A program made the translations under genes and the position numbers. A stretch of 64,000 nt of DNA from Bacteroidales bacterium (GTDB lineage: Bacteria; Bacteroidota; Bacteroidia; Bacteroidales; FEN-979). The stretch is taken from the NCBI GenBank assembly GCA_025355465.1, contig JANXZO010000025.1:6286-70285 (forward strand), in the 5' to 3' direction. Shown here in pieces: positions 1-64,000 of this stretch (position 1 is its first letter; every line of letters starts with the position of its first letter). The notes beneath the pieces were generated by a model. The model was not told the origin of the DNA. It made no database searches and saw only the letters and a program-made list of their open reading frames with translations.

Positions 1-1
1 A

Positions 2-511
2 TGGGGGCGGAAGTTAAACAATACCTTCAATGTGTTGTTGCGAGCCAATCATTTGCAGGGCAACCTGGTGAAAGGCATTGGTGATGAGATGATGCTGTTT
101 ATAACTGATGAGGAGCTGCTTAATAAGAACTCCGACGGGAACTGTTTCGGACTGCTTTCCAATATTTTCGATTCGCTTTCTGTCATCAGAAGCCACCCGG
201 TTGCCGGGATGTTCCTTAACTGCAAGGTAGCGCTGCATTATTGCACGGAAGTACACAATATCACCTTCTTCGAGGGCGCCAATGATTACTACGGCAGCGA
301 CATTGATCTTACCGCAAGACTCATGTCCAAAAGTATTGAAAACAGGATTGTTCTGAGCGAGAAGTTTTATGTGAAGGTGCAGAATGACCTTATTGATCTT
401 GGGATGGATCCGGATTCAGGCTGTGTGAAACTAATCTCGGAAAGATATATCGAGAATTTTAAAGGAGTCCCGACAAGTACGGCTTTTCGGGTGTTGGATG
501 TAGCGAGTTAA
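2..511 (+). CDS. C-terminal fragment of a class III nucleotidyl (adenylate/guanylate) cyclase-like domain protein; the 5' end is outside the window
   Basis: The frame is open from base 2 to TAA at 509-511. KGIGDEMMLF and KVALHYCTEV...YYGSDIDLTARL resemble the K-x-IGD-x-x-M and GIH-x-G...G-x-x-VN-x-A-x-RL blocks of cyclase homology domains, but several positions are divergent. Confidence 0.4.
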   Translation, partial: WGRKLNNTFNVLLRANHLQGNLVKGIGDEMMLFITDEELLNKNSDGNCFGLLSNIFDSLSVIRSHPVAGMFLNCKVALHYCTEVHNITFFEGANDYYGSDIDLTARLMSKSIENRIVLSEKFYVKVQNDLIDLGMDPDSGCVKLISERYIENFKGVPTSTAFRVLDVAS

Positions 512-559
512 TGTTGGTTTTATTGCCCTTTCACTTCATAACCCTGTTATCTTTTCACC

Positions 560-1285
560 ATGCCCCCCATCCTTATCTATATCATATTAATTCTAACGGT
601 ACTCGGCAGTGGCTCACTTGTATTTCTGTTCAAGGAAGGCAATGACCGCGTATTGAAGTTTCTGCTGGCATTCAGCGGAGCCTTTCTGATAGGGCTTATT
701 TTTTTGAAGCTGGTTCCCGAAGTATTCAGCAATGCCGGAGCATTTACCGGTTTATTTGTAATCCTGGGGTTTCTTCTTCAGCTATCGCTCGAACTCATCA
801 CTGACGGAGCAGAGCATGGTCATCACCATGAGCATTCTGACGATGAAACAGTTTCGCCATTTCTTTTGCTGATCGGGATTTGCATTCACTCATTTCTGGA
901 AGGAATGCCCATTGTTCAGAGTTTCGACACCAAGGTTCAGCACACCCTGGTGCTGGGTATCGTAGTGCATAATATTCCCATCTCTCTCACCCTGATGAGC
1001 CTTTTCCTGCACTACGGACTTACCCGTACCAAAGCCTTCATCTTCCTCGCAATTTTTTCCCTTATGACTCCTTTGGGGTCGTTGCTTGGCAATTTCCTGG
1101 AGCGCTACATCACAGTCTCGCTTGAGGGTTTATTCAACTATGTTCTGGCTGTGGTGATTGGTATCTTTCTTCATGTTTCCACCTCGATCCTTTTTGAAAC
1201 AGAGGAGAATCATCGATATAACATTCAGAAATTCATCACGGTAGTTGTCGGCCTTGCCATTGCATTCGGAATTTCTTTACTGTAA
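560..1285 (+). CDS. ZIP-family divalent metal (zinc) transporter
   Basis: 241-aa polytopic membrane protein with a His-rich loop (EHGHHHEHSDDE) and HSFLEG / HNIPISL motifs typical of ZIP/ZupT-type permeases. Confidence 0.85.
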   Translation: MPPILIYIILILTVLGSGSLVFLFKEGNDRVLKFLLAFSGAFLIGLIFLKLVPEVFSNAGAFTGLFVILGFLLQLSLELITDGAEHGHHHEHSDDETVSPFLLLIGICIHSFLEGMPIVQSFDTKVQHTLVLGIVVHNIPISLTLMSLFLHYGLTRTKAFIFLAIFSLMTPLGSLLGNFLERYITVSLEGLFNYVLAVVIGIFLHVSTSILFETEENHRYNIQKFITVVVGLAIAFGISLL

Positions 1286-1320
1286 TCCCCGGAAATCTTT
1301 GTTGGAAAGAAAATTATCCT

Positions 1321-1328
1321 TAATTTTG
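1321..1328 (+). promoter_or_regulatory. Bacteroidota-type -7 promoter box (TAnnTTTG) upstream of tRNA-Leu
   Basis: TAATTTTG matches TAnnTTTG exactly and lies about 32 nt upstream of the tRNA 5' end. Confidence 0.35.
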
Positions 1329-1359
1329 CGCTCCCAAACCCGATCATTATTTCGGGAAG

Positions 1360-1445
1360 GCCCAGGTGGTGAAATTGGTAGACACGCTACTTTGAGGGGG
1401 TAGTGTCCTTAGGATGTGCAAGTTCGAGTCTTGTCCTGGGCACCA
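1360..1445 (+). tRNA. tRNA-Leu (anticodon GAG), class II with a long variable arm and encoded CCA
   Basis: Acceptor stem GCCCAGG/CCTGGGC, discriminator A, then CCA. Anticodon stem CTACT/GGTAG with loop TTGAGGG. GGTTCGAGTC-type T-arm (AGTTCGAGTCT). Confidence 0.9.
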
Positions 1446-1448
1446 GCA

Positions 1449-1485
1449 GCAGGAATGGTTGAAAAATCATTCCTGCTTTTTTTTT
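1449..1485 (+). terminator. Rho-independent terminator after tRNA-Leu
   Basis: Perfect 9-bp stem gcaggaatg (1449-1457) / cattcctgc (1468-1476) followed by a 9-T run (1477-1485). Confidence 0.8.
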
Positions 1486-1502
1486 ACCTTTCTGGAAAAC
1501 AT

Positions 1503-1510
1503 TATATTTG
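1503..1510 (+). promoter_or_regulatory. Bacteroidota-type -7 promoter box upstream of the kinase/regulator operon
   Basis: TATATTTG matches TAnnTTTG and lies 27 nt upstream of ATG 1537. Confidence 0.35.
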
Positions 1511-1536
1511 GATTTTAATGTTAGGTGAAAAGCCTT

Positions 1537-3060
1537 ATGGAGTCCAAGGTCCTGCCCACAATCCTCATTGTAGATGACATCGAATCGAATGTGCAGATTA
1601 TCGAACATTCCATCCGGGGGCTCAATGTTAATATTATAAAGGCCTATTCAGGGAAAGAGGCGCTTGAGAAGATTTCCGGTCACGATCTTGCATTGGCACT
1701 ACTCGATATGGAGATGCCTGTAATGGGAGGACAGGAGTTGGCCAGGCTTATTCATTCGGACCATTCACGCGACATGGTACCGATCATCTTTGTAACCGCT
1801 TATTCGTTTCATGAAGTTCATATCGAGAAGTACTATGAGACGGGAATAATCGACTTTATTATTAAGCCATTTCATAAGAACATCCTGGTTAGTAAGATCA
1901 AAATTTTACTGGAGCTATATAGCCAGAAGCAACGGATACGGGAATCGGAAAAAATGTACCGCATGTTGCTGGACGCTTCTCCCGAAGGGATCATTATAAT
2001 GAGTATTTCCGGGCTGATCAGAGAAATATCGTCCATTGCCATGAGAGTCTTCAATATTGCCCAAAAGGATGAATTTATAGGGCATCACATCACTGCATTG
2101 TTTCCGCTGGAGGAGAAGGAGCGACTGAACGAAATGATCAGAACCACGCTGGGTGAAGGTCTGACCCAGAATGTCGAATTCACGCTGAGCAAGGCTGATC
2201 AGACCCGTTTCTTTGCAGAAATAAGCACCACACTGATCGTCGACAGCAATGGTCATCCGCAATCATTAATGACCATTATCCGCGACATAACGGAGCGCAA
2301 ACGGATTGAGCAGCATTTAATACATACGGAACGGCTGGCCGGCCTGGGTGAAATGGCCGCAGGAATTGCCCATGAGATAAATCAACCGTTGAATACGATC
2401 TCGATCGGACTTGAAAATTTACTGCATGAAGTCCTACACAACCGAATTGATCCGGGTTACCTGCAAAACAAATCCAGGAAGATCTTTGAGAACATCTCAA
2501 GGATTGATCACATTATCGATCATATCCGTACTTTTTCGCGGACCAGCGATGGCGATTTTGGCAATGAATTCAGCGTAAATGAGAGTATTGTGAATGCCGT
2601 TGCCATGATATCCGGCCAATTGAAGCATGCCGGGATAGAACTGATCCTTGAAATGGATGAGAAATTACCATCGGTAGTTGGTAATACCTATAAATTTGAA
2701 CAAGTGATCCTTAATATGTTGATAAATGCCAAGGATGCCATTGAGGAGCGATACAATCTGGTAAAGAGCCGCTGGCACAAAATAATCGGAGTAAAGACGC
2801 AACCGGGCAAGAATCAAGTTATCGTAGTTGTTTCCGATAATGGAATTGGAATCAAACCCGACGAACTGGACAAGATCATGTTGCCTTTTCATACAACCAA
2901 AGAGGCGGGGAAAGGAACCGGACTTGGTCTCTCTATTTCTTTCGGGATTATCCGGGAGATGAACGGGAGCATCGAAGTGACCAGCAAGTATTCGGAAGGA
3001 ACCAATGTAAGAATTGTGATTCCGGAGAGTGTTAATCAAGATTTAAACCATGATGAATAA
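1537..3060 (+). CDS. Cytoplasmic hybrid sensor histidine kinase (N-terminal receiver - PAS - HisKA - HATPase_c)
   Basis: Receiver motifs ILIVDD and LALLDMEMP. PAS segment SPEGIIIMS...RDITERK. H-box AAGIAHEINQPL. N/G boxes LNMLINAKDA, DNGIGI, GTGLGLSIS. No transmembrane segment. The ORF track starts at GTG 1525; ATG 1537 is preferred. Confidence 0.85.
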   Translation: MESKVLPTILIVDDIESNVQIIEHSIRGLNVNIIKAYSGKEALEKISGHDLALALLDMEMPVMGGQELARLIHSDHSRDMVPIIFVTAYSFHEVHIEKYYETGIIDFIIKPFHKNILVSKIKILLELYSQKQRIRESEKMYRMLLDASPEGIIIMSISGLIREISSIAMRVFNIAQKDEFIGHHITALFPLEEKERLNEMIRTTLGEGLTQNVEFTLSKADQTRFFAEISTTLIVDSNGHPQSLMTIIRDITERKRIEQHLIHTERLAGLGEMAAGIAHEINQPLNTISIGLENLLHEVLHNRIDPGYLQNKSRKIFENISRIDHIIDHIRTFSRTSDGDFGNEFSVNESIVNAVAMISGQLKHAGIELILEMDEKLPSVVGNTYKFEQVILNMLINAKDAIEERYNLVKSRWHKIIGVKTQPGKNQVIVVVSDNGIGIKPDELDKIMLPFHTTKEAGKGTGLGLSISFGIIREMNGSIEVTSKYSEGTNVRIVIPESVNQDLNHDE

Positions 3061-4441
3061 AATCAGCGTCCTGATCCTCGATGATGAGCGTCAGTTTACA
3101 GAAGAGCTTGAGGAATTCTTCCGGAACAGGGGATTTGATCCATCCATTGCCAATTCCGGTGAGGAAGGGTTGGCATTACTTAAGCAAAAAAAGGTTGACC
3201 TGTTGATCCTGGATGTCCGCCTGCCAGGTATCAGCGGGCTTGATGTACTTAAGGAGGTAAAGTTACGATATCCCTCCATGGAGGTTATTGTTGTTTCTGC
3301 CCACGGTGATATGGACACTGTTATCAGTGCCATGAGACTGGGGGCCCTGGATTATCTCCGGAAGCCCTTTCGCCAGCTGGATATCCGGATTGCCATTGAG
3401 CGTACACGGAAGTTTATTCATTTGCAGCAACGGCTCAAACAGATCGAGGAGAAAAGTTCATTGATCACCAAGGCATTGGAAGAGCGGATAGAGCGGAACC
3501 TGATCGGTGTGAGTGAGGAGATCAGAAAGGTATTAGGAATGGCCATGACCGCTGCAAAATTCCCGGATACGCATGTGCTGATTACCGGCGAGAGCGGCAC
3601 CGGCAAGGAGAATATTGCACGGATTATTCATTTTGCCAGTGATCGTAAGGATAACCTGTTATATGCGGTAAACAGCAGTTCCGTGCCAGAATCGTTGATC
3701 GAGAGTGAGTTTTTTGGTCATAAAAAAGGATCATTCACCGGAGCGGCAAGTGATAAAAAGGGTTTTTTTGAAATTTGCGATCACGGGACCTTGTTCTTTG
3801 ATGAGATTGCTGATATGCCGATGAACATGCAATCGAAGGTACTGCGGGCGATTGAAGAAAAGCAGATCACGAGGGTAGGGGATACAGAGCCTGTAAGGAC
3901 TGACTTTCGGATCATCTCGGCCACCAACCACGACCTTGATCAGATGGTGACTGAAAAAAAGTTCAGGCTGGACCTCTTTCACAGGCTGAACACATTGCAC
4001 ATCTATATTCCTCCCTTACGGGAACGGCCCGATGATATCGCTCCACTGTTACATCATTTTGCGTCTGAATTTTCCAAAAAGATAAACCGTCCTGCTCCTG
4101 CCATTGAAAAAGGCGTTGTTCCCCTGCTGATGCAGTATGACTTTCCCGGAAATATTCGGGAATTAAAAAATCTTGTCGAACGGGCGGTTATTCTCTCTTT
4201 TGGCGGAACCCTCTGTGTGAGCGATTTTCCGTTGAAACCCAAAAGAGAGAGACCTAAAGGAGCCGCACTGCCGAAGCAAACCCTCATAGATGCTGAAATC
4301 GACATGATTAAAAGTGCCTTGCATGAATTGGGTTTCAACCAGAAAGTTACTGCCGCCCAACTGGGAATTTCCCGTGATGCACTGATCCGGAAAATGAAAA
4401 AATTCGGCATCACCATTATCCGCACCGACCAGACCGACTGA
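3050..4441 (+). CDS. Sigma-54-dependent response regulator (NtrC family: receiver - AAA+ - Fis-type HTH)
   Basis: Receiver LILDDE / LLILDVRLPG. Walker A GESGTGKE. Sigma-54 contact loop GSFTGA (a GAFTGA variant). FFDEIADM Walker B. C-terminal HTH AAQLGISRDALIRKMKKFGI. The start overlaps the kinase stop (ATGATGAATAA). Confidence 0.9.
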   Translation: MMNKISVLILDDERQFTEELEEFFRNRGFDPSIANSGEEGLALLKQKKVDLLILDVRLPGISGLDVLKEVKLRYPSMEVIVVSAHGDMDTVISAMRLGALDYLRKPFRQLDIRIAIERTRKFIHLQQRLKQIEEKSSLITKALEERIERNLIGVSEEIRKVLGMAMTAAKFPDTHVLITGESGTGKENIARIIHFASDRKDNLLYAVNSSSVPESLIESEFFGHKKGSFTGAASDKKGFFEICDHGTLFFDEIADMPMNMQSKVLRAIEEKQITRVGDTEPVRTDFRIISATNHDLDQMVTEKKFRLDLFHRLNTLHIYIPPLRERPDDIAPLLHHFASEFSKKINRPAPAIEKGVVPLLMQYDFPGNIRELKNLVERAVILSFGGTLCVSDFPLKPKRERPKGAALPKQTLIDAEIDMIKSALHELGFNQKVTAAQLGISRDALIRKMKKFGITIIRTDQTD

Positions 4442-4579
4442 TAACCGCACATTTGTGCGATTATTCAAATTCAATTCCGGACACAATAGTTGGGTTTATT
4501 ACTTCTTGCCTTTCTTCCTGATTTTTTAACTTGCAGATAGTATGCTTGTTAGAATTGATTTTTTGGTGTCTGCCTTCCC

Positions 4580-4596
4580 CGGCATGCCTTTTGCAT
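4580..4596 (+). promoter_or_regulatory. Putative sigma-54 (-24/-12) promoter
   Basis: cGGCATGccttTTGCAt. GG at 4581-4582 and GC at 4593-4594 are separated by exactly 10 nt, as in TGGCAC-N5-TTGCW. It lies downstream of the sigma-54 activator gene and upstream of the next ORF. Confidence 0.6.
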
Positions 4597-4695
4597 ATTG
4601 GTTAAAAACCAACAATCTGAAATATGAGAAAACCGGAAAAATTCAACATGAAAAGGATACCATTTAAATCAACAGAAACCAAAAACAACAACACC

Positions 4696-5685
4696 ATGAA
4701 AAAATTATTTCTACTATTGATTGTGACATTATTTGCAGCCATGGCATCCGCCTATGGGCAATCTTGTACACCTGGTCCGCTGAATCCGGCTGCGGGGAAT
4801 CCTTACAATTACAAGGTGATCATCGGAAATCCGCCCTACAATGGCACACTTGGGAGTTTTACCTGGTATGTAACGACCAATGTGGACCTGCTCAGCACCA
4901 CGGGAGTCCTTCCGAGTCCGGGTCCTGAGATCATTGCAACCGGAACCTACAACGCGCCGGCGGTGGGACAGGATCAGATTGACATCACGTGGACTGCCCA
5001 GGCGGTTGTTAACGGGATGACCAATCCATATTACCTGGTGGTGAAGTTCGCCGGAAACAACGGAATTTGCGATGCCATGAACATGAAGGTATGGCAGGTC
5101 ACGCCCATCAATACATTCCTTTTGGCGATCAACAATATGGGTGGTGCGGGAAACAACGGAACCTATTGCGCAGCCCCGGTCAGCTCTGCGATCGTAACCC
5201 CCGGAGCCAGTCCGACGGTAAACTACCAGTATGGGGTGAACTCTATTTATGCCAGGGTTACCGCTTCTCAATACACCGGTCCGTGGACCCCTTCGTTCCG
5301 CATCGACGGGCTTGATGCAGTTCAGACACTCACCAGTGTAGTGTGGAGTACAGACTCGTTATTCACCACAACGCATACCACGACCATTGCCGGTAATGTT
5401 GCCACCTCCGCCGACGTTGCAACCGCAGCGTTCGACGGCAGTGCAAAGATTTGGGTTAAGGTTGATATTACGAACAACAGTTTTGAAACGCTTGCAGACC
5501 TTGCCATTGTTCTCGGTGTTGACGGGGTTATTACCGTAGGCGCAACCACCCTCAATGACGTTAAATCACTGACCGACTGTTCTGACGAAATCATTTTCGG
5601 AAAGTTTACAAACCAGACCATCAAAGCTCGTCCGACTGTTACCCCCGATCCCGCAACCGGTCCTTTTATTGTTAAAAATCCTTAA
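4696..5685 (+). CDS. Secreted or cell-surface protein of unknown function
   Basis: Signal peptide MKKLFLLLIVTLFAAMASAYGQ directly after an A-rich leader. Thr/Gly/Asn-rich beta-type composition with no recognisable sorting domain. The ORF track offers an upstream ATG at 4624. Confidence 0.6.
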   Translation: MKKLFLLLIVTLFAAMASAYGQSCTPGPLNPAAGNPYNYKVIIGNPPYNGTLGSFTWYVTTNVDLLSTTGVLPSPGPEIIATGTYNAPAVGQDQIDITWTAQAVVNGMTNPYYLVVKFAGNNGICDAMNMKVWQVTPINTFLLAINNMGGAGNNGTYCAAPVSSAIVTPGASPTVNYQYGVNSIYARVTASQYTGPWTPSFRIDGLDAVQTLTSVVWSTDSLFTTTHTTTIAGNVATSADVATAAFDGSAKIWVKVDITNNSFETLADLAIVLGVDGVITVGATTLNDVKSLTDCSDEIIFGKFTNQTIKARPTVTPDPATGPFIVKNP

Positions 5686-5825
5686 CCTCTGTTCAGTCAA
5701 CTCTGCCATTTGTGTGGCGACCTGAATGTTAAACGGTGAGGAGGATTTTTATGTTTGTCTGTCAATTCCCGGCTGGTCTTCCTGACTGGCCGGGAGATGA
5801 CTTAATCCCGGGATAATTTAACGAA

Positions 5826-7010
5826 ATGCAACGTGAATCTGGCACCCAAAAATTTTGGTTTATCATCCTGGTGGCAATGTTTGTCTTACAGGAAGGGATT
5901 GCCCAGGATGGCCAGACTGTGCAGGAAGGACAGATGTATGGACTGGGAGTTATTCCCATTGCAGGGGGAACTTATTTTTGGCATGTATTCAAAGACCATA
6001 CGCTCCAGACAGAGGCCGATACTTCGGAGGTTGTGTTCCCATCGGGAAATGAGGGTTCTTCCGTTCCAGTCGTCTGGTTGAAAAGCGGCCTCTATTACTT
6101 CACTGTTTCGGCTGAGAATGAGCGCGGTTGTTCCAATCTGAAGGTGGGGATGATCACCGTGGATGCCTTGTCCATGTTGCTTCCCACGATCAGAATCAGA
6201 TTGGACAAGAACCCTGTTTGTGCGGGAACCAAGGTCAGATTTTGGGCCTTGACCACCAATCAGGGGCTTGATGCCAAGTTTCGCTGGTATAAAAATGGCC
6301 GGATTGTCGGTACCGACTGGCCAAACTATTCGGACAGCACGCTGGCTGATAACGATCGGATCAGTTGTATCATGACACAATTACCAACCCGCTCCACAGA
6401 TGACCCCCTAAGTGCACAATCTAATGAGCTCATTGTAACTGTTTACACCACAGAAGCTGGATTTTCGATTCGGGAGAAGGGAGGCGGATCCACCGGAAGC
6501 ATTTCTCTGATCAACCAATCGACCGGAGCTGATGAGTACGACTGGGACCTCGGCAACGGGTTTTCGTCGATGCTGGAAAATCCTGAGATCTCGTATACGG
6601 AAGACGGAATCTACCTGATCAGACTTGTGGCGCGGAAGGTTGGCTACTGTGCTGATACGGCAGAGATAAAATACCGGATGATGTTCAAAGGGTTGTATAT
6701 CCCCAATGCATTTGCACCTGGTGCAACCACTGGATTACCCGGTGTATTCAAACCTGCCGGAATCAACCTGAAGCGGTTTAAGATCGAAATATTTGATAAT
6801 TGGGGTCATCCTTTGTGGCAATCAACAGCCCTGGATGAGAGCGGAATACCAACCGAATCATGGGATGGAACCTACCTGGGCAGGCTGATGCCACAGGATA
6901 CATATCTGTGGAAAGCAGAGGCGGAGTTCACGGACGGTACAGTTTGGGAAGGTTCTGATATCGGGAAAGGGGCGGCTAAGACGATAGGCACTGTTACTTT
7001 ACTGAGATAA
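5826..7010 (+). CDS. T9SS type-B sorting-domain protein (gliding-motility-associated C-terminal domain) with a PKD-like module
   Basis: The C-terminus YIPNAFAPGATTGLPGVFKPAG...FKIEIFDNWGHPLWQS...WDGTYLGRLMPQDTYLWKAE matches the PNAF-x-PNGDG...IFNRWG...WDG...G-x-Y type-B CTD pattern. The internal segment INQSTGADEYDWDLGNG is PKD-like. Confidence 0.8.
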   Translation: MQRESGTQKFWFIILVAMFVLQEGIAQDGQTVQEGQMYGLGVIPIAGGTYFWHVFKDHTLQTEADTSEVVFPSGNEGSSVPVVWLKSGLYYFTVSAENERGCSNLKVGMITVDALSMLLPTIRIRLDKNPVCAGTKVRFWALTTNQGLDAKFRWYKNGRIVGTDWPNYSDSTLADNDRISCIMTQLPTRSTDDPLSAQSNELIVTVYTTEAGFSIREKGGGSTGSISLINQSTGADEYDWDLGNGFSSMLENPEISYTEDGIYLIRLVARKVGYCADTAEIKYRMMFKGLYIPNAFAPGATTGLPGVFKPAGINLKRFKIEIFDNWGHPLWQSTALDESGIPTESWDGTYLGRLMPQDTYLWKAEAEFTDGTVWEGSDIGKGAAKTIGTVTLLR

Positions 7011-7024
7011 AGCAGGAGGAAGAG

Positions 7025-8128
7025 ATGAGACACAATTCCTTATTTGCCGTAACCATTTTTATCGGGATGATGTTTGCAGTTATTGAAGTAAGGGCGCAGG
7101 ATCCCAACTATTCGCAGTGGTTAAACGCCCCGTTGTATTATAACCCGGCCTATACCGGCCTCAACAGCGGATTACGGGCAAGACTCTCTTGCCGGGATCA
7201 GTGGCCGAACCTCCCGGTGGATTTTAAAACCATGTATTTTTCGGCTGATTTCGGAGACAGGAACCTGCCCGGTTCGGGTGGAATAGGACTGCATGTAAAC
7301 CGCGACAATGAAGGCATCGGGTTTATAAAGAACCTCTCTGTTGCGTTGGCACTTTCGGTGCGGATTCCAATTTTCTATAACATTATCTGTCAGGTAGGAC
7401 TAAAAGGCGCTTTGATGCAGAAATGGCTTCAGTGGAGTGATTTTGTTTTCAGTGATCAGCTCAGCAACAAATACGGTAATATATATTCCACGCAGATGCC
7501 GGCACCGGAAGCACAGTCGAGGCTATCGCCGGATTTTGGAGTGGGTGGACTGATGCAGCTCATCAATAATGCAGGCAATCTTACCATCACTGCGGGATGT
7601 GCGGTCGATCATATATTCCAGCCCGACCAATCCTTTATCTCGGTAATCAGGGCGCCGCTGCCCAGGAAGTATGTCGGTCATCTTGATATGGTTATTACGC
7701 TGGGGAACGGGCCAAACTCTTCACAAAATCCGGTCAAAGGATTTGCGGACCCATTGCGGCTTAATCCCGGGATCATTTATCAGAACCAGAATAACCTCAG
7801 CTCAATACAGGTGGGGGTAAATGCATTAAAATACAATATCTACCTGGGGGGGTATCTAAAAGCGACATCGGTTTACGGGCCTACTACTTCGTTGATGGTG
7901 CTGGCAGGCTACCGATACATCGCATCACCGACAACAAATATCAAATTCATGTACAGTTACGACATTCAGGTGTCAAAGAACCTGCAGGGCACCGGAGGCG
8001 CGCACGAAATAAGCCTGATCATTGAATTCAAAGGATTGCAGGTAGCCGGACGAAACCGATTCCGTACCTGTACCACGGAGACCGGCCCGGACAGGAATCC
8101 AGCCTACCTGGAGTGTAGTCCATTTTAA
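7025..8128 (+). CDS. PorP/SprF-family type IX secretion system membrane protein
   Basis: Signal peptide followed by the hallmark QDPNYSQWLNAPLYYNPAYTGL. The C-terminal HEISLIIEF block and terminal CSPF are typical of the family. It sits immediately downstream of a type-B CTD gene, the usual arrangement. Confidence 0.85.
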   Translation: MRHNSLFAVTIFIGMMFAVIEVRAQDPNYSQWLNAPLYYNPAYTGLNSGLRARLSCRDQWPNLPVDFKTMYFSADFGDRNLPGSGGIGLHVNRDNEGIGFIKNLSVALALSVRIPIFYNIICQVGLKGALMQKWLQWSDFVFSDQLSNKYGNIYSTQMPAPEAQSRLSPDFGVGGLMQLINNAGNLTITAGCAVDHIFQPDQSFISVIRAPLPRKYVGHLDMVITLGNGPNSSQNPVKGFADPLRLNPGIIYQNQNNLSSIQVGVNALKYNIYLGGYLKATSVYGPTTSLMVLAGYRYIASPTTNIKFMYSYDIQVSKNLQGTGGAHEISLIIEFKGLQVAGRNRFRTCTTETGPDRNPAYLECSPF

Positions 8129-8130
8129 AA

Positions 8131-8154
8131 ATGGTGAAATGGTGAAATGGTGAA
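8131..8154. repeat. Three perfect tandem copies of the octamer atggtgaa
   Basis: Read directly: atggtgaa at 8131-8138, 8139-8146 and 8147-8154, just after the PorP/SprF stop codon. Confidence 0.9.
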
Positions 8155-8235
8155 AATTTGTCACGCGACACGCTTCATGCGACACCTTTTTCTGAATTAA
8201 TTTCAAATTTAATTAGCAGATTTCAGGATAAGTTG

Positions 8236-8243
8236 TACTTTTG
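8236..8243 (+). promoter_or_regulatory. Bacteroidota-type -7 promoter box upstream of tRNA-Leu(CAG)
   Basis: TACTTTTG matches TAnnTTTG and lies 13 nt upstream of the tRNA 5' end. Confidence 0.35.
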
Positions 8244-8255
8244 CACCCCCAAGAA

Positions 8256-8339
8256 GCCCGGATGGCGGAATTGGTAGACGCGCTAGTTTCAGGGACTAGT
8301 ATCCTTAAGGATGTGCAGGTTCGAGTCCTGTTCCGGGCA
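8256..8339 (+). tRNA. tRNA-Leu (anticodon CAG), class II; CCA not encoded
   Basis: Acceptor stem GCCCGGA/TCCGGGC with discriminator A. Anticodon stem CTAGT/ACTAG with loop TTCAGGG. T-arm GGTTCGAGTCC. Long variable arm. Confidence 0.9.
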
Positions 8340-8357
8340 CCGGGATGTAAAATAAAA

Positions 8358-8390
8358 CGCTGTAAGTTTGTTGCTTACGGCGTTTTTTTT
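8358..8390 (+). terminator. Rho-independent terminator after tRNA-Leu(CAG)
   Basis: 9-bp stem cgctgtaag / cttacggcg (one G-U pair), 7-nt loop, then an 8-T run (8383-8390). Confidence 0.7.
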
Positions 8391-8511
8391 CGGCGTCTGA
8401 GTAGGCACCCGTATAATTGCCGAATTGTTCCGATTCGCTTCTGTGATTTAATGTTTTTCGTTTGGGCGAATTGTGAAATTATCGTAAATTTCGGTGATTA
8501 AATCCAAGTCC

Positions 8512-9033
8512 ATGAATATTTTCGGAAATAATTATCTCAATATTATTTTCAGTAGCGTAGCCGTTTATCTGTTCCTTATTGTTGCAATCCGGCTTTTCGG
8601 AAAGAAGGAACTTGCTCAGTTGTCGGTCTTTGACCTCGTCTTCATCCTGCTTATCAGCAACTCGGTACAAAATGCCATGGTGCTGGGCGACAATACGCTT
8701 TTAGGCGGATTACTTGCTGCCCTGGCCCTCTTCCTTGTAAATTACGTGTTGAAATACCTTCAATACCGTTATCCGACATTCGGACGTGCGTTGCAGGGCG
8801 ACCCTGTCATGCTTGTTTATAAAGGAGAAGTTCTGACTTCCCATCTGAAACTCGCAAAGATCACCGAAGATGAGCTGCTTGAAGCCATTCGCGAGCACGG
8901 AGTCTCATCGCCTGCCGAGGTCGACCTTGCCATACTCGAGGTAGATGGCAACATCAGCGTACTTTCCCACGAATATTCGCAGAAAAGCAGTCGACGGAAA
9001 AAGGCGCACAAAATCCTTAAGAAGTCCTCTTAG
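8512..9033 (+). CDS. DUF421 (YetF-like) membrane protein
   Basis: N-terminal TM segments with LFGKKELAQLSVFDLVFILLISNSVQNAM, plus the C-terminal soluble domain typical of DUF421. ATG 8512 is preferred over GTG 8494. Confidence 0.8.
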   Translation: MNIFGNNYLNIIFSSVAVYLFLIVAIRLFGKKELAQLSVFDLVFILLISNSVQNAMVLGDNTLLGGLLAALALFLVNYVLKYLQYRYPTFGRALQGDPVMLVYKGEVLTSHLKLAKITEDELLEAIREHGVSSPAEVDLAILEVDGNISVLSHEYSQKSSRRKKAHKILKKSS

Positions 9034-9060
9034 TTTGGTAATATAAGCGCTTAGCTTTCA

Positions 9061-10221
9061 ATGAAAATCATAATTAAACTTTACCGGAATTGCCCCAGGG
9101 TGAAAGTCATCTGGCCAATTGTTGTTTTATTTCTCACCCTTGGCGGGATAGATACATTTTCGCAAATGGTACCATCCAAAACTCCCAGAGCACCGTGGAA
9201 GGTAAGGCATGATGCGGACGGTTCTGACAAATTCCGTTCAGTTGGTCCATGGGGCAGACCTCGAGGCCGGGTGCGACCTGCTATTCTGGTTCTTGATAAT
9301 CAGCGGTTTAACCTGTTGTTGATGCGGAGGGGAAACACCGTGACCGTGTTAACAAAGGGAGGTGTATTGGTGGCGGGTAAAATAGAACGGATAAATCGAG
9401 ATACCCTTTTTCTAACCGGTGGTGTTGTTACGGTTGCAGAATTGGATAAGCTCTGGCAGCCAAGGAATCCCGGGCCCCGAGAATTGCTTCGCGGAGAGCT
9501 TAGTCCTGCCTATGTGGCCGATTCCGGCGATTGGCAGATAATCATTCCACCCGACAGCGTATTCCGATATTCCGGCACCTAGAAAAATTATCTTTATAAA
9601 CAACAAAGGGCCATCAAGGCAGAAAAGCTTGAGTCGCAAAATCCCCTCACCAAAAAGAACTTCCTCAAATGGAATGTAGCCAAGGCAGCCCACCTTGAAG
9701 TTGCATTTGCCTATGAGCGCCTTATTAACGACCACTTTACATGGGAGACAGAGCTTAGTGCGATCTTCGGGATACAATCGGCGGATGCCTATTACACCAT
9801 GCCGATGCCGCTGTACAATTACAATGGATTTTCGGTGACCACCTATCCCAAATTCTTTGTTATTAATCCACGCACCTACGTTTCATTTGTTTTTATGTAC
9901 CGATACCTGTGGGCTACCGGTATCCGCACCGACTGGCCCGAACCTCCGCACAACGGGAAGTTACAGGTCCAGTATCGCAACGACTTTGGATTTAGTCTGC
10001 GGTTGGGAATGATGCGAAATTACCACGGGTTGGTGGTAGACTGGTATATAGGTGGTGGTTTGAAATATATCATGCTGCACCAGTTGGTTTACGGATCTTA
10101 TCACTATCACGACAGCGGCAGTATGGAATGGTACAACACGGACCATTCTCCCCGAATTCAGGATCAGAACCTATGGGCCCCTGTGATTAACCTGGGTCTG
10201 AAAATTGGCTTCGGATTCTGA
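9061..10221 (+). pseudogene. Outer-membrane beta-barrel-like protein gene interrupted by a single in-frame TAG (9580-9582)
   Basis: ORFs 9061-9582 and 9799-10221 share one frame. The 72 codons from 9583 to 9798 have no stop and no ATG/GTG/TTG. The upstream part carries the signal peptide. The downstream part ends in GLKIGFGF, with the aromatic terminus typical of beta-barrels. Confidence 0.5.
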
Positions 10222-10407
10222 CTTATTTCCTCAACCCGTTATCTGATCCACACTTTTTAGCGGTGCATATGATGGACTAAAACCATGATTAATTGAACGA
10301 TTACGAATGATGGATTGTGTTGGAGGCGGAGGTGTCCGGATAGGAGCGGAAAGGTTCGGATTTATAAATCGGTACGACGAATTCCCTTGTATTACTTGAC
10401 ATCTGAA

Positions 10408-10415
10408 TACTTTTG
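10408..10415 (+). promoter_or_regulatory. Bacteroidota-type -7 promoter box ahead of the 10441-16184 operon
   Basis: TACTTTTG matches TAnnTTTG and lies 26 nt upstream of ATG 10441, at the end of a 219-nt intergenic gap. Confidence 0.35.
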
Positions 10416-10440
10416 CCCTGAAACCTGTAAAATCTATCCG

Positions 10441-11430
10441 ATGAAAAACCAAATGAAACAATGCCTTATTGTTATTCTCTGTACCTGTGCCCTGCTTGGT
10501 ATTCAGGACCTCACTTTCGCCCTTGATCATGCATCGGCTGCAGCTACCATTCAAACATCTCCTTCCGACCCTGTCGTTTCTTCTGCACCTTTAAGTGCGC
10601 CTAAGGAGGAATCACTTGGCGCCACCGTTTGGTATTACATAAAAGGAATTGCCATCCTTGGCTTTTTTGCTTTTGCCGTAGTATACATTGCCATAACCCT
10701 GATGAAGAAACCGAAGTTTGTACCGGTAACCCTCGATCAAATGAAGGCAAAACGGCGTTCACAGGGAAAACCTGAATCTTCCGTGATCGACAACGAAGCC
10801 GCACAAATCGATGTAGGCCAGGCATTTAATACATGGCAAATTGTTTCAAAACCTGGAGAGGAGGAGTTTCGGAGTCCGTTGAGCATGAGTCAGATCACCA
10901 CTTCTCATGGTTGTCTCGATTCAGCAATTCGTTCGCTGCCTACGGATCCTGACATCATTAATAATATCAACGACCTGGGCGAAATTCTGAACAACCAGAT
11001 AAAACGTCGGTTTACCGGTTCCATGAAGCTGATCTACTGTGCACTTGCAGTTTGTGTACTGGCATACCTGACAAGCAAAGGATTTGGTCAGTTTTTTAAA
11101 CATTACTGGTGGCTTCCGGCATCCATCGTTCTTTATTATTTCGCAAGTTATTCGCCTGAATTTCTGAACACCAAGCGCGAACGCTGGTTCCGTGGGTTTA
11201 ACATCCACAATGTGCTTATTGGAACCATCCTCGGGTTATTTGCATCTACTTCGGTTACAGATACCTATAAAACTACTTACAGCGATGGCTCTACGAAAAA
11301 GACCGAAGAGTGGAATGTGATGTTTTTTATCATGACCGCATTGACACTCATCGTCATTGTCGTCCTCGGTTTCTTCATCTTTCTTTTTGCAGGATTGAAC
11401 TTTGTTCGCAACTACCTTATATACGTCTGA
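10441..11430 (+). CDS. Polytopic membrane protein of unknown function
   Basis: Signal-like N-terminus MKNQMKQCLIVILCTCALLG, then about 5 further hydrophobic helices separated by a roughly 110-aa soluble loop. No recognisable family motif. The ORF-track start 10315 was rejected in favour of ATG 10441, which lies behind the promoter box. Confidence 0.6.
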   Translation: MKNQMKQCLIVILCTCALLGIQDLTFALDHASAAATIQTSPSDPVVSSAPLSAPKEESLGATVWYYIKGIAILGFFAFAVVYIAITLMKKPKFVPVTLDQMKAKRRSQGKPESSVIDNEAAQIDVGQAFNTWQIVSKPGEEEFRSPLSMSQITTSHGCLDSAIRSLPTDPDIINNINDLGEILNNQIKRRFTGSMKLIYCALAVCVLAYLTSKGFGQFFKHYWWLPASIVLYYFASYSPEFLNTKRERWFRGFNIHNVLIGTILGLFASTSVTDTYKTTYSDGSTKKTEEWNVMFFIMTALTLIVIVVLGFFIFLFAGLNFVRNYLIYV

Positions 11431-11444
11431 TAAAACCCGATATC

Positions 11445-13088
11445 ATGAAAAGGATTACGATTTTTTTCTTGTTGGCCATAATCATACCCGTCCTGACGGC
11501 CCAGGAAGTGGATATTAAGAAAGGCTTAATTGCTAACTATCCGCTCGACGGGAAGACAGGCGACCTGACCGGGAAGAATAAGAACGGCAAAATTTTCGGC
11601 GCTGTGGCCACAACTGGTCGTGATGGCAAGGAGGGAGGCGCCTTCCGGTTTAAGGCCAAAGGTGATAGTTATATCACTTTACCTGTGAGCGCAAGTCCCG
11701 ATAAAGTTCCCATTATCACCGTAACCGCCTGGGTTCAGGCAACAGGAACCACCAGTTCTTATCCACTGATTGCCTGCGGGATCAATAAGGAAACGCGGTC
11801 TGTTTATATGAACCATGAAGGGAGTGTTTATCACTGGTATCTGAATGGTGGTGGTGATGGTGCCATCATGGGGCCGGCCATATTTACAAAAAAATGGGTG
11901 TTCGTCGCCATGATGTACGATGATAAAAATAAGGAGGCACGTTTTGTTGTTGGCAGTGAGCTATTTAAAGGTAAGGCCTCCATTCGCAGCGGAGATCCTG
12001 GCATCATGATTGGAAATTTCGATGGCGACATTGATGAGCTGCGCGTGTACGACCGGTTTCTCAACCTGGCTGAACTTGAATCACTGGCTGGCGGAAAGAT
12101 TAATGCAACCCAGGAGGACCTTGTGACAGTTGACCGCTATGCTTACAAGAAGGACCGTGAAAAGGCAGAAGCTGCCGAGGTACAACCCGGTGACGTATAT
12201 ATCATCAATACCAGCGAGTTTGTCATACACGATTCTGCCGGAGGCTGGGGCCAGAAGGCTTTGCTGAAGCAGGGTGACACCCTCCGGGTAGATTCCGTTA
12301 TCGGTAAATACCTGAAAGTCATTTTTATGGGTGGCGAATATGGGTATGTATCGCGCGGAACCTTGCAAGACAATGCCTATCCCGAAGGAGACAGCAGTCT
12401 CGGCCATTCAACAAAGGTGACCATGAAGCATATTTTCGATTTTACCAGTATCCGTTCATGGATAATAGTGGTGGTGTGTGCGCTGATCCTGTTCATGGTC
12501 AAGAAAAAATTCCTGATGCTGGATGAAATGTTGAACAAGCTGAGGAAGAAGGACATGTACTCCTCAGGTGGCTCAAAGTCAGGTGCAATGGCCGTAAAGC
12601 GAACGGTACTGGACAACATTTTTCCGATCGAAAGACTCCGGTGGTGGCCTATCATTCCCGGTGCCATTGCAGGTATTGCTCTGTTTATTGCCTTGATGGT
12701 CAACAGCGGGGAAACGGAATGGTTTTTTGCCCAGGGGTTCCACCTCATCCCGGCCGGCTACGACAAGTGGGTGCACTGGTTGCTGTTCAGTATGGTGTGG
12801 ATGCTGATCTTCGCTTTTGTGGCGATTGCCCTTGAAAGTTACGTGGTAACAGGTCCCATCATCATGTGGCTAAGGATTTTCATACTCATCATTCTAAACC
12901 TCATGGCTTTTGCGGTGGCTATTTACCTGGCCGTTGTTGTTGTCGTTATTTCTATCGTCATGCTGGTTCTTACCATGCTGGGATCCGGAAGTTCCAACTA
13001 TAAATGTCCCCATTGCGGAGGTACTTTCAGCGGCTCCAGAGGAAGTTCCTACACCTGTCCTCACTGCGGAGGTGGCGTATCTACCTGA
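11445..13088 (+). CDS. Membrane protein: signal peptide - LamG/concanavalin-like lectin domain - SH3b-like domain - 4-5 TM helices - C-terminal CPHCGG-x13-CPHCGG zinc ribbon
   Basis: MKRITIFFLLAIIIPVLTAQ signal. GDIDELRVYDRFLNLAELESL is the characteristic LamG end motif. GDVYIIN...GDTLRVDSVIGKYLKVIFMGGEYGYVSRGTL is SH3b-like. A hydrophobic block spans aa ~385-520. The terminal sequence is YKCPHCGGTFSGSRGSSYTCPHCGG. It starts 14 nt after the previous stop. Confidence 0.7.
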   Translation: MKRITIFFLLAIIIPVLTAQEVDIKKGLIANYPLDGKTGDLTGKNKNGKIFGAVATTGRDGKEGGAFRFKAKGDSYITLPVSASPDKVPIITVTAWVQATGTTSSYPLIACGINKETRSVYMNHEGSVYHWYLNGGGDGAIMGPAIFTKKWVFVAMMYDDKNKEARFVVGSELFKGKASIRSGDPGIMIGNFDGDIDELRVYDRFLNLAELESLAGGKINATQEDLVTVDRYAYKKDREKAEAAEVQPGDVYIINTSEFVIHDSAGGWGQKALLKQGDTLRVDSVIGKYLKVIFMGGEYGYVSRGTLQDNAYPEGDSSLGHSTKVTMKHIFDFTSIRSWIIVVVCALILFMVKKKFLMLDEMLNKLRKKDMYSSGGSKSGAMAVKRTVLDNIFPIERLRWWPIIPGAIAGIALFIALMVNSGETEWFFAQGFHLIPAGYDKWVHWLLFSMVWMLIFAFVAIALESYVVTGPIIMWLRIFILIILNLMAFAVAIYLAVVVVVISIVMLVLTMLGSGSSNYKCPHCGGTFSGSRGSSYTCPHCGGGVST

Positions 13089-13115
13089 TCCTAATTTTAT
13101 CTTAAATTTCAAATT

Positions 13116-16100
13116 ATGCCAACCAGCGAATATATTACCTCCCGTGCTTTTCCCGAGAAAAAAATAGAAGAGATATGGGGTAACGGAGCAACGATAAGCG
13201 GTTTGACTTATGGCAAAGGGGCCTGGACATTATACATATGTTATGATGGTTCATATGAAAATCAGCATTACTGGACCCGCTCCGATTTTCCTGAACAGTG
13301 CATAACAGAAGGCTGGAACAAAGGACTCGATATAACCGAACTCAGCTGGTGCAACGACAACTGGCTGCTGGTTATGTCGAGTAACACCGGCTTCACCGAC
13401 CAGGTTTGGAGGTTGGGGAGCAAATTCCCGATGAAGGAGGTGGAGAAGGCATGGAATGAAGGTTATTCGGTAACCAGGATCGGATATGGCAATGGTAAAT
13501 GGTTTGCCGTGTTGTCGAAGGGGAGTGGATTATCGGTGCAAACTGCTACTTTTTTCAGTGATTTCCCGGAGAAGGCAATCGACAAAGCCTGGGAAGATGG
13601 TCGGGTCATCACCGACCTGGTATTTGGTGACGGAAAATGGCTGTTGGTGACCTCGGTTTCCGATGTGCCTGAAACACAATCATGGGCCAGCGACTCACTT
13701 TATCCGGGCAAGGTAACCGACGAAAGGCTCGCGGAGGGTTACAATATCAACCGGATCAGTTTCGGCAACGGGATATGGGCGGCTGTTTTCGGACAACCTG
13801 TGGAAGAAGATGAAGATGAAGACGATGTGGAAGCATCTGAGGAGGAGGAAGAGGACAAAGAGGTAAAGGGAGAGAAGGCCCGGGCCACCGGTGGCGGGAA
13901 AAAACCAGAATTAAAACATGATAAAATGGCCATTCAGTATACAGACCTGGCCATTTCGCAGTGGGAAAAGGAGAACTTGGATGAGGCCATTGCAATGTAT
14001 ATGAAGGCCCTGGAGATTGAACCCGGGTTCGTTCTGGCGCTCAGCGGACTGGGCTCGGTTTGGCTGGCCAAAGGAAACGAGGGAAAGGCCATCGAATATT
14101 TGCAAAAAGCTTACGACCTTGATCCGGCAGATGACCCGTCTACCTTTATTGAGCTCATCTCACTTTATGCTTCCGCTGAAGCGGATGATAAGCTGATGGC
14201 CGTGGTTGCCGCATTTCCTGCCGAAGAACTGGAGAAGGTTGATAATCCTGATACCTTCGTTGAAATAGGGGAGGTTTTTGAGCGGACCAGGAAATTCCGG
14301 AAGGCGGTTCAGTTCTATAAGCGGGCCAGTGATTTAAAACCTGGCAACAAGGAGTATGCAGCCGATCTGAAACGCGCTCAGGAAGCCGCAAAAGCCAACA
14401 GCGTAGCGGAAAACGAAGAGGAGAAGAAAGCAACGGCAACCGGTCCGCCACCGGCCAATGTTCCGTCGTTGGCGACTGTTGATGAGGTAATCGGCGAACT
14501 TAACAACCTTATCGGATTAAAAGAGATAAAAAATGATGTGCAGTCGTTGCTCAAATACATCAAGGTTGAGAAAATGCGCGCGGAAAGGGGCATGTCTTCG
14601 AATCCTATCTCCCTGCATACGGTATTCTCGGGTCCTCCGGGCACGGGGAAAACCACTGTTGCAAGGTTGCTCGGTAAGATCTTCAAAGCCACCGGACTAC
14701 TTGCCAAGGGGCACGTTGTGGAGGTGGACCGTTCGGGCCTTGTGGCAGAATACATCGGACAAACGGCAGTAAAGACGAATGCGGCGGTAGATTCTGCACT
14801 CGACGGGATTCTCTTCATTGATGAGGCGTACGCCTTGTTTCGTGGTGATGGCGGCAGTGATTTCGGAAAGGAGGCGATCGATACGCTGATCAAGCGTATG
14901 GAGGATGACCGCGGTCGATTGGTTGTCATCGTTGCCGGCTATATCGAGGAGATGAAACATTTTATCGACAGTAACCCCGGAATGCAATCACGGTTCAACC
15001 GCTATTTTTATTTCAAGGATTATACGCCGGATGAGTTGCAGGAGATATTCGAAAGGACTTGCAGCCAGAAAGAGTATAAGTTGGCTCCGGATGCGCAGGA
15101 TAAACTGAAACGGTATTTTCAGTTTATCTATAAATCGCGATTGAAGAGTTTTGGCAATGCAAGGGTAATCCGAAACCAGTTTGAGGAGTTGATCAGGATA
15201 CAATCGACACGTATCGCAGATTATACCGAAATTCAGCATGATGACCTGAATACCATCACCCTGGCTGATGTAAATGCCGCAGTGGATGATGAATTCGTGG
15301 AAGAGACCCCCGAAACCCTGGAAGACATTATGAAAGATCTGAACGGGATGGTGGGCATGGAGAATGTTAAAAAAGATGTGGGGATGCTGATCAACTACAT
15401 CAGGATTGAGAAGATGCGCCAGGAAAAGGGGTTGTCGAATAACCCTGTAGCTTTACATACTGTATTTTATGGACCTCCAGGAACCGGAAAAACTACCGTG
15501 GCAAGGTTGATCGGAAGGATATTTAAAACGCTTGGGATCCTGGCAAAGGGTCATGTCGTGGAGGTTGCCCGTGCCGATTTGGTTGGGGAATATGTGGGAC
15601 ATACCGCGCCCAAAACCAGCAAGGCCATTGACGATGCACTACATGGTATTTTGTTCATCGATGAGGCTTATACGCTAAAGCCGGAAGGGATGGGCAATGA
15701 TTTCGGACAGGAGGCCATCGACTGTTTACTGAAGCGGATGGAGGATGACCGTGACAAGCTGGTTGTTGTAGTTGCAGGCTATACGGATGAAATGAAGCGG
15801 CTCATTGACTCAAATCCGGGTTTGAAATCGCGATTCAACAGGTATTTTTATTTTGAAGACTATGAACCGGCTGAATTGCTTGCCATGTTTACCCGTCTTG
15901 TTGATGCGAAAGGCTATAAACTTACCCCGGAAGCCAGGGAGCATTCGGAAGTTTTGTTTCAAAAAGTTTTCGATGCCCGCGACAAAAGCTTTGGCAACGG
16001 ACGGTTCGTGAGAAACCTGTTTGAACAGATGATCCAGGGCCAGGCCAACAGGATTTCATTATTGCCATCCATCACGGAAGATGAGCTTGTGGTGCTCGGG

Positions 16101-16184
16101 ATCGACGATGTGAAAGAGGTGGCTGCAAAGTACGTCAGTATGCCCCGGTCGGCAGGAAAACCTATTGGTTTCAGGAAAGATTGA
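13116..16184 (+). CDS. Large cytoplasmic protein: five 46-aa repeats - acidic linker - TPR region - two tandem CbbX/SpoVK-type AAA+ ATPase modules
   Basis: Both modules are intact. Walker A: SGPPGTGKTTVARL and YGPPGTGKTTVARL. Walker B: ILFIDEAYAL and ILFIDEAYTL. Also VVIVAGY / VVVVAGY and SRFNRYFYF in each. TPR-like helices run from AIAMYMKALEIEP to AVQFYKRASDLKP. Confidence 0.85.
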   Translation: MPTSEYITSRAFPEKKIEEIWGNGATISGLTYGKGAWTLYICYDGSYENQHYWTRSDFPEQCITEGWNKGLDITELSWCNDNWLLVMSSNTGFTDQVWRLGSKFPMKEVEKAWNEGYSVTRIGYGNGKWFAVLSKGSGLSVQTATFFSDFPEKAIDKAWEDGRVITDLVFGDGKWLLVTSVSDVPETQSWASDSLYPGKVTDERLAEGYNINRISFGNGIWAAVFGQPVEEDEDEDDVEASEEEEEDKEVKGEKARATGGGKKPELKHDKMAIQYTDLAISQWEKENLDEAIAMYMKALEIEPGFVLALSGLGSVWLAKGNEGKAIEYLQKAYDLDPADDPSTFIELISLYASAEADDKLMAVVAAFPAEELEKVDNPDTFVEIGEVFERTRKFRKAVQFYKRASDLKPGNKEYAADLKRAQEAAKANSVAENEEEKKATATGPPPANVPSLATVDEVIGELNNLIGLKEIKNDVQSLLKYIKVEKMRAERGMSSNPISLHTVFSGPPGTGKTTVARLLGKIFKATGLLAKGHVVEVDRSGLVAEYIGQTAVKTNAAVDSALDGILFIDEAYALFRGDGGSDFGKEAIDTLIKRMEDDRGRLVVIVAGYIEEMKHFIDSNPGMQSRFNRYFYFKDYTPDELQEIFERTCSQKEYKLAPDAQDKLKRYFQFIYKSRLKSFGNARVIRNQFEELIRIQSTRIADYTEIQHDDLNTITLADVNAAVDDEFVEETPETLEDIMKDLNGMVGMENVKKDVGMLINYIRIEKMRQEKGLSNNPVALHTVFYGPPGTGKTTVARLIGRIFKTLGILAKGHVVEVARADLVGEYVGHTAPKTSKAIDDALHGILFIDEAYTLKPEGMGNDFGQEAIDCLLKRMEDDRDKLVVVVAGYTDEMKRLIDSNPGLKSRFNRYFYFEDYEPAELLAMFTRLVDAKGYKLTPEAREHSEVLFQKVFDARDKSFGNGRFVRNLFEQMIQGQANRISLLPSITEDELVVLGIDDVKEVAAKYVSMPRSAGKPIGFRKD

Positions 16185-16189
16185 GTTGA

Positions 16190-18001
16190 TTACGCAGAGT
16201 AGTTCCTGCCCTCCAATCCGTCCGTAAGTTTTTCTGCTTTGAGTTCAGGGGCGTTGATCTGTTTTGCCGACTGCTGGTAAAATGAAGGAGTAACCCCGGT
16301 TATTGTCTTGAATGCACTGTTGAAGGCTGATTTTGAATTATAGCCGACGGTTTGTGCAATTCCTTCAATAGACAGATTCCCATATGCCGGATCCGCGAGC
16401 AGCTTTCGGGCTTCCCTGATGCGGTAATCATTAAGGAACTGGCTGAAATTTTGCGACGATCGATCGTTGATGATGCGCGATAGGTAAGAGGTGTTCGTGT
16501 TCAGTTCCCTGGCTACATCGGCCAGGGTGAGACCCGGATCAAGAAATCGTTTTCCGACCTTCATGATGTGAAGAAGAGCTTTGTACAACCGCTCCTGCAG
16601 CTCATCCGGAAGCGAAGGATGGATCATGCTTTTTGAGGTGGGTGCTGAGGCAGATGAGGCCGTGCGGATCGCATGCAGGGTGCGTTGAACCTGCTGTTCC
16701 TCCCCCAGTTCAGTTTTCATGGTTTCCATGTCTTTACGCACCAGTTCCCTGTATGTGCTTAATTTGTCGCGGTAGGCACGAATTGTGAACCAGGAAGCTG
16801 TAAGGATTAATACGATCGTAGCCAGCATGGCTGCTATCAACGCTTGTTTTCGCTGAATATTCGCTGTGTTTATTTTGTTGTCGGATTGGAGCCTGGTGAT
16901 CTCCTGCTCCTTTAAAGTCAGGTTGTACCGTGTTTTAATCTCTGCAACGGTACGCAGTCTCTTTTCTTCAAGCAGCGTGTCTTTCAGAGTGATGTATTTC
17001 CGAAGATAGCTGAGTGCCAGTGCAGGTTGATTTTTTTGTTCATAATAACCGGCGATTTTCTCCAACCCGTATAGCTCCTGTTGCCTGTAGTTTAATATTT
17101 TGGAAAGTTCAAGATTTCTGAGCAGCATTTTAATGGATTCCCGGTCATTTCCGGTTTTTTTATAGTACCCGGCCAGTGAGGAGCAGGAGATGCACATGCT
17201 TAGCGGATCGTTTGCTAATGTGGCTGTTTTCAGGGCTTCGCTGTAAAAGTGAAATGCCTTTTCAGACTCTCCCTGGAGGAAATAGACCTCGCCGATGTTG
17301 TTGAGGGTAAACGCAATTCCCTGGTAATCTTTTACGTGCCTTCTTAACGCCAATGAATTATCGAAATAATAACGGGCAGAATCATAACGATCCAGATGCA
17401 GGTTGTACATTCCCAGCGTGTTGTAAACATATCCGCGGGCAGTATCATTGTTCACTTTTTTTACTGTTGCAAGTGCCCGGTAAAGGAAACTGCCGGTGTT
17501 TTCAGGTCCGCTGATCTCAGAAAGGTTCACCAGCATCATCGCTTTGGCGAGGTCGTTGTGTTGTTGCTCCGCCATTTTTAGTGCCCGGAGTTGCAATTGC
17601 AATGATTTCTCTGCAAATCCCATATCCTTATAGAGGACGCCTAAAAAATTCAGGGCGTAGATGATCGTTTTCCGATCGCCTGCCTGATCGAAATACTGAA
17701 TTGATTTTTCCCCAAGCAATATCGCGTCGCTGAATTTATTTTTCAGCTTTGCGATCCGGGCCAGCTTATAGTAAACATCACCAAGACTGGCGTAATTACT
17801 GTTTCGTGCCAACCGGGGAATAAGCCGGTGATAATATTGTACGGCAGTTTTTGTATCCTGCTTCTGAAGGTAAAAGTTGCCTAGTTTCAGGAGGATCTCC
17901 GGATTTGTTCCTTCCGGGCTGTTATAAGGCCCGGGTGCCAGGCTGGTCAGTAGTACGAAGAGCAGGGGAAGTTGGAAATAGCAGCGGCAGTATGTGAGCA
18001 T
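16190..18001 (-). CDS. TPR-repeat / single-TM / AraC-family HTH transcriptional regulator
   Basis: Signal-like N-terminus, about 8 TPR-like repeats, the TM helix ALIAAMLATIVLILTASWFTI, and a C-terminal AraC HTH (LADVARELNTNTSYLSRII...IEGIAQTVGYNSKSAFNSAFKTITGVTPSFY). Start set at ATG 18001 to avoid overlap with the neighbouring gene. Confidence 0.8.
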   Translation of the reverse strand: MLTYCRCYFQLPLLFVLLTSLAPGPYNSPEGTNPEILLKLGNFYLQKQDTKTAVQYYHRLIPRLARNSNYASLGDVYYKLARIAKLKNKFSDAILLGEKSIQYFDQAGDRKTIIYALNFLGVLYKDMGFAEKSLQLQLRALKMAEQQHNDLAKAMMLVNLSEISGPENTGSFLYRALATVKKVNNDTARGYVYNTLGMYNLHLDRYDSARYYFDNSLALRRHVKDYQGIAFTLNNIGEVYFLQGESEKAFHFYSEALKTATLANDPLSMCISCSSLAGYYKKTGNDRESIKMLLRNLELSKILNYRQQELYGLEKIAGYYEQKNQPALALSYLRKYITLKDTLLEEKRLRTVAEIKTRYNLTLKEQEITRLQSDNKINTANIQRKQALIAAMLATIVLILTASWFTIRAYRDKLSTYRELVRKDMETMKTELGEEQQVQRTLHAIRTASSASAPTSKSMIHPSLPDELQERLYKALLHIMKVGKRFLDPGLTLADVARELNTNTSYLSRIINDRSSQNFSQFLNDYRIREARKLLADPAYGNLSIEGIAQTVGYNSKSAFNSAFKTITGVTPSFYQQSAKQINAPELKAEKLTDGLEGRNYSA

Positions 18002-18018
18002 TGAATGGAAACTTGTGG

Positions 18019-18399
18019 TTATTCTTTGTAAAATTCCCACAGCTCGCCAAAATAACTGTGGTTCCATCCTTCTACGAAATCCTTATATTCATCGTCGGGG
18101 ATGTTGGTATGTAAGAGTTCAACGGAAGTGCCTGATTTGTGCGGGTGAAGCGTGATGGTCACAATGGATTCCTCTTCCTGGTCGCCGAAATACCATTGCT
18201 GAACGATCTGCCGGTTCTCTTCAAATGAGATGTTTCTTCCGGTAATACTGCCATCCCACAAAGAAAATTCAGAACCGGGTTCTGTTGACATTTCAGCTGC
18301 TTCCCCTGTCCAGAGTTGAAGGGTTACCGGATTGGTGAGGGCTTTGTAGACATCTGCCGGCGGAGCGGCGATGGTAAAATATTTTTTATACTCTTTCAT
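18019..18399 (-). CDS. SRPBCC-superfamily protein (AHSA1 / activator of Hsp90 ATPase homolog-like)
   Basis: 126 aa. The pattern FTIAAPPADVYKALTNP...LQLWTG...GSEFSLWDGSITG...QQW is typical of the AHSA1-type SRPBCC fold. Confidence 0.75.
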   Translation of the reverse strand: MKEYKKYFTIAAPPADVYKALTNPVTLQLWTGEAAEMSTEPGSEFSLWDGSITGRNISFEENRQIVQQWYFGDQEEESIVTITLHPHKSGTSVELLHTNIPDDEYKDFVEGWNHSYFGELWEFYKE

Positions 18400-18517
18400 G
18401 GATTATGCAAGATTACGTGTGATCAGTTGTTACCGTAAAGGTATAAAAAGTGCGGGTCTAAAATACAATCCCATAAAATTGGTAAATTGCAGCCACAAAA
18501 TTGTAAATTCCAATCCG

Positions 18518-19546
18518 ATGAAATTCACTGCAATCCAGATATCGGCCATGCTGAACGGGGTAATTGAAGGCAACCCCGAAGCAACGGTGTCAAAACTTTC
18601 CAAAATTGAGGAAGGTGAACCCGGTTCTCTTACATTCCTTGCCAATCCGCTGTATACACAATATATTTATACCACGGATGCCTCCATAGCCATTGTCGGA
18701 AAATCTTTTGTGGCCGAGCGTCCCGTTAAGGTAACCCTGGTGAAGGTTGACAATCCGGAAATTGCATTTGCAAAGCTTCTTGAGATCTATAACCAGATCA
18801 AAAATAACAAGACAGGAATTTCATCCCTGGCTTTCATTTCGGATTCGGCTGCCATTGGAGAGAATGTCTATGTTGGTGAATTTGCAGTTATCGGAGAAGG
18901 GGTTGTGATCGGCAACAACGTGAAGATACACCCCCATGTGAGTATTGCGGAAAATACGGTTATCGGCGACAACACGATCCTCTTTGCCGGGGTGAAGATA
19001 TATTCTGACAACCAGATCGGAAAGAATTGCGTGATTCATGCAGGAACGGTGATTGGAAGCGACGGATTCAGGTTTGCACAGGGCCCGGAGGGCAACACGA
19101 AAATAGCGCAGATCGGAAATGTGCTGATCGAAGATGATGTGGAAACCGGTGCCAATTGCACGATCGACAGGGCCACTCTGGGGTCGACAATCCTCCGGAA
19201 AGGGGTGAAACTCGACAACCTTGTCCATATTGCCCACAATGTGGAGGTTGGCGAAAATACTGTCATGGCAGCAGGCACGGGTGTAGCAGGTTCGACAAAG
19301 ATCGGGAAGAACTGTCTGATCAGCGGACACGTCTCCTTTACCGGCCATATTACCATTGCTGACGGTACCCAACTGGGCGGCGCCACAGGCGTTTCTAAAA
19401 GTTTAATCAAACCAGGCCAGGCATACCTCGGATCCCCTGCACTGGAGGCAAGCAAGTTCAGGAAATCGTATGTCTATTTTAGAAACTTTCCCGAAATTAT
19501 TGCGCGGCTGGAACGGCTGGAGAAACTCGAAAAAGAGCGGAAATAG
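18518..19546 (+). CDS. lpxD: UDP-3-O-acylglucosamine N-acyltransferase
   Basis: N-terminal MKFTAIQISAMLNGVIEGNPEATVSKLSKIEEGEPGSLTFLANPLYTQY, followed by long hexapeptide (left-handed beta-helix) repeats and a C-terminal helical tail. ATG 18518 is preferred over the ORF-track start 18371. Confidence 0.9.
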   Translation: MKFTAIQISAMLNGVIEGNPEATVSKLSKIEEGEPGSLTFLANPLYTQYIYTTDASIAIVGKSFVAERPVKVTLVKVDNPEIAFAKLLEIYNQIKNNKTGISSLAFISDSAAIGENVYVGEFAVIGEGVVIGNNVKIHPHVSIAENTVIGDNTILFAGVKIYSDNQIGKNCVIHAGTVIGSDGFRFAQGPEGNTKIAQIGNVLIEDDVETGANCTIDRATLGSTILRKGVKLDNLVHIAHNVEVGENTVMAAGTGVAGSTKIGKNCLISGHVSFTGHITIADGTQLGGATGVSKSLIKPGQAYLGSPALEASKFRKSYVYFRNFPEIIARLERLEKLEKERK

Positions 19547-19550
19547 CTGA

Positions 19551-21164
19551 TTAATTCTTTTTCTGGTAAAGTGTACAATAGACTGTTTTGTAGGCCACTA
19601 CAAATTCCGTTGAGAGAATGTGATCGATTTTTTCCCAGTTGTCGGTGTTGACCGGATTGCATCCACCAACCAGGAAAACATAATTTATCTTACGGAACGG
19701 CTTCCCCTTGGTATGTTCAAATTTTATTAGCCTTCGGTGAACGCCCGGGTTTCCCAGGTAGTAATTTGGTTTGTCTTCCTGGTTTGTACGTACCGGAAAA
19801 AAACCTGTTTCGCATTCGTAATTGTAAAGCATCACCATTGGCTTATCGATAGCTATGTAGTCGACAAAATGGCCAATGAACCAGTTGTCCATGCAGTATA
19901 TGGGAAGTAAAACGCTATTCGGAGCTACAAAATCGGATGCCTTGTTGCAGGAGATGGCAATCTGTTCAAGTTCCAGAACTTTGCTCTCTTTCATGCTCAG
20001 GAGTGAAAAGTTGAGGTAGATTGCCAACACTGCCGCCACAAGGCCGGTATAGATGTACAAACGTGAAGCCGCAATCCATAAAATCAGGAGCAGGAAGGCA
20101 ATAAATCCCAGTCGGTAGGTTGTATAACTCGCACTTCCCATCGCATCAGGTAATGTAAAGTACAATCCCATCAGAAATACAATCGACAAAAATATCCAGC
20201 CGGAATAAAATCCGGGCGTGTGATTACTTTCTGAAATTTCTTTTGGTTTGATGATATTCCTGACAAATTTATAGGTGCGGAAGATCAACGCGATAAGAGC
20301 AAAAACCACAATCAACCGAAATAAGAGATACGTAAGTTTTCCCTCCCTGATCCCATCAAAGACGATGAGCGGCTGCATGTTCAGAAGGTTGTTCAGGAGA
20401 GTCTGGAATGGCAGATGGATGATGCCGCCGGAGCCTGGCCGCGACAGAAAAAAGTAGAAGAAAAGCAGCAGCGGTAAGGCTGAGGCAATAACTACCTGAA
20501 TCGATTGCCTGATCAAACCGTCCACTGATTTCCTAAGCCCCTTTTTATTATAGGCGAGATCGTAGAAGGCTGAAGACAGAATGTAGCAGGCAATGATTAC
20601 CAGGAGTGCACCGAAGGCAAGGATATGAGAGAAATAGGTGAGGGTGATCAATCCGGCCAGGCGCAACAGATTCCAGGGTTTTTCCATCACCCCGACCCTC
20701 CTGACCCAGAAGGTAAGCGTGATCAATAAGAAAATTATGGCGATACAGAAGTTGTAAAAACCGAAATAGAAAAACATTGACTGTAGGAACGGGAAAATCA
20801 GATATGCATAAAAAATATTGTTGGGCGCAATCGTCCGAAGGAGGCTGCGGAAAGCAAAAGGTGTTCCGGCCAGCAGGATCAGGAGAAGAATTTTTTCGGC
20901 CAGAAAGGCGGGCAGGATCAACCCGGTAACGGAAAGGATGAGGTGGGCGGTCCAGTTTGGCACCGGCTCCGGATTTATCATGAAGAACTGCCGGATAAGT
21001 TCATTGTGACAAACTATGATCTGGCTGATGATTTTGGCGTTGCTCATGTGCGAAGCGCCGTCGAGGGTAGGAAAAAAGTGCAGCGCAAGAAACGGGTACA
21101 GGTTGAATAGGGTAATCAGGGTGAAAACCAACAATTCAAGCCTTTGTCCGGTCAGTTTTTTCAC
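19551..21164 (-). CDS. Polytopic integral membrane protein, function unknown (N-terminal ~390 aa with more than 10 TM helices plus a C-terminal soluble domain)
   Basis: Hydrophobicity pattern only. The architecture resembles GT-C-like or YfhO-like membrane proteins, but no diagnostic motif was recognised. Confidence 0.55.
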   Translation of the reverse strand: MKKLTGQRLELLVFTLITLFNLYPFLALHFFPTLDGASHMSNAKIISQIIVCHNELIRQFFMINPEPVPNWTAHLILSVTGLILPAFLAEKILLLILLAGTPFAFRSLLRTIAPNNIFYAYLIFPFLQSMFFYFGFYNFCIAIIFLLITLTFWVRRVGVMEKPWNLLRLAGLITLTYFSHILAFGALLVIIACYILSSAFYDLAYNKKGLRKSVDGLIRQSIQVVIASALPLLLFFYFFLSRPGSGGIIHLPFQTLLNNLLNMQPLIVFDGIREGKLTYLLFRLIVVFALIALIFRTYKFVRNIIKPKEISESNHTPGFYSGWIFLSIVFLMGLYFTLPDAMGSASYTTYRLGFIAFLLLILWIAASRLYIYTGLVAAVLAIYLNFSLLSMKESKVLELEQIAISCNKASDFVAPNSVLLPIYCMDNWFIGHFVDYIAIDKPMVMLYNYECETGFFPVRTNQEDKPNYYLGNPGVHRRLIKFEHTKGKPFRKINYVFLVGGCNPVNTDNWEKIDHILSTEFVVAYKTVYCTLYQKKN

Positions 21165-21193
21165 AGTCTCAACTTTGGTTAAACAAATGGCAT

Positions 21194-23326
21194 TCAGGAC
21201 TTATCTGACTGGAATAGCAAAAAATCCTTGATCAGCGGAATCTCTTCTGCATGAATTCCTTTATGCACCAGATAATTTGCATCTTCATCAAAAGCAGCAA
21301 TAAGTTCGTCAATTCCGGGTATTGGGGCTGACAGTGACCGGCTGTAAAAATCAAACGCTTTTTTGCGATCGCCCAGGCAGAGCGCGGTATGTCCTGCATT
21401 CATCAGGTCATAAGCCGAAGGCTCACCGGTTGCAGCAAGCAGTTTATCATATTCTTCTCTGGCCTGCTGCAGTTTGCCAAGTATAAAATGACACCAGGCA
21501 AGCGGTCTGAGCAGTTTGAGATTTTCGGGATTAAAAAATCGCAACTTGGTGTAAACCTGTTCTGCCTGTTCAAAATCTTTCAGGTTCAGGTAACACTGTG
21601 CCACCTGCCCCTGCAGGGTTAGGTCTTCCGGCTGTATAGATGCAGCGTCACGGAAATATCCAAGTGCCTGATCGTAATCCTTAAGTTTTAAACAGCACCA
21701 TCCCAGTTTTTTCAAAATCCACAAACGGTCGGAATCGAACAGTTCTGCCATTTTATAATACTCCACTGCCTTTTTATAACGACCCAGTTTCTGGTAGCAG
21801 TATCCGATTTTCTCATAGTATTCTCCTGAGGGTGTAGTGTTTTCGATGATATATTCGTACATTCCGATGGCTTCGTAAAAGTGGTCCCGGTCGAAATAAA
21901 ATGAAGCCAGGCGGGCAGTAAATCCTTCGCGGTAAAAAAAGTTCCTGTAAAAATGGAGCTCACGGAATTGAATATGCTGCTGAAAAATATCGGTAAACTC
22001 CTGGCGTAATGGGTACAACTTGAAAAACCGGTACAGGTCCTGGATGTATTGGATGAACACGGCGTTTGCCGACAACGACTGGTCCAGCATCTGCTCCTCC
22101 GAGGCCATCTCCTGCATCTGGTTGAATTCAGCTTCGAAGTTTGTCACGATCATGGTGCGCTGCTGAACCGGAATGGCTTGAAAATTCAGGGCAAATGAGT
22201 ATTTATCGGAGTTGCAGATATAAAATGCCTTTTCGAGACTTTCTAGCAGTCTGATATTAATTTCCTCTGTTTCGGAGAACGGTTTACTGATTCCGGGGTG
22301 ATCGCGGTGGAATGGTGCAAACCAGTTGCTCATGAGGTTAAAGAAATCGAATCGCTTCAACTGCTGAAATGTGCTCATGAACACATCCCCGCCCTCCATC
22401 TGCATCTTCGAAAATTTCTCGATCTTCTCAAAAAGACCGGGAACCTCCTCCACCATATCCTTCCAGCCGGGGTTCTTCCCCTCCATGTCTTCATCCTCCG
22501 ATTTATCGTCGAGCTGGAGTTTGTCTTCTATCCGCGGCATCATTTTTTTCATCTCAGGAAGGACCTCCTCCTCGAATTCGCGGGTGATCTTCTCAGTCTC
22601 TTTGGCCATAAGCAACTGAATGAGGATCAATTCCATGTCGTTGCCAACTGTTTCATCCAGGCTGAGACCGCGCAACCTGTCATTCAGTTCCGGATAGAAT
22701 CCGACTCGTTTGTCGTAGGTAAGCAGCGACAAAATGACTCCGGTAAGCGCACGTTGCCGTACATTTGCCTCTCCATGCTCAATAAATTCGATAAGCAGGA
22801 TGAACTTATGAAGGTCGAAATAGCCAAGTAAACTGAGGGTAAGGGCACTCACGGCCAGACATTTTCTGTGCCATTCGATCGTTGCGGAGCTGTTCAGCTT
22901 ACGTAAATATCCAATCTGCGACTCATCCATCTTTTCGATGAGCCAGATAATTTTGAACAGGTCGTCGTCAGTTTCAGCAGTGACCAGCGGGTGTTCACCA
23001 AATTTCCGGGCAAGTACAAGCTTTTCGGTTTTTCTCAGCGAGAGTTCGGTGTCGGTCAGCGATTGCCTGATTTCATCTGCCATTCCCAACATTGTAGCGC
23101 AAAGTCCGTTGAGTATTGCTCTTTGTTGCTGGTCCTGGTAACCTTCAAACGCGTAGCGAAGCAACGTTTTATAGTTGTCGGAAAGGGTTTCGAGCTCGTA
23201 GAAATAATCTGGCTTGCTGCTAAACCTTACAAATCGCGACAGTTCATCAAGCGCAGCCTTAAGACGCTGATTGTATATATGTTCACAGATTTTATTGTAA
23301 CGTTGATCGGTCTCTTTACGGGTCAT
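21194..23326 (-). CDS. Tetratricopeptide-repeat protein (710 aa)
   Basis: The C-terminal third holds consecutive TPR units (YYEKIGYCYQKLGRYKKAVEYYKMA, LKKLGWCCLKLKDYDQALGYFRDA, QGQVAQCYLNLKDFEQAEQVY, and others). It lies 29 nt upstream of the membrane protein gene. Confidence 0.7.
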   Translation of the reverse strand: MTRKETDQRYNKICEHIYNQRLKAALDELSRFVRFSSKPDYFYELETLSDNYKTLLRYAFEGYQDQQQRAILNGLCATMLGMADEIRQSLTDTELSLRKTEKLVLARKFGEHPLVTAETDDDLFKIIWLIEKMDESQIGYLRKLNSSATIEWHRKCLAVSALTLSLLGYFDLHKFILLIEFIEHGEANVRQRALTGVILSLLTYDKRVGFYPELNDRLRGLSLDETVGNDMELILIQLLMAKETEKITREFEEEVLPEMKKMMPRIEDKLQLDDKSEDEDMEGKNPGWKDMVEEVPGLFEKIEKFSKMQMEGGDVFMSTFQQLKRFDFFNLMSNWFAPFHRDHPGISKPFSETEEINIRLLESLEKAFYICNSDKYSFALNFQAIPVQQRTMIVTNFEAEFNQMQEMASEEQMLDQSLSANAVFIQYIQDLYRFFKLYPLRQEFTDIFQQHIQFRELHFYRNFFYREGFTARLASFYFDRDHFYEAIGMYEYIIENTTPSGEYYEKIGYCYQKLGRYKKAVEYYKMAELFDSDRLWILKKLGWCCLKLKDYDQALGYFRDAASIQPEDLTLQGQVAQCYLNLKDFEQAEQVYTKLRFFNPENLKLLRPLAWCHFILGKLQQAREEYDKLLAATGEPSAYDLMNAGHTALCLGDRKKAFDFYSRSLSAPIPGIDELIAAFDEDANYLVHKGIHAEEIPLIKDFLLFQSDKS

Positions 23327-23348
23327 GAAATAGTTGTCATCACGCTGT

Positions 23349-23356
23349 CAAAGTTA
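23349..23356 (-). promoter_or_regulatory. Bacteroidota-type -7 promoter box for the TPR/membrane-protein pair
   Basis: The minus strand reads TAACTTTG (TAnnTTTG), 23 nt upstream of the start codon at 23326. Confidence 0.3.
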
Positions 23357-23388
23357 CCTAATTTTCGGAACATTGGCGATTTGAACCT

Positions 23389-24552
23389 TCAGAATCTGAC
23401 GCCGGTGGTGAGTGTAAAGGCCTGGAAGATGTCGCTGGTATTACCGTAGAAGACATTATTGTCCTGGTTTGCCATCAGGTGGCGGTACTCGAGCCGCACG
23501 TAGCCTATCTGAACAGGCCTGTATTCGGCCCCAACGGTAAAGCCCTGCATGTTTAAACCGGTAATTTTTCCCTTCACAAGATATTTTCCGGAGAGAAATC
23601 CGTCAGGGTCATCGAAGAACTGATATTGAGCAGTGATTGAAAAATGCTCATTAAATCTATATTGTGCCATCAGAAAGCCGGAAAGCATAACCGCGGTTTT
23701 TGCGGTATCAGGCGCAATTCCGGAATTCGTTTGTCCGGCAAAATCAAATTGTCCGGTAATTTCGACCTGCTTTATAGGTCGATAGATGACAATCAGGTTG
23801 TTGTAGAGGATGTTATTTTTTATCTCTGCATCGACCAGTGCCTGGTTGCCCCAGAAATTATTGTAGGTGATGGTCAGCTGCTTTACAGGATGGTAGTTAA
23901 GGAAAATGATTCCGGCCATATGGGTGTTTTTACCGTACGCCAGAGAGAATGGATTTCCAACCATCATCCCAAAATTTAATTTGTCGTTTACCTTGTACGA
24001 GAGCTTAACCCCGAGAAGACTTCCGGGTTCAAAATATCCTCCGGTGGTTACTGTACTTATCTGGTTCAGGGCTGACCAGGAGGATTCAACACCGATGGGG
24101 TTGAAAATGTAACCAAAATCTGCCCAGAGGTTCTTTACGATGCGAAAACCAAAATTGGCCTGCCGAAGGTATTTAATAAATTGTGCATCGGGTGAGGCGA
24201 GCAGGTTTGGTGCATCGCCATACTGAATAGCCAGTTTACCTCTTACTTTATCTGCGCTGTAGTAGATTTCGAAGGCTGCATGGTTAACCCGGACCTGGTT
24301 TTGGACGGGTGAATTGCTAGAGAATGGGATGATGGTACTTGTGTCATCCTTGTTGCCGAGGGTCCAGTTATAATACGTGTCGATATAAAACCCGATGGTG
24401 AAATGCTGGAAGTGGTTCAGAATTTTCGAACGCAGTTCATCGGTTATCGTGTCTGCATTGATCTGGGCTTTTAGTGGTGAAGCAGAAAAGCAGAGCAGGA
24501 ACAGAACCATCCCGACACTGGTTTTTAGGAATAATCCAGGTTTGTAGTCCAT
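23389..24552 (-). CDS. Outer-membrane beta-barrel porin (OmpL-like / putative porin-2 type)
   Basis: Signal peptide ending PLKAQ, alternating beta-strand pattern throughout, and the terminal sequence TLTTGVRF (aromatic C-terminus). It lies 9 nt downstream of the outer-membrane-factor gene. Confidence 0.65.
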   Translation of the reverse strand: MDYKPGLFLKTSVGMVLFLLCFSASPLKAQINADTITDELRSKILNHFQHFTIGFYIDTYYNWTLGNKDDTSTIIPFSSNSPVQNQVRVNHAAFEIYYSADKVRGKLAIQYGDAPNLLASPDAQFIKYLRQANFGFRIVKNLWADFGYIFNPIGVESSWSALNQISTVTTGGYFEPGSLLGVKLSYKVNDKLNFGMMVGNPFSLAYGKNTHMAGIIFLNYHPVKQLTITYNNFWGNQALVDAEIKNNILYNNLIVIYRPIKQVEITGQFDFAGQTNSGIAPDTAKTAVMLSGFLMAQYRFNEHFSITAQYQFFDDPDGFLSGKYLVKGKITGLNMQGFTVGAEYRPVQIGYVRLEYRHLMANQDNNVFYGNTSDIFQAFTLTTGVRF

Positions 24553-24561
24553 AGTTCGAGA

Positions 24562-25923
24562 TTATTTCCATCCGCCACCCAAAGCTGTATACAAGGTGAT
24601 AACGGAGGTGAGTTCGTTGCTCTGGGCCTGCGACAGGTTGACCTGTGACGAGAATAGCAGGGCCTGTGCCTGAATCACATCGAGATAGCTGGCATACCCG
24701 GCATTGTATAACTGATTTGAAAGATCAAATGCAGTTTGGGCGGCATTTACAGTAATTTGCTGGCTTGCCACGATCTCCTTCATCTTATTAACTTCAAGTA
24801 TGGCATTGGAAACCTCTTTCAGTGATTTGTTGATGGTTTGCAGATAGGTGTAGAGAATCTCCTGCTTATAACCCTGGGCTTTTTTTACCCCGGCCCGCAG
24901 CTGACCTCCGCCGAAAATCGGGGCGATAAGGTTACCTAATGCATTATATGCAAATTGCGTGGGATTAAATATAGCGCCGGCATTACCGGAAATACTGAGA
25001 GAAGGTAACATCATGGCGCGTGCAACCCCGATGTTGGCATTCGCAGCAACCAGGGTTTGTTCGGCCTGGATGATATCAGGACGGCGTACAATCAGGGCAG
25101 GCGCAATGCCGGGTGTTTTGATTCCCGGCATGTTGATCTGGTCAAGCATTGGCCGTCCACGTGGGATTGAATGCGGAGCCTCGCCCAGCAAGGTGCTGAG
25201 GGAATTTTCTTCCTGGCCTACCTGCATTTCCAGTTTCGGAACTTCGGTTTCTGCCAGTGCGAGTTCTGCCTCAGCCTGTGCAACCACAAGACCGGAGGCA
25301 GTTCCTGCGATCAGTTTGGCTCTGACCAGTTCAAGGGACTTTTGCCTGATTACGATGTTTTCCTGAACGATCCTCAATTCGTTATCAAACTCAAGCAGGT
25401 TGAAATAGCTTGAAACAATGTTGTAAATGAGCGAAATTCTGACCGCCTGCTGGTAAGCAATCTGTCCTAAAAGGTTGGCGCGGGCTGCCTCCTTTGAACG
25501 GCGGAGTTTACCCCACAAGTCAATTTCCCAGCTGATCCCTGCCATGGCTGAATAGGAGGTGTTCCCCGGGCTTCCAGGTTCCTGATAGGCTGCCTGGGCA
25601 GTAGCCGAAATCTGCGGCCATTGCTTGCCCCGTTCGATCTTGAAGCTGGCCCTCGCCTGTTCGATCCGTGCAAAAGCAATCCGGATGTCGTAATTGTTTT
25701 GCAGTCCGGTCGTGATTAGTCGCTGTAAAACCGTATCCCTGAATAATTTCACCCATTCGATATTGGCCATGCTGGCAGTATCACCGCTGCTGGCAAAACG
25801 GAAAAGGCTGTCAGTTTTAACAACAGGACGTTTATAGTTTGGTCCCACTTTGCATCCGGTAAGTCCGGCGAACATGGCAACGAACAGGATAAGGAAGAGA
25901 AGTTTTGTATTTTTAGGAATCAT
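24562..25923 (-). CDS. RND efflux outer-membrane factor lipoprotein (NodT/TolC family)
   Basis: Lipobox LTGC followed by KVGPNYKRP, the canonical NodT N-terminus. Two TolC-like repeat halves. Ends in LYTALGGGW. Confidence 0.9.
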   Translation of the reverse strand: MIPKNTKLLFLILFVAMFAGLTGCKVGPNYKRPVVKTDSLFRFASSGDTASMANIEWVKLFRDTVLQRLITTGLQNNYDIRIAFARIEQARASFKIERGKQWPQISATAQAAYQEPGSPGNTSYSAMAGISWEIDLWGKLRRSKEAARANLLGQIAYQQAVRISLIYNIVSSYFNLLEFDNELRIVQENIVIRQKSLELVRAKLIAGTASGLVVAQAEAELALAETEVPKLEMQVGQEENSLSTLLGEAPHSIPRGRPMLDQINMPGIKTPGIAPALIVRRPDIIQAEQTLVAANANIGVARAMMLPSLSISGNAGAIFNPTQFAYNALGNLIAPIFGGGQLRAGVKKAQGYKQEILYTYLQTINKSLKEVSNAILEVNKMKEIVASQQITVNAAQTAFDLSNQLYNAGYASYLDVIQAQALLFSSQVNLSQAQSNELTSVITLYTALGGGWK

Positions 25924-25969
25924 ATCAGTTTACGATTGATGAGGTATGATTTTCTGATTTTTGGTCTCG

Positions 25970-28900
25970 CTATTTCACTATTTTTTTCTTCATCCTGTTT
26001 TCCAGTTTCTGAAATGCCACATACAGAGAAGGAACGACAAGTACTCCGCAGATTGTTGCCATAAGCATGCCTCCGAAAACCGAAGTTCCCAGCGCATGAC
26101 GGCTGGCGGCGCCGGCTCCTGCTGCGGTCATTAGGGGAACAACCCCCAGGATAAAAGCAAAAGAGGTCATGAGAATGGGCCGGAACCTGAGTTTGGCACC
26201 CTCCCTGGCTGCTTCGAAGAGCGGCATTCCCCCTTCATATTTTAATTTGGCAAACTCCACGATCAGGATTGCATTTTTGGCCACAAGTCCGATGAGCATG
26301 ATGAGACCGATTTGTGCATAAATGTTGTTCTGAAGGCCGCGTGCCCACTGCAGCCCGAAGGCGCCAAACACCCCAAATGGGATAGCCAGCAATACCGGGA
26401 CCGGCAGTAGCCAGCTTTCGTATTTGGCAGCCAGCAGGAAATAGACAAATATGAAACACAGGGCGAAAATATAAGGAGCCTGGCCACCCGACGTAATTTC
26501 TTCACGTGTCATCCCCGAGTATTCATATCCGAAGCCGTATGGCAATGTCTTTGCAGCAACCTCCTTCACAGCGGCAATGCCGAGTCCGGTTGAAGAACCG
26601 GGAGGAATTCCAATCGTGAAATCGGCCGAGCTGTAAAGGTTGAACCGTTTCACTACATCCGGACCCTGCGTGGGGGTGATGCTGACCAGGGTTCCGAGCG
26701 GAATCATTTCGCCCGTGTTACTCCTTACATAAACTTTGGTAATGTCCTCCTTGTTGGCACGATAAATCGCATCAGCCTGGATGATCACCCGGTAGGATTT
26801 CCCGAATTTGTTGAAATCATTCACGTAATAACTTCCGAAAAGGCTCTGAAGCGTAGAATAAATGGTGTTGATCGGAACGCCCATCACCTTCGCCTTCTTT
26901 TTGTCCACCGTAAGCAGGAATTGCGGGATGTCATTGCGGAAAGAGGTGAATGGAGAGGAGACCGCTTTACTTTGAGAAATGGCTGAATAAAAGGCGCCAA
27001 CCACCTGGGTTGTTTTTTCGAGGCCAGCTCCCGATTTGTCTTCGATCTGAAGCTCCAACCCTCCGGTTTTTCCCATACCGGATATGGCCGGTGCATTGAA
27101 TGCCATACAAATGCCGCCTGCAATGTGGTTGAATTTTGCCTGAACACGCTGAATTATTTTTTCCACATGCATCGAGTCAACTTCCCGTTCCTTCCAGGGT
27201 TTCAGTTTTACGAAGGCCATCCCGTTGGTGGTGCTCACCGAGTTGTCGAGAATACTGTATCCCGGGATGGTGGTATAAGATTCCACACCCGGGGTTTTTG
27301 ACAGGATTTCTTCCACCTGCCGCATCACAGCGTCTGTCTTCTCCAGCGCATAGGCTTTGGGTGCGGCGATGTTGATAAAGAAATACCCCTGGTCTTCGGA
27401 CGGAAGGAAACCGCTGGGCAGAAATTTCATGACGAAGATGCACAACACACAAATCAGCGCCAGGAACATGACCGGACGGGAGAGATGGTGCGTGAAATTT
27501 TCAACAATCTTCACATACCCGTGGGTGGTTTTGTCAAAGCCTTTATCGAAAGCCATGAAGAATTTTCCCAACAACCCTTTTTTCTGTTGCTTTTTCTTCA
27601 AAAGGAGGACACAAAGCGGCGGTGTAAGGGTAAGTGCAAGTAACGCAGAGATGAGGATGGAAGAGATGAGGGTTAAGGCAAACTGTTTGTACATCACACC
27701 CGTAGTTCCGCCAAGGAAGGATACCGGGATAAAGACCGCACACAACACCATGGTGATGGTAAGAATGGCCCCGGTGATCTCTTTCATGGTATGCTTGGTA
27801 GCCTCCAATGGCGTGAGTCCTTCCGCATCGATTTTCTCCTGGACCGCTTCCAGCACAACAATGGCATCATCCACTACAATTCCGATGGCAAGTACAAGTG
27901 CAAAAAGGGTAAGCATGTTGATGGAAAATCCAAGAAAGGCAAAAGCGGCCAGCGCACCTATCAGGGAGACAGGTACCGTAATGGCCGGGATGAGTGTGGC
28001 ACGCCAGTCCTGAAGGAAAACGAAAACAACGATGAATACGAGGATGAACGCCTCCATCAGGGTTACGAGCACTTCGTCAATGGAGGCTGAAACGAATTCA
28101 ACGGTATCAAGACCTTTCTCAAATGTAATTCCGATCGGAAACTCCTTTGCCAGCTCCCTCATGGTTTTGTCACACTCATCGCGCACGGCAACGGCATTGG
28201 AGCCGGGCGACTGGTAAATAGCGATACATGGCGCCATTTTCCCGTTGAAGCGACCGTTGGCATCATACGTTTTCATACCCAACTCAATGCGGGCAATGTC
28301 TTTCATCTTTACCAGCGATCCGTCTTTGTTCGATTTTACGATGATATCGGCGAACTGCGATTCGTCCACCAGACGGCCCTGAACACGCAACATGATCGAC
28401 ATTTCCTGTCCCATGGCCGCCGGGTTTTTGCCGATCTGACCGGCTGCAGCCTGCACGTTCTGATCTTTGATCGCCGATTGAACATCCTGAACGGTGATAC
28501 CGTAGCCTGCCATTCGTTCCGGATTAAGCCAGAGACGCATGGAGTAATCATCCCCGCCGAACAGGTTCACGTCGCCCACTCCGCTGATCCGTTTGAGGAC
28601 GTTCACAATATTTATGTTCAGATAATTGGCGAGAAATTTTGTGTCGTAGGCGGTATCGTTCGATACAAGGGAATAAAGAAGGAGGATGCTCGGCGATTTT
28701 TTCATGACAGTAACGCCACCCTGGATGACTTCGGCAGGCAACACGTTCATGGCACGCTGGGTGCGGTTTTGAACGTTTACCGTTGCCATATCCGGATCGG
28801 TTCCCACTGAAAAATAAACCGTGATGTTGCAGGAGCCGTCGTTGGCACACTGCGAAGTCATATAGGTCATGTTGTCAACGCCGTTGATCTGCTCTTCCAG

Positions 28901-29092
28901 GGGTGTAGCGACAGTTTTCTGCACATCTTCTGCATTGGCACCCGGGTAATATGCAGTTACCTGGATGGTGGGAGGAACCACATCAGGGTATTGTGAGATC
29001 GGCAGGGTCATCATGCTCAGTATCCCAACCAGGGATATCAGGATGGCAATGACGGATGAAAGGATCGGGCGGGTTATGAAGGACTGCAACAT
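25970..29092 (-). CDS. RND multidrug efflux permease (HAE1, AcrB/MexB-like)
   Basis: 1040 aa with 12-TM topology and two large periplasmic loops. Motifs FITRPILSSVIAI, GIVVDDAIVVLE and ILMTSFAFILGVVPL. Confidence 0.95.
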   Translation of the reverse strand: MLQSFITRPILSSVIAILISLVGILSMMTLPISQYPDVVPPTIQVTAYYPGANAEDVQKTVATPLEEQINGVDNMTYMTSQCANDGSCNITVYFSVGTDPDMATVNVQNRTQRAMNVLPAEVIQGGVTVMKKSPSILLLYSLVSNDTAYDTKFLANYLNINIVNVLKRISGVGDVNLFGGDDYSMRLWLNPERMAGYGITVQDVQSAIKDQNVQAAAGQIGKNPAAMGQEMSIMLRVQGRLVDESQFADIIVKSNKDGSLVKMKDIARIELGMKTYDANGRFNGKMAPCIAIYQSPGSNAVAVRDECDKTMRELAKEFPIGITFEKGLDTVEFVSASIDEVLVTLMEAFILVFIVVFVFLQDWRATLIPAITVPVSLIGALAAFAFLGFSINMLTLFALVLAIGIVVDDAIVVLEAVQEKIDAEGLTPLEATKHTMKEITGAILTITMVLCAVFIPVSFLGGTTGVMYKQFALTLISSILISALLALTLTPPLCVLLLKKKQQKKGLLGKFFMAFDKGFDKTTHGYVKIVENFTHHLSRPVMFLALICVLCIFVMKFLPSGFLPSEDQGYFFINIAAPKAYALEKTDAVMRQVEEILSKTPGVESYTTIPGYSILDNSVSTTNGMAFVKLKPWKEREVDSMHVEKIIQRVQAKFNHIAGGICMAFNAPAISGMGKTGGLELQIEDKSGAGLEKTTQVVGAFYSAISQSKAVSSPFTSFRNDIPQFLLTVDKKKAKVMGVPINTIYSTLQSLFGSYYVNDFNKFGKSYRVIIQADAIYRANKEDITKVYVRSNTGEMIPLGTLVSITPTQGPDVVKRFNLYSSADFTIGIPPGSSTGLGIAAVKEVAAKTLPYGFGYEYSGMTREEITSGGQAPYIFALCFIFVYFLLAAKYESWLLPVPVLLAIPFGVFGAFGLQWARGLQNNIYAQIGLIMLIGLVAKNAILIVEFAKLKYEGGMPLFEAAREGAKLRFRPILMTSFAFILGVVPLMTAAGAGAASRHALGTSVFGGMLMATICGVLVVPSLYVAFQKLENRMKKKIVK

Positions 29093-29116
29093 AGAATTCG
29101 ATTTAGGGGATGCGAT

Positions 29117-30286
29117 TTATTTCTTTACCTGCATTTCCGGTACTTTGAGTGTATCAGGCACCATAACAGGTTTCACCTGCATTCCCTCCTGAAATTTCTG
29201 GAAACCTTCGAGCATGATCCGGTCGCCGATTTTAAGTCCGTTAATTACAATGAACGTATTTCCGATGGCACGTCCGATGACGATCGGTATCCGGTTTACT
29301 TTATCATCCTTGTCGACAAGAAAAGCGAAGGTCTTTCCCTGGATCTGTGTTGTGGCCGTTTGAGGGATGATAATTCCGTTCTCCTCTTCAAAAAGGACCA
29401 GATTCACCTGGGCAAAATTTCCGGGTTTAACCAAACCCTCAGGATTTTTAAAAACTGCACGTAAAGCAATCGTTCCGGTTGCCGGATTAATTTCTCTGTC
29501 GAGGAAATCAATAGTCCCTGCATATCCGTAAAGCATTTTGTCCGACAAAGTCAGGTAAACCTGGAACACATCTTTCTTTTCACTGATCTGGGCTCTGTGT
29601 TCTTCCCAGTAGCGCATGATCTTCAGGTAGTCATTCTCGTTCATCTGGAAGTTCACATAGATCGGATCAACGGCAGATACCGTGGATAACAGGGTGGATT
29701 CACCTTTGCCAACAAGATTTCCCGGACGCACCAGACAGGCCCCGATATATCCTGTTATCGGCGATTCCATCACCGTGTAGGAGAGGTTGAGGCGGGCTGT
29801 GGCAAGGTTGGCCTGTGAGCTGGCAACCATGGCGCGGTCCTGCAGTTCCGTAGTCACCGCTTTGTCATAATCATTCTGACTTATTGCATTTGTCGAAAGC
29901 AGTGGCTTCAAACGGGCCACGTCAAGTTTCGCTTTTTCCCAGGCTGCGATCTTATTTTGCAGATCAGCCTCCGCGAAGTTTTTACTGTTGATATATTCGC
30001 TTTGTTCGATGGTAAACAGTTTCTGACCCTTCTGAACGATGGAACCCTCCTTGAATGACCAGTTTTCGAGGTAGCCTGCAACCCGTGCACGGATCTCGAT
30101 CGTTGGAATACCTGCAGCCTGACCCACCATTTCGAGATAGACGGGCACTTTGGTCCCTTTCAGTTGCATGACTTTCAGAGACGGGGGGGCTTGCTGCACG
30201 ACATTTTTCTGTTTGCAACCCTGGGTGAATAGAACTGCCATAAAGCCAGTGAGAACAATACTTAGGAGTCTTGTATTCATTTTCAT
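29117..30286 (-). CDS. RND efflux periplasmic adaptor (membrane fusion protein, AcrA/MexA-like)
   Basis: Lipobox TQGC. Contains the lipoyl/hairpin/beta-barrel segments typical of the HlyD_D23 family (RARVAGYLE...GQKLFTIE...ITGYIG). Confidence 0.9.
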   Translation of the reverse strand: MKMNTRLLSIVLTGFMAVLFTQGCKQKNVVQQAPPSLKVMQLKGTKVPVYLEMVGQAAGIPTIEIRARVAGYLENWSFKEGSIVQKGQKLFTIEQSEYINSKNFAEADLQNKIAAWEKAKLDVARLKPLLSTNAISQNDYDKAVTTELQDRAMVASSQANLATARLNLSYTVMESPITGYIGACLVRPGNLVGKGESTLLSTVSAVDPIYVNFQMNENDYLKIMRYWEEHRAQISEKKDVFQVYLTLSDKMLYGYAGTIDFLDREINPATGTIALRAVFKNPEGLVKPGNFAQVNLVLFEEENGIIIPQTATTQIQGKTFAFLVDKDDKVNRIPIVIGRAIGNTFIVINGLKIGDRIMLEGFQKFQEGMQVKPVMVPDTLKVPEMQVKK

Positions 30287-30326
30287 AAGGTGAAATTTTC
30301 AGTGAAAATTGAGAAGTTGTGTTGTC

Positions 30327-30334
30327 CAAATGTA
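30327..30334 (-). promoter_or_regulatory. Bacteroidota-type -7 promoter box for the efflux operon
   Basis: The minus strand reads TACATTTG (TAnnTTTG), 41 nt upstream of the adaptor gene start at 30286. Confidence 0.3.
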
Positions 30335-30447
30335 CATGAAAATCTCCGATTGACACACAGACGAATAAAAATCCAGTCCGCTGCTCAAGCGCTTTGCGTG
30401 CTCGAAGCACAATCGTATATTAGCGCATAATCAATAAATTTCAGCTT

Positions 30448-31652
30448 ATGATACGAGCATGCGGATTGGATGTACACAAAGATACGATTTTTTGTGCGAC
30501 ATACGATGGTAAAAACACGGCCCGGTAGTGGAGTACTCCACGCTTACCTCATCAATCATTGAGATGGGGAAAGATTTGCAGGGTAAAGGGGCAATAACAA
30601 TCGCCATGGAAAGCACGGGGATGTACTGGATTCCTGTGTGGAATATTTTAGAAGAGATGGGTTTTACCCTGGTTCTGGTAAACCCGTATCTGATCAAACA
30701 GATGCCGGGACGAAAAAGTGACGTGAAGGACGCCCAATGGATTGCAACCCTTTTGCATAAAGGATTGTTGCGAAGCAGCCTGACCCCCTGTAAGGAGATA
30801 CGGGAACTGCGAACCTACAGTCGACGTTATGTTAAGTTGCAGCAGCGCCAAACATCAGTATTACAGGATATGGAACGAACCCTTGAGATGTGTAGCATCC
30901 GGATCACAAGTTTTGTCAGTAACATATCGGGAAAAAGTGTGTTGAAGGTAATTGAGCAAATCATTCAAGGAGAAACAGATCCCGATGTATTGGTTACATG
31001 CATCCATGGGCGGATCGTGAACACACATACAAAACAAAAAGTCGGGCAATCGCTTGAAGGCTTTATCACAGAGCATCACAGGTTCATGCTGGAGTTGTCT
31101 CTTCAGGAATATGAGTTGTTGATAAGGCAATCAACGATGTGCCTGTCAAAGATGGAGTGCCTGTGCAATGAACATTACGCAAAAGAAATGAAATTACTGA
31201 TGACCATTCCCGGCATAAGTAATATCTCAGCCATGATTGTGTTAGCCGAAACGGGAGCAGATATGAAGGCCTTTGAGAACAGTGGGAAATTTTCCGGATG
31301 GACAGGACTGCGTCCAAGAAATGATGAAAGCGCCGGGAAATACAAGAGCACCGCGACCACCAAAGGAAATCGTTTTTTGCGGGACGTGCTGGTTCAGATT
31401 GCATGGGCGGCATCCCGTACTAAAGGGACCTATTTCAAAGAAAAGTTTAACAGGCTGGCCATGCGAAAGTCAAGAAAAAAAGCATTGATTGCCATTGCAA
31501 GAAAAATTGGGGTACTGATCTGGAATGTCCTTGCTTATGAACAACCATATAACCCTCAAAAGCTTATCATACTTGACCCGGGAAAAGTACAGGCGAAAAT
31601 AACGTACCATCAGAAAGGATGGGAACGCCTGCAACTACTGTTACGAAACTAA
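30448..31652 (+). mobile_element. IS110-family (DEDD) transposase gene split by a frameshift near codon 26; the element ends are not defined
   Basis: Frame 1 gives MIRACGLDVHKDTIFCATYDGKNTAR then TAG (30526-30528); this carries the first catalytic D (GLDVHKD). The rest of the protein (AMESTGMYWIPVW...TIPGISNISAMIVLAETG...LRPRNDESAGK...GNRFLRDVLVQIAWAA) is in the -1 frame, which is open from 30513. Confidence 0.8.
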
Positions 31653-31939
31653 CGCGTAAAGGCCGGTTATCTTTGTGGTGGCTCATAACCCCGTTTTCAA
31701 ATTGGCCTACGCAACTTGTCCTGAAAAGGACTTTAAGAACACAGACATGAGTTAATACTGATCTCACGATCAGTCAAACTCGCAGGTGAAACTCGCATTC
31801 AAAGGCGATTACAACTTGGAAAGGATTTATAGGAGAAAGATAAAAAGAAATGTTAATTTCAAAACAGATAAGAGCAATTCAGGCAGAAAAACTCCGTTGA
31901 GATTTTTGTAATTTCGCCGCCCGCAATATTTCTCCCCTG

Positions 31940-34522
31940 ATGAAGATGCCAATCCTACTGAAACTAATCATTATTCTACTTTGTATTGCATCACCTTTCT
32001 CCTCCTTTGCGCAACAGGTGGTCTTCTCCAATGACCAGGTAAATCATTACAGGATTGTTTACAACACCGGCGGAGTGAAGCAATTAATTCCCGGCAATAT
32101 GATGTTGCGGGAAATTGCGAAAGATATTTTGAAGGAGCCCCGGATGGTTAAGCTCGACCTTTCCTTCCGGATGAAGATCCAGGTGACCCGGGATGAAGCC
32201 GGCAACCGTTTGAAAATATTTATTCTGGACCCGGCTGTTAAGGGCGATACATGGTACCGGACCTTCCCGGTTCAGGATGTCCTTATACCGAACCGTATTC
32301 AACTGGAGATAAAGTGGGCTGCCAGAGCCGATACCTCCGCTTTTACCAATACCGTTTTTCGCAACCAGAAGATTGGCGTGGCCGACACCATGGTGGTGGA
32401 TGGCGCGATCCCGGCCTTTGATCCCGCGTCGGATACGCTGATGGTGCGTAACGTGGTTCTGTTTTACGACAGCCTCGCCCTGGCCGGATTTATGAACCGG
32501 CTGTGGCTCATCAACGATTATTATGCATCGCTGGCAGTTATCGATTCGTTAAATGCGTTGGTAAAGTTGATAAAACCGGATGACATTGCCCGTCTGCCGT
32601 TGACTTTCATGCAGGTACAGGAGATCGATAAGGCGGTGGCAATCATTGAAGGCAGGAATTTTGGTGAGATGCTTCTTCGTGGTGGTTACGACCCGAAAGG
32701 ATTTTCTGAAAAGTTTATTCCCATGTTTAAATATGCCCGAAGTGTCAATTTTACCTTTCGGGAGGAGTTGTTGAAATCGGGTGCAATCCCCTGGAACGGG
32801 AATCTGGATGAACTCGCCGGTTATTTTACCGGCCGTCAGCTCTCCTACGTGAGGCGGGCACAGCTCATGGATGCCATTCATGGAAAAATTTACCGCGATT
32901 ACATCGACCACTGGTTCTCCTCCAATTCTTTCGGGGATGACCTTTCAATTGCCGCGACCCTGCTGTCGAAGATGTATCCGGATGTCAGGGGCGACACACT
33001 CATGGCCTATCTGTCAAAAAAGATATACATGTCTTATGAGCAAACCTCGCTCCACCTGATGGAGGAAGGACGATATGCCGATGCCTTTTCATTGATGGAA
33101 AATGCGATACTTTTCAGGAAAAGCAATCCCTTTTTTACAAACGGATCGGACGAAGACCGGATCATGAAACTGGCGGCCGGCGGGATCTACTCCTCCTATG
33201 CCGGAATTGCCGCCAGCTGTCTTGAAGCCGGGAAATTGACCATGGCCGATGATTATCTTTACAAAGCCAGGCAATTTCGCACTGAACGATCCACATTTAT
33301 CACCAGTGATTCGCTTTACGAGGCTGTTTTCAGTCGCCTGTTTTTTATGCGGAATGCAGGCTGCGACCAGATCCTTGAACAAGCGCGTTATGCTGAGGCG
33401 CTGGATTGTTACCGTTTTCTGGAAGTGACTTATGATAAGCAGAGTCTGATGTCTGTTAAATCGGAACTTGATGCTAAAATCGACCGGTGCCAGCGTGGTG
33501 TATTTTACCAGCTCCTGCATGATACCGAGGAGTTCCTGAGACGAGATGAAGTTGATTCTGCATTTGCCCGTTACGAGGCAGCCATCAAACTGCAAGGTCA
33601 GCTAAGTTCAGGTTCTGTCGATCGCGGGGCGGAGACGGTTCTCGATTCGCTTGCGCCCGTTTTCGCCCGAATTGGATACCACAGGCTTTTTATTTCCGGT
33701 TCCGTTGCGCTTGAGCAGCGACAATTCACCCTTGCACTTGCACAATTCGATGAAGCGCGCGCACTTTCGCAAAAATACGGAATGGCGTCAGATCCTGATA
33801 TGGATGTACAATATTACCGGGCGTTGAAACAGAACCTGTTGATCAGGCTGACTTCGAACCAGAAAATGATATGGAACAATCAGTTCGACAATGCTGGAGC
33901 CTTTCTTTACGAAATCCGGAATGCCGCTATCCAATATGGGCTGGATAATGACGGCGACGTCGTTTATGCAATTGATAAGTACAGTCAAAAAATTGCTGAG
34001 CAACGGTGCAGGAATCTGAATGATTCTGTCGAGGTCAGGATAATTGCCTCCGGTCGCAGCATCGCCCTGAAGAATTATATTCTGGCACTGAGGTTTCTGC
34101 GGGAAGCCGTCACGCTTACCGTTTCATCCAATGAATGCCGGTATCCGGTTAAGCCGGTCCTTGATACCATAAGACAATACGAAAAGCCTGCAGAATATCA
34201 GCAGAAAGTTCTGGATGCCACAACTCATTCTGCCATGGGAGAATACCTTACGGTGGTTACGGAAATGGAAGAGGCATGTGCTGTTTACCGGACGAACCAC
34301 CTCGAACGATACTTTCCGGAACCGGTTTCTGTGTACGATTTTATCTGGCAGCGTAACAACGTACTGCTAACCGAAACAGCCTTTCATTATTATAAGAACA
34401 CCGATCATAAAACTGCTCTGCGTTACTTGCAATTGCTCGGTGATCAGGGTTTCCCCGAAAAGCGGTTGACGGAATTAAAGAAGCAGCTTGGCAGTCCGGC
34501 CAATGGAAATCCGCTAAAATAA
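31940..34522 (+). CDS. Large secreted protein of unknown function (860 aa, mostly helical)
   Basis: Signal peptide MKMPILLKLIIILLCIASPFSSFAQQ. The long C-terminal region has helical-repeat (TPR-like) character. No catalytic or DNA-binding motif was recognised. Confidence 0.55.
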   Translation: MKMPILLKLIIILLCIASPFSSFAQQVVFSNDQVNHYRIVYNTGGVKQLIPGNMMLREIAKDILKEPRMVKLDLSFRMKIQVTRDEAGNRLKIFILDPAVKGDTWYRTFPVQDVLIPNRIQLEIKWAARADTSAFTNTVFRNQKIGVADTMVVDGAIPAFDPASDTLMVRNVVLFYDSLALAGFMNRLWLINDYYASLAVIDSLNALVKLIKPDDIARLPLTFMQVQEIDKAVAIIEGRNFGEMLLRGGYDPKGFSEKFIPMFKYARSVNFTFREELLKSGAIPWNGNLDELAGYFTGRQLSYVRRAQLMDAIHGKIYRDYIDHWFSSNSFGDDLSIAATLLSKMYPDVRGDTLMAYLSKKIYMSYEQTSLHLMEEGRYADAFSLMENAILFRKSNPFFTNGSDEDRIMKLAAGGIYSSYAGIAASCLEAGKLTMADDYLYKARQFRTERSTFITSDSLYEAVFSRLFFMRNAGCDQILEQARYAEALDCYRFLEVTYDKQSLMSVKSELDAKIDRCQRGVFYQLLHDTEEFLRRDEVDSAFARYEAAIKLQGQLSSGSVDRGAETVLDSLAPVFARIGYHRLFISGSVALEQRQFTLALAQFDEARALSQKYGMASDPDMDVQYYRALKQNLLIRLTSNQKMIWNNQFDNAGAFLYEIRNAAIQYGLDNDGDVVYAIDKYSQKIAEQRCRNLNDSVEVRIIASGRSIALKNYILALRFLREAVTLTVSSNECRYPVKPVLDTIRQYEKPAEYQQKVLDATTHSAMGEYLTVVTEMEEACAVYRTNHLERYFPEPVSVYDFIWQRNNVLLTETAFHYYKNTDHKTALRYLQLLGDQGFPEKRLTELKKQLGSPANGNPLK

Positions 34523-34528
34523 AGCCAT

Positions 34529-37375
34529 TCAATAAACAATAAGTTTACCACGCTCCTTCATGGATCCTGCCTCCAGCAGATAAAAGTAGACACCCGGACC
34601 GGCCGGTGAAGTTCCACGCTGATCAGCGGTTACTGTGTGAAAGCCTGGATTCAGTTTTGCCTCTTTCACAGTATTGACAAGTTGTCCATGGCTGTTGAAT
34701 ATCCTGATTGACAGTCCGGAGGTTTCCTTCAAGTTCAATTCGAAATGGAAAATTCCCGAAGAGGGGTTAGGATAAACAAAAATATTTCCTTCCGCAGGCC
34801 TACCGGTGACCTCACTGATGGCCGTATATCGTGGTTTGGGCAGTCTCTTTGATGTATAGAGACGATACTCTCCGGGATGAAACGTAACAGGTGCATCAAC
34901 ATTGGAAACATTCAGGGAATCGCCGCTGAAAAATTCATACCACATGCCTGTCCTGGTAAAGCCGGGAATTACATCCTGGTTTATCACATCGAAGTTGCCG
35001 AGTACATTCACATCCATGGTGCTGTGCCGCAGGAAAATCCGCTTAACGGCATTCGCCGCATCGATGGTAAAGTCGGTTGTGGCAAAGGCAGGTTCTGTGG
35101 TCTTAAGTCCGGCCAGTGCGGAGAAGATTATATTTACATAGTGGCGGCGCCATTCATTGGTGTAATAATCCCAACGGATTGGCTTGGGCGCCAGTCTCGA
35201 AGCAGAGGTTCCCGAGGGATAGTTAATGGAGTAATCATAACCCAGTTCGCCGAATTGCCAGATCATTTTTGGCCCTGGTATGGTAAAAAAGAAGGTGGCG
35301 GCCAGCTCCATGCGATGCAAGGCTGTTGCAGTATCCATGGCCGAGTAAGGAGGTGCGGTGGCATTTCCCCAGGTTTCGTTTTTATACATCGTACGCTCCT
35401 CGTCATGGCTCTCCATATAGGCAACCACATTGGGATTACTCCATCCGCGTTGTTTGTAGGATGCCCAGGAAAAGTCAGACTTGCCGTTGGAGTTATAACC
35501 CATGGCCCCCTCTTGGTAAGGACCGGTCAGGTTTCCCCAAAGCAGCATATCGCTGGCGGCAAGTACAGTCTCCTCCGAATTGTCGGCAAAATGCTCGAGA
35601 ATCATGTAGCCATCGGGTTTTACGTAGTGGAGCACATTGGCGTAGTTTTTCAGGATCGAGATTCGTCCGGCATCGTAATTGCCCCAAAGGCCAACATTAT
35701 TGGGATAGGAGTTGGTCTGCGTAAAACCCTTGGAGAGGTCGAAGCGGTATCCATCCACATGAAACTCCTGAATCCAGTATTTGATCAGACGTTCCATGTA
35801 TGTGCGTGTCTGAAAACTTTCATGGTTGAAATCATAGCCGACATTATAGGGATGCCTGGGTATCTGGTTGAACCATGGGTTATTTGGTGCGGGCTGATGG
35901 GAAGTTGAGTTCCAGTATAATTTTACAAGGGGTGATTGTCCGAAATGGTGGTTGCAGACAATGTCGAGGATAACGGCAATCCCCCGGGCGTGAGCCGCTT
36001 CGACAAACTGCTTCAGTCCGTTCTTTGTGCCATAATATTTATCAACGGCAAATGAGTAATCGGGGTTGTAACCCCAGCTATTGTTGCCCTCAAATTCCAT
36101 TACAGGCATCAGCTCAATGGCATTAACACCCAGTCGTTTCAGGTAATCGAGTGTGTCGATCAGCGAAGGATAATCATGCTGCACGGTAAAGTCCCTGATC
36201 AGGAGCTCATAAATAAAGAGATTTGTCACCGCCGGGGCATGAAAAACAGCTGTGTCCCATGGGTAGGGATCCTGGCCGGGCTGCAGAAAGGTCGCAATTC
36301 CGTTTGCTTTTCCGGTTGGATAGGGCTTCAGGTTGGGATAGGTTTCCGGCGAAATATATTTGTCGTCGGGATCGCTGACCTTGTCTGCATAAGGATCACC
36401 AATGTAAATTGAGCCATCCACTAAATACTGGAAAATATATTCCTGTTTCGGGACCAGGTTTTTCAATGGCAGCCAGAACCGGTTTCCATCTGGGGTTACA
36501 TTCATGTACCCGGAGGAGTCGATGGTCCAGCTGTTGAAATCTCCGACTACAAATACATTTGCTTTTCCGGGGGCGTAAAGGCAAAGTGTGACTGACGCAC
36601 TGTCGGTGTAATTTATCCCTTCATGAATTCCCGCAGGAAGAGGTACTATCGGCGGCCCGGGGATGACAGTGTAAGAAAATGAATCGGCTACACTTCCGGT
36701 ATTGTTTATCGCCACGATCTTAACCCACTGTTTTACCCAGTCAGTGCCGAAGTTATTGGCTGTAACTGTATCTGTAATATTCTGGCCAACTACGCTTTTC
36801 ACGGTTGTCCCATTCACCTGGATCTTCATACTGTCGGCCAGTGGACTCATCGCGACAACGGGAATCGGGTCATTTAGTTTTGGGAACAGGGCCCTCTTTG
36901 CGGGATTTACGATGTTCACACTGAAGGTATTGGAATAGACATCAACATAAATATCAGATCCGTCGGAATTTCGTCCCACTTTACTGCCATCTGAGTTTCG
37001 GAATACAAAAGCCATCTTTTCGATCTGTTCGTAAGCAGGAACTGAATAATAGCCCCTGATCGATGGCTTTATTTTCAACTGGTATTTGTTGTTGCCGAGG
37101 GGTGTCATCAGTGCCTTGGGCAGGTTTTCACTCCATCCGGCCACAACGTATTTCCAATCAGTAAGGGAGGTGCTCAGGTTGGTAATCACGCCGGTATGAG
37201 CGTATATGGGAGGTGTCACGTTTTTCAATTCGCCATTGCCGAGTGCTGCATCATAGATGAGTGTGCAGGAATCATCGTCATTAGGAGTGGCAGGGTTGAC
37301 CTGGATAACCTGAGCACTCCCGGTCGATGCCAGGAATAACATTGCGGCAGAGAGAATGAGAAAAATCGTTTTCAT
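34529..37375 (-). CDS. GH13 alpha-amylase-family enzyme with N-terminal Ig-like/CBM modules and a T9SS type-A C-terminal sorting domain
   Basis: GH13 conserved regions GIAVILDIVCNHH, VDGYRFDLSKG, MILEHF and AYMESHDEE. The C-terminus VYPNPSSGIFHFELN...LSIRIFNSHGQLV...GVYFYLLEAG...GKLIVY is a Por-secretion-tail pattern. Confidence 0.9.
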   Translation of the reverse strand: MKTIFLILSAAMLFLASTGSAQVIQVNPATPNDDDSCTLIYDAALGNGELKNVTPPIYAHTGVITNLSTSLTDWKYVVAGWSENLPKALMTPLGNNKYQLKIKPSIRGYYSVPAYEQIEKMAFVFRNSDGSKVGRNSDGSDIYVDVYSNTFSVNIVNPAKRALFPKLNDPIPVVAMSPLADSMKIQVNGTTVKSVVGQNITDTVTANNFGTDWVKQWVKIVAINNTGSVADSFSYTVIPGPPIVPLPAGIHEGINYTDSASVTLCLYAPGKANVFVVGDFNSWTIDSSGYMNVTPDGNRFWLPLKNLVPKQEYIFQYLVDGSIYIGDPYADKVSDPDDKYISPETYPNLKPYPTGKANGIATFLQPGQDPYPWDTAVFHAPAVTNLFIYELLIRDFTVQHDYPSLIDTLDYLKRLGVNAIELMPVMEFEGNNSWGYNPDYSFAVDKYYGTKNGLKQFVEAAHARGIAVILDIVCNHHFGQSPLVKLYWNSTSHQPAPNNPWFNQIPRHPYNVGYDFNHESFQTRTYMERLIKYWIQEFHVDGYRFDLSKGFTQTNSYPNNVGLWGNYDAGRISILKNYANVLHYVKPDGYMILEHFADNSEETVLAASDMLLWGNLTGPYQEGAMGYNSNGKSDFSWASYKQRGWSNPNVVAYMESHDEERTMYKNETWGNATAPPYSAMDTATALHRMELAATFFFTIPGPKMIWQFGELGYDYSINYPSGTSASRLAPKPIRWDYYTNEWRRHYVNIIFSALAGLKTTEPAFATTDFTIDAANAVKRIFLRHSTMDVNVLGNFDVINQDVIPGFTRTGMWYEFFSGDSLNVSNVDAPVTFHPGEYRLYTSKRLPKPRYTAISEVTGRPAEGNIFVYPNPSSGIFHFELNLKETSGLSIRIFNSHGQLVNTVKEAKLNPGFHTVTADQRGTSPAGPGVYFYLLEAGSMKERGKLIVY

Positions 37376-37396
37376 CAGGGTGGTTGTTGGTAATTA

Positions 37397-37404
37397 CAAA
37401 GGTA
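37397..37404 (-). promoter_or_regulatory. Bacteroidota-type -7 promoter box for the T9SS-tailed GH13 gene
   Basis: The minus strand reads TACCTTTG (TAnnTTTG), 22 nt upstream of the start at 37375. Confidence 0.3.
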
Positions 37405-37444
37405 CTAAAAAGGAGGCCCCTTTGGGCAATCATTCCGGGGCATG

Positions 37445-37476
37445 AAAAAAGGGTGTCTCAAATTATTGAGACACCC
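37445..37476 (-). terminator. Rho-independent terminator after the SusF-like gene
   Basis: Perfect 11-bp stem gggtgtctcaa (37451-37461) / ttgagacaccc (37466-37476) with a 4-nt loop. On the minus strand it is followed by TTTTTT. A second 8-bp hairpin lies at 37486-37507. Confidence 0.7.
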
Positions 37477-37519
37477 TTTCCGGTTGTTCTGTACCTGAAT
37501 ACAGAACGGGTTGTTAAGC

Positions 37520-39070
37520 TTAGTTGGCAATAATGATAATCTCTTTGTTGTCATTATTTGCAGCATCGATCTTCAGTGTGATCGTGTATGAAGCTTTGAT
37601 TGTAGCCTGAAGGTTACCGCTGTTATCAACGATTTTGTTGGTACTTGCACCAACATTCAGCGCAGCATAACCGGCGTCAAAATTGGCACCACCCGACGGG
37701 GGAGCAACACCATTCAATGTTCTTACTTTGAATCCCTGATCAGCTTCCAGAATAATATTTGTCCAGGTCCAGGTGTAGAGATCACCAGTTTTTACGGGAA
37801 CACCAGCATTGTCGCTAATGAGCCGGTTGCCCCAGTTCCATGAACTCGGGTCAGGAATTGCAGTGGGGTTGTCAGCGCTTACGCCAGCACCAACGGCATC
37901 ACAAACCACACCTGCCCAGTTTGTCAAAGGAAGGCCGCCGGTTTTTGTCATCGTGGCAACATATCCAGTACCCAGGGTATAGGTCATGGTGCAGGTATAA
38001 ATACCAGGATCAGCGTTTACGATATTTGCACCACCGGGAACGAGAGCGTTTGCGGCACCACCGAAGTTGGTGTTAACCTTCACGCCTTTTTTGCCACCAC
38101 CAAGATCGATGTTGGTGTCAAGTTCAATTTTCCAGCCGTTTGAATAACGGAATTTCCAGTCACCACCGCGAAGTTCCATGTTGGAGATGGTCCAGTTCAT
38201 GGTGTTGATGTTGAAAGCGGATTCGGTCATATCAGTTGAACTTCCCCAACCTGCGGGAGTAGCTGCACCAATAAGTCCCCAATGTACGCGGGCTACAACA
38301 GCAATGTTGAGTTCATAATCGAAAACTACATGGTAGAAACCATCTTCAGGAACTGTGAAAACGGCTGTCGAAGTTCCGGAAACGGTGCCACGCTGGAAAG
38401 CACCAGTCTTGGGCTCAAGGGTGGTCGGGGTGGTTATCACACCAAACCCAGCCATCGGGCCGTATGTGGTCCTTGTAGAACCGGCAATCTTGACTATGCA
38501 GAACCCGTCACTGCCTGCCCTGATCGGAATATAGAGCTCCAACAACGATGAACGGAGCTGCATTGTTACCTCATTTGGGGTTGCCTTCATCCTAGCTTTA
38601 AGGTTAAAACCGGTAAAGGCCGTGGCACCTCCTTTCACATAGTATCCAGCGGGAAAAGGCACGCTATCAGGGATGAATTTCTTTACGTTTCCGTAGCCAA
38701 ACCCATCTTTATTGGAGGCAAAGGCCCTTATGTAAAAAGTGTTTCCCGGCTCGAACGTACCAATGCTGTCGAAAAAGTGGTTGAATTCCAGGTGATACGA
38801 ATTAATGGTAGTGGAATTTGGATTATCTGCAACCGGGTTAGCTGATTTACTCCAGCAAAATCCAAACCGCAGGATTTTACCTGACCCGGTATCTTGGATT
38901 TCCCCAACCGCCAGTGCCTTTGCGGCATGTATGTAATAGATTGAATCCGTTTTAACAACCGGAACCTAGAGATTCGTTTCTGGAGTATCGTCCGTTTTTT
39001 TACAGCTCAGAGTGGACAGCGCAAATGCAATAATAAAAATCCCTGTCAATACTTTCAAGATGGAGTTCAT
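37520..39070 (-). pseudogene. SusE/SusF-like surface lipoprotein gene interrupted by an in-frame TAG (38966-38968) right after its lipoprotein signal peptide
   Basis: ATG 39070 encodes MNSILKVLTGIFIIAFALSTLSCKKTDDTPETNL and is then followed by TAG. The same frame stays open for 101 codons with no ATG/GTG/TTG until GTG 38662, where the ORF track starts. The body is clearly paralogous to the neighbouring SusE/F-like protein (YYVKG...LLELYIPI[RK]AG...GFYHVVFD...WKFRYS[ND]GWK[IV]E[LI]DT). Confidence 0.6.
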
Positions 39071-39145
39071 GATTTTGTTCGATTTGGGCGGGGGAAGTAT
39101 TGATGCGAAGAAAAAAAAATAATCAAATTATCTGAGAAGGGTTGA

Positions 39146-39180
39146 AACAAAAAAGGGGGTAATCATTGCGGTATCCCCCT
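39146..39180 (-). terminator. Rho-independent terminator after the SusE/F-like gene
   Basis: The minus strand reads agggggata-ccgcaatgat-tacccccttttttgttt: a GGGGG/CCCCC-based stem followed by a T-run. Confidence 0.6.
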
Positions 39181-39218
39181 TTTTTAAAAAATTAGTATAT
39201 TAACCTTTACTGCCGGTG

Positions 39219-40442
39219 TTAGTTTAATGTAGCAGTAATAGTATAGGTTTCGGTAGCAGCTTCGATTTTTAAAACGATCGTATAGTTTCCAGCAACACCA
39301 ACTTTTATGTTTCCATTATTGTTGCTGAAGTTTGCTGCTGCAGTGCCTGCCCAGGTGGCGTCGGTATATCCGATTGATTTTCCTGCCCAGTCAGAACCTT
39401 GTCTGAATTTAAATTCCTTGGTAGCGATAAGGTCGATAGTGTACGTCCAGGTGTAGTCAGTGCCACTGACTGTGGGTAATGTTGTACCAAAGTTCTGTGT
39501 CCAGTCTCCAGGCGTTCCGTCAGGGTTCGTGTAAGCATCACCAATAATACCCATCTCGTATGTAGAATAATTGATCGGTGGAATATTGCCTGTCTTGGTC
39601 AGTGTAGCTGTGTAACCTGTACCGAGCGTATAAGCCATGGAGATTGTGTAAATGCCAGGATCTGAATTTACAATGTTTGCCCCGCCCGGAATCAGGCCCG
39701 TAGCGCTTGCTCCACCAAAGTTGGTGTTTATTTTTACCCATTTGGTCGGGTCTGAGTCGGTTGTATCAATTTCAACTTTCCAGCCGTCTGAATAGCGAAA
39801 TTTCCATTCGCCTTTACCAAGGGTCATGTCGGTGATCGTATAGGACATAGAGGTCAGGTTGAAAGCAGATTCGGTAAAATTGGTACTGGTTGACCATCCA
39901 CCTGGAGTAGCGGCGCCAATACATCCCCAAACAACTTTCATGATAGCAACTTTATTGTACTTTGTATCAAACACAACGTGATAGAATCCGTCGGTAGGAA
40001 CAGTGAATACAGTTGTGCTTGTAGCAGAAACAGGACCACGTTGGAACGGGAGTTTTGGCTCATCCGTAGTGGGTGTTGTAACAACACCAAATCCTGCGGC
40101 AGCACCATAGGTGGTTTTAACTGAACCGGCAACCTGTACGATACTGAAACCAGCTGCGCCTGCTTTGATCGGAAGATAAAGCTCCAGTAAAGTGGAAAGC
40201 GGGGCAGGTCTGGGGACAACATTATTGTCGACTTCATTATAGGCCGGCTTCATCATGGCCTTTGAATTGAAATCAGTGTAGGCAGTAACAGCGCCCTTTA
40301 CATAGTAGCCATCAAGAACGATCACAGGATCGGGTACAGGATCACTGCTCTTCTTGCATGAGCTAACACCGAAAACCAGTGCAAACAATGCAACCATTGC
40401 GAGCATTGTTGAAATTTTCATCATCAGATTTTTCATAAACAT
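39219..40442 (-). CDS. SusE/SusF-like outer-membrane starch-binding lipoprotein
   Basis: Lipobox GVSSC. Sits immediately downstream of susD-like. Repeated beta-sandwich modules with W/Y-rich putative glycan-binding segments. Paralogous to 37520-39070. Confidence 0.75.
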   Translation of the reverse strand: MFMKNLMMKISTMLAMVALFALVFGVSSCKKSSDPVPDPVIVLDGYYVKGAVTAYTDFNSKAMMKPAYNEVDNNVVPRPAPLSTLLELYLPIKAGAAGFSIVQVAGSVKTTYGAAAGFGVVTTPTTDEPKLPFQRGPVSATSTTVFTVPTDGFYHVVFDTKYNKVAIMKVVWGCIGAATPGGWSTSTNFTESAFNLTSMSYTITDMTLGKGEWKFRYSDGWKVEIDTTDSDPTKWVKINTNFGGASATGLIPGGANIVNSDPGIYTISMAYTLGTGYTATLTKTGNIPPINYSTYEMGIIGDAYTNPDGTPGDWTQNFGTTLPTVSGTDYTWTYTIDLIATKEFKFRQGSDWAGKSIGYTDATWAGTAAANFSNNNGNIKVGVAGNYTIVLKIEAATETYTITATLN

Positions 40443-40484
40443 TGAATTTTAATTAATAAAAGGTTAAACTTAACAACTTGCTTT

Positions 40485-41981
40485 TTATGGATTAATCAAT
40501 AAGTTCGGATTCGCATCGGTTGCCCATTTCGGGATTGGGAAAATATTTCTCTCATCTCCGTGACCTGCTTTTTCCCACCAGGCGTCCTTAAATTTACCAA
40601 AACGGATGAGGTCCTGCCTGCGGTGTCCCTCACAATACAATTCCCTTCCACGTTCTGCGAGCAATTGCTCCAATGTCGTCCCGCTAAATGGGGTAACCCC
40701 GGCACGAATACGTATGGGATTCACCCACTCATCGCCGTTACCTCCCAGCCTGATCAAACATTCGGCTTTCATCAGGTAGATATCTGTAATTCTGAATAAC
40801 GGTAAATCATTGCTTAAATTTTCCTTGGCACCCATTTTTATTTCGTATTTCCCAATGCGGGCTCCTGTGCACCTGATCTGGAACGGGGTGAAATCTGGCG
40901 CCTGCATGTTCAGGGCGGGAAGGTGGGGATCAATATCAAGCGGTTTGTGGGTCAACCCGTCAATAATCACTCCTCCGCCGTTTGTGCTGCTGGCATACTG
41001 TGGTCCGAAAATAAAGAATCCGTCTCTTCTCTTGTCAGTCGCTTCATAAGTGTCGAAGAATGTGGGTACAACGGCGAACCCGTTCCATGGGCCTACAGGC
41101 ATATCATATTTCAGGTTATGCTGGTAATGAAGGGTGCGCATGTGAAGCCTGAATCCCTGGAAATCATTCTCATCATAAGGAATGGAGAAAATTATTTCAC
41201 TGGAATTCTGGTTATTTGTAATAAAAGGTGCAAGAACATCAGACTCCATGGTGTAGGGCCCAGCAAGCGTGCTGTCGCAATAGTCCATTGCCTCCTGCCA
41301 GTGAGGAGTACCGGTATACACTCCGGCGTTCAGGTACAATTTTGCCAGGAGGGCATATGCCATGTATCTCGTACACATATATTTTTTATCAATCGGCTTG
41401 AGGCTTGGAAGGGCTCCTTTTAGTGTGGTAACGAGACTGTCAAAAATAGCTGCCCTTTTAATCTTATAAGGTGTTGCAGGTGCATTATTGGCTGTGGTAA
41501 GATAGGGCGCATCTCCATAGTTGTCGATAACGAGGTAATAATAAAATGACCTCAGAACTTCAACCTCTTTCATCTTTGCAAGAAGGGCAGCGTTCTGGGG
41601 AAGCGTGTGCATCAGGTCGATCACCTGGTTACAGGTGAGGATTCCGGTCCAGAAGCTGTCCCACATGCGGTTTACACCTTCATCGTCGTTCGACCAGGTG
41701 TGCTGATACATATTCCGCCATTTGCCACCATCGTCCCAGTCGGCGCCGCGAGTCGGTCCGCAGAGTTCATCCGAGGATATCTCCTGAGCCAGAAACCACC
41801 AGCCTCCGTCATCGGCAAAGGGTTTGAGTTTAGTATAGGCGTCAACACTCAGGTTGGCAATCTGGTTCTCATTTTCAGGATAGAGATTGCTAGGGATCTT
41901 ATCATACACTGGTTCAGCAAGCTTGGTGCAGGAGAACAGTGCGAAAAACAGGGCGAAAAGGGAAAAATATTTTGTTTTCAT
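40485..41981 (-). CDS. SusD/RagB-family glycan-binding outer-membrane lipoprotein
   Basis: Lipobox LFSC. Helical TPR-like scaffold with MAYALLAKLYLNAGVY and RAECLIRLG-type motifs. Lies 11 nt downstream of susC-like. Confidence 0.9.
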   Translation of the reverse strand: MKTKYFSLFALFFALFSCTKLAEPVYDKIPSNLYPENENQIANLSVDAYTKLKPFADDGGWWFLAQEISSDELCGPTRGADWDDGGKWRNMYQHTWSNDDEGVNRMWDSFWTGILTCNQVIDLMHTLPQNAALLAKMKEVEVLRSFYYYLVIDNYGDAPYLTTANNAPATPYKIKRAAIFDSLVTTLKGALPSLKPIDKKYMCTRYMAYALLAKLYLNAGVYTGTPHWQEAMDYCDSTLAGPYTMESDVLAPFITNNQNSSEIIFSIPYDENDFQGFRLHMRTLHYQHNLKYDMPVGPWNGFAVVPTFFDTYEATDKRRDGFFIFGPQYASSTNGGGVIIDGLTHKPLDIDPHLPALNMQAPDFTPFQIRCTGARIGKYEIKMGAKENLSNDLPLFRITDIYLMKAECLIRLGGNGDEWVNPIRIRAGVTPFSGTTLEQLLAERGRELYCEGHRRQDLIRFGKFKDAWWEKAGHGDERNIFPIPKWATDANPNLLINP

Positions 41982-41992
41982 AGCCAGTTATA

Positions 41993-44900
41993 TTAAAGGG
42001 TAACCTTGAAACCTGCAGTAAATGCGCGGGTTTTGGGATAAACATTATATTGATCAACGCCGAATGAGAGCCCGTTTACAGTCGTCTCCGGATCAGCACC
42101 TGTGTAACCGGTAATTGTAAAAACATTGTTGGCTGACACATAAATCGAGAGTTTCTTGATCCAGGATACTTTCGACACATTGAAATCATAGCTGAGCGAA
42201 ATATAATCCAGTTTCAGGAATGAGGCATTCTCAACATAAATATCGGCAATGGCCGGGCCGGAGGTGCGTCCCTGGTTATACCAGTCGATGGCTTCAGGAA
42301 CAGCATTCAGTGACAACAGGTTGCCCGGGCTGTCGAAGAACATCTTGGTGGCATTGTAAACATGGTTTCCGATCCAGGCGCGCAGTGCAAAGTCCAGGTT
42401 CCAGTGTTTGCCGAGGGTAAGGGTGTTCGACCATCCCAGTTCAACCTTGGGTGCCGCTGTCCCTACAATGGTTCTTTCAGCATCTACAAGGTCTGTGGTA
42501 TAGCCACCGGTTTTTGATTTGTAAACGAATTTGCCTTCATCATTGAGGGCTACATAGGTGGGGAGATAGAATGATCCGATCTCCTGGCCGACTATGATCC
42601 CTGTTACATAATTCTGGTCGCCGACCATTCCACGTCCTGAGATGTACCCCTCTTTTCTGACCTGGTCTTCTGATTTGAAATATGAACCGAGGTCAAGAAT
42701 CTTGGTTTTATTGTGGGAAACTGTGAGCGCCGTTTTCCATGAGAATTTCTGTGACGAGATCGGGTAGGCCTGAATAAAGAGCTCAATCCCCGTATTCGAC
42801 ATGGATCCTGAATTGGCAAATGTGAGGGGAGCAATGTTCGGTGGCTTGGGTACGCTGTACTGTCCAAGGAGGTCGTTGGTGACTTTGTAGTAGACTTCAA
42901 GGCTGCCGCTTAACCGGCTGTTGAAAAATCCAAAGTCGATACCGGCATTGACTTCTGAGGTCTGTTCCCATTTAAGGTCTGGATTGGCATTCCATACGGT
43001 CGTAAAGGTAATGACCTCTTTCCCTGTTTCAGGATTAATTGCCTTGCCGCTGGGTTGCCAAACCAACATACTGCGGTATTCACCGATGGCCTGGTTTCCT
43101 GAAATACCATAGCTGGCACGTAATTTCAACTGACTGAGCCATTTTACATCAGAGAGCCATTTTTCCTGGTCGAGACTCCAACCCAATGCAACAGTCGGGA
43201 ACCATCCCCATTTATTATTCTCTCCGAATTTGGAGGAGCCGTCTCTGCGCAGTGAAGCAGAGATGAAATATTTGCTTTTAAAATTGTACTGTACACGGCC
43301 GAAAAATCCAATCAGTGTGGATTGTCCTCTGAGTGAGCCATAATCGCCCCACTGAACATCGTTAAGCACAGCCAGATTGTCGGGGCCGGCATAGGTTGAC
43401 TGTGGGTCACGTCCGCCAATCCAGAAACTGTTATAATCATTTTGCTGCCATGAATATCCGAGGAGGGCATTCAGGTTGTGTTTCAGCTTAAAGGATTTGT
43501 TGTATGTACCGGTAATCTCAATTACCTTCTGCTGAACGGCATTGTACTGTTTCTTTCCGTAACCATTGTCGGCCGAGGCATAAATATTGGCAGGCCTGAA
43601 ATAGTTGGTTGTGTTATCGTCGTGGGTAAAGCCAATATTAACTGCGGCAACCAGCCCGGAGACGATTTCGAAATCCGCTTTTAAACTCCCAAGGAATTTT
43701 TTGGCATTCCTGTTATTGGTTACCTGGTCAATAACAGCCAGCGGGTTGTTGTAATTGAACACACGGTTCGACTGGTAGTAGTTTCCATCCGGCGTGTACA
43801 CGGGGTCGGTGGGATTTCGTGACAACGCCTGGTAGATTATGTCATCATTTCCCCATCCGCCATAATTTTCATAATCGTTCTTTTCAAAGGCTCCCATGAT
43901 GTTTGCAGCCAGATTTAACCGGTCCTTGATGGCCTTCTGATTAACACTGATACGGGCGGTTGTCTGATTTTTACCTGTTCCTTTCATGGTTCCCTGCCAG
44001 TTGGAGTTGGTTACTGCGGCCAGGTAGGAGTTGTGTTTGTTGCCTCCTGAAAAACTGAGGGATGTTTGTGTCGCAATTCCTGTCCTGTAAATTGCGTTCT
44101 GCCAGTCTGTGTTGGCACCGCCATCAACAAACACACTGTCCATTGTCCAGTTAGGGTGGGTAAGTTGTGCTTTGGCAAGAACCTGTCCGGCAAAATCGCG
44201 TGTCTGCCCGGCATCCAGGAGTTTCAGTTTGTGAGCCACATTCTCCATGGAGATCTGTGAACTGAATTCTATGTTGCTGTAAGAGCCATCATCTTTTGTA
44301 CCATCCTTATTAACACCGGGTCCTTTTCCTTTTTTTGTGGTAATGATGATAACACCGTTTGATCCCTGTGATCCATAGATAGCAGTAGATGCAGCATCCT
44401 TGAGGATGTTGTAAGTCTCAATATCATCGGATGAAACGATGTTGGGATCCGCACCAGGAATTCCATCAATGACGTACAGAGGCTGGGTGTTTGATTCAAA
44501 CCCGGAGGCCCCGCGGATACGTACTTTATAATCAGCACTTGGGTCGCCACCGCTTTTGGAAACAAGCACCCCGGCTGCCTTCCCCTGCATCGATTGAATG
44601 GGATTGGTTATAACCCCGGCGTTCAGGTCATCGGCCTTTACTGTACTGACAGCACCGGTTTTATCTGTCTTCTTCTGGGTGCTGTAACCAATTACGATCA
44701 CGTCGTCGAGGTTGGTCGACTGCACCTGAAGGTTCATATCCAATTTTCCAGCCTGTTTTACTGTAACTTCCTGGGTAATGTAACCCACCATCGAGAAGCG
44801 CAGTATCCCGCCTACGGGAGCGCTTATCTTGTACTTTCCGTCAAGGTCACTGACCGTGCCCGTGGTGGTGCCTTTTAACAGCACAGTGGCACCGATCAGA

Positions 44901-45031
44901 TCCTCACCGGTACCCGCTTCAGAAATTACCCCGGAAACTTCAACATTCTGGGCATAAAGGCCCGCTGATCCTCCCAAAAAAAGGAAAATCACCAACAGGG
45001 TTTTCAACTTCAGGCGTATTTTTCTTTTCAT
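41993..45031 (-). CDS. SusC/RagA-family TonB-dependent outer-membrane transporter
   Basis: Signal peptide. Carboxypeptidase-regulatory-like domain (VSGVISEAGTGEDLIGATVLLKGT...DLDGKYKI). Plug with TonB box DDVIVIGYSTQKK and ASTAIYGSQGSNGVIIITTKKG. Terminal FTAGFKVTL. Confidence 0.95.
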   Translation of the reverse strand: MKRKIRLKLKTLLVIFLFLGGSAGLYAQNVEVSGVISEAGTGEDLIGATVLLKGTTTGTVSDLDGKYKISAPVGGILRFSMVGYITQEVTVKQAGKLDMNLQVQSTNLDDVIVIGYSTQKKTDKTGAVSTVKADDLNAGVITNPIQSMQGKAAGVLVSKSGGDPSADYKVRIRGASGFESNTQPLYVIDGIPGADPNIVSSDDIETYNILKDAASTAIYGSQGSNGVIIITTKKGKGPGVNKDGTKDDGSYSNIEFSSQISMENVAHKLKLLDAGQTRDFAGQVLAKAQLTHPNWTMDSVFVDGGANTDWQNAIYRTGIATQTSLSFSGGNKHNSYLAAVTNSNWQGTMKGTGKNQTTARISVNQKAIKDRLNLAANIMGAFEKNDYENYGGWGNDDIIYQALSRNPTDPVYTPDGNYYQSNRVFNYNNPLAVIDQVTNNRNAKKFLGSLKADFEIVSGLVAAVNIGFTHDDNTTNYFRPANIYASADNGYGKKQYNAVQQKVIEITGTYNKSFKLKHNLNALLGYSWQQNDYNSFWIGGRDPQSTYAGPDNLAVLNDVQWGDYGSLRGQSTLIGFFGRVQYNFKSKYFISASLRRDGSSKFGENNKWGWFPTVALGWSLDQEKWLSDVKWLSQLKLRASYGISGNQAIGEYRSMLVWQPSGKAINPETGKEVITFTTVWNANPDLKWEQTSEVNAGIDFGFFNSRLSGSLEVYYKVTNDLLGQYSVPKPPNIAPLTFANSGSMSNTGIELFIQAYPISSQKFSWKTALTVSHNKTKILDLGSYFKSEDQVRKEGYISGRGMVGDQNYVTGIIVGQEIGSFYLPTYVALNDEGKFVYKSKTGGYTTDLVDAERTIVGTAAPKVELGWSNTLTLGKHWNLDFALRAWIGNHVYNATKMFFDSPGNLLSLNAVPEAIDWYNQGRTSGPAIADIYVENASFLKLDYISLSYDFNVSKVSWIKKLSIYVSANNVFTITGYTGADPETTVNGLSFGVDQYNVYPKTRAFTAGFKVTL

Positions 45032-45095
45032 ACACTTTTAGATTTAGTGATATAAATATAATATAATATTACAGGAATAGGCCTTCTATAGTCGG

Positions 45096-45103
45096 CAAAA
45101 TTA
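45096..45103 (-). promoter_or_regulatory. Bacteroidota-type -7 promoter box upstream of susC-like
   Basis: The minus strand reads TAATTTTG (TAnnTTTG), 65 nt upstream of the start at 45031, in a very AT-rich 154-nt gap. Confidence 0.3.
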
Positions 45104-45185
45104 ATAAAATATTAACATTCTAAATAAGGAGAGAATGTTTTTTTTGGTATTACAATATTGAAATACGTAAAAAAAACGACGAAGC

Positions 45186-46544
45186 TCATTCACTTGTGAA
45201 TACAAAATACTGCCAACCTGTAAGTTTAACAAGTTCACCAGGGTTGAATTCTCTTTTCTTCCCTGAGAAAAGTTCTGTATAACGTCCGGCAAATTCATTT
45301 CCTGTCAGTTGCACTGATTGTTCCGACGCCGTAAGGTTGAGCACTACGAATATTTTATCCTTGGCACCTTTGCGCAGAAAGGCATAGACCGCTTTGTCGT
45401 TTGTGGTGGGAATTTTCACAAATGAACCGCCTTTATTTCCGGCATCTAGCAGCGGGTTGATCTTTTTCAGACCGGTCAGCTTTGTATAAAATGGATCAAG
45501 GGGATATTTTCCCCATGGGATGGTATCCTTGTCGAAGAACCGAAGCCGTTTGTTCATTGCTGACTCCTGACCACTGTAAACAAGGGGAATTCCCGGGAAT
45601 GTGAATGTGAACACCGCAAATGTTTTTGCTGCGTCGCCCATACGCTCGTATTCAGTCCCCTGCCATGAATTTTCGTCATGGTTGGAGGTAAAGCGCATGC
45701 GGTAAGCATCTGCAGGATAGGATTTATTTTCAACTGCGTACAGGGAGTCAATCTTATCAGCACTCTTTTTCCCTTTCGCAATATTGTTCATAATATGGTG
45801 GAAGTTCCATGCGTAAGTTGCATCAAAGGCGCTATCATGCATTTTCGGCGACTCGTCTTCGGCCAACATGAAAACAGGTTTGATTTTTCGCAGCCGTGGA
45901 ATAGCTTTATTCCAGTAATCTATCGGCACCATTCCTGCCACATCACACCGGTATCCATCAATATCGGTTTGTTTAACCCAATACACAAGCGCATCTGTCA
46001 TATATTTGCGCAATTCCACATTGCTGAAATCAAGGGCAGCCACATCGGTCCAGTCGGCAACGGGTGAAACAATATTTCCCTTCTCATCCTTTTTGTACCA
46101 ATCCGGATGTTCCGTGATCAGTTTATTATCCCACGAAGTATGGTTGGCAACCCAATCAACGATAACTTTCATTCCAAGTTCATGGGCTTTTTTAACCAGG
46201 TTTTTGAAGTCCTGCAGCGTACCGTATTCAGGATTAACAGCCATGTAGTCGCGAACTGAGTAATAACTGCCAAGACTTCCTTTACGTTCTTTAACCCCGA
46301 GTGGATTGATCGGCATGAGCCAAAGGATGCCGACCCCCATGCTCTGTAACCGGGGAAGGTGTTTCTCAAATGCCTTGAAGGTGCCTTCAGGCGTAAACTG
46401 CCGGATATTTACTTCATAAATCGTTGCATTCCGGCTCCATTCCACATGGCTTATAGTCTTTTTCTGGGCATAGGTAGCACCCGGCACACTAAGAGTTAAA
46501 AGCAGTACTGTTAATGCTGCGGTAACGAGATAGCACGTTTTCAT
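45186..46544 (-). CDS. GH13 alpha-amylase (signal peptide, probably periplasmic)
   Basis: GH13 regions MKVIVDWVANHTS, IDGYRCDVAGMVP, VFMLAEDE and FTSNHDENSW. Confidence 0.9.
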   Translation of the reverse strand: MKTCYLVTAALTVLLLTLSVPGATYAQKKTISHVEWSRNATIYEVNIRQFTPEGTFKAFEKHLPRLQSMGVGILWLMPINPLGVKERKGSLGSYYSVRDYMAVNPEYGTLQDFKNLVKKAHELGMKVIVDWVANHTSWDNKLITEHPDWYKKDEKGNIVSPVADWTDVAALDFSNVELRKYMTDALVYWVKQTDIDGYRCDVAGMVPIDYWNKAIPRLRKIKPVFMLAEDESPKMHDSAFDATYAWNFHHIMNNIAKGKKSADKIDSLYAVENKSYPADAYRMRFTSNHDENSWQGTEYERMGDAAKTFAVFTFTFPGIPLVYSGQESAMNKRLRFFDKDTIPWGKYPLDPFYTKLTGLKKINPLLDAGNKGGSFVKIPTTNDKAVYAFLRKGAKDKIFVVLNLTASEQSVQLTGNEFAGRYTELFSGKKREFNPGELVKLTGWQYFVFTSE

Positions 46545-46547
46545 GTC

Positions 46548-48935
46548 CTACTTGTTAGTCACGATTTCAAATGAATTACCAGGCAGGCTAAGCGAAATTT
46601 TTCCGTCTGTCAGGGTGAAAGTATTGCCGAACCTGGCGGTTAATTCTGTTGTTCTAAAGCGATCGGGCAGCTCAAATTCTATTTTACGGGAAGCTCTGTC
46701 TTTGTTGAAAATGACCACGACGGCTTTATCGAAGTATGAACGCAGGTAAACATAGACCTTGTCATTTACTTTCAGGGTGGTGAAATCTCCGTAAACAAGC
46801 GGCAGACTTGAGCTGCGAAGCCGGGTAAGCTGACTTGTGACAGATTTCAGGTAGGTCTCGTGCTTATCCAGGCTGTCGAGTTTCATCATCCGGCGGTTGT
46901 CGGGATCTCCGCCTCCGGGTAGACCAAACTCATCCCCGTAAAAAATTACCGGGACCCCCGGGATGGTCATGTTGAAGGCGATCATGGATGCCAGCTTCCT
47001 GTAACCGACCGTATCTTTCACCCGGATGTCTCTTTTCCAGCCAGCCTCCGTGGCATCTTCCATAAAACTTAAGGCATCGCTGGCATAGGAGATAAAACGA
47101 GGCATGTCCTGGTTGCCGGTGATATTTCCCATCAGATTGTGTTCGCCATAATAGTCGAACGACTGCTGCAGTGAGAAATTAAGGTCGCGGAACGAGGCGT
47201 TGTCGGTGGCAAATGAGTTGCGGACATCCCAGTAGAGGTTAAATTCAAACTGGGCATCGAGCATTCCGGGATTGATATAGCTCTTCACAAGTTCACGGCT
47301 GCCAAATGTCTCGCCGATCTGGAACACCTCCCTTCCTTCAGGGATTACCACATCGCGGTTCAGTTTTTCCGTGAGCAACCGCCAGTAGTTCTCGGGAACA
47401 TGTTTTGCAGCATCATGGCGCATTCCGTCCAATTTGTATTGTTTAATCCAGAAGGCGGCTGAATCACTCACCATCGCTGCAACTTCCGGTTTTGTGAGAT
47501 CAAATGTGGGCAGAAAAATATCGAACCAGGTTGTCAGTCGTTGTTCATCCCAGTTCCGGATATTTTTTCGTTTACCGGGCAGGTCCAGTTGTGTAATCCA
47601 GTCGGGATGTGTTTTAAGCACTGGATAATCCTGATGTGCATGATGAGAAACAAAGTCGAGGATCACGTTTATACCCTTGCTGTGGGCTTCGTTCACCAGC
47701 CGCTGCAATTCGTCTGGCGTTCCAAACCGTGTATCGATCGTATTCAGCGAAATAGGCCAATAACCATGATAACCAGAGAATTTCCTGTGCGGGGCAGGGA
47801 ATTCATTGAATCCGGTATAGGGGTTCTGTGTGATGGGCGAGATCCAAAGGGTATTGATTCCGAGACTGGTGAAATATCCATCTTCAATTGACTTGGTTAT
47901 CCCGGCAAGGTCACCGCCCTTATAGTTCACCCGGGGGTCAATTTCCTTGTCTTTTACCGGGGCATCATTCGCGGTATTTCCGTTGCGGAAACGGTCAACC
48001 ATGGCGAAGTACATAATCATCGCCTCCTGATCGGTGCGCTTCAGCTTGGATGCATCGGTAAGCACTTTGCCATCCCGCACCGGGACAAGGATCTGGTTGG
48101 AGATGCCTGCTGAATTTACCGCCCATACGCGGATAAAGCTTCTCGTATATGATTTGGCTTTTCGCGGAATGTCAATTGTAAGTCCGGCGCTGTCTCGCCT
48201 CCAGAATTTCTGGTCAAGCAGGTGATTGGACCACAGCACGAAGATCGTGTCGGCTTTGTTTTTTAATCCGATGCTGACTTTGCGTCCATCCGCCATCCGG
48301 GTGAACAAGCCAGGAAGACCGGACGGATTAAGATTTCCGATCGTGAGCAGGGAATTGTATCCACCGCTTCCATTGGCAACAGAATCCTTGCAGTTGTGGT
48401 CGTTCTTCATCTTCCCATCCAGAAATAGTTTATACTGGTACTTCCCGGGGAACAGACTAAGGTCGATATGCCATTTCTTATCTTTCTCAAACATATAACC
48501 TGCTACCGGATTCCAGTCATTCATCTGACCCGAAAGCTGAACCCGTTTATATTTTTTATTGCCCGGATCAAAAGTGTAACGGTACCGTGTTTTTGTAGAA
48601 CGCTCAAGAAGAAGTGAATAGGGGTATCCTTTCGACCACACTTCCATCACGCTCATTCTTGGAAAATTGCGGTCGACGGGCCTGATCACCATCTTGCCCG
48701 AATCGGGGGTGATGTAAAAGGAGAGTTGGGGATTTATGAAAATGGAATCTAATTTGTTTGGGAAGCGGAAATAATCCCGGAGTTCGATAACGGTTGAGTC
48801 GAGGGTGCTTACGAGAACCGGAGCCGTAAGTTTTATCATCTGGGGTTCCGTAGAAACCCGGATGTCGTCGTTTGATCCGCAACCCGCAAGAATCAATAAA
48901 TTCAATCCCAAGAGTAAGTAAAGCAGTTGTTTCAT
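46548..48935 (-). CDS. GH13 alpha-amylase/pullulanase-like lipoprotein with an E-set/CBM48-like N-terminal module
   Basis: Lipobox LILAGC. The segment VQLSGQMNDWNP...GKYQYKLFLDG is CBM48/E-set-like. GH13 regions INVILDFVSHHA, LDGMRHDAAKH, FQIGETFG and ITGNQDMPRF. Confidence 0.85.
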   Translation of the reverse strand: MKQLLYLLLGLNLLILAGCGSNDDIRVSTEPQMIKLTAPVLVSTLDSTVIELRDYFRFPNKLDSIFINPQLSFYITPDSGKMVIRPVDRNFPRMSVMEVWSKGYPYSLLLERSTKTRYRYTFDPGNKKYKRVQLSGQMNDWNPVAGYMFEKDKKWHIDLSLFPGKYQYKLFLDGKMKNDHNCKDSVANGSGGYNSLLTIGNLNPSGLPGLFTRMADGRKVSIGLKNKADTIFVLWSNHLLDQKFWRRDSAGLTIDIPRKAKSYTRSFIRVWAVNSAGISNQILVPVRDGKVLTDASKLKRTDQEAMIMYFAMVDRFRNGNTANDAPVKDKEIDPRVNYKGGDLAGITKSIEDGYFTSLGINTLWISPITQNPYTGFNEFPAPHRKFSGYHGYWPISLNTIDTRFGTPDELQRLVNEAHSKGINVILDFVSHHAHQDYPVLKTHPDWITQLDLPGKRKNIRNWDEQRLTTWFDIFLPTFDLTKPEVAAMVSDSAAFWIKQYKLDGMRHDAAKHVPENYWRLLTEKLNRDVVIPEGREVFQIGETFGSRELVKSYINPGMLDAQFEFNLYWDVRNSFATDNASFRDLNFSLQQSFDYYGEHNLMGNITGNQDMPRFISYASDALSFMEDATEAGWKRDIRVKDTVGYRKLASMIAFNMTIPGVPVIFYGDEFGLPGGGDPDNRRMMKLDSLDKHETYLKSVTSQLTRLRSSSLPLVYGDFTTLKVNDKVYVYLRSYFDKAVVVIFNKDRASRKIEFELPDRFRTTELTARFGNTFTLTDGKISLSLPGNSFEIVTNK

Positions 48936-48980
48936 TTCCCTGAAAATTAATGGTTAATTGACAAATCTTAAATGATTATC

Positions 48981-50417
48981 CTAATTTTTAATTGTAATCA
49001 CCCTGCTGTGTGTTTTGCCTCCGGCAGAGAGGGTGCATAAGTAGTTTCCGGCAGCGTAACTACCTCGGTAGAGACTTACCAGATTGCCTGACTGAGCGAT
49101 CATGCCCGAAAAAATTGTTTCAACCATTTTACCTCCGGCGGTGGAAAGTGTAAGGGTGGCATAGGAACCCGGTGGCGCTGTGAAACGGATCAGGGTCTTA
49201 TCCCGGAAGGGGTTAGGGTGGTTTTGTTCCAGCCGGAAACCAGGCTGATCACCGTTTTCGTTAATTCCATCGGGGATACGAAAAAACTGTTCCAATGGAA
49301 TTTTAAGATGCTCTTTCCAATTACCCCAACTGTGCCCCTGGTGAATTTCCAGCATCTGGTGATTGTAGTTTCTCAGGGTAAGAACAGAATCCAGCTGATG
49401 AACCATGGGAATCAGCACCGGGATATCATATTCGCCGATATCCAGATAAAAAACGAGATTGAGCTGTGGTCCGTTGAGAAGCGTGCTGGTGATAGCCGGA
49501 ATTACGTTGCTGGATTGGGCCGCAATGCAGCCGAGTGCCTCCGGATGGCGGATTCCAATGTATAATGCAATATTTCCGCCGTTTGAAGCACCAAGGGTTG
49601 CCCTTCGGTCAGGTTCCTTGCTGGTGTGGTACCTGGAATCAATATCTGGCAGCAACTCCTCCGTGATAAAGGCAGTAAAAAGGTCAATTTTGGCTCCGGC
49701 ATACTCTGCATCGCGGTTCACGGGTGGGACAAAAATTCCGATTACCGGCATGATCCTGCCCTGCGAGATGAGGTAATCCAGCACATTGGCAGCAGCGCCG
49801 AGGCTAAGGTAGTCGGGGCCGTCGTGAAAAACGATCAGGGGGTACTGCTTCCCTGTTTCAGGATAACCGGGCGGGAGGTAAATGCGGATATTCCGGCTGT
49901 TGCCAAGGTTGCTGCTGTAAAATGTTGTGTCGTGAATCCTGCCATGGGCGATTTCTGAATGATAGACGATTTCGGGAGGAGCCGGATCCTGGGGCATCCG
50001 CAGTTCGGAATTCGGACCATATCCACCGGTGCAGGTATTCGGATTGCGCGGGTCGAGTATCCAGTTATTTACATTCACAACGACTTTGTAATCAAGTCGG
50101 GCATCAGCCTCGTAATGGGTGGTAAAGTACCAGAATGTCGTCCCGCTGATCCTTTGAAGGTTGATGTCGGGACTCCAGCCTGTCTGATCTCCGGCAATGC
50201 CGACGGATTGTGCCTCTCCGGAATAGATAAAATGGACGAGCGTGTCATATTCAACCAGTGGACAGGTGCTGACTGCCGAAAGAAAACTGTCGGCCACTGA
50301 CTGCCTTGCATTTTCAGGCAGACCGTTCATCCGCAGGAGAAATTGCTGAAAAGTTTGAGCCTGCAGACTTACCGACCATAAAAAAAAAGCAAATACGATT
50401 AAACGCAGTTTATTCAT
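48981..50417 (-). CDS. Esterase-D/enterochelin-esterase-type alpha/beta hydrolase with an N-terminal E-set/CBM48-like module and a T9SS type-A sorting domain
   Basis: E-set-like VHFIYSGEAQSVGIAGDQTGWSP...LDYKVVVN. Hydrolase core PLIVFHDGPDY with nucleophile elbow GASNGG. C-terminal NHPNPFRDKTLIRF...GNYLCTLSAGGKTHSRVITIKN. Confidence 0.75.
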   Translation of the reverse strand: MNKLRLIVFAFFLWSVSLQAQTFQQFLLRMNGLPENARQSVADSFLSAVSTCPLVEYDTLVHFIYSGEAQSVGIAGDQTGWSPDINLQRISGTTFWYFTTHYEADARLDYKVVVNVNNWILDPRNPNTCTGGYGPNSELRMPQDPAPPEIVYHSEIAHGRIHDTTFYSSNLGNSRNIRIYLPPGYPETGKQYPLIVFHDGPDYLSLGAAANVLDYLISQGRIMPVIGIFVPPVNRDAEYAGAKIDLFTAFITEELLPDIDSRYHTSKEPDRRATLGASNGGNIALYIGIRHPEALGCIAAQSSNVIPAITSTLLNGPQLNLVFYLDIGEYDIPVLIPMVHQLDSVLTLRNYNHQMLEIHQGHSWGNWKEHLKIPLEQFFRIPDGINENGDQPGFRLEQNHPNPFRDKTLIRFTAPPGSYATLTLSTAGGKMVETIFSGMIAQSGNLVSLYRGSYAAGNYLCTLSAGGKTHSRVITIKN

Positions 50418-50427
50418 GGACGGGGTA

Positions 50428-51732
50428 TTATTGTTTTACCGTTGTGCGATTACTTTCGCTTACAAATAACCACAATGCTGCGGAGATGGCCAGTGATACC
50501 CCGCTGATAATAAAAATAATTCCTTTGTCAGCTGCATCTTTAATTACAGTCCCGATCACTGAACTGGCCACAAGTTGAGGGATCACTACCGAGAGGTTGA
50601 AAATGCCCATGAAAAATCCCATCCTGGCTTTATCCACCTTTTCAGACATGATTGCGAACGGCAGGCTTACAACAGCAGCCCATCCCAGGGTAAGGATACA
50701 CATCATCAGGTAAAGAATGATCGCGCTTTTTGCAAGGAAAACAATGCCAAAATAACCAAGTGACATCATGGCGACCATTAATGCATGGGTTTTTACCCGT
50801 CCGATCTTCTTGCTCAGAGGCTCAAGCAGAACCACCGGCCAGATGGCTCCGACCGCATTCAGGATAAAAAACGACCACCCGATCATTTGTCCGAGCCGGG
50901 CATTCCGGTCGGTAAGATCCGTGCCGGCAATGGCTGGTAGCTTTTGTTCGAGAAAGGCAAACATATAAACAAACATGGTCTGGATCCCGAGCCAGGAAAA
51001 TGCATGGGCCAGATATATCCGGTATAGTTGGTTATACTGAAGCAGGTTGATTTTCATACCGCTCCATGAAAGCTTGGTCCTGGCTCCTTTGGATGGTTTC
51101 TCCTGGTCGTTCAGGTAGCGGGGCTCCTGAATGAACAGCAGGGGGCCGATCGAAAAAACAAGAACGATAATAACTCCTGCATAGATCAGGAAATAGTTTC
51201 CGATCAGTGCACCCATCAGGTAGGCGCCACTGCCGAAAAGGTTTGATATCGATTGCATCCAGGTATACCCTTTGGTTCGTGGCTGTCCACCGGGTGTTAC
51301 ATCCGCTATGATGGAACGGGTAGGATTGAAACTGATGTTGATCGACAGGTCTAGGGTTAAAGCAACCGTAATGGCCACAGCCAGAATACTGCCGATCCCG
51401 AAAAAATTGTTGATCTGGTCTATGTTCGGGAGTGCGAAGATCATCAATGCCGCCAGGATACCTCCGATAATGATGAACGGCTTGCGTCGCCCGCCCCAGA
51501 ACCATACCTTGTCGCTGATGAGCCCGATAATGGGTTGCCCGATTATCCCGGCAATCGGACCGGCAGCCCACACAATGCCGATCTGGTCAATTTCGAGGTT
51601 GTATTTGGTTCTCAATATCCAGCTTAACACGGCAATCTGGATAGAAAGGGCAAATCCCATGGCAGTGCTTGGAAGTCCGAGCACTACATAAAAAATGTTG
51701 GAGAGGTTTTTCTGGATCTTGAGCATAGACAT
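50428..51732 (-). CDS. MFS sugar:cation symporter (GPH/SLC45-like, probable maltose/maltodextrin importer)
   Basis: 12-TM profile. The motif GLISDKVWFWGGRRKPFIIIG is typical of this subfamily. Located inside the alpha-glucan locus. Confidence 0.8.
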   Translation of the reverse strand: MSMLKIQKNLSNIFYVVLGLPSTAMGFALSIQIAVLSWILRTKYNLEIDQIGIVWAAGPIAGIIGQPIIGLISDKVWFWGGRRKPFIIIGGILAALMIFALPNIDQINNFFGIGSILAVAITVALTLDLSINISFNPTRSIIADVTPGGQPRTKGYTWMQSISNLFGSGAYLMGALIGNYFLIYAGVIIVLVFSIGPLLFIQEPRYLNDQEKPSKGARTKLSWSGMKINLLQYNQLYRIYLAHAFSWLGIQTMFVYMFAFLEQKLPAIAGTDLTDRNARLGQMIGWSFFILNAVGAIWPVVLLEPLSKKIGRVKTHALMVAMMSLGYFGIVFLAKSAIILYLMMCILTLGWAAVVSLPFAIMSEKVDKARMGFFMGIFNLSVVIPQLVASSVIGTVIKDAADKGIIFIISGVSLAISAALWLFVSESNRTTVKQ

Positions 51733-51760
51733 CTGTTTATTTCAACGATTCAAAACTTCA

Positions 51761-53617
51761 TTAATTCATCAACTCAACCACGAATGATGATTTGGCAGGG
51801 ATCGTCAGTTTCGACAGGTCAGGTAGTGTCTGACCGGTGATGATCTCCATCCCGGATTTGTATTTTTTCAGAAACTCATCATAACGGCTTGTGGTGATGG
51901 TTTTTGACTCTTCATTATTGTTTATCACGACCATGACCGTCTCTTTGCCTTTGTACCGGAAATAGATGTAAATCCCGTCCTCCGGAATAAAATGGCAGAG
52001 CTTCCCGGTTTGAAGAACCTCTTTCGATTTCCGGTATTTCAGCAGTCTTTCCGTAAAATTGTACATGTCGTTCTCTTTGTCGGTTCGGCCCTGCGATGTA
52101 AAAGCATTCTTCGTATCGGCAGGCCATCCCCCCGGGAAATCACTCCTGAGCGTTCCGTGACTTTTGTCGCTGCCGGTCGTCAGCAGAATTTCGCTGCCGT
52201 AAAAGATCTGCGGAGTTCCCCGCGTTGTAAGTACAAACGTCATGGCCAGCTTTACTTTCCTGATGTCGTCGTGCTGAGAATCCAGGTACCGGTTCACATC
52301 GTGATTGTCGGCAAACACCACAATGTTTGACGGATTGGCATAGGAGAAATCCTGGGCCAGGACTTCGTAAAGGCGCACAACGCCGGTATTCCATCCTTCT
52401 GGCTCGTTGAATGCCTTGTTGAGCGCATCATACAAGGGGAAGTCGAAAACCGATGGCAAATTAGAATTGTAACCGTCCCTGTTCATGGCATCCTTTTGCC
52501 AATAGGCAACAGTGGCCGGATAATTCATCCAGCATTCTCCAACGATATTGAAATCAGGGTATTCATTAAGAACAGCTTTTCCCCATTCCGCCATCATCTC
52601 TTTGAATGGGTAGGGATGAGTATCCTGCCGGATGCCATCCAACCCGGCAAATTCGATCCACCAGATGCTGTTCTGAATCAGATAGTTTTTAAGAAACGGG
52701 TTACGCTGGTTCAGGTCGGGCATTGTTTTGTCGAACCAGCCACGAACGAACAGGTTGCTGTCTCTTTCCGAAACGTACGGGTCGGTGACCGATCCGGCTC
52801 GATAGGTGGACCGGGTGAGTTCGGGCCACACGTTGATCCAGTCGGGAGAGGGGAGGTCCCGCATCCACCAGTGCCCGCTTCCGCAGTGGTTGAACACCTG
52901 GTCCATGATGAGTTTCATGCCCCGCATATGAATCTGAACTGCCAGGTTGTAGTAATCCAAATTGCTCCCAAACCTGGGATCGATCTTATAATAATCGGTG
53001 GTGGAATAGCCGTGATATGAATAGACTTGCTGGTCGTTCTCAAGCAATGGATTGATCCAGATTGCGGTGGCGCCGAGATTCTGAATATAATCGAGGTGAT
53101 CGGAAATTCCTTTGATGTCGCCACCGTGACGACCGTCTTTATTGGTACGATCGGCCTTCTCCAGAAGAAATCCCAATTTGTCGTTGGTGGTATCACCGTT
53201 GGCAAACCGGTCGGGAGTAATAAGATAGATGGCATCCGAGGAGTTGAATCCTTTCCTGGCAGCGGAACCGGGCACCCTTTCTTTGATCTCGTAGTTGTAG
53301 GATGTAACCACAGTATTGTTGACAGAAAAGGTGATTTCAACAAAACCGGGCTCTGTGTTGTCGGATAAGACGAGGTCGAGAAAAAGGTAGTTAGGATTGG
53401 CGACTTTGAGCACATCCAGCAGTTCGGGCATGTGTTTTATCTCTGACACCAGGCCGACGGTGGTCTTCGAAATATCCTTCCCGTAAACCATCAGTTGGAG
53501 GTTATGGTTTTTAAATCCGGTCCACCAGAAGGTCGGTTCGATGCGTTCCAGTTTGATCTGCTGCGAAAAAAGTGAAAACGGAACCAGATACAGTAAAACA
53601 AGGGCGAGACGTTTCAT
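51761..53617 (-). CDS. GH13 cyclomaltodextrinase/neopullulanase-type enzyme (SusA-like)
   Basis: Signal peptide. N-terminal IEPTFWWTGFKNHNLQLMVYG domain. GH13 regions MKLIMDQVFNHCG, LDGIRQDTHPY, NIVGECW and FADNHDVNR. Its 618-aa length is similar to SusA-type enzymes. Confidence 0.85.
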   Translation of the reverse strand: MKRLALVLLYLVPFSLFSQQIKLERIEPTFWWTGFKNHNLQLMVYGKDISKTTVGLVSEIKHMPELLDVLKVANPNYLFLDLVLSDNTEPGFVEITFSVNNTVVTSYNYEIKERVPGSAARKGFNSSDAIYLITPDRFANGDTTNDKLGFLLEKADRTNKDGRHGGDIKGISDHLDYIQNLGATAIWINPLLENDQQVYSYHGYSTTDYYKIDPRFGSNLDYYNLAVQIHMRGMKLIMDQVFNHCGSGHWWMRDLPSPDWINVWPELTRSTYRAGSVTDPYVSERDSNLFVRGWFDKTMPDLNQRNPFLKNYLIQNSIWWIEFAGLDGIRQDTHPYPFKEMMAEWGKAVLNEYPDFNIVGECWMNYPATVAYWQKDAMNRDGYNSNLPSVFDFPLYDALNKAFNEPEGWNTGVVRLYEVLAQDFSYANPSNIVVFADNHDVNRYLDSQHDDIRKVKLAMTFVLTTRGTPQIFYGSEILLTTGSDKSHGTLRSDFPGGWPADTKNAFTSQGRTDKENDMYNFTERLLKYRKSKEVLQTGKLCHFIPEDGIYIYFRYKGKETVMVVINNNEESKTITTSRYDEFLKKYKSGMEIITGQTLPDLSKLTIPAKSSFVVELMN

Positions 53618-53623
53618 AAAATT

Positions 53624-55135
53624 TTAGTTTTTGATCCTTATTGTTCTAGTCCTGCCAAACAGCACGGTGAGATGCGCAATTTTCTCAGCAAGTTCAGCGC
53701 TGAAATCATTCGTTTTGGCTCGCCATACCCAGTTGTTTGAAGTTGTTCCCGGCAAATTCATCCGTGCATCAGTGTCGAGGCCAAGCAGATCCTGCATGGG
53801 AACCACGGCGGTGTATGCCACCGACGACCAGGCAAGCCGAATGAATGACCAGTGGAGCTCACTTTCGTCGTGGTCTGTATAATCAAGCACCTGTTTCCGG
53901 TCGGCAGCGCCTGCTGACTTATACCATCCAACCACGGTGTCATTATCGTGGGTTCCAGTGTACACGATGCAGTTTTTTACATAATTATAGGGGATGTAGT
54001 CATTGGCTTCCGATGAATCAAAGGCAAACTCAAGGATCTTCATGCCGGGGAAGTCAAATTCATCGCGGAGTTCTTCCACATCCGGCGTGATAACTCCCAG
54101 GTCTTCGGCAATAATAGGCAGTGTGCCGAGTTCATTCCGGAGGACCTCAAAGAAATCCTTTCCCGGACCATTGACCCATTTTCCATTCATCGCCGTCTTT
54201 TCTCCATAGGGGACTGCCCAGTAGGCAGCGAAACCACGAAAATGGTCAATCCGGATCACGTCATACAGGTACAGACTGGTTTTTATACGCTCGATCCACC
54301 AACGGTATCCGGTATTTTTCATTTTCTCCCAGTCGAACAGCGGGTTTCCCCAAAGTTGTCCCGTTTCACTGAAGTAATCGGGGGGCACTCCACCCACACG
54401 GATCGGGTTCAAATTTTCATCAATTTCGAAAAATTCGGGATTGGCCCAGGCATCGGCACTGTCGAGTGCAATGTAAAGGGGAATGTCACCGATGATCTTT
54501 ACCTTGTGCTTGTGGGCATGCTCCTTCACAGCCATCCATTGCCTGAAAAAGACAAACTGCAGGAACTTGTGGTAATCGATCTCCTCATGCAACAGCGTCT
54601 GAATTACTTTCATGGCCTCTGCTTCCCGGGCTTTTAAACCGGGTTCCCATTCCAGCCAGGGGCGTTGTCCGCGGTTGGCTTTGATAGCCATAAAAAGCGA
54701 ATAATCATTGATCCATTGCGATTGGTCCTTGATAAAATTCCTGTACGCAAGCTTTTCCTGGCTGTCGCCGTACATCAGAAAATTGTGATATGCCTTGCGA
54801 AGTAACGGCAACCTCTCGTCCTGAACATCACCATAGCGAACCGGACCATCGTCGAAGTGCGGGAAATCTGCAAGGTCGTCGGGGTGGAGATATTTACTCT
54901 TTACCAGCAGGTCAAAATCTATCAGGTTCGGATTTCCTGCGTGGGCTGAAAAACACTGGTAGGGGGAATCTCCATAGCCCGTCGGACCGAGGGGGAGAAT
55001 TTGCCAGTATTGTTGTTTTGCTTTTACAAGGAAATCGATGAAATCAAAAGCGGGTTTTCCAAGGCTCCCTATCCCATATTTTCCGGGGAGAGAAGTTGGA
55101 TGAAGGAGTATTCCGCTGGCACGTTGTTTCAGCAT
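53624..55135 (-). CDS. malQ: 4-alpha-glucanotransferase (amylomaltase, GH77)
   Basis: RASGILLHPTSLPGKYGIGSLG at the N-terminus, DSPYQCFSAHAGNP, IGDIPLYIALDSADAW, IDHFRGF and YTGTHDNDT. All are hallmark MalQ motifs. Confidence 0.9.
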   Translation of the reverse strand: MLKQRASGILLHPTSLPGKYGIGSLGKPAFDFIDFLVKAKQQYWQILPLGPTGYGDSPYQCFSAHAGNPNLIDFDLLVKSKYLHPDDLADFPHFDDGPVRYGDVQDERLPLLRKAYHNFLMYGDSQEKLAYRNFIKDQSQWINDYSLFMAIKANRGQRPWLEWEPGLKAREAEAMKVIQTLLHEEIDYHKFLQFVFFRQWMAVKEHAHKHKVKIIGDIPLYIALDSADAWANPEFFEIDENLNPIRVGGVPPDYFSETGQLWGNPLFDWEKMKNTGYRWWIERIKTSLYLYDVIRIDHFRGFAAYWAVPYGEKTAMNGKWVNGPGKDFFEVLRNELGTLPIIAEDLGVITPDVEELRDEFDFPGMKILEFAFDSSEANDYIPYNYVKNCIVYTGTHDNDTVVGWYKSAGAADRKQVLDYTDHDESELHWSFIRLAWSSVAYTAVVPMQDLLGLDTDARMNLPGTTSNNWVWRAKTNDFSAELAEKIAHLTVLFGRTRTIRIKN

Positions 55136-55195
55136 AAAAGGTTTTTTATATCATGTTTGACTTAAAACAATATTCATATCCGGTATTTTTTTCGG

Positions 55196-56842
55196 TTATT
55201 TCTTCATTCCATAAGATGATAGCAGGAATAACCACTGATCGGCCATCAATTGCAATTTTTCGTTCACTTCATTATGATTGATTGATCTTATCAGGAGGAG
55301 GTTCTTGCCCGTCTGGTTCCGGCGTATGGCTGATGCGGTCATTAAAAGGTCTGTGGCGTTGTTTGCACCATTGCGCCCATGATTGATCATAAACATTTGC
55401 GGGTACTCCTGTTTAGTCCAGCCTGTAAAGCGTGGCGGGTTAACCAAAATCACCGATTTTGGCCGGATCGGCTTGTTGCTTAGCAACCGGCAAACTGGAG
55501 GACAGAAATTGTTGTTGGCATAAATCGATATCAGATCAGCAGAGGAATATTTTTCCTTTGCCATGGCATCTCCGATGGCCATGAGGTCTTTTTCCTGTTG
55601 TTCCGGTGTTCCCCCGCCAAAAGTTTCCGGATCAGCCACAGCTATTACAAAGCCACGATCGAGAAGGCTGAGAAATGAAGCATTGAATGCCGGTTCATTG
55701 TCGCTGCCTTCAAGGCTGTTAATGCAAATGAGCATCGGGTTTGAACCATCGGTGTACGCCATGTTCTGCCGCTGCATGAGGGAAAGGCAAATCTTTCTTC
55801 CGTCGTTGAGGGCAAGCGGGATCACCTTCGCGGTATAGTCATCCGGATTATAACCCTTCACCTGAGTCCTCCAGCGAATGGAAAGTTTCCGTGACCTGAT
55901 GCCGTAGGCATAGCAGGTGAGCGGGTTCCGCATGCCGGAATAACGGAATACGATCTTGTCTTCTGCAGGTTCGTAGGAAATATCACTGATATGGCCCAGC
56001 GGATCCGTAAAACTGATCTTGTTCTCTATCTTCTCCTTCTGTTGCCCGGATGGAAATATCTCGGTTATCTGCATTCCTGTCGTCATGTTTTTACGCTGCA
56101 GCAGCACGAGGTAATTTTCATTCAGAATGGTATAGCCTTCAATGAATACACTGTCGTTGGGAAGGATTGCCGTGTTCCATCCCGACTGGCCGGGATTCAT
56201 AACCGGGGCAACGAACAACTTCCGGTTGGGAGCTTTCTGGTTGGAGAGGATCCAAAAGTAATTTCCCCCGAAATGGTTTACACTGTAAATGTGGCCTTGT
56301 TCACGGGGAGAAACCAGCCTGGGCTGCTGAAGGTGCTGCAGGTCGGAGGAGAGAAAGGATACCTCGGAGGTGGTTTCTGAAAAACTTTCGATAAAAATAA
56401 AGTTACCGGATCGGGAAAGAAACACTTTCAATTTAAAGGCAGGATCGGATTCCCTGAAGAGGATCGCGTCTTCTCCCCCGGAACCGGCTTTCTTCAAACG
56501 GACTTCATTGCCGGAGATGTAAATTTTTGACTTCCCATCGGCTCCGTGGCAAGATTGAAATGCAAGACTGTCTTGCGGGTGTTTTGCCGTTTCCCGTCCC
56601 AGAAGTTCATTCAAAAGAACAGCCCGGAATTTATCATGTTGTTGAAAAAAGGCTGCCGCGTAATCATTCTCAATTCGACTGTATTTAACAATCGTTGAGT
56701 CATCCGACCCTGCCTCAATACCAGCCGGCACCTTTGGCATCGGGTGGCAGCCGGAAAGGCAGAACAGAAGCGGTAGCGCCATCAGTAAGTAAATCCGACA
56801 GGTCTCATTTTTTGCCAATTTCATCAGCACTTTACTTTTCAT
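55196..56842 (-). CDS. Prolyl-oligopeptidase (S9)-like lipoprotein that appears to lack the catalytic serine motif
   Basis: Lipobox LSGC. The beta-propeller-like N-terminal two thirds and SLLDRGFVIAVAD resemble S9A/oligopeptidase B. At the position of GGSAGG the sequence reads YANNNFC. Start set at ATG 56842 (the ORF-track start 56950 overlaps the upstream gene). Confidence 0.55.
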   Translation of the reverse strand: MKSKVLMKLAKNETCRIYLLMALPLLFCLSGCHPMPKVPAGIEAGSDDSTIVKYSRIENDYAAAFFQQHDKFRAVLLNELLGRETAKHPQDSLAFQSCHGADGKSKIYISGNEVRLKKAGSGGEDAILFRESDPAFKLKVFLSRSGNFIFIESFSETTSEVSFLSSDLQHLQQPRLVSPREQGHIYSVNHFGGNYFWILSNQKAPNRKLFVAPVMNPGQSGWNTAILPNDSVFIEGYTILNENYLVLLQRKNMTTGMQITEIFPSGQQKEKIENKISFTDPLGHISDISYEPAEDKIVFRYSGMRNPLTCYAYGIRSRKLSIRWRTQVKGYNPDDYTAKVIPLALNDGRKICLSLMQRQNMAYTDGSNPMLICINSLEGSDNEPAFNASFLSLLDRGFVIAVADPETFGGGTPEQQEKDLMAIGDAMAKEKYSSADLISIYANNNFCPPVCRLLSNKPIRPKSVILVNPPRFTGWTKQEYPQMFMINHGRNGANNATDLLMTASAIRRNQTGKNLLLIRSINHNEVNEKLQLMADQWLFLLSSYGMKK

Positions 56843-56871
56843 TTCAATGGATGATGTAATTCGTGTTTCGT

Positions 56872-58176
56872 TTATGCCGCCTGGCGCTCCTTGATAAACA
56901 AAGCACTCACCGCGCCCAGGATCATGCTGACTCCAGCCATCACCAGACATAAAATTGGATTATCTGCAAAGAAATATTTGAGGATTAGTCCGCTTAAAAT
57001 GCCGCTTACAATTTGTGGAATGGTGATCGACATGTTAAACAATCCCATATATACGCCCATCCTGTTTGGTGGTATTGAGCTGGCCAGCATGGCATATGGC
57101 ATGGCCAGGATACTGCCCCAGGCGATGCCGATTCCGACCATCGGAATGATAAGCATATACGGATCAGTGAAAACAAGGAATGACAACAGCGACAAACCTC
57201 CGATACTCAGCGCCAGGGCATGGGTGGCTTTTTTCGAAAAGCGTTTTACAACAACCGGTAGCATCAGGGCGATGATGGCAGAGACGCCATTATAGATGCC
57301 AAACAGGATTCCTACCCAATCGCCTGCCTTCTGAAAAATCAATGAATTGGCATCCGTCGTTCCATAAAACCTGAGGGCCACGGCGGGTGTGGTGTACACC
57401 CACATTGAAAAAAGGGCGAACCATGAAAAAAACTGTACGAGCAGCAATTTAACCATGATCTGAGGGATGATAAATTTTCCCTTTCGCTCTTTTTGATCAT
57501 CTTGTTTTAACTGCTCAGGAGGCAATTCGGAAGTGGAAAAGACGGTCCACAGAATGGTGGAAAGCAATACAAAGGCGCCAACATAGAAAGAATAGGTGAC
57601 GTTGTCGGGAACAAGTCCGTTCGCGCTTGCATTTTTCGATACTCCGAGCCAGTTGCCCAGAATGTACGGAAGCCATGATCCCACGATCGCTCCGATGCCG
57701 ATAAGCATGGTTTGCACAGAAAAACCCAGCGTATGTTGCTTTTCAGGCAGTTTATCTGCCACGAGTGCCCTGAATGGTTCCATGGAAATGTTGATGGATG
57801 CATCCATGATCATCAGTAAGCCACCTCCGATGAACATCGGCGCGATAATACTGGCAAGGTGCGGCGCATTGGGCATCAGAATAAGTGCCAGGCTCGTCAG
57901 GAGTGCGCCGACAAGAAAGTAGGGTCTGCGCCGCCCAAGCCTGCACCATGTTTTGTCGCTGAGGTGTCCGACGATCGGTTGAATAATCATGCCGGTTATG
58001 GGTGCAACTAACCAGAACCAGCTGAGTTGGTGAACGTCGGCGCCGAATGTCATGAGGATTCTCGATGCATTCCCGTTCTGCAAAGCAAATCCGAATTGTA
58101 TGCCTAAAAACCCGAAACTCATGTTCCAGATTTGCCAGAATCCCAAGATTGGCTTCTCTTTCATCAGTTGCATCAA
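56872..58176 (-). CDS. MFS sugar:cation symporter (GPH/SLC45-like), paralogue of 50428-51732
   Basis: 12-TM profile with GHLSDKTWCRLGRRRPYFLVG. Same length (434 aa) as the other copy. Confidence 0.8.
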   Translation of the reverse strand: MMQLMKEKPILGFWQIWNMSFGFLGIQFGFALQNGNASRILMTFGADVHQLSWFWLVAPITGMIIQPIVGHLSDKTWCRLGRRRPYFLVGALLTSLALILMPNAPHLASIIAPMFIGGGLLMIMDASINISMEPFRALVADKLPEKQHTLGFSVQTMLIGIGAIVGSWLPYILGNWLGVSKNASANGLVPDNVTYSFYVGAFVLLSTILWTVFSTSELPPEQLKQDDQKERKGKFIIPQIMVKLLLVQFFSWFALFSMWVYTTPAVALRFYGTTDANSLIFQKAGDWVGILFGIYNGVSAIIALMLPVVVKRFSKKATHALALSIGGLSLLSFLVFTDPYMLIIPMVGIGIAWGSILAMPYAMLASSIPPNRMGVYMGLFNMSITIPQIVSGILSGLILKYFFADNPILCLVMAGVSMILGAVSALFIKERQAA

Positions 58177-58239
58177 TTTTTCTTCTTCCTTGGCTCAAAA
58201 GTAAGAACTTTCCATTACTTTTATGCCAAATTTAATGGT

Positions 58240-58977
58240 ATGAACCGAAATCTTTTATTGATCAGTAACTCAACCAATGCAGGGGAGGAATACCTGTTAT
58301 GGCCGCGTGAATATATCGCCTGTTTTTTAAATAAGTTCGGCGTGAAAAAGGTTCTGTTTATCCCCTACGCAGGGGTGAATCTTGATCCCCGGAGTATTGA
58401 AAAATCTTTCGACGTTTATGAAGAAAGGGTCAGGAAAATATTCAGGGAGATGGGCTTCGAACTCAACTCCATACATCACGAAGCCAATCCGGTAATTGCT
58501 GTCAATGAAGCGGAGTCAATTGTGGTTGGCGGAGGGAATACCTTTCACCTGGCATTGATGATGCAGGAGTTTGGTGTGATGGAGGCAATTCGCCGGAAGA
58601 TTGTCAGGGGAATCCCTTTCGTTGGTTGGAGTGCCGGGGCCAATGTAGCTTGTCCAACTATGAAAACCACCAATGACATGCCCATCTGCGAGCCACCTTC
58701 GTTTAATTGTCTGAAGGTAATCCCGTTTCAGATCAATCCTCACTACCTTGATGCCAATCCCGCCGGGCATGCCGGTGAAACACGCGAACAGCGGTTGTTC
58801 GAGTACCTCGCGGTGAACAGGAATACGACCATTGCCGGCTTAAGAGAAGGATGTCTCTTCTGGATTGAAGGTAATATCATTCAGCTTAAGGGTAAAAGAT
58901 CGCTGAGGGTCTTCCGCTATGGGAAGGAACCGGAAGAGTTTGAGTCAGGATCAGATGTATCCTTCCTGCTCTCCTGA
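58240..58977 (+). CDS. pepE: Dipeptidase E (peptidase S51)
   Basis: MNRNLLLISNSTN...VLFIPYA...IVVGGGNTFHL...PFVGWSAGAN...INPHY matches the PepE/S51 layout, including the Ser nucleophile context GWSAGA. ATG 58240 is preferred over the ORF-track start 58132. Confidence 0.8.
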   Translation: MNRNLLLISNSTNAGEEYLLWPREYIACFLNKFGVKKVLFIPYAGVNLDPRSIEKSFDVYEERVRKIFREMGFELNSIHHEANPVIAVNEAESIVVGGGNTFHLALMMQEFGVMEAIRRKIVRGIPFVGWSAGANVACPTMKTTNDMPICEPPSFNCLKVIPFQINPHYLDANPAGHAGETREQRLFEYLAVNRNTTIAGLREGCLFWIEGNIIQLKGKRSLRVFRYGKEPEEFESGSDVSFLLS

Positions 58978-58981
58978 GGAT

Positions 58982-60601
58982 TTATTGTTTCAGGAATTTG
59001 GCAACACCTTTGCCGTTACGTACATCAGACACCTTCAGGATATAAAATCCGGCCGGAAGCAGCGTCGCATTGAGACGGGTAACGAGGGCAGGTTCCGGCG
59101 ACAGGGAAAATACAGTCCTGCCGGTCAGGTCGCAGATTTCGATCAATTTTACGGGCGCCATGGTTTCGATGGTAAACATCTCTGAAACCGGATTGGGATA
59201 TATCCTTACTGCGTACTCAAGGGTTTCATCAATGCCTACTCCGCCCACTTTGCCAGCCCTCACCATGACTGACTTTCCTGTGGCTGAGTCGCCACCGGCA
59301 GCTTTGGGGATGATCCGGAAGAACAGCCATTTGCCAATGTCCGTTGTGTCAACTGTATAGGTTATCCTCCAGGCGGTATCGATCGGAGTGATATTGGTCC
59401 CGAGCGAATCGATACTTTTGAACCATTGATATTGTGAAATTCCCTCCGGTATTCCATTCACATTCCAATAGGTGTAGGTTCCGGATAAAATTTTGTGGTT
59501 GATCAGATGACCCTGTACAGCCACGTTTGTGACCCATGGCGGTGTGGGAATATTCGGGTTCAGGTTGTTGTACCATTCCAGTGAAACATTCGGAGGCCCT
59601 GTTAATGTGTCGTGGAAAGGATAATAACGGTAAGGTTTGCCCTGCAATTCAGCGGATTGCCAGCTGCCGTTGATGCGGTATTTGAATTTCAGGGAATCCC
59701 TGCGTATGTAACTCGTATCAATAAATGTGGTCAGGGTGTAAACTGTATCGCCATCCACATCGAACAACACATCATTTCCTCCATTGTTGTTAAATGGTCC
59801 TGCAACATCCACAAAATCATTTTCCGGCGAAAACTGATGTGAGTCCACGTAGTAACTCAGGTCTGCCTTAAATGTCATGGGCAACCAGGCCGGATTGATG
59901 TTGTTGAAGAAATTGCTGATCCGGAGTATGGAGTCACGAACACGGATCATCCGGTTGGGTTGGCCGGCAAGTTCCTCTTTCAGACTGCCGGCGTTAATCC
60001 GGTATTTGTATTCTACGATATCACCGGTGTCGAGGGGAACGCCGATCTGGTATTTAAGGGTCGTATCCACGCGTTGCATCTTTACCGGTGTCCAGCTGTT
60101 CATTGTGCCGGCAACCATGACGGAATCAACCGCAGGGTTTAACAGACCTGCTTTTGCTGCATAGGTCATGTTAACGGTGAAAATTGTCAGGTTGAGCGGG
60201 ATGTTATTCCACCATGCATCAATGGTTGTGTGTCTGTTCACAGGCGTAACCGACCGGGTTAAAACCTCCGGAGTGTCGTTGTTTATCCTGAATTTATAAT
60301 GTACGGTAACTCCCGAATCCAGAGCAGGAAGTGTTATGGTGTACACTTCGTCGGGTGAAGGAACCATCACGTTGGCTCCGATGCCCTGGTCGCACACGAT
60401 GTAAACCAGGTCGGTTTCCGGATCGAAAATGTTTTGGGAGACAGCTTTGCTCATATTCACCCGGAATGAAACCGAAAAGGCTGTATCGGCCTTGGCTTCA
60501 GCACTCAGAGGACTTCCTGAAAAAAGAAAAAAACAGGTTGACAGCAGGATCAGCGCAGGTAGTTTGCCGAAATTACCGAGGGTATGGAAGTGAGCGTTCA
60601 T
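58982..60601 (-). CDS. T9SS type-A cargo protein with three repeated beta-sandwich (CBM-like) modules
   Basis: Signal peptide. Three ~90-aa repeats each end in a [YF]K[FY]RIN motif (HYKFRINN, EYKYRINA, KFKYRING). C-terminal IYPNPVSEMFTIE...GFYILKVSD...GVAKFLKQ sorting domain. Confidence 0.65.
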   Translation of the reverse strand: MNAHFHTLGNFGKLPALILLSTCFFLFSGSPLSAEAKADTAFSVSFRVNMSKAVSQNIFDPETDLVYIVCDQGIGANVMVPSPDEVYTITLPALDSGVTVHYKFRINNDTPEVLTRSVTPVNRHTTIDAWWNNIPLNLTIFTVNMTYAAKAGLLNPAVDSVMVAGTMNSWTPVKMQRVDTTLKYQIGVPLDTGDIVEYKYRINAGSLKEELAGQPNRMIRVRDSILRISNFFNNINPAWLPMTFKADLSYYVDSHQFSPENDFVDVAGPFNNNGGNDVLFDVDGDTVYTLTTFIDTSYIRRDSLKFKYRINGSWQSAELQGKPYRYYPFHDTLTGPPNVSLEWYNNLNPNIPTPPWVTNVAVQGHLINHKILSGTYTYWNVNGIPEGISQYQWFKSIDSLGTNITPIDTAWRITYTVDTTDIGKWLFFRIIPKAAGGDSATGKSVMVRAGKVGGVGIDETLEYAVRIYPNPVSEMFTIETMAPVKLIEICDLTGRTVFSLSPEPALVTRLNATLLPAGFYILKVSDVRNGKGVAKFLKQ

Positions 60602-60633
60602 GACACATGATTTTCTGCCACAAAGATAGCAAA

Positions 60634-62667
60634 TTATGCGAAACGCTCGAATACCTGAGCCGTACGGTTGGTGTTATAAACCGAGAGCCGGTGAATTTTT
60701 TCATGTTCGTTGTAGGCTGTGGTGTAGATCACGGAACCATCGATTCGCCCGTGACCGCCGAATTGCGGGTCGTCAGAATTAAGAAGCAGCCGGTAATCGC
60801 CGGGTTCCGGGATGGCAAAAGTGTAATCCGGGATCGAATGGCTGACATGAAAATTGAACACGAAAATCAAGCCCTGTCTGCTGAAAATAACCGTTTTGTT
60901 CTCCTCATCAATGTTAATAAGATCACCATAAACAACATCGAACAGGCTGAATGACCTGATCAGCGAAAGCATTTTTTTGTCAAAGCCTGCCAGATAATGG
61001 TATTTCAGATCCGGGTTCTCGAGCAGCGACCATTGCCGTCGTGCGTACTGGAAACTCCAGTTATTCCCTTCACGGGGAAAATCGATCCAATCGGGGTGAC
61101 CGAATTCGTTTCCCATGAAGTTAAGATAAGACTGACCGCCCAGCGCTATGGTGATCAGCCTTATCATTTTGTGAAGGGCAATTCCGCGGTCGATCCCGGT
61201 GCTATGGTCGCGCTTGCTCATCTTGAAATAAATTTCACTCTGCATCAGTCTGAAGGCAATGGTTTGATCGCCAACCAGCGCCTGATCATGCGATTCGCAG
61301 TAGGCAATAGTGTGGACCTTGGGAAGACGGTTTGTCATCACGTCCCACATCTCATGCATGTTCCAGTCTTCATCCTTGGTCTCCTTAAGGACCCTGATCC
61401 AGTAATCGGGTATTGCCATGCCCAGTCTCCAGTCAAACCCGATACCTCCCTCTTTTACCGGTCTGCATAGTCCCGGCATGCCGGTTACGTCTTCGGCAAT
61501 GGTAATGGCGTGTGGCTTGATTTTTTGTACCAGTGTGTTGGCAAGTTGCAGGTAAACGAGGGCGTCCCACTCGACACCGTGAAAGAAGTACCCATCCAGG
61601 TCCCAGTTTCCGCGGTAACCATGATCGAAATACATCATGGAGGTCACCCCGTCGAAGCGGAATCCATCAAAATGAAACTCTTTCAGCCAGAACTTAATGT
61701 TGGAAAGAAGGAACTGAAGAACCTCCCGTTTTCCGTAGTTGAAACATTTGGAATCCCAGTGCGGGTGGTTGCCGCGTTCACCCGGATGAAAATATTGATC
61801 GTCGGAACCGTCAAACTGATTCAGGCCCTCCATGGTGTTTTTGGCAGCATGCGAGTGGACGAGGTCCATAATGACCGCGATATCCTGTTCGTGGGCTTTT
61901 TTAACAAGATATTTCAGGTCATCCGGGGTTCCGAACCGTGAAGAGACCGCAAAAAAGTTGGTCACATGGTATCCGAAAGAGCCGTAATAGGGATGTTCGG
62001 CGATGGCCATCAGTTGGATCGTGTTGTAGCCTGAATTTTTAATATAGGGTATCAGGTAATCTGCAAATTCGGTAAAAGTGCCAACTCCTTCACGCTCCTG
62101 GGCCATTCCGATGTGACATTCATAGATAAGAAGTTCATGTAACCGGCTCAGGTCAAACCGGTCGCCTTCCCAGTCAAACTTTTTTGCCGGAGCCCACAAC
62201 TGACCTGAGAAATCCAGTGTTGAGGTGTCCTGTACGACCCGTCGTATATACGCTGGTATCTTCTCATGCCATCCCGATTCCGAATGAACCAGTACCTTAA
62301 CCCGTCCAAGATGGGTAAACCTTTCCTTGTATTTGTCGTCAGGAAGGAAAATCTCCCAATTGCCGGAAGCATCCGGCGTGAGACGGTGTGCGTAACGTTG
62401 CCAGTCGTTAAAATCGCCAAAAAGATACAGGTCCTGTGCTTTCGGAGCCCATTCACGATAATGCCAACCTTTGCGTTTCCGGTCGTAATGAAATCCATAA
62501 TGGAGATAGCCATCCGCAAATGCGCTCAGGGTGCCCCATCCCGAATTAATCTCTCCAAGTGTGCCGGTATACCTTTCAAACCTGGCATTAATCTCTTCCG
62601 CAGCAGGTTCCAGCCATGGATCTTCCCTGACAATTGCAAACAGGATGCCTTTATTTGTTTCCATCAT
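60634..62667 (-). CDS. glgB: 1,4-alpha-glucan branching enzyme, eukaryote-like GH13 subfamily
   Basis: N-terminal YREWAPKAQDLYLFGDFNDWQ (CBM48). GH13 regions IAVIMDLVHSHA, FDGFRFDGVTSM, ITIAEDVTG and AYCESHDQA. Its 677-aa length is typical of the Bacteroidota/eukaryotic type. Confidence 0.9.
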   Translation of the reverse strand: MMETNKGILFAIVREDPWLEPAAEEINARFERYTGTLGEINSGWGTLSAFADGYLHYGFHYDRKRKGWHYREWAPKAQDLYLFGDFNDWQRYAHRLTPDASGNWEIFLPDDKYKERFTHLGRVKVLVHSESGWHEKIPAYIRRVVQDTSTLDFSGQLWAPAKKFDWEGDRFDLSRLHELLIYECHIGMAQEREGVGTFTEFADYLIPYIKNSGYNTIQLMAIAEHPYYGSFGYHVTNFFAVSSRFGTPDDLKYLVKKAHEQDIAVIMDLVHSHAAKNTMEGLNQFDGSDDQYFHPGERGNHPHWDSKCFNYGKREVLQFLLSNIKFWLKEFHFDGFRFDGVTSMMYFDHGYRGNWDLDGYFFHGVEWDALVYLQLANTLVQKIKPHAITIAEDVTGMPGLCRPVKEGGIGFDWRLGMAIPDYWIRVLKETKDEDWNMHEMWDVMTNRLPKVHTIAYCESHDQALVGDQTIAFRLMQSEIYFKMSKRDHSTGIDRGIALHKMIRLITIALGGQSYLNFMGNEFGHPDWIDFPREGNNWSFQYARRQWSLLENPDLKYHYLAGFDKKMLSLIRSFSLFDVVYGDLINIDEENKTVIFSRQGLIFVFNFHVSHSIPDYTFAIPEPGDYRLLLNSDDPQFGGHGRIDGSVIYTTAYNEHEKIHRLSVYNTNRTAQVFERFA

Positions 62668-62748
62668 ATTTGATTTCTTTTCTGACGATCTTCACAAATT
62701 TATAAATTCTGTCATGATTTTTGGATGAAAAGGCATTTTGTTTTTCCA

Positions 62749-62756
62749 TATCTTTG
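62749..62756 (+). promoter_or_regulatory. Bacteroidota-type -7 promoter box upstream of the PAS sensor gene
   Basis: TATCTTTG matches TAnnTTTG and lies 20 nt upstream of ATG 62776. Confidence 0.3.
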
Positions 62757-62775
62757 AGTTGCAATATTCCCGGCA

Positions 62776-64000
62776 ATGGAAAAAGACCAAAAAATTTTTA
62801 GGACACCACTGTTTGTTGTATTGCTTTTTTCTAGCCTGATATTATTGCTGTTGCTGGGTGCCCATTTCTATTTTCAGCGGGAGCGAAGGGAGATTAAAGA
62901 CGATCAGCACAGGTTCCTGGCGGTGATCTCATCGTTTAAGGTCAACGAAATTTCTGCATGGATGAACGAACGGAAGGTCGAAGGACGCTTTGTCGCATCC
63001 AACAGGGATTTCCTGACGCTGGTAAAGAAATTGAACACCACACCGGATGATAAAACCCTGCGGGACCAGGTCGAAAGCTGGCTGATACCGGTAAAGAAAA
63101 GTTTCAATTACAGCGCTATCGTTGTGTTCAGCCCGCGGGGCGAGCTTCTGGCTTCTGCATTTGATTCCGCCTTTGAATTCGAGATGCCGGATTCGTCGGC
63201 GCTGCGGATGCACGCAGTGGATTATTTGGCAAACACGGATATCCACAGGAACAGCCGGACCGGCAGCAAGTCGATCACCAGCGCTTACCCACTCTGGCAT
63301 GAAAGGGTCCTGATCGGGTTCGTCCTCTTCGGCACTGACCCGGCAAAAATGCTGTTTCCAATGATCACAAACTGGCCGATTAAAATGGCCACCGGAGAGA
63401 ATCTTCTGATAGAGGTAAATGGCGATACGCTTACTTACCTGGTTGACCGGCCCCAATACAGCAGGGCGCCTTCCTTTCTGCGAAGTCAGACCGGTGATTC
63501 TCTGGCCAAGGCGCTGCCTGCCGGTGGAACACTTGCTATGGTTGAGGCCAATGATTACCGGGGAACCCCGGTATTGGCCGATATAATGCGGATTCCCGGA
63601 ACACGCTGGTCGCTCATTACAAAGATCGACCAGAAGGAGGTATATGCGCCGTTGAGAAGCCGTGCATTCAGCATTTTCCTCTACCTCCTTGCATTTTTTG
63701 CGATATCGGTGGTCAGCGTGCTGTTGATGTGGAAAAACCAGCAACTTCAGTTCTACCGGAATCAATATACCATGCAACAAGCCAGCGTAAAAGCGGAAGG
63801 CAGGATCAAATTTATGTCGGCATTGCTGGAAGAGGTTAATGATGCCATTATCACCTTCGACAAGGATCTGATGATTCAAAGCTGGAATAAGGGGGCAGAA
63901 AAAATTTACGGCTGGACGGCAGAAGATGTAGTGGGTAAATACAGCGGTGGCTCGCTCCGGATCGATTTCTCAAAAGCGTCGCGGGAGGCTGTTTTCAAGG
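62776..64000 (+). CDS. 5'-partial sensor protein: TM - extracytoplasmic sensing domain - TM - PAS (probably a histidine kinase continuing beyond the window)
   Basis: I translated frame 1 from ATG 62776 to the window end and found no stop (408 codons). TM1 is PLFVVLLFSSLILLLLLGAHF. A ~250-aa loop follows. TM2 is FSIFLYLLAFFAISVVSVLLMW. Then a PAS start (LLEEVNDAIITFDKDLMIQSWNKGAEKIYGWTAEDVVGK). It is missing from the ORF track because it has no stop codon in the window. Confidence 0.7.
   Translation, partial: MEKDQKIFRTPLFVVLLFSSLILLLLLGAHFYFQRERREIKDDQHRFLAVISSFKVNEISAWMNERKVEGRFVASNRDFLTLVKKLNTTPDDKTLRDQVESWLIPVKKSFNYSAIVVFSPRGELLASAFDSAFEFEMPDSSALRMHAVDYLANTDIHRNSRTGSKSITSAYPLWHERVLIGFVLFGTDPAKMLFPMITNWPIKMATGENLLIEVNGDTLTYLVDRPQYSRAPSFLRSQTGDSLAKALPAGGTLAMVEANDYRGTPVLADIMRIPGTRWSLITKIDQKEVYAPLRSRAFSIFLYLLAFFAISVVSVLLMWKNQQLQFYRNQYTMQQASVKAEGRIKFMSALLEEVNDAIITFDKDLMIQSWNKGAEKIYGWTAEDVVGKYSGGSLRIDFSKASREAVFK

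Follow-up and report, generated by a model that had tools for sequence, protein, structure and literature searches.

What is the function of an operon that joins polytopic membrane proteins, one of them carrying a lectin-like domain, to a large protein with two AAA+ modules? We addressed this question for three genes, G1, G2 and G3, in a 64,000-nt stretch of DNA (the window) from a Bacteroidales bacterium of the FEN-979 lineage (GCA_025355465.1, contig JANXZO010000025.1, positions 6,286 to 70,285 of the forward strand). This Bacteroidota operon is genuine, rare and previously undescribed. Its constant core pairs G2, an inner-membrane protein whose lectin-like head lies in the periplasm, with a cytoplasmic two-ring AAA+ chaperone (G3) encoded directly 3' of it. 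Table 1 lists the features of the locus.

Table 1. Features of the operon and the convergent REG gene (positions in the window).
Feature	Position	Strand	Basis
Perfect 12-bp palindrome GATTTATAAATC, candidate operator	10359..10370		Sequence; conservation in related loci
TTG, possible -33 element of a Bacteroidota-type promoter	10387..10389	+	18 nt 5' of the -7 box; read off the sequence
TAnnTTTG (-7) box TACTTTTG	10408..10415	+	33 nt 5' of the G1 ATG; position conserved in related loci
G1, 329-aa membrane protein, lineage-specific accessory gene	10441..11430	+	Hydropathy, homologs
G2, 547-aa inner-membrane protein, core gene	11445..13088	+	Pfam, AF2, Foldseek, hydropathy, homologs
G3, 1022-aa cytoplasmic protein, core gene	13116..16184	+	Pfam, structure model, structural and solved relatives
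REG, 625 aa, convergent, candidate membrane-bound one-component operon regulator	16190..18067	-	Pfam, linkage, palindrome tracking

Operon layout and conservation

The original prediction described three same-strand genes behind one TAnnTTTG box and treated them as a single unit. The open reading frame list and the sequence bear out this layout, with gaps of 14 nt between G1 and G2 and 27 nt between G2 and G3. The genes are co-directional and tightly spaced, and their promoter is conserved, but the invariant unit is narrower than the trio. G2 and G3 are an obligate gene pair. Comparative genomics placed them together in 29 of 29 informative metagenome loci. In these loci, and in all genome and contig loci, every TM-bearing G2 with downstream DNA was followed directly on its 3' side by G3. 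G3 was found beside relatives of G2 that have only the LamG domain in 0 of 35 loci. The adjacency and order of the pair are kept even though the proteins have diverged to 28-40% identity. Intergenic gaps are 3-27 nt in most loci, and the upstream -7 box is shared and conserved.

G1 occurs in 24 of 47 loci and is absent from at least 14 loci for which upstream DNA is available. A 120-aa DUF6232 protein replaces it in nine loci, and others have neither. We found no match to G1 in Pfam, NCBIfam or the PDB, and comparison showed it to be unrelated to G2. Its 22 homologs share invariant motifs that include YYFAS, KRxRWF..NxHN and FAGxNFxRNY. From its signal-like N-terminus the protein continues with a short periplasmic stretch of low complexity, a first TM helix and a cytoplasmic domain of ~107 aa; about four further TM helices are predicted in its hydrophobic C-terminal region.

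The operon is very unevenly distributed and occurs in 9 of 185,579 species genomes. One locus, L020, encodes a G3-like protein without G2, which suggests that G3 may have clients other than G2. The flanking genes are ordinary housekeeping genes. Caspase and CsgG genes adjoin the operon in L001 and L002, and genes for a PBP4-type S13 peptidase and a C92 amidase-like protein adjoin it in one clade only. PADLOC, NCBIfam and the literature searched contained no description of the gene combination, in agreement with the original prediction. The proposal that the genes encode a trans-envelope machine found no support: no outer-membrane or other envelope gene is conserved near the operon in the neighborhoods of related loci. 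We also found no secretion substrate, defence match or mobile-element link for the operon.

Domain architecture of G2 and G3

The N-terminal part of G2 contains a signal peptide, a LamG/ConA-like domain (residues ~49-210), a helix and an SH3-like barrel (~251-314). TM helices (336-354, 401-419, 442-469 and 471-513) and a C-terminal zinc-ribbon motif, CPHCGG..CPHCGG (519-543), follow. The lectin-like domain scored 46 bits against Laminin_G_3 (cutoff 27.6), and Foldseek matched it to ConA-like/LamG jelly rolls only. The SH3-like call is based on a beta-barrel in the AF2 model and on sub-threshold SH3_3 matches in 3 of 10 homologs. The LamG, SH3-like, membrane-spanning and zinc-ribbon regions had been recognized in the original prediction, and these calls mostly hold. 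The ectodomain, however, which was thought to lie outside the cell, faces the periplasm of a diderm Bacteroidota cell. In addition, some orthologs (the L021/L046 type) lack the zinc ribbon; all four of its cysteines are invariant wherever the motif exists. The loop at residues 355-399 is probably cytoplasmic because it carries ~10 K/R residues, and it holds an invariant GGSKS motif. The G2 model reaches a moderate pLDDT of 70 and leaves the GGSKSG loop disordered. It shows the last hydrophobic segment as a single 43-residue helix, so that only the positive-inside rule assigns the C-terminus to one side of the membrane.

G3 consists of a DUF7477 domain (1-230), an acidic linker (~228-262), TPRs (~270-440) and two AAA+ modules, D1 (~455-722) and D2 (~735-1010). 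Pfam recognizes DUF7477 (117 bits), the TPRs and two copies of AAA plus AAA_lid_6. The 46-aa repeats described previously are real, but they correspond to this named family, whose solved structural relative (7tpu) had been overlooked. The domain was modelled with a pLDDT of 89 as five E-H-E-E repeats, and its sole real structural match is the N-domain of a polyglycine hydrolase (7tpu; Foldseek TM 0.66, probability 0.98). This N-domain is suspected of exosite or protein-protein binding (PMC9912923). DUF7477 occurs in fusions with caspases, Ser/Thr kinases, astacins, TPRs and AAA+ domains, and it appears to serve as a recognition module that different proteins can carry. In a few carriers, motifs that resemble TIR by eye are present at the N-terminus. 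Signal-like N-termini are present in 80 of 150 DUF7477 proteins and most look extracytoplasmic, so the cytoplasmic role proposed for the domain in G3 is an extrapolation. The TPRs are absent from half of the G3 family, including a clade of 821-aa proteins. The original prediction suggested that the zinc ribbon might dock onto the TPRs or repeats, but some lineages do without the zinc ribbon and some without the TPRs.

Both AAA+ modules keep Walker A/B, a [YF][IV]G pore loop, a GY sensor-1, an NxGxxxRF arginine finger and a GN[AG]R sensor-2 in all ~30 homologs, indicating that both rings are under selection. The earlier picture of G3, in which a cytoplasmic chain joins a front end for protein interaction to two intact motors of the CbbX/SpoVK type, is supported. 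The best solved relatives of the modules are CbbX (3syk/3zuh, 6e-55) and EccA1 (9lur, 3e-53), and the modules belong to the SpoVK/CbbX/EccA clade. Scored singly, they fail the equivalog cutoffs for SpoVK, CbbX and EccA. Each module reaches 256 bits against the EccA model (cutoff 467). That model aligns to G3 from position ~262 on only, leaving the TPR/beta-helix N-region of EccA unmatched. The likeness to EccA that was noted originally is therefore valid at the level of the clade but does not extend to the single modules, to the TPR region or to a type VII secretion context.

The promoter, its palindrome and the linked REG gene

The original prediction included neither the palindrome nor REG. 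The palindrome has the extended consensus tGTxCG-GATTTATAAATC-CxAAC and is present as a single copy in the window at up to one mismatch. Of 88 fetched loci, 34 (27 distinct ones) carry an exact copy 5' of the gene that opens the operon. The operon promoter is rigid: the palindrome is followed by 37-38 nt and then the -7 box. The distance from the palindrome to the start of the box is 49-50 nt in 16 distinct loci, and the spacing is fixed across loci whose proteins are merely 30-40% identical. In many loci a TTG, a possible -33 element, recurs ~26-28 nt downstream of the point where the palindrome begins. TAnnTTTG is not enriched in the window (39 copies, 40 expected), and no copy occurs on either strand between 10416 and 18798. 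In orthologous loci the box is found at one of two distances from the G1 ATG, -33/-34 or -82 to -87. Because its position is conserved relative to both this ATG and the palindrome, the box at 10408 is more than a chance match.

REG contains a signal-like N-terminus, TPRs (TPR_12, 98 bits), a coiled coil, one TM helix and an AraC-type HTH_18 domain (68 bits). In 25 of 47 loci a REG homolog with 25-53% identity is encoded within ~6 kb of the operon, and neither its position nor its orientation is constant. The palindrome is specific to the operon and co-varies with REG. Since Bacteroidota commonly encode TPR-TM-AraC proteins, plain cis-regulation could explain some of the linkage. L040 and L043 keep the palindrome without REG in their flanks, and a perfect palindrome is not a classic AraC-family site; REG may therefore not bind it. 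L037, L045 and L046 have the G2-G3 pair but lack the palindrome and, within their 8-kb flanks, also REG.

Candidate functions and comparison with known systems

We tentatively propose that the operon encodes an inducible, dedicated inner-membrane chaperone-client module, and we give this model a probability of about 0.4. REG would sense a periplasmic cue via its TPR domain and bind the palindrome, centered ~44 bp upstream of the -7 box, to switch on the operon. G3 would assemble as a stacked double hexamer and use DUF7477/TPR to dock on the cytoplasmic side of G2, where the conserved K/R-rich GGSKSG loop, the C-terminal tail or both would receive it; G1 or the DUF6232 protein, where present, would be a further docking site. 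By ATP-driven threading, G3 would then remodel, reset or assemble G2 without degrading it. In this way, the hydrolysis of ATP in the cytoplasm would be linked to the state of a receptor that binds glycan or cell wall in the periplasm. The G2-G3 pairing, the small gaps, the intact motors, the precedents in the clade, the N-domain fold and the operon-specific palindrome support this model. The variability of the docking elements (zinc ribbon and TPRs, with G1 optional) counts against it, as do the moderate confidence of the G2 model, the G2-less L020 locus, the palindromes of L040 and L043 that lack a nearby REG, and the extracytoplasmic character of most DUF7477 proteins.

Some of the same observations would fit a signalling accessory. 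Here G2 would act as co-sensor or anti-regulator by contacting the periplasmic TPRs of REG, and G3 would provide feedback by resetting or extracting G2 or REG. The output would then be transcriptional control by REG, not an envelope function of G2. The frequent linkage of REG, the dedicated candidate operator and the periplasmic location of both the REG TPRs and the G2 ectodomain (on signal-peptide and single-TM predictions) are consistent with this possibility, but the three loci with neither REG nor palindrome and the prospect of plain cis-regulation make it rather unlikely. A somewhat less probable alternative is that G3 activates a cytoplasmic envelope-synthesis enzyme encoded elsewhere, while G2 only localizes or gates it according to periplasmic glycan or peptidoglycan state, much as SpoVID, a LysM protein, does for SpoVK. 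PMC11513918 offers precedents in the clade: SpoVK promotes MurG activity, SpoVID controls SpoVK through its LysM domain, and EccA1 has an effect on mycolic-acid enzymes. Lectin-like and SH3b-like domains are typical of glycan or cell-wall binding, and the S13 peptidase and C92 neighbors and the G2-less L020 locus point the same way. Those neighbors, however, are conserved in a single clade, and no biosynthetic enzyme co-occurs across clades.

Less probable again is an anti-phage or conflict system in which G3 senses an invader via DUF7477/TPR and G2, with or without G1, is a membrane effector. Such a role could account for the patchy spread, the caspase and CsgG neighbors, the frequent fusions of DUF7477 to caspase and kinase domains (and its few TIR-like carriers), and weak partial matches to IetA/IteA ATPase models. 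In PADLOC, however, neither G1 nor G2 had a match, and G3 scored at a generic AAA level only (58 bits). Phage records gave no match, and plasmid records gave only two weak ones to the LamG region. The called flanking genes are housekeeping genes with no integrase or other mobile-element gene among them, no nuclease, protease or toxin effector is present, and a strictly conserved candidate operator with an environment-type membrane regulator is a poor fit to defence. We consider it improbable that the operon is a new secretion or export apparatus with an EccA-like G3 feeding substrates to a G1/G2 membrane channel. The TPR plus CbbX-type AAA+ architecture and the polytopic partners are reminiscent of one, but G1 and the TPRs are optional, each module falls short of the EccA model, whose TPR part is unmatched, and no substrate, channel, coupling-ATPase or outer-membrane genes are conserved. 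Fortuitous adjacency of unrelated genes with independent functions is very improbable. Each protein is built of common domain types (LamG, TPR, AAA+), but chance is contradicted by the 29 of 29 pairings at such low identity, the conserved order, the tiny gaps, and the conserved promoter and operator.

We compared the putative chaperone-client module to known systems. The N-domain of the fungal polyglycine hydrolase Fvan-cmp (PDB 7tpu, DUF7477) has five quasi-identical E-H-E-E repeats of 44-46 residues, as in G3, but it is secreted and fused to a beta-lactamase-like protease, whereas in G3 the domain is cytoplasmic and heads an AAA+ motor. PMC11513918 describes the SpoVK/CbbX/EccA clade as dedicated chaperones with few substrates, whose variable N-terminal domains recruit the client and which have no peptidase partners. 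G3 resembles the clade in these last two respects and in its GY sensor-1, the Asn upstream of the Arg finger and the sensor-2 Arg. It differs in having two tandem modules per chain and in its obligate pairing with a lectin-bearing membrane protein, and DUF7477 is not among the examples of N-domains named in the excerpted text of that paper.

EccA of actinobacterial type VII secretion likewise has a TPR region followed by a CbbX-type AAA+ module, but only one such module; G3 has no Ecc or Esx genes nearby and belongs to a diderm Bacteroidota host. The SpoVK-MurG-SpoVID(LysM) checkpoint of Bacillus sporulation ties the activity of an AAA+ protein of the same clade to a protein with a cell-wall/glycan-binding domain, as proposed here. 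SpoVK, however, has a single module and a ~40-aa N-domain and is restricted to sporulating Bacillota, whereas the glycan-binding-type domains of the G2-G3 system are on a polytopic membrane protein from the same operon and we saw no MurG link. Finally, FtsH, a membrane-anchored AAA+ protease from the sister group of the clade, also combines a motor at the cytoplasmic face of the inner membrane with a periplasmic domain. G3 has neither a protease domain nor a TM anchor, and the membrane and periplasmic parts are instead carried by a separate protein, G2.

G2 and G3 form an obligate gene pair

Three consecutive plus-strand open reading frames make up the operon: G1, G2 (a lectin-type membrane protein) and G3 (a double AAA+ protein). 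Our ORF reading agrees with the original prediction in the position and strand of all three genes, in the gaps of 14 nt (G1–G2) and 27 nt (G2–G3), and in the TAnnTTTG box that precedes them. Across the window TAnnTTTG occurs no more often than chance predicts, with 39 copies found and 40 expected. The box at 10408 keeps its position in related loci, and we found no further copy between 10416 and 18798 when scanning both strands. It is thus more than a chance match. Scans for sigma-70-type promoters and terminators did no better than on shuffled sequence, and an Rfam scan returned only a tRNA-Leu.

Features of the operon and its predicted control elements
Feature	Position	Strand	Remarks
G1	10441-11430	+	329 aa, ORF reading
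G2	11445-13088	+	547 aa, ORF reading
G3	13116-16184	+	1022 aa, ORF reading
-7 box TACTTTTG	10408-10415	+	matches Bacteroidota consensus TAnnTTTG; 33 nt before G1 ATG
Perfect palindrome GATTTATAAATC	10359-10370		candidate operator; core of conserved upstream block
Extended palindrome stretch TGTTCGGATTTATAAATCCGAACA			candidate REG operator
REG	16190-18067	-	TPR-TM-AraC gene, convergent with G3

We found 22 matches to G1 and 11 to G2 among 5.8 billion sequences. Of 185,579 species genomes, just 9 contain G1, and every one of them is from uncultured Bacteroidota (Prolixibacteraceae and Bacteroidales MAGs). The MAGs come from lakes (ELA, Lac Pavin). This rarity, the confinement to uncultured hosts and the lack of an inferable phenotype limit the significance of the operon. 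A metagenome scan with the G2 alignment yielded 67 loci. G3 lies directly downstream in 29 of the 29 loci with a transmembrane (TM)-bearing G2 and downstream DNA, but never at the 35 loci whose relative is LamG-only. G2 and G3 are an obligate gene pair. Synteny across loci holds for this pair but not for G1, which is present in 12 of 32 metagenome loci with a TM-bearing G2 and absent from 14 that have upstream DNA. The first position is taken by a DUF6232 membrane protein of 119-120 aa in 9 of 47 operon loci. The small proteins that replace G1 (the DUF6232 protein of 120 aa, one of 166 aa in L021 and one of 85 aa in L007) show no similarity to G1, G2, G3 or REG.

G3 varies among loci. The TPRs are missing in an 821-aa clade, and locus L004 carries a split G3 (L004:11660-14690), with separate genes for a DUF7477-TPR protein (435 aa) and a protein with two AAA modules (536 aa). 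The G3 of L012 has a single AAA module (L012:12613-14832). In L016, which is the same as L027, G3 is truncated to 426 aa with an AAA region that lacks the P-loop part (L016:12719-13999), and this gene may be decaying. In L020 a G3-like protein occurs by itself. Clustering of ORFs from the 47 loci revealed no conserved neighbours beyond G1, the DUF6232 gene and REG; other recurrent clusters were antisense shadows of conserved genes or synteny within one clade.

Several flanking genes were recorded. In the closest relatives of the window, L001 and L002, CsgG-like and caspase (Peptidase_C14) genes lie divergently upstream of G1 (L001:2278-8746, L002:2093-4646). The window has neither, and its upstream ORFs (9061-9582, 9799-10221) have no Pfam match. 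Further upstream, at 5826-8341, the window encodes a PKD and CHU_C protein (type IX secretion signal), a T9SS membrane protein of the PorP/SprF type and, at 8256-8341, tRNA-Leu(CAG). This set confirms a Bacteroidota host, and none of the three is conserved beside the operon in other loci. Segments 18019-19546 and 19551-23326 encode an AHSA1/START-like small protein overlapping the start of REG, with LpxD downstream, then a polytopic protein (537 aa, no Pfam match) and a TPR protein (710 aa). Among the loci examined, L001 alone shares the first three; the TPR protein is found again in both L001 and L002 but nowhere else. The genes at 18019-23326 are therefore local synteny and lie outside the module.

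Domains of the three proteins

G1 had no match in Pfam, NCBIfam or the PDB sequences. Judged by hydropathy and 21 aligned homologs, it begins with a signal-like N-terminus; a variable stretch of low complexity and one TM helix lead to a cytoplasmic segment of ~107 residues, at about 84-190, and the C-terminal region is hydrophobic, with several TM helices predicted. Its invariant polar motifs include GSxKL, YYFAS, KRxRWF..NxHN and FAGxNFxRNY. When profiles of G1 and G2 were run against the PDB sequences, only LamG and zinc-finger noise came back. We rejected the idea that G1 is paralogous to the G2 membrane domain (hhalign probability 1.9%).

In G2 a signal peptide precedes a Laminin_G_3 domain (46 bits, where Pfam requires 27.6; matched by 10 of 10 homologs), and a membrane domain follows. 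Modelled by AF2 on 9 homologs, at a mean pLDDT of 70, G2 is predicted to fold into a jelly roll at 49-202, with a helix next and then a small barrel at ~251-314 whose six short strands lie at 251-303 (pLDDT ~80-85). Further helices are placed at 336-354, 401-419, 442-469 and 471-513, and the C-terminus has short strands. Foldseek returned only ConA-like/LamG folds (BoNT Hc/NTNH, a trans-sialidase lectin domain, pentraxins, laminin LG and CBM66); with the LamG domain outweighing the rest, this whole-protein search is uninformative on the membrane domain. By score and predicted fold, the ectodomain is a member of the ConA-like lectin superfamily with putative sugar binding. SH3_3 (PF08239) matched 3 of 10 homologs below threshold (best E 0.012), and no SH3 structure was among the listed, LamG-dominated Foldseek matches. 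An SH3-like barrel is plausible from the model.

The C-tail of G2, residues 514-547, carries a CxxC..CxxC motif (C521, C524, C538, C541) that is invariant in 10 homologs. Zinc-ribbon Pfam matches in G2 and its homologs all fall under their cutoffs, and one lineage, of the L021 type, lacks the motif and ends in RRRY. The loop at 355-399 contains ~10 K/R residues and an invariant GGSKS, the loop at 420-441 is acidic, and the C-tail is net positive. Since the last 43 hydrophobic residues are modelled as one helix, we infer a cytoplasmic C-tail from the positive-inside rule only. The ectodomain, residues 24-330, faces the periplasm, as these are diderm cells. Of the domains first proposed for G2, LamG and the cysteine motif are borne out, the SH3 and zinc-ribbon assignments stay below their Pfam thresholds, and the placement of the head outside the cell has to be changed to the periplasm.

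G3 opens with the Pfam domain DUF7477 (PF24289; 117.4 bits, where 27 suffice); an acidic linker leads on to TPRs and then to two AAA+AAA_lid_6 modules, D1 and D2. The 46-aa repeats of the original prediction exist and correspond to DUF7477, and AF2 predicts that residues 1-240 (pLDDT 89) form five E-H-E-E units. The sole meaningful PDB match of this N-domain was 7tpu_A (Foldseek TMq 0.66, prob 0.98), the fungal polyglycine hydrolase Fvan-cmp, whose N-domain has five quasi-identical EHEE repeats of 44 residues each (PMC9912923). That fold was termed novel and found in all kingdoms; its function was left unassigned, with exosite or protein-protein binding as a possible use (PMC9912923). The operon now places it in a defined bacterial setting.

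Exhaustive phmmer searching found DUF7477 in 847 clusters at 50% identity. A word-indexed protein search with G3 residues 1-240 (window 13116-13835) gave no match, not even the window's own protein. Given the phmmer result, we attribute this null to the limit of the word index, and negatives from indexed searches with repeat domains should not be taken as absence. Among 75 sampled carriers, DUF7477 was joined to caspase (13), Ser/Thr kinase (12), TPR (6), astacin (4) and AAA+ (4) domains. The best 150 DUF7477 proteins include 80 with a signal-like N-terminus, 12 with a kinase-TM-DUF7477 arrangement and 9 with a P-loop AAA domain. The variety of partners and the signal-like N-termini indicate that DUF7477 is a portable recognition module, mostly extracytoplasmic, with G3 among its few cytoplasmic settings. 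The caspase partner, Peptidase_C14, is the family also encoded upstream of G1 in L001 and L002. Four TM-less representatives (P0038, P0057, P0101, P0117) have N-terminal motifs that look TIR-like by eye and regular expression, such as 'FISYSHKD' and 'FISHAYEDK'; if real, these would place DUF7477 in cytoplasmic immune-type proteins. P0082, P0105 and P0148 (1011-1139 aa) represent a second AAA-bearing architecture, with an N-terminus that is TPR-like by eye, DUF7477 in mid-protein (~270-400) and a P-loop motif.

The nearest solved relatives of the G3 modules are CbbX (6e-55) and EccA1 (3e-53). As predicted, both modules are intact: D1 and D2 of all ~30 homologs keep GxPGTGKT, hhhhDE, the [YF][IV]G pore loop, the GY sensor-1, NxGxxxRF and GN[AG]R, so both rings are evidently functional. 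The SpoVK-EccA-CbbX higher-order AAA+ clade and its members' role as dedicated chaperones, with Rubisco, MurG and T7SS substrates as the only known clients, are described in PMC11513918. The clade trait [IV][VA]AGY is found in D1 and D2 of the window's G3 and in nearly all homologs. The Asn near the Arg finger is present (NPGMQSRF in D1, NPGLKSRF in D2), with an invariant Arg at N+6. Position N+4 is Arg in CbbX (NPGFRSR) but Q/K/A/E/S/T/R in the G3 family. A second Arg (sensor-2) is retained in FGNAR (D1) and FGNGR (D2), which align with FANAR of CbbX.

Single modules stay under the NCBIfam equivalog cutoffs of all three families. D1 and D2 score 298.5 and 291.7 bits for SpoVK (TIGR02881; cutoff 422.95), 256 and 257 for EccA (TIGR03922; cutoff 466.65; aligned only over model positions ~262-552), and 231 and 228 for CbbX (TIGR02880; cutoff 459.25). 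Whole G3 passes the SpoVK (580 bits) and EccA cutoffs, but this is a two-module sum. The sequence comparisons thus assign G3 to the clade but to none of its named families, and the likeness to CbbX, SpoVK and EccA proposed originally applies at clade level.

An upstream palindrome and an AraC-type regulator

Aligning the regions upstream of G1 across loci revealed a conserved block around the palindrome GATTTATAAATC. It is single-copy in the window, even with one mismatch allowed. Of 88 fetched loci, 34 carry an exact copy 5' of the operon's first gene, 27 of these copies being distinct, and the extended consensus is tGTxCG-GATTTATAAATC-CxAAC. The distance from the palindrome to the start of the -7 box is 49-50 nt in 16 distinct loci, including loci with proteins only 30-40% identical to those of the window.

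REG was the further recurrent partner in the ORF clustering, present in 25 of the 47 loci at varying position and orientation. It belongs to the AraC/XylS family (HTH_18 68.2 bits, cutoff 33.6; HTH_AraC 44.4 bits, cutoff 26.6), and its predicted cytoplasmic portion covers residues ~430-625. Palindrome and REG occur together in ~25 loci, and three lineages (L037, L045, L046/L021) have neither; the exceptions are L004, with REG only, and L040/L043, with the palindrome only. This co-occurrence and the fixed spacing to the box suggest that a regulator and its operator form a dedicated pair here. The obvious candidate for binding the palindrome is REG, yet a perfect palindrome is not a classic AraC-type site. 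Promoter control in the Bacteroidota phylum is poorly mapped, and a conserved palindrome at fixed spacing to a -7 box offers a ready-made pair for study. L002 carries a second exact copy (L002:1313-1324), 46 nt upstream of a 240-aa ORF (L002:1359-2081) that has no Pfam match. This ORF is divergent from a Peptidase_C39 gene, lies ~3.5 kb from the operon and may be a second member of its regulon.

Proposed mechanism and comparison with known systems

The operon is a real and cleanly delimited system with testable parts. Its established elements are the G2-G3 pair, an intact double AAA+ protein of a chaperone clade, a recognition-type N-domain, a lectin-type head that G2 holds in the periplasm, and a promoter that is both rigid and regulated. 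We propose that REG would sense a periplasmic cue and activate the operon, and that a G3 double hexamer would dock through DUF7477/TPR on the cytoplasmic face of G2 and, where present, of G1 or the DUF6232 protein. G3 would then thread and remodel G2 without degrading it, by analogy with its relatives' action on Rubisco, MurG and T7SS substrates (PMC11513918). We give this mechanism as a whole a probability of about 0.4. The candidate client is encoded immediately upstream of G3, which makes the proposal directly testable. To the three known clients of the clade the operon would add a fourth setting, one that is well defined genetically, and G3 is the clade's first tandem double-ring form obligately paired with a membrane protein.

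A bolder reading, which we consider improbable, makes G2-G3 an ATP-powered inside-out transducer. The double-ring AAA+ motor would grip a cytoplasmic loop or tail of G2, work on it mechanically and so drive conformational change, release or turnover of the periplasmic head, which would bind glycan or cell wall. Diderms normally power periplasmic events by proton-motive-force-driven energisers (TonB/Tol, GldLM), to which this would be a chaperone-type alternative. It would also give the widespread DUF7477/polyglycine-hydrolase N-domain fold its first functional context.

Other readings assign the pair a different role. It might be a feedback or signalling accessory of REG, which we think unlikely but worth keeping in view; somewhat less probably, G3 could, in the manner of SpoVK, activate an envelope enzyme that is not linked to the operon, and G2 would serve to localise it. 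A defence or conflict system is improbable, and database searches speak against a defence or mobile-element origin. PADLOC-DB 2.0 gave one match for G1 (its only one, E 0.021), none for G2 and, as the best for G3, a 58-bit match to IetA that covers part of a single AAA module. There were no phage matches, the plasmid matches were two weak LamG-only ones, and regulation of the operon is of a housekeeping type. A secretion apparatus is the least probable of these readings: ORF clustering at the 47 loci found no conserved substrate, channel or outer-membrane gene, and with no such outer-membrane gene nearby the trans-envelope machine originally envisaged is not supported.

The literature searched, including the available part of PMC11513918, holds no description of tandem modules with a DUF7477 head and an obligate lectin-membrane partner. 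With the negative PADLOC result, this upholds the view that the combination matches no described system. SpoVK has a short N-domain and occurs in sporulating Bacillota, whereas the host of G3 belongs to Bacteroidota. EccA combines a single AAA+ module with an N-terminal TPR/beta-helix region in a T7SS context; G3 has two modules, does not align to that N-region, and has no T7SS genes at any locus examined. CbbX is found in a Rubisco gene context, whereas no Rubisco genes lie near the operon in the window or the loci examined. G3 is thus no member of SpoVK, EccA or CbbX, yet the working of the module would be most like that of the dedicated chaperones in their clade.
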